In this document: positions 1 through 64,000 of the stretch, piece by piece
Numbering within the stretch: position 1 is the stretch's first letter
How the letters are laid out: each line of letters starts with the position of its first letter
Assembly (NCBI GenBank): GCA_002269645.1
Contig: NIVC01000168.1
Span: 248,001 to 312,000, forward strand
Direction: 5' to 3'
From: Macrostomum lignano
Taxonomy: Eukaryota
DNA length: 64,000 nt
The notes under the pieces: generated by a model
Seen by the model: only the letters and a program-made list of their open reading frames with translations
The model's database searches: none
What the model was told of the DNA's origin: nothing
Translations under genes and position numbers: made by a program

Positions 1-832
1 AATTCTGTTTTTTATGCTACTCCAGACTGTAACTGCCTACAGTAAGTCAATTTTCTTGATACTCATTGGTTCATTTTTTCTTTCATACCTACAGAAAATG
101 ACAATCCTCGATACTAAAAATGTTTTTTATAGGTATATGTACGCTCGTATACAACAATATAATACAGTTCAGAAAAAAAAACGATTTCATGAAACTTGCT
201 AGATGCAAGCATTCGGAAGTTCGATCAGAAATTTTCCGCGGTGACGGTACCTGCGCCGTAGCTAAGAAATTAAGACGCAGTGCTAAGATCCTGGGCTGGT
301 AAAGCAAGTGGGCTTTACCCGATTTTAATGGCGGAGCGACCCGCCTCGCTGCCGCCTTTTTTTATCGCCTTGTACTCATACTGGTTTTACGCGCTGTACA
401 TACGTGCTGACTAGCACCCCTAACCCCCGGTGTGCATGTGCTTTACGAGCGTATTTATATGTTGCTCAGCTCAGCGCGAAAGGGGCGCTGCTGCCGCTCA
501 ATATATTTTTTTATTTCTCTAATCATTGTAATCAATCAATTCTAATCAATACATTCGAACAATGCGTCCCCAAATCGCTTTGGGCCTGCCTCGCCTCGAT
601 CGCCACTTGCCCCGTCTCCGCCTCGTCACTCCGGACATTAATGGGTTGAAAGACACAAGTACTCGCAGTTTCTGCCACATTGCGCAGAGTACATCAAACC
701 CACGACACTAAGACAAAACCCAGCGTTCTGGTACTTTGCTAAAATCGTAAACTTTAAGCTGGTTTGCACCGCCACAAAGAAAGGTATCGAATTAAACAAA
801 CAAAGTCCGTGTCACCGTGTGACAGGGGTCGC

Positions 833-1030
833 TTTCACAAGCTCGAAGTTTCACAACCTCGAAACCAGTTACTTTCATAAGCTCTAAATTTCACAAGCTC
901 GAAATTTCACAAGCTCGAAATTTCATAACCTCGAAAACCATTCTAGCAGCCACTTTCACAAACTCGAAACTTCATAAGCTCGAAATTTTCATATCCTCGA
1001 AAATTTTAGCAGGCGACTTCACAAGCTGCT
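833..1030. repeat. Degenerate 16-bp tandem repeat TTTCACAAGCTCGAAA (~10 units with short spacers)
   Basis: Repeated tttcacaagctcgaaa / tttcataacctcgaaa units read directly. Confidence 0.85.
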
Positions 1031-1331
1031 AAAATGGCGGAAAGACATAATACTAGCAGGCTTTAGCCAATAGAAACATTTTCAGAAGTAGCATAGAACT
1101 AAATATTTGAACTCGTGCATCTGATTTCAGCGAGGCTCCCAATGATGGAATGTCTGCAGTCTTCAACCGCTTCTGAAGGCGTCTGCAGTCGAGCCATCGA
1201 CAACAACGATCACCAATTATTTAGCCACAATTCCTGCTCTCACACCAAAAACGAGAAGGGCTGGTGGTAGGCGAGAACCAAGTCGCATTCGGGCGAATCG
1301 AATCACCAACCGGATTGACTGTTGCTCAGAA

Positions 1332-1424
1332 TTTGCAGAGTCATTATATTTGCAGAGCCATTTTATTTGCAGAGCCATTTTATTAGCAGAGCCATTTTAT
1401 TCGCAGAGCCATTTTATTTGCAAA
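1332..1424. repeat. 17-bp tandem repeat TTTGCAGAGCCATTTTA (~5.5 copies)
   Basis: Units start at 1332, 1349, 1366, 1383, 1400 and 1417. Confidence 0.9.
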
Positions 1425-2903
1425 CCTGTGCAAATAGTGCTGACACCTCCTGGCATCGCGGCCAGATCACCAGGCGTCATAAACCGCGTGCTCGCCGGCG
1501 CTCCTGAACCCTCCGAGTGGACCATCGCGCACATCGTGCCGATCCCGAAGAAGGCAGGAACAACGTGGAAAGAAGACCACCGCGGGATCTAGCTGATGTC
1601 CTGCACCGCGAAGCTTTTTAACCGGCTGCTGCTCAATCGTCTGCAGTCTGTGCTAGACCCGTACCTGCGGTACGAGCAAAACGGATTCCGGCCGCAACGC
1701 GGTACAGTGACACAGATCCCCACACTCCGCCGTGTCATCGAGGAGGCGCGCATCCGCCAGTCTACGCTGATCATTGTCTTCGTTGACTTTCGAAAGGCGT
1801 TTGACTCGGTGTTGAGAGCCGCGCTCCCCTTCGTCCTTCGAGCCTACCGGGTACCCCAGCAGCTAATCGACGCTGTCATAGCGCTGTATCGTGACACTCG
1901 AGCTGCTGTGGTGACGGCGGACGGCCTGTCTGACCTGTTCGATACTTCATCAGGAGTTCTGCAGGGCGACACGCTAGCGCCGTTCCTCTTCGTGCTGCTG
2001 CTGGACTGGGTGCTTCGGACCGCACTCCCCTCGGCTAACGACGGCTTCCTGCTGCGCAGACGCATCGGTCGCCGCCACGGCGAAAAGCGCCTAAGCGTGC
2101 TTGGCTCCGCCGACGACCTCGCCCTCCTGTCCTAGCCCGTTAAAGGCGCCAAGCGCCAGATAGACAAGTTGGTCGAAGTGGCATCGAGCGTCGGTCTGGT
2201 TGTCAACACGCTGAAGACCGAGGTGCGGACTGTGCCGGCCGACATCCCAGCGGACCTGATATGCCGCGGTGCAGACTGGCAGACGACCAAGCTCGCACGC
2301 TGCCAGCGGTTCACCTACCTCGGCAGTCTGGTGCCTCACGTGGACGAAGACCTCCTGCGGCGGCGAGGACTTGCCTGGGCGGCTTTCCGTTCAATCCGGG
2401 CCGTCGTCGAGGTTGAAGCGCTAGAGGGTTCGGCTGTCGCAGGCGGTGGTCGAAACCGTCCTGCACTACAACGCCGAGACGTGGACGCTGACGGCTACGC
2501 TGGAGCGGCAGCTGGACTCGGCGCACTCAGGGCTGCTCCGTGCGGCCTTTCGAGCTGACGAGAGCGTCGGGACCGAGGCCCTGTACGATCGGGCCAAGCT
2601 GCAGCTCCCGTCCACCATCCTGCGCCGGCGGCGACTTCAACTAGCGGGCCACGTGATCCGGGCAGAGTGCTACTGCCCCCAACCTGTTCAGGACGTCCTG
2701 CTGCTCACCCTGCAGGCCCGCTCAGGCGGGTCAGGCCCAAACCCGTCGATACGTAGACTGCCTGCTGTGCGACGCTGGGGCGCCCGACACTGCCAACGGG
2801 GCGGACTTCGTCCGTTCTCAGGCTCTGCGGCGCGCCATCTGACGCTCCCTGCTCTGTGACTTTATTTGCGGGGCTGCGTATTTTGTTGCTTCTGTTGTTG
2901 TTG
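1333..2903 (+). mobile_element. 5'-truncated, inactivated RTE-clade non-LTR retrotransposon (RT plus C-terminal region)
   Basis: RT motifs IVPIPKK, EQNGFRP, FVDFRKAFDSV, GVLQGDTLAPFLF and SADD (YADD mutated). RTE-type C-terminus ETVLHYNAETWTLT...RRRRLQLAGHVIR. Contains stops and frameshifts. (TTG)n-like tail at ~2884-2903; TCAGAAT flanks both ends (1326-1332, 2904-2910). Confidence 0.88.
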
Positions 2904-3197
2904 TCAGAATGGCTTAACAACTTCGTAATCATGGTCGATGGGCACGATTACGCGTCGTACAAGTCCAACAGTTTCTTATCAATTCGCGATTTCAGATGTG
3001 ACAGGATCGGTCAAGTTGTGACTGTGAAGAACCGTAAAACCGCTGACTCTCTGTGAAGTGTAGGTGTATGGATAGGAAGTCAAACTGCCTACCCCAAAGA
3101 GTAATACAGGGTTTCAATCCGTTTTTATCCATACTGATGCTTAATAGAGTACTTGTGTAACCTAGCTTGCATTTAAACAACTCTTTCCTTTTTTTAG

Positions 3198-3605
3198 ACC
3201 GCCTTGCTCTCGTGTCATGCTCTCAAAGTTCTACAGCAATCAATGGTGTTTGCCAAAGAGCATTCGATGGTAACACGAGTCCTAATTGGCACTTACAAAG
3301 CTGCACTCACACAAAATCTGAGTTGGGCTGGTGGCAGGCCACTCTCAAAGAGCGATCGCTCGTTAAGCAGATTCGAATCTACAACCGACTCGACTGCTGC
3401 TCAGAGAGACTCAACGACTTTTCCATCACATTGGACGGTCAGGAGTGCGCCTCGTTCAAGTCGAGCGGCTTCTTCTCTGTGAAGACGTTCCAGTGCAATA
3501 AGGTCGGCCTGCAGATTCGCATCAACAATCGGAAGCGCTCACCCTTGACTCTTTGCGAAGTTCAAGTCTTTGGGGAAAAGAAGAGAAGTGCCATCAAGGC
3601 CGGAC
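3198..3605 (+). CDS. Intact F-type lectin (fucolectin/FTP) domain exon, phase 1-1; rest of gene not located
   Basis: Acceptor tttttag and donor gtaagt bound a 408-nt exon. Contains CSQSST, RAFDGN, CTHT...WW, YNRLDCCSER (close to the fucose-binding H..RxDx4R motif) and LTLCEVQVFG. Confidence 0.88.
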
Positions 3606-3646
3606 GTAAGTGGTTTTTAATATTTTATCTATCTATCTATCTATCC

Positions 3647-3679
<33 letters not shown>

Positions 3680-4828
3680 CCTACTTGCATGTATGCTATG
3701 ATAATTTGAATAAGCTACATGTAGTTGCAACGTGGATTAAGTAAATTAGCAATAGGATTTTGCGTAGGTACGCAGAGCACTTAACTATATGGTCAACAAA
3801 CCATTTATCGCCAGCCTATTATGCAGCGAGAGCGTGCAAGACCAAGTTGAAGATGTAGGGCTAAAAGTCAGCGGCAAGAATTTCTATAGATAGATGCGTT
3901 GCTATTTTGCGTCGTAGCGGTTTGGTTTTTAATACTTGTAAATTGTCAACTTGTCACTTGTACTTGCTTCATGAAATCGGCCCCAGATATGACCGACTTT
4001 TAAAAAATGAGCAATTAAATACGCTCGCAATAGTTGGTAGCAATAAAAATCAATAAATCGTCATTTAAAGAAAAAACACAGTCCTTCGAAGCTGGTTTTT
4101 GTTTATTTTCTGCAAATTAGCGATCTCCAGTGATCTCAATACACGATTAATAAGTTTACCAGACGTAATTAGTTAATTAGTTAGCTAATTATGCCTTGGT
4201 AATTAACAGTTTGTAGTTAGAAGCAGTCTGTCAACTGTAAAAAGTCAATAAAAATCTCCCCACTAGTTAGTCTATGTATATATATATATATATATATTAT
4301 TATTATTAAGGGCATAATGAAAAATAACCAACAGCTTTTCAATGAGCGCTTCATTTTAACGAAAAGTAAACAATTTTTGTGTTGCACTTTGAACTATTTA
4401 GTCCTTATTCCAGTGCATCAGTATTTTCAGTATTTGTTATAGTTTCAAACTAAGAGCCTTTTAGTGCGCTTTTTAACAAAGCAGTTGATAACTTCTCCGT
4501 TTTCACCATGAATAAAAATTTACTAAAAGTTATAGAGTAAATAGAGTTTGAGCAGTAGTCGAAACAAAAAAGGATTTATTGTGCTTTTAAAAATCATTGT
4601 GTCAGCTGTGTTCTGCTCCTGCGTCATCAGGCCTTCGATTCGTCTGCTGTCCTTACTGAAAAACGAAAAGTGACGAGCATTGTTAAATTTAATCTCTTTT
4701 TCAGTTAATCAATGCGAAAATTATTTCTTGAGCAGTAACACAGAATGCGAATTGAAAATCGGAAAGGTGGAATAAAATGGTTGGTTACCCTGACAGTGCA
4801 AGAATGTTAACGGATAAAAATTTAAGTA

Positions 4829-7806
<2,978 letters not shown>

Positions 7807-8309
7807 TAGAAGGTAGTTCCTCTGGATAAAAGCGCTTACCGCGCCCATTGGCTTTCCAGCTGCCTTAATCGTTTCCGGTGATCTTGTGTGCGTGCTTTCA
7901 GCTTGATTGGCTGCGGCAAGCAAGCTCGAAAGAGCTCGCTTCGCTCGCTCTTTCTCGCTATCTACTATCTATCTATCTATCCATCTATCTATCTATCTAT
8001 CTATTTATCTATCTATCTATCTACTTGTATGTGTGGTATGATAAGTTAAATAAGCATAAAATTAAATGTTTAGAAGGTGTGGCGAAAGTACACGATCTAC
8101 AAATGCACGTTAAGGTGAGACATGCAGAAATGCGTGCGGAAAGACTGTAATAGACCTAGCAAATCTAGGAAAAAAGTATAAGTGTTTAAAATAGGGCACC
8201 TTAAATTGATTTTTTCGACAAGTTAATCCTTTGAAGTGTTAATCATTTGTTCGTCACTCAATCCGGGCGACAACTTTGTCAAGCTCTTCCTCTCTAATTT
8301 CTGGAGTCG

Positions 8310-11300
8310 TTAAGCAGAATCGTTGGAAACCTTTTGAGTGTCTCTGCTGGACTCTGCTTTTTCTGGCTTCCCTTGGTCTTCATTTAAAATCTCATCGGCT
8401 TTCGTTGTGTCCTCAGATGTTTCTTGAGACGTTTTCTGAGCTGGTCTCTCTGTTGCGTCCTCAGCTTCTTTCTCAGTTGTGTCCTCCGCGGGATTCTGTG
8501 GTGTGTCCTCAGCTGGTTTCTCAATAGTGTCCTCAGCTAGTTTCTCAATAGTGTCCTCAGCTGGTTTCTCAGCAATGTCCTCAGCTGGTTTCTCAGTAGT
8601 GTCCTCAGCTGATTTCTCAGTAATGTCCTCAGCTGGTTTCTCAGCAATGTCCTCAGCTGATTTCTCAGCAATGTCCTCAGCTGGTTTCTCAGTAATGTCC
8701 TCAGCTGGTTTCTCAGTAATGTCCTCAGCTGGTTTCTCAGTAGTGTCCTCAGCTGGTTTCTCAGCAATGTCCTCAGCTGGTTTCTCAGTAGTGTCCTCAG
8801 CTGGTTTCTCAGTAGTGTCCTCAGCTGGTTTCTCAGTAGTGTCCTCAGCTGGTTTCTCAGTAGTGTCCTCAGCTGGTTTCTCAATAGTGTCCTCAGCTGG
8901 TGTCTCTGGTATGTCCTCAGCTGGTTTCTCAGTAGTGTCCTCAGCTGGTTTATCTGGTGTGTGCTCAGCTGGTTTCTTAATAGTGTGCTCAGCCGGTTTC
9001 TCTGGTATGTCCTCAGCTGGTTTCTCAATAGTATCCTCAGCTGGTTTCTCAGTAATGTCCTCAGCTGGTTTTTCAGTGATGTCCTCATCTGGTTTCTCAG
9101 TTGTGTCCTCAGCTGGTTTCTCAGTTGTGTCCTTAGCTGGTTTCTCAGTAATGTCCTCGGCTGGTTTCTCAGTAGTGTCCTCAGCTGGTTTATCTGGTGT
9201 GTCCTCAGCTGGTTTCTTAATAGTGTGCTCAGCTGGTTTCTCTGGTATGTCCTCAGCTGGTTTCTCAGCAATGTCCTCAGCTGATTTCTCAGTAATGTTC
9301 TCAGCTGATTTCTCAGTAATGTTCTCAGCTGGTTTCTCAGTAATGTCCTCAGCTGGTTTCTCAGTAATGTCCTCAGCTGGTTTCTCAGTAATGTCCTCAG
9401 CTGGTTTCTTAGTAGTGTCCTCAGCTGGTTTCTCAGTAATTTCCTCGGCTGGTTTCTCAGTAATTTCCTCGGCTGGTTTCTCAGTAATGTCCTCATCTGG
9501 TTTCTCAGCTGCTGCATATTCAGAGTTTTTCGTTGTTGTTTCTCTAGGAGAGTTCTCAACAGGTTTTAGCGTTGAACTTACAGATGTTTCCTTGTTGTTG
9601 TGTGCAAAACTAACTGCAACCTTCTTAACACTTTCCGAGCCATCAGCTGTTTCTGTCTCTGAGTGACTCTCCATTGATTTAGAATTGTCACTTGTATCGT
9701 CTACTGTCTCGGAATCATCAGGGGATTCTAAATCACCAGCTGTCTTCTCAGCAGGTTCTGAATCATCAGCTGTCTTCTCAGCAGGTTCTGAATCATCAGC
9801 TGTCTTCTCAACAGCTGTCTTCTCAGCAGGTTCTGAATCATCAGCTGTCTTCTCAGCAGGTTCTGAATCATCAGCTGTCTTCTCAACAGCTGTCTTCTCA
9901 GCAGGTTCTGAATCATCAGCTGTCTTCTCAACAGCTGTCTTCTCAGCAGGTTCTGAATCATCAGCTGTCTTCTCAGCAGGTTCTGAATCATCAGCTGTCT
10001 TCTCAGCAGCTTCTGAATCATCAGCTGTCTTCTCAGCAGGTTCTGAATCACCAGCTGTCTTCTCAGCAGGTTCTGAATCATCAGCTGTCTTCTCAGCAGG
10101 TTCTGAATCATCAGCTGTCTTCTCAGCAGCTTCTGAATCATCAGCTGTCTTCTCAGCAGCTTCTGAATCATCAGCTGTCTTCTCAGCAGGTTCTGAATCA
10201 TCAGCTGTCTTCTCAGCAGGTTCCGACTCGTCATCTGTATTCTCAGAGGATTCTGACTCGTCATTTGTATTCTCAGAGGATTCTGAATCATCGGCTGTCT
10301 TCTCAGGGGATTCTGAATCATCAGTTGTCTTCTCAGCATGTTCTGACTCGTTATCTGTATTCTCAGAGGATTCTGAATCATCGGCTGTCTCCTCAGAGGA
10401 TTCTGAAACAATTTCTGCCTTATCAGAGGGTTGTGAAACGGTAACTATCTGCTCTGCTGATTGCGAATCATCAGTCTTCCCCCGTGTCTTTGTCTCGGCT
10501 GCAGTATTGGCAGTCCTTTTTGTTTGTTGGTCGCTAGATTTAAAACGATTGCTAATTTGAATATCTGAAGCTAAGTGTGCTTTCCGTTGTCGAGCGTTAG
10601 TTTTATTCGGAGGACTCTGTTCTGCTGCTTTGCTGTTGTCAAATTTTTTCTGTCTCAACTGGCTACTCTTGGTTTGGACTGGTTGGCCCAGGGATCGATG
10701 CCGATTTTGCTGCTGTATTTGTTGGTGTCTTTCGTCGCTTTTGATGGCAACTTGACTTGCGGTTGACTTGTTGGAGTCAGGCTGACTGCTACCTTGAGCA
10801 TTGGTGTCTTCGGTAAGAAGGAAGGAAAGTGAGGAGGTTAGTACGAGCTAGTGGTTTAGTTTTGGTTAGTATGGCTAATCTGTATTAGGATGATACCTGG
10901 CGCTTGTTATGAATTGAGTTGAAAATTTCAAGCATAGTTTTTTAGTATGAAATCTACGGTTAGTGTCGTTGATTTGTCTCTATACTGCTATTATAAAGCG
11001 TCCTATTAACGAGCTAAGTAATGAATATAATAAAAACTTGGAACACACCTGCTTTCTTATCCTTCTCCACGCTTTCTTCCTCTGATTTTTTATCTTCATG
11101 AATATCGTCTTTCGGTCCTTCGTCGTCTTGATCTCGCTGCTGCTGTGCGTCGTCATTCTTCTGCACCTCCTGCTCGTCCGCATCCTTGCCATCCTCCGCT
11201 TTTTCGGTAATGTCGGATACCTCCGGCTTGTACGCTGATCGGTTTTTATCCCCGTCTGGCTGTTCTTCCTGTTCAGGTTGACTGTCTTTGACTGGCGTGC

Positions 11301-14300
11301 CAGTCTCGTCTTCCGTCGCGGCCTCGTCCTCGGCAGCTTCATCCCCGATCGGCTTGGTTCGCTCGAGCTGCAGCGATTCCGGCCGAGTCGAAGCTTGCGG
11401 TGAGAACGGTCGGTAGGACGCCTGGTCAGATTCGCGCTTCGAGCTTGGCGCCGAGGCGCCGTTCTGTTCGGCACCCGTCGAGCCACTGCCCTCCTCGTCG
11501 ATGCCTTCCAGTCTTTGTTTCTGGCTAGTTTCGCTTTGTTGGTCCCGATCAGCTGACGCATATTCATCCAGTGGATCGAGCTCGTCAACCAGCGGCGTGC
11601 GCACGATGGGCACCCTCGGTCTGGTCGGATAGGCCCCGTCTAAGAAGCCTGGATCGAGGATGAAAAAGCCGCGCTCGGTAGCGTCCGGCGGCTTCACGCT
11701 GCTCGGCAGCAGAACGGTGGCCACGTGGTGCTGCTTGGACTGTAAATTGTGGGTGAGACGACAGTATTTTAAACGGCTAATCAGAGATATTACGGAGATA
11801 TTTCTAAAGGTCCTTTTTCTGCTCTAAATATTCCTGTTTGGAGAAGGGGAGAGACGAGTGCATGAGAGCCATTACTGTCCCTGAGCCTTCGCCTAAGATT
11901 CATGATTTGGTCAATCTCCAATTGTTGTCGGAAAACATTTCTTTTCCTCGACTTTTTTGACTATCTTGCTGTATGATGCTATCTCCGTAGTGATTTTCCT
12001 ATGAACTTGATTCACTCACCCAGGTGGTGTAGATCTCGCATTCGTAGAGCTCGTCGCTGCCCTGATCGTCTTCTACTTGGGCACTCTCGAATAGTACAAT
12101 GAGTTCGTAACCTTGCAACGGTGAAATTGTGCATCTGAAAAGAATTTGTTTATAAAAGAATAAATAATACCACTATGTAAGGATCCCTTTCTTACTGAGC
12201 CAAAAGAAAATTGTAAAGAAGCAACAAAAATTCCCGTAAGTCACCTGTCGCTATACACCAGCTTTGGTCTGTTTGCAGCTTCATTCCCAGACTCCATCTC
12301 CTTGTCGCCTCCGTCGCTGGCAAGCTCCATTCCGCACATGTGCACACCCTCGAGCCGCAGCGACGAAGAGTTGCCAAATCTGCTGCTGGAACGCACCATG
12401 CGACTGTCGCCGCCTCCAGCAGCACCGGTGACAGGTAGAAGCTCGCAGCGTAGGCGGACATCTTCCAGCCGGCAGCGATGCACTGCTTCGGACAGTGCCA
12501 GGCGTTTGTCGAGACGCATGGCGGCCAGCAGGCGTCGGGGCTCGTACAGACCACCCGGCCACAGACTGCCAATCAGTCCGGTCGGTCGCAGGCGTCTTAG
12601 TTGGGCGTGTCGACGTCTGAGTCGCTCTAGCCAAGCTTTCAGTGGCAACGAGTTCGGTTGCTCGTTGCGGTGCAGCCAGTCTTCAGGCACCAACTCGATG
12701 GCCAGTCGGCTAGCGGACGCGGCAAGAGCCGGGGGCAAGTTCGCCAAGCCGGCTGGCAGATGACGGCGAAGCTGTTGAACATCGCGACCTACAGCTAGGA
12801 TTTGGCGATTGTACACGGCGCACTCTCGCTGTACAGCTTCTTCCACGGCTGGCGATCTGGTTTGCTGATGATCGGTAAACGAACCAGCTGACGACAATGA
12901 TGTCGAGCTGGCAGCTGAGCTCGGCGGATGATAGGCAAAGTTGAACTGTCGAGAGTCGGCTTCGCTGGTGAAGCGAACCAGCGGTGGTAGCTGCTCAGCT
13001 ACCAAATCCAGCACTGTGAACAGCTTTGCCAGACGACTTGCCGGACGAATCTCGAATTCGAATACCGACGGTAAAGATGACGAAGAAGAATTTAGTGTTA
13101 GCGACGTGGACGGCGGAGGACTATCGCTGAGCCATGTTGCGTAGAGGCGCTGCATGCAGGCTGCAAAGGCCTGGCCAGCCGGTTCGCCAGTCCGAGCGGA
13201 AGTCTCCCAGGGCAGGAGTTTCAGCAGTGATTTTTGGGCGGCCCAGTCGCGTAGAAAGTCGAGCGTCTCTACACCGTTAGGCGACGGCGGAGGGCAAAGG
13301 CCGCTAGCTGACGCTTCCGTAAGCCAGAACCGCATCAGCTTCCTGGTGTCCTGACCGCTGTGCAGGTGCTCATACAGTCGGCTCATAAGATTGCTCTCCG
13401 AGGATTCGCTGGTCTCTTCAGCGGACAATAGTCTAGCCAGTTTGGCAAGAGTAGTGTCGCCCAAAATCTGCCAGCGGCTGAAGTGACGGGCCCCCAAGCG
13501 TTGTGCGTAGGCCGCCAGCGCGTGCACGTAGCCGAACATCAGAATTTTGGCGTCGTTGTCGAGCTGAGCGGCGCGAATCTGCGGGAAGAATTTTTTAACA
13601 GTAAGGCGTTTTATTATACATGAACAAGCGACTTTCAGAGGAAGTGTTCACCACCTCAGATCCGGTTTCTCTACGAACAAATTCAAATCTGTATTGAATA
13701 AAAACCATTGGGTTATGAACGCTCTATCACGGATGGTTCTGATTTTGCAACTTAAGATGTTGCCTTGTTTAAAATACTTATATTTGTCAAGTCTGGCATA
13801 TTAAATCCTGTTGCCAATAGGAAAAACGCTAGCTTCACCTGCTTAAATGCCGCTTCTCCAGCAAGCAGCAGCTGCCGATCGCAGTTGCCACCAGCTTTAG
13901 CATCGGTCGACTCCTCCTCCGGTCGGATACCATCAAGATAGTCGGAGCTGATTACTCGCAGGTGCCGAATCAGCGTAGCCGGCAACGCGGCACCGGAGCC
14001 CACCTGATAGGTAATCCAAACTGTTGGCGACTGCTGCTGCTGCTGGCTACCTTTCTGCTCTTCATCCGGTTGTTGCTGCTCTTGCTGATCCGGCTGTTTA
14101 TCGCCGGAGACTGTCGCTTCGTCGCTTTGGAACAGAAGTCGCAGCTTCCTCTCGAGGCGTTGAAAACCACTCCGGCTGCCGCAGTGAGCGTCGCGCAGCA
14201 GTACCCACGGCTGGCACCACCGTCAGCTGAATTAAACACTCTCTCCAGTTGGCTGAGTGCCTGCTGTTCTGAACGCGAACCGTAGTCAATGACAACTAGC

Positions 14301-17300
14301 TGGCGACCTTTGATTTGGGCCGCTTTGTCAAGCAATTCAGTGACGTCGCGTCGCGAGTAGAAGGCTGAATCGCGGTAGGTCTCGCGTGTAGCGCAGCTGG
14401 GCAACAAAACCAATGTTCCGAAGCAGCGGGGACCTAGACCGGTCTCCAGATCTTCGAGGAATTCGGTCAGCGGAGGCAGCATCAGCGTCATTTCTTCCAA
14501 CGGCTTGTTCGCTGCTGCATTCGATTGAATAAATTAATGGGAGAGCATGCGTTTATATGCGATTTGAGATTTTTTAGTCTAAGACAAACTGCAAAGGACT
14601 AATTCTGAAGTAGACTATTTACTACAACACCAAAGTATCAAACGAACCTGTGTCCGATTTTTGTTGCTGCTGATTATTTTCTAGTTGCTCCTCTTGTTGA
14701 ACTTCGTCAGCCGAAGCGTTACGGGCGGCTGCCGAGGCAGCCAAAAACTCTTCAATGCCTGCGAGCAGTCGATCCGGTCTGAGCAGCTTCAACAGCAGCA
14801 GATCGCACAGAAGTAAAACTCTCGGCTCGAGATCATCGCGCTGACTAGTTCGCCTTGAACTGAGCGCTGCCAGCGTAGCGCTTTCGGCTGCTCCTGTGCA
14901 AAATTTACTCCAGAAGGAGTCCTCATCCTTAGCCACGGCCTCGTGCACAGTCGACCAGGGTCCGTCTAAGCTGCTGAGTGCAACAATGTCATCCCATCGA
15001 TCGGCTGGGCAGAAAACTGGACGCTGAAGTCCACTGGTATCTGCTGGGATGGAGCTTCGAATGCCCCTGTCCGAGTACGCTGAAACCAGGAAAAAGGACT
15101 TCTAAAAAACCGAGACCATCAAGCCAACTGCCGAATAAGTTAGTTTGCAGAAAGGTTTTGGGCAGCCAGTAAGCTAGCAGTTATGGATATTTATACAAAC
15201 ACGCACTCCCTCAGCGTGCACTGCGGTCTGATTTGAGAGTCAGACGGACCACCCGCAAAGCTACTTCCCCCCACCTACTGACTACCGAGCCAACTCACCT
15301 TCAAACAGAAAGTCCAAGTACCCATCTGGAATTCCTGTCACACGCGGTAGCTCTGTCAGCCGAAGTAGCAGACCGAAGAGCAGCCGATCCTCGTGAAACA
15401 GTGACGGTCCGAACCGATGATAGACACCGTTGCGAAGGCGCGTCAGCGCTTTGTCGGTCCAACCGTCTGGAGGCTCTGAAGCGTCTTGCTGCTGCTGCTC
15501 TGGCTGACTCTGCTCATATCCATCTTCAGCTGACTTTTCGCCCGTTTCGTTGTTTTCGTCGTTGGCTGTTTTTTCGTCTCGCTTCTGTAGCTGTTTCTCA
15601 GGTTTCGCAAGCAGCTCAGCTTCGTCGAATTCAATTTCAGTCTCTAGCTCGTCATCTTCGTTGGAGCTAGCCGCTGCTGCTGCGCTAGCGGCTGCAGCTG
15701 CTGATGCTTCGAGTTCGGCAGCAGCAGCTGCCTCTTCGGCATCTGGTGGCAGCACGCGTCGAGAGCGAAGAGAGCCGCGTTTAGCCAGGTAAGCTTCAAG
15801 CGGTTGCAGAAGCTCCACGCGCCTGCCAGCAGCTCGACCAGTGATTTCTTGCATGAGACGGTCGCGCTGCTCAGTGGCTTTAGCCGAGAGCACCTCCTGG
15901 ACAAAAGCTTCGTCGTCTGCGAAGAGAAAACATAGGAAGTTGTGGGTTTATGAGGTATATTTTTTCTAACTAAGTAGCCTTTCATTAAATAATGTATGGA
16001 AAGTAAGATAAATAATGCTTACTCTCTTCTCCTTCTAAAATTTTGTAAGCAGCTTCATCTGACGGCCCCTCGTCGCCTTGGATGGACTTGCGACGTTCCT
16101 CTGCCGTCGCCTTCGACTCGTCCTGTTTAGATACCGATTTGGCAGTTTTTTTCTTGACCAGCGTTTTCTTCAAACTGCCCGATTCCATCACCTCTTCGAA
16201 GTCTTCCGGCAGAGGTTCACCATCAGGGTCAACAGCCAGGTCGAATAGTCGCAGGAATTCATGTAGTGGATAGCGGTACTCAAACTGGAGCACACCGAGG
16301 CCGCGCAGCGCATTGTACACGTCGGCTGCAGCGGCACCGAGACCGGCGGCCAAATCGCGACGCCGTTCAACGCCCGATGCACGTCGTTGCTCGCACCTAG
16401 TAGCGGCAGATACGGCGTCGATTCGATTGGCGGTGTCACTCATCGCTTTCATGCTGTCCTCACTCCACAGAGATTGAGAGTTCAGAGCCCCAGCTAGTTG
16501 GCTGCGTATCCGACGGACCAGGGCAGCCAGAAGGACTCGCAGTCTGGCTACTCGGTCAAGCGACGTCGCACGTTCCGCCAACTGGTCTGGCCAGAGTTTT
16601 GCAAAGGCGCGACGTTTCAATGTCTCGCCAAGACTTTCGCGCGACGCAACGCAATTAACCAAAGTCAGCTGGCTGCTGAAGTCTGGGCTGAGTAGGCGCT
16701 GCTGGGTGGCACCGGTGGCGAACATGGGAAGGAAATTGCGGCCGCAGAGCATCTTGCGCTGGTAAAAACGGATCCGTCGGCTCTCTGAAAATACAGGTTG
16801 AGACCATGCACTGGCGATGCTATTATAGAATTTATTTTACAATACGAGGTACAAACTAAACGGATCTGTTTATTTGGTTCAATAGTTAGTTATTGTAATA
16901 AATAAGAAAAACGGGTATGATGAGATAATTATACGCCTGTTCAAGAAAATCTTGGAGCCCAATTCGTGCGTTTAAAATTGATCGTTACCTGGTTCATCCT
17001 GGCCGAATGGGTTTCGCATGTTCATGAAGTGAACCAGCGGCTCAAAAAGATTGTCCGAATTATCGTTCAAGTTGTACATTAGAAGAGGCCGGCCTTCAGT
17101 GATAGCGCGTCGAACTTCGTCGAGAACTGTGGTCTCTCGTCTGCAAGGTGGTTGTAAACAACTATTTAGAAACATAAGTTGGATTAAAACAAAAACAGAC
17201 TTAAAAACTTTTTGCAGCCTAAGTAAACCTTTGATTCATGTCGATTCGGACAAGATCAGCAGCTGTCTCTGTGGTGAGCAGGTGCTTCAACTCCTGTTTG

Positions 17301-20300
17301 CGACCTCGGCTGTGCGGATCGATAAAGCACACCGGGCGATCGTTAGAAGCGCTGATGATTGCCGCATTGATCAGCTGGTGTGCGCTTAAGTCTGAAGAAA
17401 AGTGAAAACAACATTGCAAATTTTCCCTGCTAAATCCAAATTTATAGCCAACAGTGATTCGAACTAACCTTGTCTGTACCAGCACTGAGCAGTTGCTTCT
17501 CCGACAATAACGAAGCACAGAGCCTGGTAATAACGGTACAAACGGCTGCGTGACCAAACGCCCCTCTTTCCATCGGTTTCCAACGCTTCAGCTGCAGTCG
17601 AGGACATCAAAGAAGATGGTGCCCTCTCCTCATTGGTGGCTCGTCTAGATCGCCGTGTTGGACTTGCTCGTGGAGTTTCTTCGACTTGATCTTGTTCCTG
17701 CTGCTTGAGCTTCTCATCTTGTTCTTCACCATCATTTGGCTCTTTTGCAGCGCCCTGTTTCTGACCTTCAGATTCGTCTTCGTCTTTGTCGAGATCGCGA
17801 CCTTCGGCGGCCTCGACATCACCACGAGCTCGTTCCTTCTCACCGATCTCCTCTTTGCGCGCCTTCTCTAACTCGGCATCCTTTTCCTCATCTTCGTCTT
17901 CATCCAGATCGTCTTCTTCATCACCTTCATCGAGAGTCTTCTCGGCAGCGCCGAAGTGAAAAAGAATTTCTCGCCCACTAATTGGGTCCACCGAATCAAT
18001 AGCCAGCTGAAGGCCGCGCTCTTGCAGACACTCTGGCCAGACCTCTGTGAGCACTTGCTGTCGGAACTCCTGTTGGAACCGACCCAGATAAGTCACCAAG
18101 CCGGCTGCAACTGCACATGCGCCAGGTATAGCGCGGACTCGATCGACAAATGAGCGACATGTGCGTCGACACTTGCGCAACTCTTGGCGCATGATTCGAC
18201 GAAGCTTCTTAGCTGTGGCTAGCATCTCCTCCATCTTGCGCGTCTTCTCGTCTTGACTCTTCTTGTCGATCGTGGCTTCTTCAAAACCGACAGCAAGCTC
18301 TTTTAAGCGAGCTTCTAAAGCGATACGCTTCTGCTCCAGCGCAACGTTGCGAGTCTCCGCTTCTGCGACGCGCTTTGCAGTCTCTTCCATTCGTCGGTGC
18401 AGCGGGCGAACTCGTGTTGTGCATCATGTCTTGATAGCGCGCAACGCCGCCGATCCACTTGGCCAGTNNNNNNNNNNNNNNNNNNNNNNNNNNNNNNNNN
18501 NNNNNNNNNNNNNNNNNNNNNNNNNNNNNNNNNNNNNNNNNNNNNNNNNNNNNNNNNNNNNNNNNNNNNNNNNNNNNNNNNNNNNNNNNNNNNNNNNNNN
18601 NNNNNNNNNNNNNNNNNNNNNNNNNNNNNNNNNNNNNNNNNNNNNNNNNNNNNNNNNNNNNNNNNNNNNNNNNNNNNNNNNNNNNNNNNNNNNNNNNNNN
18701 NNNNNNNNNNNNNNNNNNNNNNNNNNNNNNNNNNNNNNNNNNNNNNNNNNNNNNNNNNNNNNNNNNNNNTTTTCCTGCTGTATCTGGGTGAGGGTCGCCT
18801 CTGCTTTTTGATGCTCTTGCGCAACTAGCGCGTGCCTGGTAGCCGCAAGAGCGCAGAACTTTTCTACGAACTTGCTGTACGACGTATTGTTTACGTCGAT
18901 GAGGCAGGCCGGTTGGCTTTTCCTGGCTGAGTTGTCCGACGCCGCTGAGCTCAAACAGGCGCGTCGCAGCGCCGAATGCATCGAAGCCAATAAATGAGCG
19001 AGGTTTTCTCGGATCAGCGGATCCTTAAGCCAGTCTATGGACTCCAGATGGTAGGCAGCATGCTCTACTAGCTGGTTGGGGTGCCAGTGCTGTAGCCAGA
19101 TAAAGTTGATGGTGCTAATGAGCACAGGGAACTGCTGGCAGAGTCGGTGGAACGGCTGTTCAGCGTCAGTAACAATTAGACAGATGCGGAAGTTGCGACG
19201 TACTCCTCTAGAGAAAGAGAAATGGGAGCGTCGATTTTAATGATTTACTGTAAGCTACTGGTAGTAGATTTTAATGATTTACTGTAAGCTACTGGTAGTA
19301 GATTTTAATGATTTACTGTAAGCTACTGGTAGTAGATTTTAATGATTTACTGTAAGCTACTGGTAGTAGATTTTAATGATTTACTGTAAGCTACTGGTAG
19401 TAGATTTTAATGATTTACTGTAAGCTACTGGTAGTAGATTTTAATGATTTACTGTAAGCTACTGGTAGTAGATTTTAATGATTTACTGTAAGCTACTGGT
19501 AGCGAATCGCCAAGATTCTTACCTGAGGAAAAACTCCCAGGCTACTTCTCGATTGTAAGTTAGCCCAGCCTGTGCCACGTCGGTCCGTACCGAGTTGACG
19601 ATTTTAGTCTGCTCCTCCGGCGAGAACAGGTGGTTAATATTGCCGTGGATGATGAACTCCGACAGGTAGACAAACAGGCTGTCCTCGAGGATTTCGTGAT
19701 CACGCAGGAGGAACATCAGCTTTTCATTCTAAAATAATGTAATATAGGTAAAATGAGCTTGAACACACTGATAGGGTTTTTATTGTAAGCTTCGAAAATC
19801 TATAAACAAGAGCAGAAATAGAAAATTTGTACTAATTTGAGGTTGCCCGCTAACCAATAACAAACTACAGCAAAGTAGCTCATATTGAAGAATTACTCCA
19901 CTATGATAGACCCGTTATATAAGAGAGCATTTCGTAGCAATAACTGGTCATACGTGACAAAGGCAGGGTTGTAAACAACAATATAAACGTGCACCACACA
20001 AATATGTGCATCGATGTAGCTTGCAGAAGGTATAGTGATAGACGAAAAACAATGGAAGAGCCAGTTGACACTCGAGCAGTGGGAGGCACACTTATAGCCA
20101 ATGAATTCATATGGCAGAGCTGTTTGGGTTTGTATCTAGCCAATCACATTACCAGTGGGTCATTTATCCGGTGCCTTTTGTCAATAGTTGACTCAACATT
20201 TAGGCTCTCCTTAAATTATCGACAAGAAATTGGCAAGCAATAGGCAAACAGGTTTTTGTAGTACAATTTTTTGTTGGAAATATAGTCACTACTTCAAGCA

Positions 20301-23300
20301 GAGCCCAAGCGCCTATTTTTAAAGGAAATAGTTGAAACAAAAATAAAGTATTTTTCATTGTACCCTCGTACCTTGCAGTAGGTACTCTCGGATTAAAAAA
20401 AAGTGAATGCGTTAACGAAAAACCCGGAAAAAACAAACAAATGCAAAGTTCAGCTGCAAACAGAAATTATGCAGCAATAAGTACTAAGCAAAAGCAAGCA
20501 TCTTGCAAATGAACAAAAAGCCGGATAGATAGAGAGTTAAATTATCGAATAAATGGTATATCTTATAAAGGTTGTTTTCCTATAATTTTTTTTCTCAAAA
20601 AACAGACCGTCACGACACCACCGCTCGAGTCTTCTACTCGAGACTCTAATTCGTCCTGGAAACCGCAATGCAAATAGAAATTTTGTGCATTGAGGTGTTA
20701 AGGTATGTGTTAACCTTTATCTTTGGTTATATCGTTCCAAATCACGAATAGCTGAACTGTTGTACTAATTAAAACATTTTTTATTTAACACAGTAGACTC
20801 AAGCAATAAAGAGTATAAAGAGTCGTCCAAGAATCGCTGTATTGGCGTTTTAATTTTCTAATAATTAGCCAGAGACCCAACTCAGTGACCCTAAAGTGAC
20901 TTTAGCACGCCTTAAATATGATTTTTCGGCCCCGGAGTAATTTCAGAGTCGCAAACAAGAAAATTCTTTAAAGTGATTGTTTGGCGACTCTGTGGCGACT
21001 TACAATTTACTTCGTATTGTAACGTGACATTTCGTCGTTTTAGAGTTCGATGCGGATTTAAATTAATAAATCAAGGAGCATACGTCAGCTTTTCCAGCTG
21101 ATGGATAAGTTTCAAATTTAAATGTAATTAGGGGCAATTGTGTATAAAACTACTATAATCGCAAAGTCAGGACCTGAATTGAGAGTAGGTTCAGCGAGTA
21201 AAACAAAAAGTTCATATTAGCTTTATAAATTCTCACCATATCTTTGTGAGAAAGTTTAGATACACAAAACTTTCTGAAGTATTTCAAAACTGACAATTAA
21301 TTAATAATGACATTTCAAATAAAAAATATTTCTCACCTTGACGCCAGCATTGGTGTAAGCTGCCACCAAATCTCTTTTGAACTGTTCAACCTTGTTGTTG
21401 CCCTCGGATGTGAGACTAGCAGGCGTGGACTGGATAACCTTGAAGCCAGCCAGGTGGGCAGCTAGTCGAGCCAACAATGCCGAAATACCCGGATTGCCTT
21501 CGGCAACTACAGCGATGTGGCCGAAGTTGTGCGGCGACAGCAGGGTCCGAGCGATGCGCGAAACCTCGGCTAGCGTGCGCTGGCGAGGAAAAGAGCGGGG
21601 ATGGAAGCACTCTGCACAAGGTAGAAAGTTAGAAAATCTTAACCAACCCTATTCGTGGCTAGCTTATTGTTTTAGAGGCAGGGGCTGCGTGCACTCTGGC
21701 GCACTTTAAGCGACATTGTCACTTAGGCACGCAAGAGCAGGCACACAAGCGTACGCAGTCATACGCACGGCACATACTTACACAGGAGTGTACAGCGGCC
21801 CTAACTTTATTTCTATTCAGGCATGTACACTTCACTGTGTCTTGGGGGGTTGGCACAAGCCGAGATTCCAATTTAGTCCCAAATTTATGTGACTGATTGG
21901 AATCGAGCCTGGGCCGCTGGCACATCAGAACACTAGGCTACGGGCCCTGTGGCTATCCAAATAATGTTCAATGTTTACAATATTCTATAATAAGAGGCTT
22001 AAAAAGGTCGATCTGAGTTTTTCTTGATGAAAATGCAAATCAGCTTTCGCAGGTTTAGGATACCTTTTGATTCAGTCAAGGTTATTCAAGGTTATTCATC
22101 TGTATCTCGGTTTGAATTTATTCTTTCTGATTATTAATATTATTTTTAATGTACTTTTTAATATAAACCTACCTGCCAAGTTCCAAAACCAAAATTTCAA
22201 AGCAAAGAAAACGAAAAGAAAGTGAAAATTACATTATACAGTGGAAGACGAATAGTTGGATTATTCTTATTAAACTCGGCGATCGCGTCAGTGATCAGCT
22301 CGCGCAGTCGATCGTTGCTAGACACGATGGCGTAGCCGTCGCCCCAGGTCCAATCTGGATCGTTTTGAGTCTTCGTGCTGATTGCGGACACAAGACCGCT
22401 GTCTTGCAAAGCTATGCTCGAGCATAGCGGCGGCTTTGGCTGCAGTAGAATCTCCATCTGTGATATTTGAAGAGAAATGACTTACTAAGAAGGCCGCGTT
22501 TGTTTCATAAAAATTTACATCTATTGAGAAAAAGGACTTCAAACTCACAAGTTCATCAGCCAGTTTCTGAAATAATAAAAAGGAAGATTAGAATGTTCTT
22601 AAACTTGTTTTTGGTAAATACTCAGAAAATAACTATTTACACGGGAGTTGTGGGCACCCTGGTGCAACGCCTTCAGTGACAACCAAGCGCGCCAATACTG
22701 TAGACAGAGTCACACACACGCTCACACAGGGTGTACAGGGGCCTTGACTTTCTAATCGTCAGGCATGTACATTCTCTGTGCCTTGGGGTTGACCCTTATG
22801 GATTTGAATTGCACGACAACCCCAAGGTCAAAGTTTTGCACAAGCCTCAATTTAATTTGGCCTAGCAGGGGAGTCCAATCACGGATCATAACGCTGAGCT
22901 GCTCTGCACAACTGGTAAATGCGCAATTAAAAAAATCCGTATATAAACGCGTAAGATTGCTTACGTATTCCTCCGCAAACTGTTTCTTCACGGCGTTGGC
23001 AAAGGCTCGCCTGTACCGATCCTTGTCGACGTAGTCAACCATGCGTTCGGCGAACACCCAGTCGCATTCGTTGCGCCACAATTGCAGAAGTGGCTTTTTC
23101 TGCACGTCGCTGTTCAACGATTGGCAGAGGTTGCGGAAAACGGTGCTCAGAGTTCGCAGCGAGAACACGTAGTGACTGCGACGAGCCGTTGGTAGGAACA
23201 TCGAACGGAGGTTCTCCTGTCGAAAGAAAATTACGTAATGTTATTTTTGCAGCAATTAAAGGAACTTGCGCAATAAACTTTAGAATGTTTCATCAACATT

Positions 23301-26300
23301 TCTTTTCAAAAAGAACGAATTAATTACTTTCAGGTATGTTTGCTATCCTATTTCAGACTTTTAGTGCTCGAAATTTGTATCATAAACTGATGCAGAACAT
23401 CAAATTTTCGATTCAGTAAATTCTTAAAACCCTCGAATTAAAAATCAACTATACCCGAATTTACCTGCAAATCCACTGTAACCCGAACCAGTTGATCCAG
23501 CAGCGATCGAACCGATCGATCTGGCCCGTAGCTGTGCATGACGCGAATCTCCTCGGGCGATAGCGCCGTCTCATTGTGCTGAAAGAAGTGCGCCATTATC
23601 ATCGTGGAGAACAAGCGGCACTGCTCAGCTTGGCTGGGGTAATTGACCGCCAGCACGCTGAAATGATTCACAAATCGCTGCTTGACAGTGGCGCCGCCGG
23701 CTATGCCTGGGTTGAGTGCGGCGATGAAGTGCAGCGACTTCAATGTTCGCCAGGATTGTGTTGCTGCAAAATGGTGCCCGCCTTCGTCGATGAGCTGACG
23801 AAGCAGTTCACTGGAAGTCTGACGTCCCGCATCGTCTGTGGCGGCTAGATTAAGATCGTCAACAAAGCACATGAGTCGCTTGCCGCCGAGAGGTACATAC
23901 AGCTTGCCGTCCTTCCATTCGAGCTTCTCGTCGAGCCTCTCGGTAATGAGGCGAGCATTTGTGTAACGGTTCGCGTACACGCTGACGTTCAGAATTTCGG
24001 ACACTTCACTGCTGCAGACGGTACGGATGCGCTCGCCGACAATGGCCGACTTGCCGCAGCCGCGAGGCCCAACCAGCAGCACCGGGGTGCCCAAGTCAGA
24101 CAGGAGGCTCAGACAGTAACTCACCGCCTGACTAGACGGTGTCTGGACAAAAGCGTGCGTTGGAATGCCGGAATTGATGGTGCCCTGATACATAGGTATC
24201 AGCTCTTGCCAGGGCTGCCACTCTAGCCGATCCACATCCAAGTAGTATTCGAATATTGAGCCTTGCTGCGGTATTCTCTCGTTTTCAAACGTAGCTCGCC
24301 ACCATTCGCTCATTTTTCGCTGACTATCTTGAGTTAAATTGGCGCCGAAGCCCCACACAGCGGCAAACACGACCAGCTGCTCATAGTCTTCGTCGCGCAG
24401 TTGATGCAGCGAAGCTGAATTGATGAGACTTTCCAACAGCCGTTGTGTTGTACGCAACGAACTCTCGTACGATTGGTTGATAAGTCGCTCAAGCCTTGGT
24501 AGTCCTCCCATCGGCCGTCCCAGCGTTGGCTGCTTCATGGCCTCGGTGACGAACCCGTGCAGTTTCGGCAAATACTTGTCAAACACAGTCATCAAGCTCA
24601 ACGACTCATCGCCAGGACGATCCTCCAGCCAGCGCGTTAGAAACGGTGGCACCGGGGAGGAATCGGGACCGACGAACATGAGTTGCACTCTCGAGGCCAG
24701 GCCTGGACTGCAGTCCTCTAGAGTTTCCATCTCCCAGACGACGCGAATAGGCTCTGGAAAGATAAGCTTCTGACCACTAAGAAGTGTGATGAAGTTTGGT
24801 TTATCTAACAGGCTCTGGATAACTTCCCACTGGGCTGCGCTGCAGGTACCGTCAAGTCGCAGCAAATTGCGCCGAGTAGAATCGTTGCTACTAGTTTCGT
24901 CAGTTGAGCATGACGTAAACTGACTCAAAAGTGCCCCTAGCACACTAGGTTGCCATCGGCCTTTTTCAAATGCTCCAACGAGCTCTTCGGCTGAGAGAGC
25001 ACCCGGATAGAGACACTGTACTTGCATCGGCACTTGCATTAGCTGCATTAGGCGCTCGTAAGCGCGGAATACTGTTGTCTTGCCAACGCCGCTTGGTCCA
25101 ACGATGGCAACGGCGTTTGAGTGTTCCGCCATGTTGTAAAGCTTTGTCAAGCTGCACTCGAAAGGGACGCTGTTGATGAAACGGTCCCCGTTCAACACAT
25201 GATCGAGAGCCGCCACCAGGCTTAGAGGTGTCGTTTCGACTGCAGCACTTTCGGGCGTTCTCTTCGCACCAGCGGTGGTAGACGCAGCCGTAGCTGGCGG
25301 CTTTGCATCTGCTCCATCTTCTGACTTGGGCGTCTCAAAGCGCTCTTCAGCACTGTTAGCCTCGCGAAAGTCTAAGCTCGGAGGGCAGCCGGGGAATAAC
25401 TCAACGGCCAGCTGCTCAAAAAGCTGACCCTCAGACTGGCGTCGAAATGCAGGCGCTAGCAGGTCCCGCAGGCCGAGCAGTAGACTGTGGCTTTGAACTT
25501 CTGGCAAAACATCCTCTGGTAGTTTAGTCAGGGGCTCGGGGCGTGGCTCCGACTGAGCCATCAGGCTGCTCATCTCCGTTCGCATGCGCTGGTTTGTCAC
25601 AAACTGATTGTGCATGTGAACGTTGATTTTGTTGAGGTGCAACTCCACCTGCCTCGGATAGTGCCGCTCCGCCGCATCCACGACTTGGCTGAGGAACTGT
25701 AGTGTGCGGAACTCCCGGTCGCGATCAGCTGAAATTTCAATTTATTAATGAATTTTTTCTTTGAGTACTAGATTTCGAATATAATTTTACTTCAATCAGT
25801 CTACATCAATTGTTACGCGCATTGCACTGATTAAGCCCTGTCACTTACCGAAGGAGTCTTCCAGACGGTCGCAAATGCTTCTGTAACTAGCCAAAAAGTC
25901 CACAAGTCTATCAGCCAGTAGTTTAGGATGCTTAAAACCAATTAAGTCTAGTTTAGCTTCAGCCTGAGCGCGTTGGGTGAAGACACTCGGTTCCGTGATG
26001 CGCAGAGGCACAAGTCGAGTGAGCAGCGAAATAGGCAGAGCGGCTGCAAAATCTTCAAATTCGATGGGTCTCACAGCGAACGGTACAGTATCGCTATGTC
26101 GCTTCTGAGACCGGGTGTTACCTCCCAAAGTGCAGAAACATGCGCTGTTCTCTGTCATGACTGCTTCTTGCTCATCGTCTTGCTGTTGCTGCTTTGAAGG
26201 AGCGTCCTCTCCGTCATCTACTGAGTCTTTGGGCGCTTGAGACGCAGCCGCCGGAGCGACATTAACTTGTGTCAGCAAGCGAGCCAGCTTGTTCGCCGAC

Positions 26301-29300
26301 TCCAGACAGAGAGAGTCCACCGAACGAAGGCACAACCAGATGCCGTCCGCTGTAGTTAAGCCTTCAAAAGCGTACTCAAGACTGAGGTCTGGCAGCTCCG
26401 GTGAGCAGGCGACGCAGTAGAGCGGACGTCCGGCAGCCACAGCGAGATTCCACAATGCCGCGAACAATTCCATGCTACCCCCAGAGCTTCCACTGTCACT
26501 ATTGTCCGAATGGCAGAGCGTTGGGAATCGATGCTTAGTATTATAGATCAGATTGCCCGCCACATTAGTGCTCTGAGGACAGCGCTCAGCTGAACCGATG
26601 TACTCCCAGCCGTAGGAGAGACTTTGTCCGCAACAGTGCAACTGCACTGAGCCGTCTTCGGAGGACCGGGTGTAGCGCAACTCGCCGGCCCACTGGTCTA
26701 GGAAGCGCTGCCGCACGTCTGCCTCACTGCCGCTGTTTTCAGTGTCTGGTGCCTGTGGAAAACGTAATTTATAACCTTATGAACTTTTCTGTACTGTCTA
26801 AGTAAACTCATGACTAAAATACTATAGGCATGTTACCTCATCTGCGTTCTCATGTCCATCTTTCTCCTGCCCGGTCCACGCGTCAATAAGGGCAATCTGG
26901 TAGCCAAACAGGAGAATGAGCTGGCGCAGCTTAGCCTGCTGTGCCGGAACTAGCAATAGCCTGGCATTAGCTCGAATCTTCACCATCGGATCTTCTACGG
27001 GCTTGTCGCTGAAGTCAAATTGATTCACTTCGTCGATGGTTTCTGCAGCAGGCTCCTGAGCTGCTGATTCGTTGTCTTCTGGCTTCTCTTCATCGCCTTG
27101 TCCTTCGATTGGTTCACCTGTCTCATCATCATCGCCAGATGCTGGCTTCTCCGCGTCGTCTTTGGCGGCTTCATTGCCTTCTTCTGTTGGTTCGTCAGCA
27201 TCGGGCTCTGCGTGAGCAGCTGCGCCTGAAGCCGCTGGTGTCGCTGCACTTGCGGCTCTCTCTCGAATGGTGTCCGCCAGACTGCGGTCCTCCGCGGCCT
27301 CATCCTCCAGATCCATATATTCCTCATCGTCGTCCGAATCGGCATCGTTCTCTTCCTCGCCTTCATCGCGCGGCTGCCTCAATCGGACGGCTTTTTTTGA
27401 CGCGGCTCTCGAGATGGCCGCCGCCTCAGCTGCTGCTGCTCGCTCCTTAGCTTTGATGGACTCGGCTTCAGCGATAATTCTGTCGAAAAGTATAAGCAAG
27501 CGTCGACAGAGGTCCTGGCTTCCTCGCAGGCCAGATCGAACCTTGCCGAGCTGTTCCTTCCAGCCATCGCTGGCGTAGGCAGCTTGATCGACTTGAGTTG
27601 AAAAGTCAATCTGAGCTCGCAGGTGGCACACTTCCGCTACGCTGTCCAGCAGCTGGCTTGCTGACAACTCAAGCTTTTCCGAAGCCTCATCTTGCTGCTG
27701 CTGCTGCTGCTTATTTCCCTTGGGGGCTTCCAGTCTTTCCAGCGCGTCGTTAAACACGGAACTGATCGGCTCACCAGCCATCATTGCTAGCGCCTCCCTG
27801 TCGTTCTTCGGCAACCGACGCTTTAGAATGGACTGAAGCTGCTGCTGCTTTTCTTGCTGCTGCTTCTGATAAGCTGACTGCGACTGTGACTGAGGCCTCG
27901 AATTAACTTCTTTTTTGCTTCCTTCAACGACTTCATTCTCTTCTTCTTCTTCTTCTGGTGTCGGCTCGTCATTGTGCTGTTGCTTCGTCTCGAAATTTTC
28001 ATATTCGTCTGCGTCGGGTGACTTCGCCGCCTCACCGAAAGTAGCGGCGAGTTGCGTTTTGAGGGCGGCTCGAATCGCCTCCAGTAGATCGCCAAGCCAA
28101 CTGCAGTCGAGGCCGCGGCAGACTACTGGGCTGGTCAGCGGCAGTTCTTCGCCAAGTCGGCTGCGAATCCCAGTCACCTCGCAGACGGCCGGATTGTCCT
28201 CCTGTCTGGTGAACACCAGCTCGCCGACGTTCTCGAACAGTTTGCCAATGTGACGGTTTAACAGCTCCGCGTCGTGGCAACTGCCGTACACCAGGAACAG
28301 ATCCTCGGCTGACAGGAAGTTGAACCGAGGAAACTTGGCGCGTATCTGGCCGTCTAGATAGGATACCAGCTCTTCCCGGCACTTGCGAAGCAGGCTGTCC
28401 ATGCGGTCGAGGATTGGCACGATGTCTGTTGAAGGTGACAGGTTGAGGTAGTCAGCGAGGCATTCGTTTTCTGCTAGATAGAGGTTTGTCCCAGAAATGT
28501 CAGTGTGACAGAGGTATCGATCGGTACATGATGACGGGACAGAGGTACCGATACCCGGAGCATTGGACTAAAGGAAACATTGGTAAGGTGCCGATTTGAC
28601 ACAGGTATCGATATCGGGATGGGGGCGATGATGTTGGTAATATGCTGCAAAGGAACCGACAATGACAGAAGCAGCCAAGTGACCGGGGTAACAATGCTAA
28701 TTTCATAAAGACAATCTACACAAGACGGTAAAGAAATTCTGCATCATAAGCTCATGTTCTACTTACACTTCCGATTGCAGCATTGCAATAAATTCTGATT
28801 CTTCTTAGTCGCCTGCATCAGCCGTTTAAAATCGGCGCTAGCAATTTGAAATTTGGCGTACTCAGGCAGAGCAGAGAATGCCTTCTCCGACTCGTAGATG
28901 TTCTGCATCTGTAACCACTTGTCTTGCACGCGCAGCCACAGGATGAGCACTGTCTCAATGTGCTGCAAAGTTCTCTGCCATTTACCAATGTCATCTACGT
29001 AGCTTCCAGCAGTTGAGCTGGCCAGCATTTCAGCCAGCGAGGCCTGGTGCTCAGCCAGCTCAGCGAACACTTTGTCGGTGTTGTCCAACAAGTAGATCTG
29101 AGTATCGGATTCCATCTCGACACCAATGAGGCTGCTTGGGAGCGAGGCGATGCTCTGCATGCCGGCACTGCGACCGGACATCCGGCTGATCGAAGTTCGT
29201 CTGGCCGAACCGGCACCTGAGCCCTGCGGATTCGAAGAAGAGATTAGAATCTTTTTATGCGATTTAAATTTGATTAATATGCAATTAATACGTTTCTGAG

Positions 29301-32300
29301 TTAGTTTCACGACGAATAAAACAAAAATTCACAATACAGGATACGTGAAATACACAATAAACAATAGTTTTGATGAGTTTTTTTCTCGGTAAAAGGGTTA
29401 CAGGCGAATTCTAGAGTACACACAAAGTAAAGATTGACAATATCACTACTGATTTACTCGTATTACATTTAGTTAGTACAGAGCGTGACCATCATTTGCT
29501 TCAGATTTTCTTCAGATCTGATTAGTAACAAATGGATTGTACAACGCTGAAAAGTGTGGCAATTCACTAAGGACAAGTTGTGGAACATTTTGCTATTAAA
29601 ATATGCTTTACAAATTTTTATCTCCTTCTATTAATCAATCAGTTTACGAGCAAAATTAATCTTTTTCCTTGTCTGATTACTTGTCTAAGCTTTCGTCTCG
29701 AAACGTGTGGCTCAATTGAGGCTACTGTCATCTGAAATAGAAATCAGATAGCATAGCAGAAGTGCATGAATGGTAGGTATGTAAGTGTCTTAGGCGTTTG
29801 AAATTTCAGCTTTTATAGAGAGATTTAAACAAAAAGCAATGGAGGTTGTGACCGATAAAATATTAACTATCCAAAGAAAAAAGACAACTTACAGAAAGCT
29901 ACATGCAGCTCAGAGAAAAGACGTGTTGTGGAAAGAGTCTTTGTACATAAACTAAGGTTTTGTTCCCTTTTCTGACTTTTTCAACAACAAGTTACTATAG
30001 TTACTCAAGTCATAAAGCAAAACTGAAGCGAGATGGCAGTTTCTCGTTTTGAATCTAGCACTAATGCCCCAGTGGTCCAGGCTTACATTCGGCCCTCGTC
30101 CGTCGGCGTCTTCTGAGCTTTCGCCGACCGGCGTCATGTAGTGCAGCTTCAAGTCGAACACCTTGCTCATCCACAGGTTGTCAAAGTTTTTGATCGCCTC
30201 CTCGATCTCCTTGTCACTTTTCGCTCGTTTCACAATCGATGTCACGTGATCCGCATTGTCTGAAATTTGGGGATAACTTTTTAGTGAAGCATAAATATTC
30301 GCAGTAGGGTTCTTGCCACCCTGGTGCAGCCAGCTGTGATGCAATTCTGTCCATTTCACTGACTACTGAGCACATACAAGCGCGCAGATAGAGAACTGTT
30401 ACTGGCAATTTACTCACTTTGCAGTCCCAATTTGAGCAGTTCTCCAAGCGTCATGACCTCGAGTGACTCGGAGTTGATCTGGATCACACCGCCAGTCAGC
30501 CGAACCAGCTGCTTCCAGTGCCGCGGCTTCATAGCCGGATCTTTCAGCTGGTCGATGAGTTCCAGCACACGTTTGATTGCCGCGATCTCGCCGCAGATTC
30601 CCTCGAATACGTCCCAGTCGTGGCACTGGTTCGGCAGCCGTTCTAACCTTGCCAGTTGGGTGCAGCAGGCCTCGATCAGCTGCGATGGACTCAGCCGCTT
30701 CCATCGGAGCTTTTTCCAGTCAGCCTGCTCGGAGAGCAGCAATCGGACCGTTTCCCAGGTCATCTTCAAATTGTCCAGCGTTTCCCGACACTCGGTAATC
30801 ATTTCGAACTCGATGACGTCACTACCGAGAAGAGTTTGCACCTCTCGAAGATCCTGAGCCTCTTCTTCAACGTCGCGCAGAGTGCGCGAGAAGTCAGCGA
30901 GCAACTCCTGAACTTTTGACAGCAGGCAGGAATAGTTGAAGACGTTCGACTCGAACAGATCGTCCGACAGCGACTGCACGTTGGACTGGAAGTTGACCAA
31001 ATCAGTCTCGATAGTTTTTCGCTCGTTGTGAATTCTGGGGCCGAGCTTCTGCTTGGCGGAGATGACTTTGTTCTTCAACTGTTGCCAGCGATGAACGCTC
31101 ACGAGACCGTCTGGATCGCGAATCTCCTCCGGCAGCTCGCATTCGTACGTGTCTAATAGTCGAATAGTTCGTCGCATAACGTCAAATCTGGCGTCCATTT
31201 CCACCTGCTTGGATGAAATTTCATTGAACAGCCGCATCAGCCGCATGAAGCTGTAAGTGTCCTTCTCCTGGCCACTGATCCTTTCAATCTGAGGCTCGAT
31301 TTTTTGCAGAAATTCGTCCAACTCGCGTAGTGTTACAAGCACCTGCTCAGTCAGGTAAGACGTGAATTGGTACACCCATTTATTGGCTAGTGTAATCAGC
31401 ACTTGCTTCAACGGCCGCATGTTGATTAGTAGCCAACCCTGCAGGGTGAAAAAGTAGAGAAGCACGTGAAAGTTTTAGATAGGATAATCCTGGATAATAC
31501 TCGTAAATTAACATCGCAACAGAACTTTACCTGATTGCTGCTATCTGGCATCTCCTGGATTTCCTGTCTAGCCTCCAGGTAGAGTTCGATTTCGTCCTGG
31601 AATTCGGCTAGCGACGGCACACAAGTGCCAGCTTGGCCAGACGATTTCGGCGTCAGGAAGGCTCGCTCGCCAAGCGAGAGCTCGCCGCCTCCAGCTTCGG
31701 CGTCCATGTTCTCCTCCTGCTGGGCAGTCAAACGCGATCTCACTGAGCTCGGCCTCGATCTGGACGTCTGAAATACCGTCGACGAGGCGTTTTGCATCGA
31801 TCGACTAGGCGTTCGAGCCGGGTTTGGCGATGCTCGACCCTGAAGGAACTGTTGAAAGGTTTCAGCGATATCCGGCACCCATAGGTAGCGATAGTCGTTC
31901 AGGTACTCCACGTACTCGATGCAGTTGGCGGAGTTATTCACCACCGCTTCGAGAATCTTAGCGCGAGCGTCGGTAACTTCGACATCGGCTAGGATCTTGT
32001 CTAGGAACGGCGCTCGCTCCTCCTTAGTTAGTTGATCATCGTTTTCTGGCAGATCGGCCAGTAAGTTTGTTAGGAGACCAGCTCGACTCAGGAAGTCAGT
32101 AATCCAGCTCTGAGCCATCTCTGTGACGCTGCTCTCGTAGCTGAACTCGTCCAATGGCGGTCTGAAGCTGATGCGGCACTGGACCAGGTCAAGTCTGACA
32201 GTCAGGATCGGCGCAGTTGGGTTGTGCGGCCCGGTGAGCCCCGCTAGCGCCAGGCAGTTGGCCATGTTGTCCAGGCTAGTCATGACCGACTCTTTGAGCT

Positions 32301-35300
32301 GGGCGAACACGATGTCTTCATTGATAACACGAACGTAGGCTAGCCAAACTGGGGAGGCCTTGCTGATGCTCAACGATTGGAAGCTGGACTCGACTAGCGC
32401 GTGGATTCGATTGTTGCTTGGCTGCATTCGAGCCTCCAGACTGTCAGTGAGCTGTCGGTGCATGAGTTTGAGCTGCTCTGGTTCGTAGCTGACGCCCGGC
32501 TCGCGACCCTACAATATGGTCAATGTATTGGAGTTCTGTAGTTGTGTGCTGAACTCGCATGCAAACAAACACTTTACCTAAGAGTTTTGGCCTTCATGCT
32601 CATTACTTTATTTTCAGGCTTTCATTATATTTTATAAATGGCGATTTAATTTTCTAGCTACCCATCGAAGTCTGAGCCTTACCTGAAAAATATCCAACAC
32701 TCCGGACGTCCACGCGTCGGCAATCGATCGAATCTCGTCGCAGTTGCTCTTCAAAGTTCTCAGCGTCTTAGCCAACAGTTCCAGCACCAGAACGTGCGAA
32801 CGCTCGACAAAGTCAGCCGACTCCTCTAACTTCCAGGTGTACGCGCTGCACCCCTGTCGGAATAGTTGCTGAGCGTCGAGCACGTGACTCTGGAGCAGGA
32901 AGAACTCGGACTCGGTGAGGCTCTGCATGATGCCGTTGTACGTGGCAACGATGGTGTCCAATCGGGCGGCCAGGGTGCGCAGCTTGTCCAAGTCCGTCAG
33001 GCGAGCCAGTCGACGACCAGCCGCGGTCAGGCCGAGGTTGAACGGCTCCCCGGTCACGTGACGCATCTCGCGCAACAGTCGCACCAGCCTCGGATCCAAG
33101 TTGACCTCGTACTGATCTAGGTCACCAGTCTCCTTGCACACTAGCAGAGAGTTCTTCATGTAGTCGAACAGAGAGTCGGTGACGCCGTTTTGCCACTCGC
33201 TAACCAGTGCAGCCTCCTCGCTAGTCACCTGTTCGAACACCTCGGCGTAAAGGGTCTTAAGCTGGTAGCCCAGCTCGCCAGTAAGCATGTGCGGCGACAC
33301 CTTGTGAATTTTGAGCCACGGCTGCTCCAGACGCTGTCGTAGGCCGCGCAACCAGTACAGCGTCGAGACGAACCGCGGCATGTGTCGGATCGGCGGTGGG
33401 TTAGCGCGCTGACTGCGGAAGATCTCCTGCACCACCATCAGATCGTCAATAAAACTCTTCACTATTAGCTCGTCCTTGTCTTTGAGAACCTCCTGGTAAA
33501 AGGTAAAAGTAGGAAATGTGGACTTTAACAAAATTTTTAATAAGTTGAAAAGTTGAAAGTGTATCGCACAAAAGTGAGTTCACCGATGGAGACCAGTTGA
33601 AAACGAACTCAGGATCTCAGAACTCAGATCTTGACATGTATCTTAAGTCGTTAATATCGTTTTAGCCACACATTAAGAATTGCTCTCACAACCGCTGGGG
33701 TCTGCTCACCTACCTGTACAATTTCTCGTCCGCTGATGCCCTCGAAGACCTCCAGTAGTCGTAGCTGAGCCAGCACTGTTGGGCACTGTTGCAGACTTTG
33801 GCTAAGAATTTTGGCCAGACAACGTTCGAGTTCCTGTAAGATTTGAATGATATTTGACATAAATTTAAAGCTTTGAGATAAATTATTTGGATCCTGAAAA
33901 TATATATAAATTTGTACTGTAAAATATTAGTACTTTTGAGTCAGTAAATAAAAAAATGCGTTTAGTAACTGTTTTGTTAGTAATATCTTGAAAATTCGCG
34001 TGCATTCAAATTTGACTTCGGTGGAACGTTTTTTTACATGAAATCGTACTTAATTTGGTACATGAAAATTCTTTTTTTAATTGTGACATCTATGGATGCC
34101 TGTAATTCAAACGGGGGTTGTTAGTACTGCAAACTTACAGTACGGCAACGGGAATCGAACCCCCGACCTTCAAGTGGCGAGCCTGACGTGGCTAGAACCA
34201 CGTAAGACACAGAGTATATTTCAACCCCGCTAATAGGAAATGGCAATAAAAATTGAAAAGCTAAAGTCTAATTCCTGACATCGTAGTGATGATTTATTTA
34301 GTAGCTAGTAAACACTGACGCAAAACAGGAATTTTCTGGCGGATTTTAGTACAACAAATTCATTTTAAAAGTCAAACCTACTCCTTCGGTATATTTTCCA
34401 CCGTCCTGAAAATGCAGTTTTTATATAGTTTTTCCCGTAGATTTTAAAAAAAATGCTATTAAATTCTGTTTACTGGCATACTACTGATCAGTCAGTAGCC
34501 CTGTTGTGCGTTTTGTGTGCGATTTTGTGATTTAAGTATCAATTGTGTGATGTGAATTGGCAACCGATTTCATAGGTAAATTATTTCTTCAAGCGACCAT
34601 AACATTTATTCAAGAGCTATCATTCCTAGCAGTATGCCGTGACAATAAATACAGCGACAGTGACAAAAGTACAATTTGACAGATATCATATAAGTGCAAT
34701 TACAATTTTGCAATATTTCCAAGTCCTTGCGTATAAAATATTGCATCTAAATAACTTACTTTTTGCAAAGTTGAAGACTTACCAACAGGTTATACAGATA
34801 ATTGCAGACCTAAGTTGTCTTTGTTATGTTTATAGTAGAAGATTTATTAGATTAGATTTCTGCGATAGTTAGGAATCTTTAGGAATGAAGAGTATGCATA
34901 GGCTTCTGCCAGAGTCTCATGGGGGCTGCTCGTGTGTGCATTTTATATCTTTAAAACTCTATATTTGAAATGCGTGCACACTCACACACTGTAGTTACTT
35001 TTAGAATTACTTCCAATGCAAGGGCGTAGCCATGGAAACGTTTATTCAATGGGCTGCGCTTTACAGCGTTTCCTCTTTGTTCGTGTCAGAGGCGCCAGCA
35101 CCAGAGGCGCCAGCACCAGAGGCGCCAGCACCAGAGGCGCCAGCACCAGAGGCGCCAGCACCAGAGGCGCCAGCACCAGAGGCGCCAGCACCAGAGGCGC
35201 CAGCACCAGAGGCGCCAGCACCAGAGGCGCCAGCACCAGAGGCGCCAGCACCAGAGGCGCCAGCACCAGAGGCGCCAGCACCAGAGGCGCCAGCACCAGA

Positions 35301-38300
35301 GGCGCCAGCACCAGAGGCGCCAGCACCAGAGGCGCCAGCACCAGAGGCGCCAGCACCAGAGGCGCCAGCACCAGAGGCGCCAGCACCAGAGGCGCCAGCA
35401 CCAGAGGCGCCAGCACCAGAGGCGCCAGCACCAGAGGCGCCAGCACCAGAGGCGCCAGCACCAGAGGCGCCAGCACCAGAGGCGCCAGCACCAGAGGCGC
35501 CAGCACCAGAGGCGCCAGCACCAGAGGCGCCAGCACCAGAGGCGCCAGCACCAGAGGCGCCAGCACCAGAGGCGCCAGCACCAGAGGCGCCAGCACCAGA
35601 GGCGCCAGCACCAGAGGCGCCAGCACCAGAGGCGCCAGCACCAGAGGCGCCAGCACCAGAGGCGCCAGCACCAGAGGCGCTAGCACCAGAGGCGCCAGCA
35701 CCAGAGGCGCCAGCACCAGAGGCGCCAGCACCAGAGGCGCCAAAGCTACTGCAAAACTGTACTGGATGACCCCTTCTGACTAAGTTTCTGGCCCTACTAT
35801 AACTGGCATCGGCATTTTCTGTAACAAACATGCGAGCACAGATTAGTGCCAGCACTCACCCGAACCACCGTCCGAAAATCGAAAAACGCTCTCTCAAACT
35901 CTTTCGGCCGGTTCAAGTCGAGCACGTTAGTGACCTGCTCAAAGAAGTCGCTCATGGCTGAGCTGTATTTCTCGTGTATCTCTCGAACGATCGCGTCCAA
36001 TGACTGACTGCCGGCGCCGCCGATCTCTGCAGCATCGGCCAGAAGGCGAAAGTGTTGCGTTGTCTGCACCAGCTCCAGACAGTCTGTGCAGCGCTCCATG
36101 AAGGCGTTGAACAGGGCGAAGCACGGGGCATTCCTAGCTGGCCAGGGACTGTCCAGCAGCACCGGGTCAACCTGATACTCCGGGTCGTTCAAGTACTCCG
36201 ACCGTTTCAGTCCGTGCTTGAAATTGTACTTGTGCGGTCCGTACATCCGAACTGACCAAATCTCCGGCTTTGGCATGTGATTGCTGCAGGTTAAAGTTGA
36301 GCATTGGGCATTGGATAAGATTGTTAAATCAATAAATCGACAGATTAGAAGTCAAGGCTGGGAAAACCTTTGCCAGCTAAATTGGAACAGGTTATGAATG
36401 GGATGTAGGTTAAGGATGGATCAAATTGCAGGCACTTAAAAGAAAACTGAATCAAATTTGATTTGCACAGAGAGTACAAAATTTAATTAGTTCACACAAA
36501 AATTCATGCACGTGTTTTCTAAGCTCTTAATTTCATGTAATTTGATGCAACCTCATGTAGGTACTATGAGTAGTACATGCAAAGGCAAATCTGTTAAATT
36601 AGTAGCTTAAATAGAGGGGTGTCTACTGTCTATAAGTTTGAGAAAGTTGTAAACAAAAATTGAACAGGCAAAATAAAAACAAAATGAACTTTCTAATAAA
36701 CAAACAAAAATTCTCAGCATCTTTTGACTGAACTTCGGTTTCTCCTTACGCGAATGCATGGTATGAGGACTTGTAGGTTGGATCATTTTTCCTGTAAATA
36801 AAAATAGAAATATCAAGAACTGTTGTTGCGCGGCAGACTGCTAAGTGGCTGACGCTCGCTACAGAGTCAACCCCGGGGTTCGAATAAGTCAAGTATGAGA
36901 TTAGTCTATGAGCGTCAAGCATGAGATTAGTCTATGAGCATCAAGCATGAGATTAGTCTATGAGCGTCAAGCATGAGATTAGTCTATGAGCATCAAGCAT
37001 GAGATTAGTCTATGAGCATCAAGCATGAGATTAGTCTATGAGCATCAAGCATGAGATTAGTCTATGAACATCAAGCATGAGATTAGTCTATGAGCATCAA
37101 GCATGAGATTAGTCTATGAGCATCAAGCATGAGATTAGTCTATGAGCATCAAGCATGAGATTAGTCTATGAGCATCAAGCATGAGATTAGTCTATGAGCA
37201 TCAAGCATGAGATTAGTCTATGAGCATCAAGCATGAGATTAGTCTATGAGCATCAAGCATGAGATTAGTCTAAGCCTTATAGTCTAAGCCTTCTTGTGGG
37301 GAACTCAAACCGGAGCGTGAAAAAGCAACGAATGCAAAATATCGATTTCCATCACGTAAGAACTGCTCAGAATCAAAAGGCTCACATTTTCTCCAAATTG
37401 TCGGCCACATTTTTCTTATTGATGGCGTCGGCCTCCTCGCGGCAGTCCACGTAGGCGCCTTTGAATGCTGCGCAGAACTTCTGAACGTCTTTCAGCTTGT
37501 GAAACGACTGCAGAGGATCTTTCAGTACGTCCTTGCCAACGTAGTCGATGGCTAGATGGACAACTTCGTTAGCCAGCAGTTGGAGCAGGTTGCACAGGTG
37601 CCGGCTCTGGAGAAGGTGGAAGGAAGGCTTGGTGCTGGATTATTCTGCTTACGAATTCCTTTTGGATTCCCTTAAGAGATTACCTTTGGATTCCCTAAGA
37701 GATTCCCCTTGGATTCCCTTGGAGATTCACCTTGGACTCCTTTGGAGATTCCCCTTGGATTCCCTTGGAGCTTCCCCTTGGATTCCCTTAGAGATTCCCA
37801 TTGCATTTCCTTAGAGATACCTCTTGAATTCCCTTAAGAGATTACCTTTGGATTCCCTTAGATTCCTTTGGAGATTCCCCTTGGATTCCCTTGTAGATTC
37901 CCTTAGAGATTCCTTTGAGATTTCCTTAGAGATATCCCTTGAGTTTCCCTTAGAGATTCCCACTGGAGATTCCCTTGGAGCTTCCCCTTGGATTCCCTTA
38001 GAGATTCCCATTGCATTTCCTTAGAGATACCTCTTGGATTCCCTTAAGAGATTACCTTTGGATTCCCTTAGAGATTCCCCTTGGATTTCCTTGGAGATTC
38101 CGTTAGATTCCTTTGGAGATTCCCCTTGGATTCCCTTGTAGATTCCCTTAGAGATTCCCTTGAGATTTCCTTAGAGATATCCCTTGAGTTTCCCTTAGAG
38201 TTTCCCCTTGAGATTCCCTTAGAGATTCCCCTTGGATTCACTTAGTGATTTCACTTGAATTCCCTTAGAGATTCTCCTTGGAGTCTATCAGAGATTCCCT

Positions 38301-40287
38301 TTGAATTCCCTTAGAGATTCTCCTTGGATTCGCCTGAAGATTTCCTATCGACATTTTTGAGATTCCCAAAGCTTCTCGTTTGACTTCTCGATTGCATTGC
38401 TCACCTACGCATAGATGCGTGTAAAAAAAAGACCCATATATAGGCAGGTCTCTCACCTGATGGTACCAGCTGTGATTGCTCCACAGCAGCAGCACAATAC
38501 GCAGTATTGGTTTCAATCGATCGGCTTTCTCAGTCAGAGTTCGAGCCTCCCCAAGCTCGTTCACCCAAGCCTCCAGCGGGCCCAGGTATTTGAGTATCTC
38601 TTGAGCAAACTGTCTGCCCGAGTCGATTTCAAACACGACTTCGTTGAACGAAGCAGCGTAATTGCTGGAGCTGGCATGCAGGTAGGACATGATGTCCACG
38701 GTTTCCTGCTGTTCGAGCTGGGTCTGCAAGCTCTTGAAAGTCTTCTCGCGATCGCGCCAGATTTCTATCTCGGCTAGCGGGCCCGCGTCTGCGCCGTACT
38801 TGTGCTGCAGCTGCTCGATGGGATCGGCTCGGATAGCGCTCTGTGTGAGTAGTTATTTATATAGTTTTAATAATTGCAGCACATACAAGCCCACCAATAC
38901 TGTACACTCAGACCCGCACTCTTGCGGTCTACCCTGTGGGTCGCAAGTGTTCGTTTCAATAGAAAGATACTGGTATGTCTTCTATTGCTTACTTCAATAG
39001 CTTCTCACAAATAGTGGAAATGCTCTTGGATGATAAGGTAACTACAATATATAAAAAATCAACACCTGTGTCAACAGGTAAATCTTTTTTTAAGTGTTCC
39101 AACAAGCACAATTCCAAGTACGTACCTGCTCTAATGGTTCAAACATAGATCTACTCTATCAGATTGAACATATTGATAGATAATCATCTGTCTAATTTAA
39201 TTTAGCATCATTTTCGTTTGACTTCGCGACATTTAATTTAACTTAGAGCCAATTTTGTTGGACTGTGCGTTTATGTCCTGCAGCACTACAGGAAATTTTA
39301 ACTTGCACCTGTAGTGGCCAACAGAAGATCAGCGCCAATACTCACCCGAATCTGCTTCATCCAGTTGACCACGGTAGTCTCTAAGATGTGCACCACGGCC
39401 AAGCCTCTGGTTTCGCTGGCCTGCGTCAGCACTTCCAGGTTCGGCAACGACAGCACAGTGTCGCCCTGCGACTGGTAATGAGCCGACTCCACTGTTGCCA
39501 TCAGCCTGTGCAAGAAGTCGGACAGTTTGTCCACGTTGACACCACCTGCGGCGGCTGCGGCGGCGGCGGCTGCGGCGGCATCGCCGGCCTCGCTAGGCTG
39601 GTAGGACGCCGTGGACGAAGGCACCGCAGCGGCAGGTCTGGCAGCGCACAGGCTCGGCAGGAAGATTTCCCGCAGTAGCAGGTGGGTGTGGTTGAGCAGC
39701 GAGGATGAGCCCTCGGTGCAGCTGACCTCTGAGTCTGTGTGATTTTTAAATGTTTGAGTGATTGATTGCGTCAGTGACGTGCCTTGACGACAAATCATGC
39801 TGAACAGCGATAGAGGGGGGCCGCGAATACCCCTCCAACCAAAGCGCCCCCACAAAATAAGAGACAGGGGCGTCCACCAAAAGACAGGGGCGCCCACCAA
39901 GAGACAGGGACGCCCACCAAGAGACAGGGACTCCCACCAAGAGACAGGGACTCCCACCAAGAGACAGGGACTCCCACCAAGAGACAGGGACGCCCACTAA
40001 AAGACTTTGGTCGATTCTCACGTATAGAACCCCTCTTTGATTTCCCTCTGTAGTTCACATAAGAAAATTTTGTGTTGAAATAATCCCAAAATAGATGCAT
40101 CAAAGGTTGCATATTTCACGTACTGATATTTTCTGGCGTTATTTTAATAGGACTCTTCTTGAGGAAGAAGACAGATTTTCCTTGGAAATCGTACGGTGGA
40201 TACAGGGACACCTGCAGAGCTCCGTTGCGTCTGTAGGCGTACAGCTTCTTGACGTCCTCATTGTCGATGAACTCGTAAAATGCGAGT
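8310..40287 (-). CDS. Divergent axonemal dynein heavy chain-like gene (outer-arm beta/DNAH9-11-17-like tail), at least 29 exons, ~6,700 aa; first exon not found
   Basis: Exons, all GT-AG, junction phases consistent apart from the frameshifts noted: 40124-40287, 39346-39734, 38457-38840, 37386-37606, 35860-36283, 33714-33833, 32683-33492, 31531-32508, 30418-31438, 30087-30259, 28767-29223, 26837-28425, 25849-26752, 23465-25728, 22965-23216, 22233-22457, 21337-21579, 19523-19728, 17469-19207 (contains the gap), 17229-17391, 16989-17140, 16023-16784, 15299-15916, 14648-15079, 13839-14514, 12245-13578, 12020-12134, 11049-11739, 8310-10807. Motifs appear in dynein order: GPLAEIEIW (N1), GWLLINMRPLKQ, KPRHWKQL and FPRFNFLS (N2/linker), YGWEYIG (AAA1), GPSGVGKT (AAA2), GPRGCGKS and FVDDLN (AAA3), FLPTARRSHYVFSLR, IDPHSRG (AAA5), YECEIY, ERGFFIL. 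Two apparent 1-nt frameshifts. Confidence 0.88.
8475..9510 (-). repeat. Coding 24-bp tandem repeat (EKPAEDIT/EKPAEDTT, ~43 copies) in the last dynein-like exon
   Basis: 782-aa ORF 8310-10658 continues in frame to the acceptor at 10807. Confidence 0.9.
9735..10400 (-). repeat. Coding 30-bp tandem repeat (EKTADDSEPA, ~20 copies)
   Basis: Same ORF; repeated agctgtcttctcagcaggttctgaatcatc units on the + strand. Confidence 0.9.
18468..18769. other. Assembly gap (302 N) inside the dynein stalk exon
   Basis: Run of N read directly. Confidence 1.
19233..19502. repeat. Intronic 34-bp tandem repeat, ~8 copies
   Basis: Unit gattttaatgatttactgtaagctactggtagta starts at 19233, 19267 and so on. Confidence 0.95.
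21660..21947 (-). mobile_element. tRNA-derived SINE-like element, copy 1
   Basis: Minus-strand A-box-like TAGCCTAGTGTT (21929-21940) and B-box-like GGCTCGATTCC (21899-21909). Body is similar to 22625-22910. Confidence 0.6.
22625..22910 (-). mobile_element. tRNA-derived SINE-like element, copy 2 (more decayed)
   Basis: Shares the core caacccc-aag-cacag-gaa-tgtacatgcctga...ggcc-ctgtacac-cctgtgt with copy 1; degenerate A-box cagctcagcgtt. Confidence 0.55.
34141..34215 (-). mobile_element. tRNA-like/SINE head fragment
   Basis: Perfect B-box GGTTCGATTCC on the minus strand (34151-34161); no complete cloverleaf. Confidence 0.45.
35087..35742. repeat. Near-perfect 15-bp minisatellite (CAGAGGCGCCAGCAC, ~43.5 copies), intronic
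   Basis: Read directly; only one variant base (35681). Lies in the dynein intron 33834-35859. Confidence 0.98.
36830..36890 (+). mobile_element. tRNA-like/SINE head fragment
   Basis: A-box-like CTGCTAAGTGG (36838-36848) and B-box-like GGTTCGAAT (36877-36885), 28 nt apart. Confidence 0.4.
36895..37272. repeat. 26-bp tandem repeat ATGAGATTAGTCTATGAGCATCAAGC, ~14.5 copies
   Basis: Read directly. Confidence 0.95.
37655..38345. repeat. Degenerate ~10-11-bp repeat (GATTCCCTTAGA-like) with a ~209-bp higher-order duplication
   Basis: Block ttgcatttccttagagatacctcttg recurs at 37801 and 38010. Confidence 0.85.
39861..40000. repeat. 20-bp tandem repeat GAGACAGGGACTCCCACCAA, 7 copies
   Basis: Read directly; intronic. 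Confidence 0.92.
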
Positions 40288-42472
40288 CTAAAATAATATT
40301 GGATATAAAAGTTTCAATACTATATAAGCATCAGCATTATCAGCAGTGAAATATAATTAGATGGCAAAATGCGCAAACAATCTTACTTGTATTCATCTTG
40401 TTCAATGAGATTTTTTGTTTCTGGAATAGTTGCTTGCACCGCGAACTCCAATTTTCTTTCGAACCATTTCACACACTCATCCATCTGGAATTAATATTGG
40501 AATTTCTTATAAGTTTGAAATGCATTATGATAACAAGCGAAGTCACATGGATACAATACTATATGTATATGAAACTATTCTAAACAGCTTTCTTTACTTA
40601 TTTTTTTCTTCATTTTGAAATTACGTGGTCTTTTGCTAGATTGACTAAATTGCAACAATTATGGCATTTACTATCTGAAATTTCAAAATTACTTCGTACA
40701 TATTCATATTAAGACTTCATGACAATCTCATAAAAACCAAAAATTTAATCTGATAGTTCTCTGAATATGTGGGAATAAAGAACGAACTTTATTCGTCTAC
40801 AATTTTTAGGTGTCATGCCTAAAACAGTTTCCAGGAAGTTTATATTAAGAATAAATAATTGAAAAAAACTTTATACTTATCAAAAAGTCGTTTGACAAAA
40901 GCAAGATAAATATAATCTAAAAAGTAATGCCTGCAAGTCTATAATCTAAATAGGCGACCTGAAAACCGAGTAAAATCAGACAAACTTTTGTGAAAGTAGA
41001 AGATATCTGGGCCATCTGGCCCGGTTAAATAAATCCCATTTTGCAAATGACAACATGAGCTCGAGTTTCAAGTCTTTGAAAAAATGTAACTATAACTTGC
41101 TAATGTTAAATCTGCGCGAATCTGTTTTGCTAAGGAGCCACGGTTGTAAAACAAAAATGAAACTAAAGACTCAAGTATCTGGCGATAAATTACAAAATTT
41201 TAAGTAAAGGCTAGATAAATAGCAGATAATTATTTTTTAAATTAATAAAATGTAAACATAAAAATAAAACTATTTTCCGCTTTTCACTTTTGCAGATTCT
41301 AAGAAAATGCTTTCTGCAGAACATGTGTAAAGTGTCTGTAAGCCACCTGTCGGCATTTTAACGAATTTTGTAGTATTTTTTGTCTTTCGTATTCTGTAAG
41401 ACAATGCTAATAAATACTAGGTTCGAGGTAAGGTACATAGTTTGAGGAAAGCCAGTAAAACGAAAGCAAAAACGAACATTCGCATTTTTCCTTAGTTATA
41501 CCAAATTACAATATATTAATCTTCGCGCGACATGTTTCGCCGAACAATCAGCATCTTTAGACAATAATATAGGTGCAGAGAGATAGTAAATTAGTAAATT
41601 TTTAAATTCTAATAAGCCAAAATGATGCAAGTATGGGTAGCAGAGTTAGATGGCCCTAAATAATAAGCTCCAGTTTACTTTGTTTATAAACTATAACTAA
41701 TAGTAATACTAGACTAGGTTATAATTTATATAAAATATATTTTTTCTTTTTGAATTGGCTTGTACTCGTAGGCGTCGTTGCTCATAATTTCTAAACTGCT
41801 AAAATTCTTAAGTAAATTAGTACAGCTTTTTATTAAATATTATAATGCAAGTTTGCAACTAAACAAAATACTTCATGTGCAGTTTTTTAAAATTGAGATA
41901 CAAATTGCATCCAAGTTGATAGGCCTACTAATGCAATTATTTTAATAAATATAATACAATTAAGAATGTATTGTTTAAAAACTATTTTATTAGAAAGCAG
42001 TTAATTTTCTCTCAGATTTGTTTTATGGACAAAGAAAAAAAGAGAAGAGAGGAAGAGTGAGAGTCAGACAGGAGAGGAAAAATAAAAAGAGATGGGAGAA
42101 AAAAGGAGAAGAGAAAGAAAAGCAAAGAGAAAAGAAAAGAAAAAAAGAAGAAAATAAAGATAAGACATAAACCTTGACAAGGCCAGATTTCTATTATAAA
42201 GTTTCAAAGAACTTAAGGGCCATATAGAGAGCCTTTGTGGGCTGAATGCAACCTATAGGCTAGAGCTAGCTAACACTTGAACTTAAATGCTTTATTTTTA
42301 TTGACCTAGATTATTCAAAATCTTAATTCCTTTATAACTAGAATATTACTCATACTTGATTTTTAAATAAATGTTTAGTTCTAATTAAAAATTCATTTAC
42401 TCTAATCTGACAAAACATTTCTGCCAATTGTTTGCATATCAAGATTGTAAAAAGTCTTTTTCGAAAAAAAAT

Positions 42473-45335
42473 ATGTCAAGTGCCAGCAGGAAATATGATT
42501 TAGTGATATTTGGTGCCTCGGGCTTCACTGGCCAATATGCTGTCGAAGAAATGGCCCGAGTTGCTGAACGAGAGGCTTCAAGTGGCGGTGGTGGCGCCAT
42601 TAAATGGGCCATTGCTGGTCGGTCAGAGGCCAAGCTGAAGGACACACTGAGGGCATGCTCTGACCAGACTAGTGAGTGCAGGCTGGTTGCAAACTAGCCA
42701 GATTGTGAGGAGTGCTGGGAGAAGGGAGAAGGGAGAGAGGAGATGAAGAGAGAAAGGAGAGAGAGAGATTGAAGAGTAAAGGGATAGAGGGAGGAAAGAG
42801 AGAGAGCGCGTGAAGAGGGAAGAGAGAGAGAGAGAGTGAAGAGAGAAAGGAGAGAGGGTGTGAAGAGGGTAGGGAGGGTGTGAAGTGGGTAGAGGGAGTG
42901 AAGAGGGAAGGGAGAGAGGGAGTGAAGAGGGGAGAGAGGGAGTGAAGAGGGGAGAGAGGGAGTGAAGAGAGGAGAGGGAGTGAAGAGGGGAGAGAGGGAG
43001 TGAAGAGGGGAGAGAGGGAGTGAAGAGGGTAGAAAGGGAGTGAAGAGGGGAGAGAGGGAGTGAAGAGGGGAGAGAGGGAGTGAAGAGGGGAGAGAGGGAG
43101 TGAATATGGGAGAGAGGGAGTGAAGAGAGAAAGGAGAGAGGGAGTGAAGAGGGAAGGGAGAGAGGGAGTGAAGAGGGTAGAGAGGGAGTGAAGAGGGTAG
43201 AGAGAGAGTGAAGAAGGTAGAGAGGGAGTGAAGAGGGGAGAGAGGGAGTGAATATGGGAGAGAGGGAGTGAAGAGAGAAAGGAGAGAGGGAGTGAAGAGG
43301 GAAGGGAGAGAGGGAGTGAAGAGGGTAGAGAGGGAGTGAAGAGGGGAGAGAGGGAGTGAAGAGGGGAGAGAGGGAGTGAAGAGAGGAGAGGGAGTGAAGA
43401 GGGGAGAGAGGGAGAGAGGGAGTGAAGAGGGTAGAGAGAGAGTGAAGAAGGTAGAGAGGGAGTGAAGAGGGGAGAGAGGGAGTGAAGAGTGGAAAGAGGG
43501 AGTGAAGAGGGGAGAGAGGGAGTGAAGAGGAAAGGGAGAGAGGTAGAGTAGAAGTCCAGAGAAAGAAGAGCGGTGAAAGCGGCGGGAAGTGAGGTAGTTG
43601 ATAACTGCGCAAATGATTTTGCCAGTAAAATTATAAAACATATATCCTATCAAATTACAATTTCCTAGAAATGGAGCAACTCAAATCGGTGCCCATAATT
43701 ATTGCGGACGTGTCCGATGCCGCTAGCCTAGCCGAAATGGCCAAGCAGACTAAGGTTCTAGTCAGCTGCGTCGGACCGGTGAGTTTGGGGTGTCTGTGTT
43801 TTGCTTCACCGGGAGGGGGAAGGGGATTAAATGCTAGAATGTTGCAAGGGATTCCCTGTGCAATGGCATTATGGTGGAATGGATCTGCGTAATTTAATCC
43901 GTGGGATTGGGGGGGATATTATATTGTGACTTGACTTGATCCATGTCTACTTTGCAATGCATCATTGATCGGCATGATGGTCTCTGCCTAAAAAAGCATG
44001 CACTGATTCCATCATCGAATTCCCACAGGACTATTCATGTTCCTCCCCTGCGTGTGTTTAGGGTGGAATGTGATCGATTCCTTTGATGACAAAAGCAAGC
44101 AACAAAGCAGCGAGTGTCTATGCAAACTATAAATATTATAAATTAATACAAAAATATTTCGTAGGACAGGTAATTATTTGGATAATTATTATTTTGATTT
44201 CTTTCAGTACCGGTTCTTCGGCGAGCCAGTTGTTAAAGCGTGCGTTGAAAATGGCACCAATTATTTGGACGTTAGCGGAGAGCCGCAGGTGAGGCTGCAT
44301 ATCTGCTACTGTACCTAATGTACCTAATTAACCTTGTGTACCTAGTGTAGCTAATGTACCTAGTGTACCTAATGTACTTAATGTACCTAGTGTACCTAAT
44401 GTACTTAATGTACCTAGTGTACCTAATGTACTTAATGTACCTAGTGTACCTAATGTACTTAATGTACCTAGTGTACCTAATGTACTTAATGTACCTAGTG
44501 TACCTATAATGTACTTAATGTACCTAGTGTACCTAATGTACTTAATGTACCTAGTGTACCTAATGCATCTAGTGTACCTAATGTACCTAATGTACTTAAT
44601 GTACCTAGTGTACCTAATGTGCCTAATTAACCTAGTGTATCTAATGTACCTAATGAACCTACTGTACCTAATGTACCTATTGTACCTAATGTACCTAGTG
44701 TACCTAATGTACCTAGTAACCTAGTGTACCTAAGTATACCTAATGTAAAACGGATCTGTGTATCTAATATGTACATATCAATGTGTGTAATAGGTACATA
44801 TGCCTAATGTGTACAATGTAGTAGTTGAACGCTAAACTAATTATAAATCTGACACACTCCAGTTCCTAGAATCGATGCAGCTAAAGTACAACGACACCGC
44901 CAAAGCTAACGGCGTTTATATTGTCGGCTCCTGCGGCTGGGACTCGGTGCCCTGCGAAATGGGCGTCCAGTTCACCGAGCAGTCTGCGCCGGGGCCGTTG
45001 AACAGCATCGAGGCGTTCTACAAGATGATACCGGGCCCTCACGGAGCCGCAGGGCACTATGGCACCTGGCAGTCCGCCATCCACGGGTTCGCCCACCGGG
45101 GCGAGCTGGCCAGCATCAGGAAGCGGCTGTTCCCCGACCGCCTGCCGCGGCCGAAGCACCGCCTGACGCCCCGGTCTTTGATCTCGTGGAGTCGGGAGAC
45201 CGACAACTGGTGCGTGCCGTTCCCCGGCAGCGACCGCTCCGTGGTGATTCGGACTGAGCGAGCCATGCGGGACCGGCTGCCGGATAGGAGGCCGCTGCAG
45301 TTCTTCCCCTACCTGCAGGTGCGTGTTTGTGGGAA

Positions 45336-45369
<34 letters not shown>

Positions 45370-47425
45370 TTCTGTCTGTCTGTCTTCCTTTTTAAATATG
45401 AAAATCCCACAATAGCTACTGATCCAAGTGAGTAGCTAAGTGAGTATCTTCTAATTCTACGTTTTTCAATCGAAAAAACGCCCTCATTTTTCTCAGGTCG
45501 GCAGCCTATTCAACGCCATTGTCATGCTGTTGCTAGGCAGCGTATTCGGCATCATGGCTTCGTTCAAATTCACTCGTCGCCTACTGGAGTCCTATCCGCG
45601 CCTGTTCTCTCTGGGCGTGTTCTCGCACCAGGGCCCCAGCCGGAAGCAGGTTGAGACGACGAGTTTTGCTATGACCTTTGTCGGTGTCGGCTGGGCCAGC
45701 GCTGCCGATGCTGGCTCAGCTAAAGACGGCAATTCGTCGGATCTAAAAGCGCCATCGACTCGTACGGTTACTAAGCTGGTAGGCCCGGAGCCGGGTTACG
45801 TGGCCACGCCAATTTGTCTGCTCCAGGCGGCCATGTGCGTCCTTCGCGAGTCCGATAAAATGCCGAAGAAGTGAGTCAATTCTTATCTAATCTTGATCTT
45901 AGCTAAAAAACCTTCAAGTCGTGAGTCTGACGCTCTAAACACTAGGCTGCAACCCCCGTGACAGGAATCGCTAAAAAGTCGTTGCTAACTGTTGTGTCGT
46001 GTAACCTGACAGACCAACTTAATGATAGAAAATATTTTACGAATATTTATACTATAACGTAAATGCTCCTATATTATTATTATTGTCTATTACTTATACT
46101 ACCACTTTAAGTAGCGTAGTTGATAAATTATCTGTATAATGTATTATTAATCACGTGATATCTCTAGCTCTTGAATTTATCGATCGTGCAGTTTTTCTAG
46201 TGTAGTTAAAATATCGATCATGTAGTTTTTCTTAAATAACGAAAATATAAATAAAGCAACTGTGCTCACCTAGCACTTTACTTTTCAACTCAACTGGAAA
46301 ACTTCAAGCCTTGGCTACACAACACTAACAACTCTCTGGAGACTCTATCGCGATTCAGGGGCGACTTCTTGTGTGACTTTTTAGCGACTCAAACGCGTCT
46401 AATGCGACAGAATCGTAATAAATAAAGTTGCGAAAGAGTCGTTTCAGAGTTTCACAGATAATAAAATGCTTCGAAGTGATTCTTGGGCAACCCTTTGACG
46501 ACCCTCGGGAATTCGGGACATGATCTTTAGGACAGCTCAATAATTGGAAAAAAAATCATCAAATATAAAATAAAATAAAATAAAATAAATAAATAAATAT
46601 TTATAAATATATAAATATTTGTTCCTATATTTTATATTTTATTATAAAATATAAATTAATAATAAATAAATTAAAACTAATTATAAAATTAATATATTTT
46701 ATTATTTAAATAAATATTTTATAAATATATAAATAAATTACATAAATAAATAAAATTAAATAAAATAAATATATATTAAATATATTAAAATGTTTAATAT
46801 AAAAATAATATTTATTATATTATTAACGAATAAATAACGAATAAATAATAACAATAATAATATAATAATATAATAATAAACATTATTTTTATATTAAACA
46901 TTTTAATATATTTAATATATATTTATTATTATTATATTATTATAAAAATAATAAAATTTTATTATTATTTAATACATTAGTTAAGACTTAATAATAGACA
47001 AGAGTTACATTACAAGACTTAATACTCAAATATTCGCACGCGGTTAGTGCCTTTTGGAAAAAAAGACTTGTCCCGATTTCCCGACTTTTTTAGGGTCGGG
47101 CCCGGGTCGGGCCACGATTTTGGTCGGGATTCCCGACTTTTCGGGCCCGAGCCCGGGACTGGGTCGCCCCCTAGTCGAGAGTCACTTCTTATCTTCTTAA
47201 CTTTTTATCGTTCGATTACTCATCTCCTTGGAGTTCGCAGCTATATCGCTTTCGTACATATGTTTGAGAACTTCCCCATGCATTGTATTCTCAATTTCCT
47301 AACTTCTCAACAGGGGTGGAGTTCTCACGCCCGGATCGGCTTTCCGTGACACCAAGCTAATCGATCGTCTGAAAAGTTGCGGCTTAGAGTTCACTAAAGT
47401 TCTGGTTGACGATGTCAGTCAGTAA
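42473..47425 (+). CDS. SCCPDH: Saccharopine dehydrogenase-like oxidoreductase, 6 exons
   Basis: Exons 42473-42671, 43669-43778, 44208-44288, 44863-45318, 45497-45870, 47314-47425 with consistent phases. Motifs YDLVIFGASGFTGQY (Rossmann), WAIAGRSEAKL, CVGPYRFFGEPVVKACVENGTNYLDVSGEP, SCGWDSVP, GPEPGYVATP, GGVLTPGSAF. Confidence 0.95.
42717..43545. repeat. ~830-bp polypurine (GA-rich) ~20-bp repeat GAGAGAGGGAGTGAAGAGGG in SCCPDH intron 1
   Basis: Read directly; almost no pyrimidines on the + strand. Confidence 0.92.
44310..44747. repeat. 9-bp repeat TGTACCTAA/TGTACCTAG in SCCPDH intron 3
   Basis: Read directly. Confidence 0.93.
46341..47183. mobile_element. Candidate non-autonomous TIR element (MITE-like) with an AT-rich core in SCCPDH intron 5
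   Basis: Imperfect inverted ends gactctatcgcgattcaggggcgac / gtcgccccctagtcgagagtc. Inner inverted pair tcgggaattcgggaca (~46505) / tgtcccgatttcccga (~47070). Many cccga/tcggg motifs near the right end. No target-site duplication (TSD) found. Confidence 0.45.
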
Positions 47426-48039
47426 TCAGCAACGTTATTGATTGGTTGATTTTTTGAAAACCATGAAGCTTCAAAATTTGTAGTTTTTGTGTTTTAAACT
47501 TTGTTATTATTCTGTTGTAATTTTTTCAAACAAACAACACTGCCAGTCCACTACGTACTGCAATAAGTTTAATATTTGTTTATTGGTCTTGTCATTTCTT
47601 AGAAATTGAAGTTTTTCGTTTTTTTCTCTCAAAATTTGCACCATTAAGTAGTCGTAGAATAAATTAGTTAATTAGTTATTATAAATCTAACGCAATTAAA
47701 TTAAGCTTTGGTAGATGTTCAAAACTTTTTTCTGCTCATTAATTAGTAGAATGCATTATTTCCACGACGTTATATCCCATTCATATTGCAACACCGTAGC
47801 TTACAATTCTTGTCTCATTCTACGAGCTAATTTAGAAATTTCGCCAACAATTCTTTTCTGCAATCATAAAAACTACTATAAAGAAAATTAAATACAAAGA
47901 AGCTTTCAAATCATTCCTAATTATTTTCCGAGCGTTTTAGTTAAACTTAGCACCCGATTAATGCGCAAATTTCTAATTAGCTTTAACAACTTTTGTTTTT
48001 TGTATCTGATTGCGCGTAAAAGAGTAGGCTGTACCAAAG

Positions 48040-50330
48040 CATTGGGGCGTGGCGGGTACTTCCTGCGTCCTCACTCTCGGATCACAAGTTCATCTCCTTC
48101 AACCTGATGGCCGCGCGTAGCGCAACTCGTGTTACGTGGAGACGGAACGCCAGAAACACTGATTGGGAAACCTTCGGGCTCGCCCTGAAGGAGTTCCATC
48201 GGTCTCCTGGCCAACCATCCACGATCACGTCGTGTCGAGAGGCAGATGAGTGCGCGACTGAGTTGACAGAGACGCTAACCACCGCCTTTGAGGCATCATA
48301 AGCCTATAAAGGGAAAAAAATCCGCGCCGTGGTGGAATCCCGAGCTCGGCAATCTCCGTCGCGATGGCGATAATACTGTGAGGAGCTAGAGGGCTCACGC
48401 CCCACCTCCAGAGTTGTGAAAGCGCTCACGCTGGACAAAATGTCTAAGCTCTCCTGGGTCAAACGCACCGACGGTACGTTCACGGACAACCCAGGGGAAA
48501 CGCTTGATGTAATGCTCACTGCGTTTTTCCCCAACGAGCCAGCTAACCCGACCACTCCGGATTACTCTGAGGGAGGTCCCGCGCTGGCTGCCTCTATCAT
48601 CACGGCCGGAGGACTGCATCGTGAGAGCGGCTAATTCCTTCAAACCTTTCAAAGCCCCAGGACCCGACGGTATTGTACCGGGAGGCGGTTAAATTCCCAT
48701 GCAGGCTTCCTGCGTAAACTTTGCAGCCTTTTTCGGGCGTGCGTCACGCTTGGTTATGTCCCACAGGCATGGACCGAGGCAAAGGTGATTTTTATCCCTA
48801 AGCCAGGGCGTCCGGACTACCATTCTATCAAATCCTTCAGATTGATCAGCCTGAGCTCCCTGCAGTCAAGCTGATGGAGAGACTGGTGCTTTGGCACCTT
48901 CTCTCTGTTGAGCTGAAGAACAAACCTCTCACAGGACCAAGTGGCAGATTCGGCCGCTCACGCTTTACGGAAGGGAAATTCCCTTCTGCAAGCAGACTAT
49001 AAATGTCTAGGTATTATACCCAGGACCACAGGCTGGACTGGTCACCCCACTTTCATGCGAAAGCCAAGAGGGCCCTTTCCGTCCTCGCGCAATTGCGCAG
49101 GGCTGTAAAACCACCTGGGTGGGGGCTCAACCCCAAGCGCCTCTGGTTCATCTACACTGCATTAATGGTTAGGCCTGCTATCTCGTATGGCGGCCTGATC
49201 TGTGGTTAGCGCCTTGCAGTTAAAGACCTGCCTGGAGGCTCTCAGGAGAACGCAAGGGCGGGCATGCCGCATGATCATGAGCGCACCCCCGTCTGCTCCT
49301 TTATGATGGCCTCAACGCCTTCCTCAACATTCCCCCGCTGGACGTCTTTGTCCGCAGGGAAGCGGCTAGGACTGCCCGCCGTCTAATTGACGCTGGGCAT
49401 TCGTATCCTGTCCCACAGGGCCATGGCTAAGCGCAAGCTCCTGTCTCACGCCGACCTCTGCCTCAAAGACTTGAGAGAGACGGCGGCGGGCTCCACGTCG
49501 ATCTTATCTGACGGTGAATCCCGCACTCTCAACCCCTTTCAGCGCTACAAGCAGGTTTCTTTCGAAAAGATACATAGGTCAACATCCCCTCTAGGGATGC
49601 TGCAATTGACCACTGGAATTTCCAGGAGGTCCACTGCTACACGGATAGATCCATCAAAGACGGCCTCGCCGGCTTTGGAGTTTGCATCATCAACGGCCGC
49701 GTCATTGCCACGCATGCCCAGCACACTGGCAGACTCTCCACATGGTCTTCCAGAACGAAATCCTTTCCATCAGCTCCTGCGCTGCAGAGCTGAACGGCAG
49801 TTAAGGGTACGAGAGGATCGAGACTATATTTTATTGACATCCACTCTGATAGCCAAAGCGGCCTTACAGGCCCTTTGCCACACCACAACGAACTCCCGGA
49901 CAGTCGCCGACTGCGTCCGGCAGCTCAACCTCCTGGCCAGTAGCAATACTGTGCTTTCTCCGAGCTAGGCGACCTCGAGAGTAAACTTTGCGCTTTTTGC
50001 GAGAGTACGACGACAATGAATTGATGCTCGACAGCACTTTGTTTTGTCACATGCCCTTTCTTTACCAGAGGCCGGCTACGCTACCTGGGGCCGAACCCGT
50101 CCATTGACGAGGTCTGCCAGCCTGACAGCATCCCACGACTCATCAAAAGTTCCTTCGGGCGACAATTAAGACGAGCCACTTTCTTCCCCACGGAAGATCA
50201 CACTGCAGCAGGACGGACCGGCGGCACCCTGACCGGCCCCACGCCTCTGCCTCTCTGTGGGCCTTCAGGGGCTAGCGGAATGGGCCACCCTCGCTTTTCC
50301 CGCTGTGTATACGGACCATATGCACCCTGC
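48040..50330 (+). mobile_element. Decayed I-group (LOA/R1-like) non-LTR retrotransposon: endonuclease end, partial RT, RNase H
   Basis: IGAWRVLPASSLSDHKFISFNL (endonuclease end), RNARNTDW, DGTFT...FFP, FKPFKAPGPDGI, KVIFIPKPGRPDY..SFRLISL, WGLNPKRLWFIYTA, and RNase H-like YTDRSIKDG and KAALQAL. Many frameshifts; RT core deleted near 48930. Confidence 0.82.
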
Positions 50331-52591
50331 AGCTAAGTCAAATACAGTAAGTCAAGGCTGTACTGCAATTATGATTTGATATGAGTTCCTAAAATGCTTT
50401 TAAAGCAAACTCTAAATGCAATTTGACCTAATTAATGCAGCATACAACAGAAATAGAAGTTTTACCAAGCAAACAGTTATCAATCTCTGTGAACTACATC
50501 CTACGATACGGAGCCCTCGTGCAATATCCATGGATATTCGAGTCTCAGATAAACAAACTGATGAAAGAATCTAAATTGAATAGAATTCTATATTTTTCAC
50601 TGTGATTATGTCTACTAAGTGGCATACTGGAAAAAATAATAAATCAGAAAACGTGCTACTTTGTTCTAACTGGAACTAAATTTAACATATACTGTTTACA
50701 GGAATTACGAAAACCAGGAAGCAATCGAGGGTCATCCGGTCATGTTGATAAGAAATCGTCACCAGAACCTAACCTGGCAGAACCTAGACTTTTTTGGGAA
50801 GTGTTAGCAATGACAGACGGATAAAAGTTAAAGCAATAAGAGAAAACATGTAGTTGCTTTATTAATTTTTGGGTTTGCTTGCTTTATTTAAAACAAACCG
50901 TTTGGTAGGCCTAATGGTATCATATCATACATCTACCTTCGATTAGAGATTCTTGATATTGTTGTATCATATAGTGTCGATATATTAGTCACATCAGCTG
51001 CAGTATTGCTCATCGATTCGTAAATTTTCAACTTCAGACTTATTTTAGCTTTTAAATGGCTTCCTTTAATGACCTTTTTTACTGGTGTTAGGTTAGGATA
51101 AGCTAGGGCCTAAGGATTAACTTAAGATAAGTGTAAATGTAACTAATAACAATTTTAGTATTATTTTGCCTGTACATAACTATTATATTGTCTTGGATTT
51201 AGACCTAGTATCAAAGCCAAATTAAAGTAAATACAATAGTGGCATAGGCCTAGTGGCCTCCCATAGTCAGAATCATATAGCACAACTGTGCTGGAACAAA
51301 TCTTAGAGAGCTGATTAAGAGAAAGCTGAAACAAGTCATATACTATAACAGAACCTAATGTTCTTGCATATCAAAATAAAAATTTAAGAGTCAAATACTT
51401 AGTAAATCAGAATAAGACAAGTTAATATCTTAGACAAACAATAAGCCTAGGCCTACCTGAGTTTTTAGTTAAAGTATATTTTTAGCTATTAGGAGATAGA
51501 AAACTATCAGTATTTATAACAAGTTGTATTTGTTACAGTGGTGATTCCTATACACTGAGAATCCCACCGCTGAGACACTAAGTTGTTACAGGCCTTTTGG
51601 CTCTCTATAAGAATTTCACCGTTATGCCACCAAAGTTGTACTAGGTGTGTTTCCTGTGCACTGAGAATCCTACTAAATGCCACCAAAGTTGTAACAGGGG
51701 TGATTCTTTCTTCTTAATAATAATTTCACACTGTCACCAAAAGCTATCACAGGGCTAATTTACTAATCTCTTAAGTGTTCTTCTTAGGTTGGTAGCTGCC
51801 ACAAGGATTATCCTATTAATAAATTATGAGTTTATCAATCTTAGAATAATCTGAGAAATGTTTCTTAGAATAGGTCTGAGTATTTAGTCTGAGTATTTAG
51901 TCTGAGTATTTAGTCTAAGTATTATTCTTAGAAAAACTGTTAGCCCTGAAAGATTTTACTCTTCTAATTATTCTGGTAGCATTCTATTATTCTGGTAGCG
52001 TTCTATCTAATAATGGCCTGAGCGGTATTTTGGCTTACTAGTATATGTATTTCATGTACTTTGCAAGTCCTTGGGCGTTACCGAGATCAGAGGGTCACAG
52101 CCTCCGTTATTCTTACACGTATTACTTCAGACCTACTTCGCAACTTCTTACTACTCAACACTTTCCTTCTCAGTAGTATATACAGTCCACACTTCCGTCT
52201 ACTTCACTCTTACTTCTTAAAAGGCATTAACACAGAAAACATTTCTTCAATTCTTATTTTCTCGGAACTCTTACTATTCATTATAACTGTATTATTAGTG
52301 AACCGCGATGCGCGAGGTTGGTTCTCCCTCCGCCGCATTTGCTTGTATTTATAGTAAAATTCTAGTAGATTTTAAACAAAAATTAGTTCGCGTAAAATAT
52401 TATACAAAACACGAGTATTAAAAAAAATGCGTCGTAGTTCTTTTTGGCGTGAATTTAAAGTGTAATAAATGATAGCTAATTTTAGAAAGAAATCGGGAGG
52501 GGCCCTGTACATATTTTAGCATTTATATTATATTTTTATTTATGTATTTATAATATTACATGCTACACTAGCATACTATAGCCTTATTTTA

Positions 52592-53884
52592 CGAGGGGCA
52601 CTATTAAAGTTCTGAGCCTGACCAAGATCTTATAGTGGCAAAGTGTTGAAACTTTAGGCTCTAAAAGCGCCACATGTTAATAGTCTATTGTTAACTTTTC
52701 AGAATTTTCTGCATTCCCTAAGTCCCACTGCACCATTTTATTTCCAGCACCCCATGGCATTTTCTTAAGAATTGAAGCTTGAGCACAGGGCAGTGAATAA
52801 ATTTCTGACTCTGGAGGGCTCAAAGCCTGCTGAAATTCAAAGCCGCATGGCTAGTGTGTACGCTGACGCTGCCCCCTCATACGCCACCATAAAGTGCTGG
52901 GCAGCCGAGTTCAAGCGTGGCCGCGACTCGCTCGAAGATGACCCCCGATGTGGACAACCCCGGACTGCTGTCACTGCCGACAACATCCAGCGCATCCAGG
53001 CTCTGGTTGACAGTGACCAGCGGGTGAAAGTCAGGGAACTTGCGGCAGACACTGGACTCTCTGACCCGCAAGTCATTGAGATCCTGCACCAGCATCTTCA
53101 TCTGTCCAAGGTTTCTGCCAGATGGATCCCACGAATCTTGACAAGGGACCAAAAGACCGCACGGGTGCAGTACTCAAAGCTTGTCCTGGACTCCTACGAT
53201 CCGGACCCTGCCAACTTTCTGTCCTGCTGCGTGACCGGGGATGAGACGTGGATCCATCACCACGATCCCGAGTCCAATCAGGAGTCCAAGCAGTGGCTGC
53301 CAGTTGGTTCACCTGCACCACTGAAGGCACAGACTGCATGCAGTGCAGGCAAGATTATGCTCACCGTCTTCTGGGATGCCAAGGGCCCGCTGCTGCTGGA
53401 CTTTCTACCGCACAAGCAGACAGTCACAGGCGCCTACTACGCTGACCTGATCGCCCGTCTGCGCGAGGCAATCAAGGAAAATAGGCGAGGGATGCTGAGC
53501 CGAGGTGTTGTGCTCCTGCACGACAATGCACTGGCCCACACTAGCAGGATTGCCAAGGCTGCTGTCAGTGTCACAGGGTTTCGAGAGCTGCCGCACCCAG
53601 CCTATTCACCAGACCTGGCCCCAAGCGACTTCCACCTGTTTCCACATCTCAAGCGGGCGCTCCGTGGACAGTGATTTGACACTGATGATGCGCTGAAGGA
53701 TGCTGCAACTGCTTGGTTTGAGGGCTGCTTGGTGCAATTCTTCCAGAGTGGCATTGAGGCACTGCGATCAAGATGCCATAAGTGCATCTTGGTTGGGGGA
53801 GACTATGTTGAGAAAAGCTGATCTCACTTTGCCCATATCTCCTCTCTTTCATATTAAGGCTCAGAACTTTAATAGTGCCCCTCG
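52592..53884 (+). mobile_element. Full-length mariner (DD34D) DNA transposon, 1293 bp
   Basis: Perfect 28-bp TIRs CGAGGGGCACTATTAAAGTTCTGAGCCT (52592-52619, 53857-53884) with TA duplications on both sides. Confidence 0.97.
52754..53821 (+). pseudogene. Mariner transposase with two in-frame stops (52766-52768, 53672-53674)
   Basis: WIPRIL, TGDETW, LLHDNA and YSPDLAPSDFHLF with 34-residue D-D spacing. The frame continues after the second stop: FDTDDALK...GGDYVEKS*. Confidence 0.95.
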
Positions 53885-53896
53885 TATGGTTGACAA

Positions 53897-56800
53897 TGAT
53901 TTTGTCTGCTATGTTTTGTCTGCCACTTTTTTGTCTGCTAATATTTGTAAAGTCATTTTATCTACCAAGGGGGTCATTTTGTTTGCCATGAAAATTTTCA
54001 AGTAGGTCTATTTTATACAATCTACTTATTCAACTTTTACTTATTTTTTATTGGGCTGTAAAACTGAAACTAATATTTGTTTATTTGATAATATTTGAAA
54101 TTTGAAATTGTTAATATTTAAATTGGATAGTTAATAAAAAAATTGAAAGTAAAACTATTTTAAATTGAGCATTAAAAAGTAGAGAGATAAAGTAAAAGAT
54201 GTAAAGTAAAAATTGGACAGCTGATATCCTATAGTTAGATAGGCCTATAGTTAAAGTGACATGTAGCTATGTAGTTAAAGTGAAACAACCTTGTTACAAT
54301 GTTCCAGAAGACTAGCAGCAGTAAGATAACCAGCCTAATAAGGCTGTCCATGCAACTTGTAGTGCGGCACTATGACATCTGCCACTTTGATTCAAGTGTG
54401 GTGTTGGCAGAGGTGCTAGGCCACAAAGCTGCAGCCCTAGCAGGGTTGTTTGATCTGCTAGGATACCTTTTAGAGCAAAGATATTCATACATGCAGTAGT
54501 ATGTCTTTTTAATCCCATCCTAAGTGCCAACCCTCAAAAGCATTGTTTGTCCTGTCAACAAGCAGGTATGCTGAGAGGGACTGAATACTCCTAATGGAAT
54601 GTGACAGCCATGTAGAATCAATATAGTTAAATAGATCTGTAATCGGCTATGATGTTGCCAGTGGCCGCAGGCCTTCAAATGCAGCTTTAATGTTGCTAGC
54701 TAGGCAAATATGGCAGGGCTATTAGCTGTCTACACAAAGCGCAGGTAGGTCTATGTGTTGCATATGCTAGGATAAGGCCAAGCAGGCCAATTCTACAATA
54801 AACTGCTTGGCTAGAATGAAATATGCAGCTATTTAGTTCCACATTTGGGAAGACTTCTCTCAGTGCCTACCAGATAGCAAGCTTAAAGTCTAGCATTGCA
54901 TGCGTCACTGCAGCTTCAAAAAGCAACAAATACAGCCACATAATCAGCCTTTGCACATCTAGACATGATTATGTATGCAAGTGCACAGATCCGTCTTGTT
55001 CCACCAGATTAAACTACACCATGTATGCTGTATAATTGTACAAATGGCTCCTTAACTATGCTGAATGTCCCATCAAGAAACTAGTCTAGGCAGTGTGATA
55101 GTGCATTTAGCTGCTTAGGACTTGACAGCACAATGTGCCTCTTCCTTGTCCATGCAACTGCCACATCTGCATGCAGAAAAGGTTGAGGGATGTCGTCATT
55201 GCTTAAGTGGAATTTGAGTGTTGCTGGTTGCTGTTGCCTTTGCTTCTGTTGGAGCCGATTTGCCTGATGTGCCAACTGGTCTAGGTTTGGAGCCTGGACT
55301 TGAAACTTGTCTGTATGCTTGCTCATGGCTGCCTCAGATAGAGCCTTAGCCAGAACATATTTTGCCTTCTTTGCAGCACCCTTGACTTGTAGTGCAATTA
55401 TTCTACACAAATCAGCATCAGTGTTAGGCTCACAAGTATGCCTCTTCCGTGGGTGATATGTGCCACCAGGTGACTCAGTAACACTGCCAGCACACCTGAC
55501 TGAATGATTGCATACTACACATTTCTAATACTTGGAGCCACTTTTCTCTTTATTGCATCCAAAAACATAGCCCAGAGACAATATCAGTAAATCGCCACCT
55601 TGCTTGCTGGCACCAAGCCGCAAATTGAATGCCTCAGCCTCCTGCACATCAGCCTCATCAGCTTCCTGCATGACATCAGCCTCATCAGCCTCCTGCATAT
55701 CAGCCACCTCAGCCTCCTGCATGACATCAGCCTCATCAGCCTCCTGCACATCAGCCACCTTAGCCCCTGCACATCAGCCACCTCAGCCTCCTGCACATCA
55801 GCCACCTCAGCCACCTGCACATCAGCCACCTCAGCCCCCTGCACATCAGCCACCTCAGCCTCCTGCACATCAGCCACCTCAGCCACCTGCACATCAGCCA
55901 CCTCAGCCCCCCCCCCCTGCACATCAGCCACCTCAGCCTCCTGCACATCAGCCACCTCAGCCACCTGCACATCAGCCACCTCAGCCCCCCCCCTGCACAT
56001 CAGCCACCTCAGCCCCCTGCATATCAGCCACCTCAGCCACCTGCACATCAGCCACCTCAGCCCCCCCTGCACATCAGCCACCTCAGCCTCCTGCATACCA
56101 GCCACCTCAGCCTCCTGCATATCAGCCACCTCAGTTTCCATGTCAGCTTCTTCAGCATTGAAATCCATCACTTCAACCACCTCAATATTGATAATCTCAA
56201 CGCCATAGTTCATGGCGATTCCAACATCCAAATGTGCTACGTCTAAAGTTTTGCAAAGTGTGCATAGCCAAATGAACACATAGTCGCTTTCAGCACTCAG
56301 CTTGCGGTACTCATCCTGTGAGATGCCTGCAATGCAGGTTTAAACTGATGTAACCAAAATGTACATGTAGGTCTACTTAGTACATATATTTATACCTCCA
56401 CATTACTAAATTATTAAGAATTAAGAATTTTAAAGTTACACTATTCAGGAATTTATATGAATGACATGTCCAATGTTGCCACTTGTCACATCTGTCACAC
56501 TACAAATCTTGTTGCCTTGTTCCAACAACATGTAGACATGCAATACATTTGCTCATTTTTTTGACAGGACCAAGCTAGAAAACTTTTGATTGTCATTTTC
56601 AATTTATAAATTATATATACTATAGCATGCCAAATTTAACACAATAGTCAACTGACTCTTGATTTAATGTACAGTGTACTAGGGGGTGTTGCATGCATCA
56701 TAGTATGGCTCACATTGCTAATAGGCACCTACTGCCTAGTGCTTGTGTGACAAAATTAATGTTATTCCTGGCGCGCAAATGCTATGTACATCCAGTGTGT

Positions 56801-56947
56801 GTCTGCACACAGTGTTGCTGATAAATAAATATAGAGGCACAACTCTCAGGCTCTCAATTAGTTTCACTCTCTACAATTGCATCCAATTTGTCTGCTAGAA
56901 AAAGTTGTCTTGTCTCCCAGTAGACAAAAAGGTGGCAGACAAAATCA
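53897..56947 (-). mobile_element. Decayed Mutator-like (MULE) transposon encoding PHD finger, acidic repeats, FLYWCH-like zinc finger and MULE transposase
   Basis: MSKCIAC..*CDRCDKWQHWTC (56556-56461) plus GISQDEY..WLCTLC (56326-56250) form a PHD. GYVF..KY*KC..C..H.C (55620-55440) is FLYWCH-like. Transposase motifs RHIVLSSPKQL..*FLDGTF..PFVQLYSIH and LDFKLAIW*ALREVFP..CIFH..QAV. Inverted termini-like ttttgtctgccacttttttgtct (53897-53940) versus 56921-56947. Confidence 0.8.
55633..56130. repeat. 21-24-bp repeat encoding EAEVADVQ-like acidic units within the MULE ORF
   Basis: cctgcacatcagccacctcagc units read directly. Confidence 0.9.
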
Positions 56948-58379
56948 CTGCATACCTATTCTACATATATGTATATGTTATATATTATATAACATAATTA
57001 GCCTTATTGGAATAAGTGTTGAAAACCTGTAAATGTGTGATATGGGGTCTTAAATTGTAGCTCAAAAATGCAATGCAACATAGAAAATCTTCACTTTGGC
57101 ATTAAATAGAAGCATAGTACTAATTAGATAACAAGGCATTTAGCCTTAATAAGACAGTTATAGTTATTCCTGCTATTTACCCAAAACTGTTTCATGCCGT
57201 GACACTACCTGCCTTAATTCCAGCCACAATGTAATACTAGAAAATTCCCAAATTGCAACAGATGGTCAGACACATTTTGTCCACTTATTCCAATAGGGCA
57301 TATTAAGCATTATGACCAAAATCCCTATAGCTAAACTGGTTTATAGGCAAAATAGTTTGCAGGTAAATTCTATATAGTAGAAATCATTTGGATGCAAAAT
57401 AGTCAAACTTCTATTGAAGTACTTTAAATATTTTTTATTTGATAAAAATAGAAAAAAAACAAGTTTTTAAGGACACAAAGTTTAAAATTGTTTTTTTTTT
57501 ATTCTATGTTCCATAATAACAGTATTGCATGTAGCGTATTCTATGTAAAGTCACTTTATTTGATCCTAACATGTCTGTAGATATGTCATAGATGTAAGTG
57601 TAAGTAAAAAATTGTCCACTGTGTCATGTACACTGGGATGTATGCTAATATATGCAAAAAATGGCAAGTACTCTTGTTGTATACCAGGAAATCCTGACAT
57701 ACATGTTGCCTTCCAAACTATAGAAGATAAATGAGAAATCATTGGAAAAAAGGTTCCACTTATATAGGGAATCTGAAAGTCTTGATTCAGTGTTCTGGGG
57801 TACTACAACTATACTCATTAGAAGTAAGCAATGGCTATAAACAGTGGATAATAATTTTAGTAGGTAGTAACCCTGATGTAGAATGTTACTGCCTTTTAAA
57901 TTCATAAAATTAAAATTAAGAACTATATGTTTATATAAATTTTGATTAACCTTTTACATTATTTTTTATCCTATTTTATGCTTTGTTAGATACTCTATCA
58001 CTTTTTGATATAATTAGCATTCATACTATTTTTCTTTAAAGAGTATTGCAAAGTTTGACAAATTTTGTTCATTCTAAATGTAAGTTATAAAAATATCAAA
58101 ATGAGCTAAAAGTTAGCTACTGGTCTGTTTTACTAAACTGTAAATTTATAAAAAAATGTTTTATTATGCTAAGAAAAGCTAAAAATGTTTAATTCAATGG
58201 CACATATGCAAGGGATTGAGGCTAAAATTTTATATCATTTGAGTATTCATGTCATTCATAGTATAAAGTTTTAGTATATGGATAGTTTGAAAATACTGTT
58301 GTAATCAACCCTTGTGTTAATTGCTATATTTTTATAGCTGTTGGTGGTTTTAAAATGTACTAAAAACAAATCTAGTAAA

Positions 58380-58510
58380 CTAATCTCAGTATCTAATCTT
58401 ACTATCTCTAAGGACATCTAGTCTCACAATATTTATACATAAATTGTATCTCACTATCTATACAGAAATCTAATCTCATCATCTCTACAGATATCTAATC
58501 TCATCATCTC
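58380..58510 (-). repeat. Short inverted copy of the SLC6 intronic 25-bp satellite
   Basis: ctaatctcatcatctctacagatat is the reverse complement of atatctgtagagatgatgagattag. Confidence 0.75.
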
Positions 58511-58643
58511 TGAAACAAAAAATAAATTCTTTGATATATTACAGTAGCTTAAATAATCCTCAGGCTTCTCATGTATTTGGTATGTAATTTTTGTGTCAAT
58601 TTTAATTGCTTAATTCATTTTTTACTGTTACTGCCATTCCAAG

Positions 58644-61600
58644 ACACAAGCAGCACTCAAATGTGGCTTGACGACCAGTCAGATGATTTTGTAGACAGCC
58701 ACCCAAGCTGGTCAGTAGTGCAGCTGGTGCTGGCCTCCCTGTGCTGCATGTCTCTGGCTGCATTTGTCAAGCTGCAGGAGTGCTTCTATTTTGGTTCGGG
58801 CTGGACTTTGATGGGTTTTGTACTGTTCATGCTGATCATTGGCTCGCCAATGCTGTACATACAGATCCGGCTGGGCAATCAGTACCAGAGAGGCATTCTT
58901 GGATTGATGAAGAAATTCTTTCCATTTAGCTTTGGTAAGTTCATTGATCATCTTTGACTGCCTACTAATAAGTAGCAAGATAATTATGTAAAACTGGGAA
59001 AATTCCACTAGATCTATTATGTATAATGATGATGAATTCTAATTACAACTAACTAAAATACAAGCCTGCAAAAGGTTTTCTCAAACACTTAAAATTGAAA
59101 TTTGTATGAAAAGGAGTTAATTAACAAAAATTATTAGCAAAAAGATGTTATATATCTTAACAATTTTATGATAATAACAAACTAAATTTTGATTGAATAA
59201 ATCATTTCTTTCAAAAAAAATCGCAGGTTTCGGTTTAGCCATGATCATTCGCAATCTAATTAGCATAATCTACATCTCGGGCGTGATGACGCACTGCCTG
59301 TCGTACATATTCTTCTCTGTGTACCCGTGCGATAGTCGCTATTGCGTTGGCGCCACCTACATGTGGGGCAGCTGCGCCGACGAGTGGAATAAGAAAATCG
59401 AGTGCCGCCCGTGAGTAGTATATATGGAGCTAAATTATAGATGTTATAGATATCTGTCATATTAGATAAGGATGAAGTGAGATTAGATATCGATGGCAGG
59501 GAGATCGGATACAGGATAATCTGATATTAAATAGAAAAAGAATGAATAAATGAAGATTAGATATGAATGAAATGAATGAGGTTAGGGATATATGGATAGA
59601 GAAATTAAATATACATAAAAGGTGATTAGATATAGATGAAGGGGATTACATGTTGAAGAAGTGAGATTTGGTAGAGATGAAGGAGATTAGATATGGATGG
59701 AGATTAGATACGTCTGAAGTAAGATTAGTTATGAATAAAGTAAGATTTGATAGATGTGAAGGAGATTAGATATGAAATAAATAAGATTAGATCTGGATGA
59801 AGTGAGATTAGTTATGGATGAAGTGAGATTAGATAGATGCAGTGATATTAGATAGAGACGAAGGAGATTAGATATGGGATAAATGAGATTGGATATGGAT
59901 GAAGTGAGATTAGATACAAATTCAGTGATATTAGATAGAGATTAAGGTGATTAGATATAGGATAAATGGGATTAGATATGGATTAAGTGAGATAAGATAT
60001 GGATTCACTAAGATTAGATATGAATATAATGAGATTAGATATGGATGGAGATTAGATATAGATGGAGATTACATTTGAATGGCAGCGAGATTATATATAA
60101 ATGAAGGGAGACAGAAATCAATAGTGGATGATAAACCCACTGAGTTCCGATTACTCCTTCAGCCTGATGGCGCAGACACAGCACGGGCCCACTCCAGAAG
60201 AAGGCTTCTACCTGTACTTCAACATGGACATCAGCAACAGCATCTCGGATATCTGGTTCCCGCGCTGGTTTCTAATGGACGGATTGAATGTTGTGCCGCA
60301 TCTGCTGAACTGGATATTCATATTTCTGGTTGTACTGTGGGGACCTCGCGTGCTGGGCATCCTACTGTACATCTTAGCCCCCCTGGCTCTGATTCTGTTC
60401 TTAATTCCATTCGGAGTTATCATTGGCAACGCGTCTCATCAGCAGCTGGACAAATACTGGCAAAGATTCTATAAGAATTTTGCATCGACCATACCGTTGA
60501 ATCGATTGGCTTGGGATACCTACGACTTTAGCCCGCCTCTGTGGGGCCTGTTCTCTACCATTGTACAGCTGGCCAGCATGATGCATATCTGGCATGGAGT
60601 CTGGCCCTCCGTCGGGTCCTGGGTGCCCAGGGGACGTAAGACTATGCAGTTCAGCTTTCTGGGAGTACTGCTCATCTTCGGTCTGGTGGTGCAACTGCCT
60701 TCTCTGCTGGCTGTTGTGAGCTATGCTGCCGGTGAGTGCTCGGGGAGATTGCTGAGATTAGATGTCTGTAGAGATGGTGGCATTAGATGTCTGTAGAGAT
60801 AGTGAGATTAGATGTCTGTAGAGATGGTGAGATTAGATGTCTGTAGAGATGGTGGCATTAGATGTCTGTAGATATGGTGAGATTAGATGTCTGTAGAGAT
60901 GGTGGCATTAGATGTCTGTAGATATGGTGAGATTAGATGTCTGTAGAGATAGTGAGATTAGGTGTCTGTAGAGATGGTGAGATTAGATGTCTGTAGAGAT
61001 GGTGAGATTAGATGTCTGTAGAGATAGTGAGATTAGATGTGAGATTAGATAGTGAGATTAGATGTCTGTAGAGATAGTGAGATTAGATGTCTGTAGAGAT
61101 GGTGGGATTAGATGTCTGTAGAGATAGTGAGATTAGATGTCTGTAGAGATAGTGAGATTAGATGTCTGTAGAGGGTAGAGATGGTGAGATTAGATGTCTA
61201 GAGATAGTGAGATTAGATGTCTGTAGAGATAGTGAGATTAGATGTCTGTAGAGATAGTGAGATTAGATGTGAGATTAGATAGTGAGATTAGATGTCTGTA
61301 GAGATAGTGAGATTAGATGTCTGTAGAGATGGTGAGATTAGATGTCTGTAGAGATGGTGAGATTAGATGTCTGTAGAGATGGTGGCATTAGATGTCTGTA
61401 GAGATAGTGAGATTAGATGTCTGTAGAGATGGTGAGATTAGATGTCTGTAGAGATAGTGAGATTAGATGTCTGTAGATATGGTGAGATTAGATGTCTGTA
61501 GAGATAGTGAGATTAGATGTCTGTAGAGATAGTGAGATTAGATGTCTGTAGAGATAGTGAGATTAGATGTCTGTAGAGATGGTGAGATTAGATGTCTGTA

Positions 61601-63724
61601 GATATGGTGAGATTAGATGTCTGTAGAGATGGTGGGATTAGATATCTCTAGAGATGGTGATATTATATATTTGTAGAGATGGTGAGATTAGATGCCTGTA
61701 GAGATGGTAGGATTAGATATCTGTAGAGATGGTGAGATCAGATAAAAGGATAAAAATGAAGACGATAGATATATGAATAAATATCATGAGATCAGATGTA
61801 TAAATAAAGATAAGGAAAATAGATACATAATTAAAAATGATGAGATCAGATATCTATAGAGATGGTGAGGTTAGATGACTGTAGAGATGGTGGGATTAGA
61901 TATCTGTAGAGACGGTGGGATTAGATATTTGTAGAGATGGTGAGATTATATATTATAATAAAAATGAAGACGATAGATATATGAATAAATATGATGAGAT
62001 TAGATGTATAAATAAAGATAAGGAGAATAAATAGAAAAATAAAAATGATGAAATGAGATATCTATAGAGATGGTGAGATTAGATATCCGTAGAAAATAGA
62101 GATGGAGAGATTAAATGTCTATAGAGATGGTGAGATTAGATATCCGTAGAGAATAGAGATGGAGAGATTTAGACGTCTATAGAGATGGTGAGATTAGATA
62201 TCTGTAGAGATGATAATAATATATATCATTATAAGAGATAGGCAAGATTATATACACGCTAAATTCATAAATCTCTCGATTGAGAGATTATAAGAATAGA
62301 AAGCAAACATAAAAATTCACAAAAGTACATAAAGAATCTATGAATACAAGATCGTACTCCCCAATCCGCAGCCTACGACCTGGACTACCTGCGCTGTCAC
62401 GTGGCCTATGGCTTCGCCCAGCCCTTTACCCTGATTCCGCACATGCTGTCCCGGCTGGCTCTGAACCGGGCAGTTGGTGTCTGCTTCTTTTTAAGCCTCT
62501 ATCTGTTCCTGCTGCTGGCGCAGTCACTGCTGTTCGTGGCCTCTGCGGATACCATTGTAGACTATATGCGGTCCAGGTATCGGTCGGTTGAGCAGAGAAA
62601 AGTTCGAACCTACCGACTCATGACCGGACTCACCTGTCCTGTTCTGTTTGCTTTGAGTTTTCCGTTTATAATTAAATCTGGATTCTGGTGGCTGCGGCTG
62701 ATGGACGTCTTTATGGACAGGTTCATGCTGCTGATTGCGGCTGGCGCTGGGGTGGCCTTCTTTATGGCCTACTATCGGACTAAGGCGGCTTCTCTGGTGC
62801 CCAGACTCCTGTGCCTCATCTCGTTGGGCCTCTCCGTGGTACTGTTTGTGGCTATCTATTGCTGGTAAGACTTCCCTCCTGCTAGTGAAATAAAGCCGAT
62901 ATGTATCGAAAACTAATTAAAGCTGGAGAAAAAAAGCCGATATGTATAGAAATAATTCTACTCTAATCCTACTCTACTCTAATTTAAAAAATACAGTATA
63001 ATTTAGGAAATCCCAGTCTAATTTAGGAAATCCCAGTCTAATTTAGGAAATCCCAGTCTAATTTAGGAAATCCCAGTCTAATTTAGGAAATCCCAGTCTA
63101 ATTTAGGAAATCCCAGTCTAATTTAGGAAATCCCAGTCTAATTTAGGAAATCCCAGCCTAATTTAGGAAATCCCAGCCTAATTTAGGAAATCCCAGCCTA
63201 ATTTAGGAAATCCCAGCCTAATTTAGGAAATCCCAGCCTAATTTAGGAAATCCCAGCTTAATTTAGGAAATTGACTTAGCCAGTGACGCCTGCAATGATT
63301 TCACTAATCCATTCCCAGGTACTGCGCCTCCATCAATAATCCCCCGTCGATATCCGGCTGTCACTACGAGACGCCCGAACGTAGCGTCACTCCAATTCCA
63401 ACTGCCTTCAACGCTATTGGCTGGCTAGTTGCTATCGGGCCTCCAGCTCTCGGGTTCTTTGTCGGCCTGCTCGTCATGCTATGCAGTGGCGAAAGCTCCA
63501 GCGGCAGTAGGTGTCAACGCTTGTTTTACGGCGATTTCCTGCCGGAAGAAGACCAGCTGGCAGAGCAGAGGAAGCGCCAGCAGCAGCAGTTGAGCAGCAC
63601 CGGGACAGGGTTTCAGTTCCAGCAGCAGCAGTACCAGCACCCGGCCCAGCACAGCTATCAGATGCAAAGCAGGTCCAACACTGCCACGCTGCAGTCCAGA
63701 CCAATGTACGGCTCTGAGATTTGA
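58644..63724 (+). CDS. Atypical SLC6/NSS (sodium:neurotransmitter symporter)-like membrane protein, 5 exons seen (5' end uncertain)
   Basis: Exons 58644-58934, 59227-59410, 60163-60731, 62372-62864, 63319-63724 with consistent phases. SLC6-like landmarks GSPMLYIQIRLGN, WGSCADEWN (EL2), PTPEEGFY, AYGFAQP, GFWWLRLMD, AIGWLVA; multiple hydrophobic segments; C-terminus ...GSEI*. Confidence 0.78.
59460..60115. repeat. Degenerate GAGATTAGATAT-core satellite in an SLC6-like intron
   Basis: Read directly. Confidence 0.85.
60750..62210. repeat. 25-bp satellite GAGATTAGATGTCTGTAGAGATGGT in an SLC6-like intron
   Basis: Read directly; homogeneous core ~60770-61750, degenerate flanks. Confidence 0.93.
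62999..63270. repeat. 20-bp tandem repeat CTAATTTAGGAAATCCCAGT, ~13.5 copies
   Basis: Read directly. Confidence 0.95.
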
Positions 63725-63774
63725 TTGATTTATTATGCTCTATTGCTGGATTTTCATTTGTAAGATATACCTTT

Positions 63775-64000
63775 TGTCTATAGATTTGTAGATCAGTGCT
63801 TATAGATCATGGTTTGTAGATGTGTCTATAGACTCAATGTTTTGTAGATCAGTGTCTATAGATTCAATGGTTTGTAGATCAGTGTCTATAGATTCAATGG
63901 TTTGTAGATCAGTGTCTATAGACTCAATGGTTTGTAGATGTGTCTATAGGTTTAACGGTTTGTAGATCAGTGTCTATAGATTCGATGGTTTGTAGATCAG
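63775..64000. repeat. ~30-bp tandem repeat TTTGTAGATCAGTGTCTATAGATTCAATGG running off the window
   Basis: Read directly. Confidence 0.9.

What the first reader, a model, noticed from the sequence alone, without database searches (positions are those of the whole stretch)
21337..26752. Full-length dynein heavy chain with a dead AAA1 site: candidate 'pseudo-dynein'
Seen: after the well-placed YGWEYIG, the position of the near-invariant AAA1 Walker A (GPAGTGKT) reads HSDNSDSGSSGGSME (~26468-26517). Walker B (WGCFDEFNR) reads WLCLRSVDS (~26311-26345), and sensor I (TMNP) reads CTLG. The AAA4 P-loop (GVGGSGK) reads VAEGNPGI. AAA2 (GPSGVGKT, 25076-25099) and AAA3 (GPRGCGKS, ~24048-24070; FVDDLN) are retained. 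Established: AAA1 is the primary hydrolytic site, and its Walker A/B mutations abolish dynein motility. Inference: at least 29 long, phase-consistent exons with a complete beta-type tail look maintained, so this may be a non-motile heavy chain acting as scaffold, brake, spacer or nucleotide sensor in the axoneme. A divergent heavy-chain-like protein (DNHD1) is known in vertebrates, but whether this is related is unknown.
Basis: partly seen in the sequence, partly recalled or inferred. Interest (0 to 1): 0.85.

Follow-up and report, generated by a model that had tools for sequence, protein, structure and literature searches.

The report
Flatworm dynein heavy chain, dead motor
This is a real, conserved and selectively maintained flatworm (Macrostomum lignano) dynein heavy chain whose main ATP-burning site is destroyed; it belongs to an animal gene family catalogued in 2016 but never studied, so it is most likely a non-motile "pseudo-dynein" rather than a new kind of gene.

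Summary
On the minus strand (about 40484 to 12244) lies a dynein heavy chain of roughly 5,700 residues. Its AAA1 module lacks Walker A, Walker B and sensor I, and its AAA4 P-loop is gone. The AAA2 and AAA3 P-loops are intact. The window holds no alternative AAA1 exon.

The locus is Macrostomum lignano contig NIVC01000168.1. Its annotated models are truncated.

The gene is not a one-off. Collinear relatives of 5,254-5,930 residues occur in gar, lungfish and salamander; shorter or partial models occur in bichirs, sturgeons, coelacanth and an acorn worm. Where AAA1 is covered (gar, lungfish, salamander, acorn worm), Walker B and sensor I are lost. Gar, lungfish and salamander also carry EG(C/N)P in place of the AAA4 P-loop.

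The tail is outer-arm beta type. AAA5 is enlarged, and the relatives carry acidic C-terminal extensions. These are the hallmarks of Kollmar's (2016) class-13 dyneins, whose ATP sites were never analysed.

It is not DNAHX, which has an alpha-type tail and a disrupted stalk. It is probably not DNHD1.

A second genomic copy gives dN/dS of about 0.11 and shows a canonical, strongly conserved stalk and microtubule-binding domain.

Caveats: an assembly gap removes the microtubule-binding domain, and two 1-nt frame breaks are present.

The parts
12244..40484 (-). Whole dynein heavy chain gene (about 28-30 exons, about 5,700 codons), from the Met start to the stop/donor at 12244
   Evidence: GenBank model PAA89001.1 (P0151) maps exactly onto 22 exons from 40484 to 18284. 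Relatives from Pleurodeles, Protopterus and Lepisosteus are collinear from 40484 to 12439.
31531..40484 (-). Tail exons (DHC_N1), outer-arm beta type
   Evidence: Pfam DHC_N1 3.3e-35. PDB phmmer of residues 1-1196: Chlamydomonas ODA beta 9.5e-95, Tetrahymena beta 6e-82, DNAH9 2.5e-48, against DNAH5 1.7e-25 and Chlamydomonas gamma 3.5e-19.
26837..31438 (-). Linker exons (DHC_N2) with long acidic/Gln-rich insertions in exon 28423-26837
   Evidence: Pfam DHC_N2 5.7e-22; ORF translation; 40-43% identity to the vertebrate relatives over 31438-30419.
25850..26752 (-). AAA1 exon with degenerate catalytic site: Walker A position 26468-26512, Walker B position 26312-26338, sensor I position 26105-26137
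   Evidence: Pfam AAA_6 scores only 13 bits, E 0.05. No alternative AAA1 exon.
23465..25729 (-). AAA2-AAA3 exon: AAA2 Walker A GPSGVGKT 25076-25099; AAA3 Walker A GPRGCGKS 24047-24070; AAA3 Walker B FVDDLN 23849-23866
   Evidence: Pfam AAA_7 1.5e-40 and Dynein_AAA_lid 3e-19. Best PDB matches DNAH9 9.7e-58 and DNAH17 2.3e-57. Motif alignment.
21337..23216 (-). AAA3-small and AAA4 exons; AAA4 P-loop replaced by the family-specific EGNP (VAEGNPGI 21484-21507)
   Evidence: Pfam AAA_8 4.2e-5. EG[CN]P occupies the same column in Pleurodeles, Protopterus and Lepisosteus.
17470..19728 (-). AAA4-small, stalk (CC1, microtubule-binding domain, CC2) and start of AAA5. Contains assembly gap 18468-18769 and a 1-nt frame break at 18415.
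   Evidence: The second copy L002 has one uninterrupted 697-aa ORF here, with a canonical-length stalk and microtubule-binding domain. Indel located.
15300..17391 (-). AAA5 exons, enlarged by acidic low-complexity insertions (boundaries approximate)
   Evidence: ORFs and weak collinear tblastn matches; splice-site scoring; relatives show 80-110-aa insertions relative to DNAH11.
13758..15079 (-). AAA6 exons (boundaries approximate); 1-nt frame break at 14214
   Evidence: L002 reads through as one 260-aa ORF. Indel located.
12245..13578 (-). C-sequence exon (Dynein_C); the terminal TGA at 12244 overlaps a consensus splice donor CAG|GTGACT
   Evidence: Pfam Dynein_C 2e-9; tblastn to relatives 13062-12439; donor context.
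8313..11823 (-). Possible low-complexity acidic C-terminal extension (ORFs 11823-11017 and 10847-8313); unverified, and could be a separate gene
   Evidence: Same-strand open frames rich in D/E/S with phase-compatible splice candidates. Relatives carry 149-556-aa acidic or Ser-rich C-terminal extensions.

Best explanation
The gene is the Macrostomum lignano member of an animal family of dynein heavy chains derived from the outer-arm beta chain. It most probably corresponds to Kollmar's class-13 (DHC13). The family has given up AAA1 catalysis.

Shown here:
- a beta-type tail and linker;
- AAA1 without Walker A, Walker B or sensor I;
- intact AAA2 and AAA3 P-loops;
- an AAA4 P-loop replaced by a conserved EG(C/N)P motif;
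- a canonical-length, strongly conserved stalk and microtubule-binding domain;
- an enlarged AAA5;
- purifying selection between two genomic copies.

Inferred: with no P-loop, the flatworm AAA1 can neither hydrolyse nor probably bind ATP, so the ring cannot run the ATP-driven powerstroke. The protein would therefore act as a non-motile heavy chain. Its beta-type tail would assemble it with outer-arm-type intermediate and light chains and a partner heavy chain on the A-tubule. Its conserved microtubule-binding domain would hold the neighbouring B-tubule. In that picture it is a static or nucleotide-modulated (AAA2/AAA3) cross-bridge or regulator, not a force generator. Macrostomorpha sperm have no flagella, so it probably works in somatic motile cilia (epidermis, protonephridia).
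For: Identity and locus: P0151 (PAA89001.1) maps 100% to the window. L001 is identical to the window and lies on NIVC01000168.1.

Family: the closest relatives by exhaustive HMMER search are 5,254-5,930-aa proteins named 'dynein beta chain-like', 'DNAH9-like' or 'DNAH17-like'. They come from Lepisosteus, Protopterus, Pleurodeles, Erpetoichthys/Polypterus, Acipenser, Latimeria and Saccoglossus. The full-length ones (Lepisosteus, Protopterus, Pleurodeles) are collinear with the whole gene. An NJ clade of the flatworm, Pleurodeles, Protopterus and Lepisosteus sequences plus one metagenome protein has bootstrap 83.

Shared derived characters:
- AAA1 Walker B and sensor I are lost in every relative that covers AAA1;
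- Walker A is GPEGSGKR, GPEATGKK, GPERIGKK or GPNWSGRR in relatives and absent in the flatworm;
- AAA4 carries EG[CN]P;
- a 4-residue insertion follows the AAA3 Walker A.

Beta-type tail.

Constraint has shifted away from AAA1. AAA1-large identity between the flatworm and the vertebrate relatives is 24%, against 38-41% for AAA3 and AAA4. In canonical chains AAA1-large is the best conserved region, at 68%. Pfam AAA_6 scores run 454 bits (DNAH11), 140 and 113 bits (vertebrate relatives), 13 bits (flatworm).

Selection: 36 synonymous and 13 non-synonymous differences over 1,819 codons, dN/dS 0.11.

Stalk and microtubule-binding domain: canonical length, with the motif KGAKRQMAN[IL]DRFL[DE]EL shared with vertebrates.

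Class-13 hallmarks are taken from PMC5100056: tail like class 4, longer AAA5, low-complexity C-terminal extension. These are seen.

Aflagellate sperm in Macrostomorpha: PMC4446793.
Against: - No reference class-13, DNAHX or DNHD1 sequence could be obtained. Class assignment therefore rests on published descriptors, not on a joint tree.
- The window copy has an assembly gap and two 1-nt frame breaks. The second copy has its own frame breaks. One or both copies could therefore be very recent pseudogenes.
- No expression data were available, and the gene identifiers appear in no searchable paper.
- The vertebrate relatives keep the Walker A lysine and may bind ATP at AAA1. The locked state may thus differ between lineages.
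- The mechanistic steps (rigor-like cross-bridge, partner chain, somatic cilia) are inference only.
- The C-terminal third of the gene model is approximate.
Confidence: 0.6

Rival explanations
1. This particular copy is a recently inactivated pseudogene. Macrostomum lignano carries several near-identical copies, so redundancy would allow decay.
For: Relative to the second copy L002, the window has 1-nt indels at 18415 and 14214 that break the frame. The annotated models are truncated. There is no expression evidence.
Against: Each copy is intact where the other is broken, and all differences are 1-2-nt indels, as expected from long-read consensus errors. No in-frame stop occurs in about 5,700 codons. 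dN/dS between copies is 0.11, not about 1. Deep conservation (38-42% identity to vertebrates in the linker, AAA3, AAA4 and stalk) shows the lineage kept the gene functional until at least very recently.
Confidence: 0.12
2. It is the flatworm orthologue of DNAHX (the non-motile heavy chain of sea-urchin 'dynein-X', probably Kollmar class-12).
For: Both are unusually long (DNAHX is 5,272 aa), carry many disordered insertions, have a degenerate AAA1, and show a similar patchy distribution that omits amniotes.
Against: DNAHX branches from the DNAH5/8-type chain and is annotated DNAH8-like. Here the tail matches beta chains at 1e-95 against 1e-25 for DNAH5, and relatives are annotated beta-, DNAH9- or DNAH17-like. 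DNAHX has a disrupted stalk and microtubule-binding domain and keeps Walker B. This family has a canonical, conserved stalk and microtubule-binding domain and lacks Walker B.
Confidence: 0.04
3. It is a divergent orthologue of DNHD1 (Kollmar class-11).
For: DNHD1 is also an 'orphan' heavy chain with insertions and an AAA1 lacking catalytic Walker B residues. No DNHD1 sequence was available for a direct test.
Against: Kollmar treats classes 11 and 13 as separate, and gives the beta-type tail, long AAA5 and low-complexity C-terminal extension as class-13 features. DNHD1 has human and zebrafish orthologues. Every family member I traced comes from non-teleost fishes, a salamander, an acorn worm or the flatworm, and RefSeq names none of them DNHD1.
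Confidence: 0.05
4. It is still a working motor that uses another site (AAA3, or AAA2) as its hydrolytic engine.
For: The AAA2 and AAA3 P-loops and the AAA3 Walker B 'DD' are intact, and AAA3/AAA4 and the stalk are the best conserved motor parts.
Against: In all studied dyneins the linker swing and microtubule release are driven from AAA1 (established knowledge, restated). The axonemal AAA3 'DD' lacks the catalytic glutamate in canonical chains too. No precedent exists.
Confidence: 0.05

Closest known systems
Class-13 dynein heavy chains (DHC13) of Kollmar 2016, Mol Biol Evol 33:3249 (PMC5100056)
   Same: Restricted to animals. The N-terminal tail is homologous to the class-4 (outer-arm beta) tail. 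AAA5 is enlarged. A low-complexity C-terminal extension is seen in the relatives and is plausible in the window. Homology to canonical chains in TBLASTN is very low. Cryptophyte orphans sit nearby in trees: a Hanusia protein is next to the clade.
   Different: No contradiction was found. Membership could not be tested against reference DHC13 sequences. That paper explicitly did not analyse the ATP sites, so the AAA1/AAA4 degeneracy and the conserved microtubule-binding domain reported here are additions.
DNAHX / dynein-X (Chai et al., bioRxiv 10.1101/2025.01.18.633724)
   Same: A long, insertion-rich axonemal heavy-chain paralogue with a degenerate AAA1, proposed to be non-motile. It is patchily distributed and absent from amniotes. 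It works like the same kind of thing: a catalytically dead dynein.
   Different: DNAHX derives from the DNAH5/8-type chain, has a folded-back, insertion-disrupted stalk and microtubule-binding domain, carries a pre-sensor-II insert in AAA4S, and retains Walker B with ATP bound. The present family derives from the beta chain, keeps a canonical conserved stalk and microtubule-binding domain, lacks Walker B in every member that covers AAA1, and lacks the P-loop altogether in the flatworm.
DNHD1 (human orphan heavy chain, Kollmar class-11)
   Same: A divergent heavy chain with a degenerate AAA1 (no catalytic Walker B) and disordered insertions. It is implicated in ciliogenesis rather than beating.
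   Different: The phyletic pattern differs (DNHD1 is present in mammals and zebrafish), and Kollmar treats it as a separate class.
Canonical outer-arm beta heavy chains (DNAH9/DNAH11/DNAH17; Chlamydomonas ODA beta)
   Same: They are the best matches for both tail and motor. The domain order is the same, as are the stalk length and the AAA3 'DD' Walker B.
   Different: Canonical chains have GPAGTGKT, CFDEFNR and TMNP in AAA1 and GVGGSGKQ in AAA4; all are lost here. This chain is also about 1,200 residues longer because of insertions.

Membership tests
Dynein heavy chain superfamily | DHC_N1/DHC_N2 tail and linker, AAA modules in dynein order, stalk with microtubule-binding domain, C-sequence | tested here: met
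   Pfam DHC_N1, DHC_N2, AAA_7, AAA_lid, AAA_8 and Dynein_C. PDB matches to axonemal chains. Stalk and microtubule-binding domain recovered from the second copy L002.
Canonical outer-arm beta chain (class 4; DNAH9/11/17) | Catalytic AAA1: Walker A GPAGTGKT, Walker B DE, sensor I Asn | tested here: not met
   The flatworm reads SDSGSSGGS, LRSVDS and CTLGGN in those columns. Pfam AAA_6 scores 13 bits, against 454 bits for DNAH11.
Kollmar class-13 (DHC13) | N-terminal tail homologous to the class-4 (outer-arm beta) tail | tested here: met
   Tail phmmer: ODA beta chains 9.5e-95 to 6.5e-38; the best non-beta hit is 1.3e-33, DNAH5 1.7e-25.
Kollmar class-13 (DHC13) | Longer AAA5 domain | tested here: met
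   Acidic insertions of about 150 aa after CC2, and further ones in exons 16784-15300. Relatives show 80-110-aa insertions relative to DNAH11 in AAA5. The comparison is qualitative.
Kollmar class-13 (DHC13) | Unique low-complexity C-terminal extension | tested here: inconclusive
   Relatives have 149-556 acidic or Ser-rich residues beyond the end of DNAH11. In the window the stop at 12244 overlaps a consensus donor, and acidic ORFs follow on the same strand. No transcript evidence is available.
Kollmar class-13 (DHC13) | Restricted to Metazoa | tested here: met
   Named members are a flatworm, an acorn worm, non-teleost ray-finned fishes, coelacanth, lungfish and a salamander. One clade member, P0015, comes from a metagenome of unknown origin.
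Kollmar class-13 (DHC13) | Groups with reference DHC13 sequences (CyMoBase) in a motor-domain tree | not testable with these tools
   No reference sequences were reachable. The NJ tree supports only the clade itself (bootstrap 83).
DNAHX (probably class-12) | Closest canonical relative is the DNAH5/8-type outer-arm chain | tested here: not met
   Beta chains are the best matches for both tail and motor.
DNAHX (probably class-12) | Insertions in CC1, CC2 and the microtubule-binding domain that disrupt the stalk | tested here: not met
   The stalk region is 416 aa here against 409-422 aa in canonical chains, with no large insertions and a conserved microtubule-binding domain. It was read from the second copy L002 because the window has a gap.
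DNAHX (probably class-12) | Pre-sensor-II insert (beta-hairpin plus helix) in AAA4 small domain | tested here: inconclusive
   The alignment shows no family-wide insertion in the AAA4 region, only a 9-aa flatworm-specific one. No structure was modelled.
DNHD1 (class-11) | Orthology to human DNHD1 by sequence | not testable with these tools
   No DNHD1 sequence was available. The indirect evidence is against it: RefSeq names of the vertebrate members and the presence of DNHD1 in zebrafish and human.

The most novel reading that the evidence does not exclude
Class-13 heavy chains are a third, independent lineage of catalytically dead dyneins, derived from the outer-arm beta chain. Unlike DNAHX, they keep a fully conserved microtubule-binding domain. 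They would be the missing beta-type partner that pairs with the alpha-type DNAHX (class-12) to form a wholly non-motile, outer-arm-like 'dynein-X'; its second head was seen with a canonical stalk but never identified. Their presence under selection in a flatworm with aflagellate sperm and internal fertilisation would mean this complex works in somatic cilia, not only in the sperm of external fertilisers.
Probability: 0.2. Interest if true: 0.75.

Novelty: new member of a known kind. Interest (0 to 1): 0.55.

Why it matters
Non-motile dynein heavy chains have only just been recognised (DNAHX in 2025, and the reappraisal of DNHD1). What they do in cilia is an open question.

- **A third dead-motor family.** The beta-derived class-13 family also has a dead AAA1, and a dead AAA4 P-loop, across bilaterian animals, while its microtubule-binding domain is under strong constraint. 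That defines a different design: dead motor, live microtubule grip.
- **A candidate partner for dynein-X.** The family is a concrete candidate for the unidentified second chain of dynein-X, as Kollmar's predicted class-12/class-13 heterodimer implies.
- **A tractable test organism.** Macrostomum lignano is RNAi-tractable and transgenic, and has abundant epidermal cilia but aflagellate sperm. It could separate somatic-cilia roles from sperm roles.
- **An annotation fix.** The current GenBank models for this locus miss the C-terminal third of the gene.

Tried and rejected
- **Word-indexed protein searches.** Searches with the AAA1 exon and the AAA2-3 exon returned nothing. A profile of four family members returned only two fragments, from Latimeria and Acipenser. 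The family census therefore rests on the top 150 hits of one exhaustive HMMER search and is certainly incomplete.
- **Deeper tree placement.** The NJ tree of AAA2-AAA3 does not resolve where the clade attaches. Bootstrap is 36 or less beyond the clade, and long-branch attraction to a cryptophyte and an ichthyosporean protein is likely. Descent from the beta chain is argued from the tail instead.
- **C-terminal exon boundaries.** Simple splice-site scoring of the C-terminal exons was ambiguous at several junctions. Boundaries after 17470 are approximate.
- **dN/dS.** The first run had two mis-framed segments and was redone. The N-terminal 3,300 codons are nearly identical between copies and carry no information.
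- **Alternative AAA1 exon.** Searched for and not found.
- **Structure prediction.** Not attempted. A single-sequence model would not be informative.
- **Literature on these genes.** A search for the Macrostomum gene identifiers found nothing. A search for later work on DHC11/12/13 found only Chlamydomonas gene names.

Full report
**Observation**

The gene lies on the minus strand.
- YGWEYIG, 26594-26614;
- HSDNSDSGSSGGSME at the Walker A position, 26468-26512;
- WLCLRSVDS at the Walker B position, 26312-26338;
- FCTLGGNTRSQ where canonical chains read FITMNPGYAGR, 26105-26137;
- GPSGVGKT (AAA2), 25076-25099;
- GPRGCGKS and FVDDLN (AAA3), 24047-24070 and 23849-23866;
- VAEGNPGI where canonical chains read GVGGSGKQ (AAA4), 21484-21507.

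phmmer against PDB aligns the AAA1 exon to Chlamydomonas outer-arm alpha and beta chains, with these residues in the motif columns. A MAFFT alignment with canonical chains agrees.

Walker A, Walker B and sensor I all sit in one 903-nt exon (26752-25850). A six-frame motif scan, plus tblastn with six AAA1 modules, finds no other AAA1-like sequence in the 64 kb. An alternative catalytic exon within this window is therefore excluded.

The Pfam model of the hydrolytic site (AAA_6) scores 13 bits. Its gathering threshold is 25.2, and a canonical DNAH11 scores 454 bits.

**Source and gene structure**

An exhaustive HMMER search with the AAA2-AAA3 exon found a 100% identical protein. It is a 'hypothetical protein' of the flatworm Macrostomum lignano.

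A cluster member of that protein, PAA89001.1 (3,854 aa), maps exactly onto 22 exons from 40484 to 18284. Its locus, GCA_002269645.1 contig NIVC01000168.1, is identical to the window.

The annotated models go wrong at an assembly gap (N run 18468-18769) and miss the rest of the gene. That remainder continues through AAA5, AAA6 and the C-sequence to 12244. My estimate is 28-30 exons and about 5,700 codons. Exon boundaries after 17470 are approximate.

**A second genomic copy**

A second copy (L002, contig NIVC01000031.1) is 98-99% identical and has no gap. It supplies three things.

- **The missing stalk.** One uninterrupted 697-aa exon encodes AAA4-small, CC1, the microtubule-binding domain, CC2 and the start of AAA5.
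- **Frame breaks in both copies.** The window copy has 1-nt frame breaks at 18415 and 14214. L002 has different ones at 19708-19653, 14948, and 13241/12807. Each copy is intact where the other is broken, and all are 1-2-nt indels, so I read them as long-read consensus errors. I cannot prove that.
- **A selection test.** Over 1,819 aligned codons (19728-12247) there are 36 synonymous and 13 non-synonymous differences, giving dN/dS 0.11. The first ~3,300 codons differ at only 3 synonymous sites.

**The family**

The nearest relatives at 30-33% identity are not canonical dyneins. They are long proteins from:
- Lepisosteus (5,254 aa), Protopterus (5,930 aa) and Pleurodeles (5,702 aa);
- the bichirs Erpetoichthys and Polypterus;
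- two sturgeons, as fragments;
- Latimeria, as a fragment;
- the acorn worm Saccoglossus, as a partial model.

RefSeq names them 'dynein beta chain-like', 'DNAH9-like', 'DNAH17-like' or 'uncharacterized'. The full-length ones are collinear with the flatworm gene from the first exon to the C-sequence. They match it at 40-47% in the linker region, where a teleost DNAH11 matches at about 22%.

An NJ tree of AAA2-AAA3 groups the flatworm, Pleurodeles, Protopterus and Lepisosteus sequences, plus one metagenome protein, with bootstrap 83. Deeper placement is unresolved.

**Shared derived features of the family**

- **AAA1 Walker B.** It reads NG, NG, DS, NN or RS instead of DE.
- **Sensor I.** The Asn is absent in all.
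- **AAA1 Walker A.** It decays in steps: GPEGSGKR, GPEATGKK, GPERIGKK, GPNWSGRR, and no P-loop at all in the flatworm.
- **AAA4 P-loop.** It is replaced by a conserved EG(C/N)P.
- **AAA3.** A 4-residue insertion follows the Walker A.
- **Retained motifs.** The AAA2 and AAA3 Walker A motifs, and the axonemal-type AAA3 Walker B 'DD', are kept.

The conservation profile is inverted relative to canonical chains. There, AAA1-large is the best conserved region, at 68% mean pairwise identity. Between the flatworm and its vertebrate relatives it is 24%, against 38-41% for AAA3 and AAA4.

Pfam AAA_6 scores form a series: 454 bits (DNAH11), 140 and 113 bits (salamander, gar), 13 bits (flatworm).

The stalk has canonical length, 416 aa against 409-422 aa. 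The microtubule-binding domain is one of the best conserved parts of the family, with KGAKRQMAN[IL]DRFL[DE]EL shared by flatworm and vertebrates.

**Comparison with what is known**

*Class 13.* Kollmar (2016, PMC5100056) defined 17 dynein classes. Class-11 is DNHD1. Class-12 has a tail like class-3 (DNAH5/8) and an 'extremely unusual stalk'. Class-13 is metazoan-specific, with a tail like class-4 (outer-arm beta), longer AAA5 domains and unique low-complexity C-terminal extensions. The paper states that the ATP sites were not analysed, and it predicts a class-12/class-13 heterodimer at outer-arm positions. I tested the class-13 descriptors as follows.

- **Tail.** It is unambiguously beta type: 9.5e-95 to Chlamydomonas ODA beta against 1.7e-25 to DNAH5.
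- **AAA5.** It carries large acidic insertions.
- **C-terminal extension.** Relatives extend 149-556 acidic or Ser-rich residues beyond the end of DNAH11. In the window, the stop at 12244 overlaps a consensus donor (CAG|GTGACT) and is followed by same-strand acidic ORFs. This is suggestive but unverified.
- **Neighbours in the tree.** A cryptophyte (Hanusia) protein sits next to the clade. This echoes Kollmar's note that cryptophyte orphans fall basal to classes 12 and 13.

I could not obtain reference class-13 sequences, so I infer membership from these descriptors rather than from a joint tree.

*DNAHX.* Chai et al. (bioRxiv 2025) describe a non-motile heavy chain from sea-urchin sperm. It derives from the DNAH5/8-type chain, has a disrupted stalk and microtubule-binding domain, carries an AAA4S insert, and has a degenerate AAA1 that keeps Walker B and holds ATP. 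Its partner in 'dynein-X' has a canonical stalk and was not identified. The present family differs on the defining points: a beta-type tail, an intact stalk and no Walker B. It is therefore not DNAHX.

*DNHD1.* It could not be compared directly. It has human and zebrafish orthologues. None of the family members I traced is from a mammal or a teleost, and none carries that name.

**Likely mechanism**

*Shown:* the domain anatomy, the motif states, the conservation pattern and the evidence of selection described above.

*Inferred:*
- Without a P-loop, a Walker B glutamate or a sensor I, the flatworm AAA1 can neither hydrolyse nor probably bind ATP. The AAA1-driven linker swing and microtubule release cannot then occur.
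- The beta-type tail implies assembly with outer-arm intermediate and light chains and a partner heavy chain on the A-tubule.
- The conserved microtubule-binding domain implies that contact with the B-tubule still matters.
- The most economical model is a non-motile, outer-arm-like cross-bridge or regulator, possibly modulated by nucleotide at AAA2 and AAA3.
- In canonical dynein an empty AAA1 corresponds to tight microtubule binding, so the flatworm protein may be rigor-like. The vertebrate members keep the Walker A lysine and might instead be ATP-locked, as DNAHX is.
- Macrostomorpha have aflagellate sperm (PMC4446793). The site of action in this animal is therefore probably somatic motile cilia. 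That does not fit a purely sperm-of-external-fertiliser role.

**Verdict**

The 'pseudo-dynein' reading is well supported at the level of sequence and evolution. The gene fits a class catalogued in 2016, and the concept of dead dynein heavy chains is already published. What appears new within the literature I could search is the family-wide loss of the AAA1 and AAA4 sites combined with a conserved microtubule-binding domain, and the extreme state reached in the flatworm. Function remains untested.

Noticed in passing
window 18284-40484 and 12244-18467 (-): The GenBank models for this locus (PAA89001.1, and PAA93228.1 on the paralogous contig) stop at or before the assembly gap. They omit the whole AAA5-AAA6-C-sequence third of the gene, and no gene is called over 18284-8281.
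   Followed up: yes
L002 (NIVC01000031.1) versus window 46794-9726: A second copy of the whole locus exists, including the neighbouring saccharopine-dehydrogenase-like gene. It is 98-99% identical in the dynein region and 81-97% upstream of it. The first ~3,300 codons are almost identical, but the stalk-to-C-terminus part is about 2% diverged. This suggests recent duplication with partial gene conversion, or collapsed haplotypes.
   Followed up: partly
window 8313-10847 (-) and 11017-11823 (-): Two long same-strand open frames (845 aa and 269 aa) encode Ser/Glu/Asp-rich repeats with no Pfam match. They could be the low-complexity C-terminal extension of the dynein or an unannotated separate gene.
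   Followed up: partly
window 4756-7826: A microsatellite array of about 3 kb is open in all three plus-strand frames (it reads LSIYLSIY...). GC is 27%, with very strong GC and AT skew.
   Followed up: no
window 35064-35855: A tandem repeat of about 0.8 kb with a 15-nt period lies inside the intron between dynein exons 6 and 7. It reads GAGAS..., LVLAP... or RLWCW... according to frame. Further tandem arrays lie at 42626-43680, 44275-44720 and 55587-56339.
   Followed up: no
window 52769-53671 (+): An uninterrupted 301-aa mariner/Tc1-type transposase ORF (Pfam Transposase_1 5e-22, with HTH_48 and HTH_32 N-terminal domains). It is possibly a recently active element.
   Followed up: partly
window 1593-2856 (+): A LINE-type reverse transcriptase fragment (RVT_1 1.9e-18) lies at 1593-2132. 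Further open frames without a Pfam match lie at 48020-49965 (+).
   Followed up: partly
window 3161-3706 (+): An exon encodes an F5/8 type C / galactose-binding (fucolectin-like) domain (Pfam 8.6e-11).
   Followed up: partly
window 42425-47425 (+), exons e.g. 44836-45432 and 45455-45871: The upstream neighbour is a saccharopine-dehydrogenase-like (SCCPDH-type) gene, annotated with Sacchrp_dh_NADP in the source record. It is divergently oriented to the dynein gene.
   Followed up: partly
window 58553-63721 (+): A multi-exon membrane protein gene with a weak match to the sodium:neurotransmitter symporter family (SNF, 2.4e-4), ending in a Gln-rich C-terminus.
   Followed up: partly
proteins P0010, P0040, P0064, P0114, P0136: Several other heavy chains among the top 150 hits also have degenerate AAA1 motifs. 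They come from Chromosphaera perkinsii, the cryptophyte Hanusia phi and unassigned metagenome contigs. Loss of AAA1 catalysis in dynein paralogues may therefore be recurrent across eukaryotes.
   Followed up: partly
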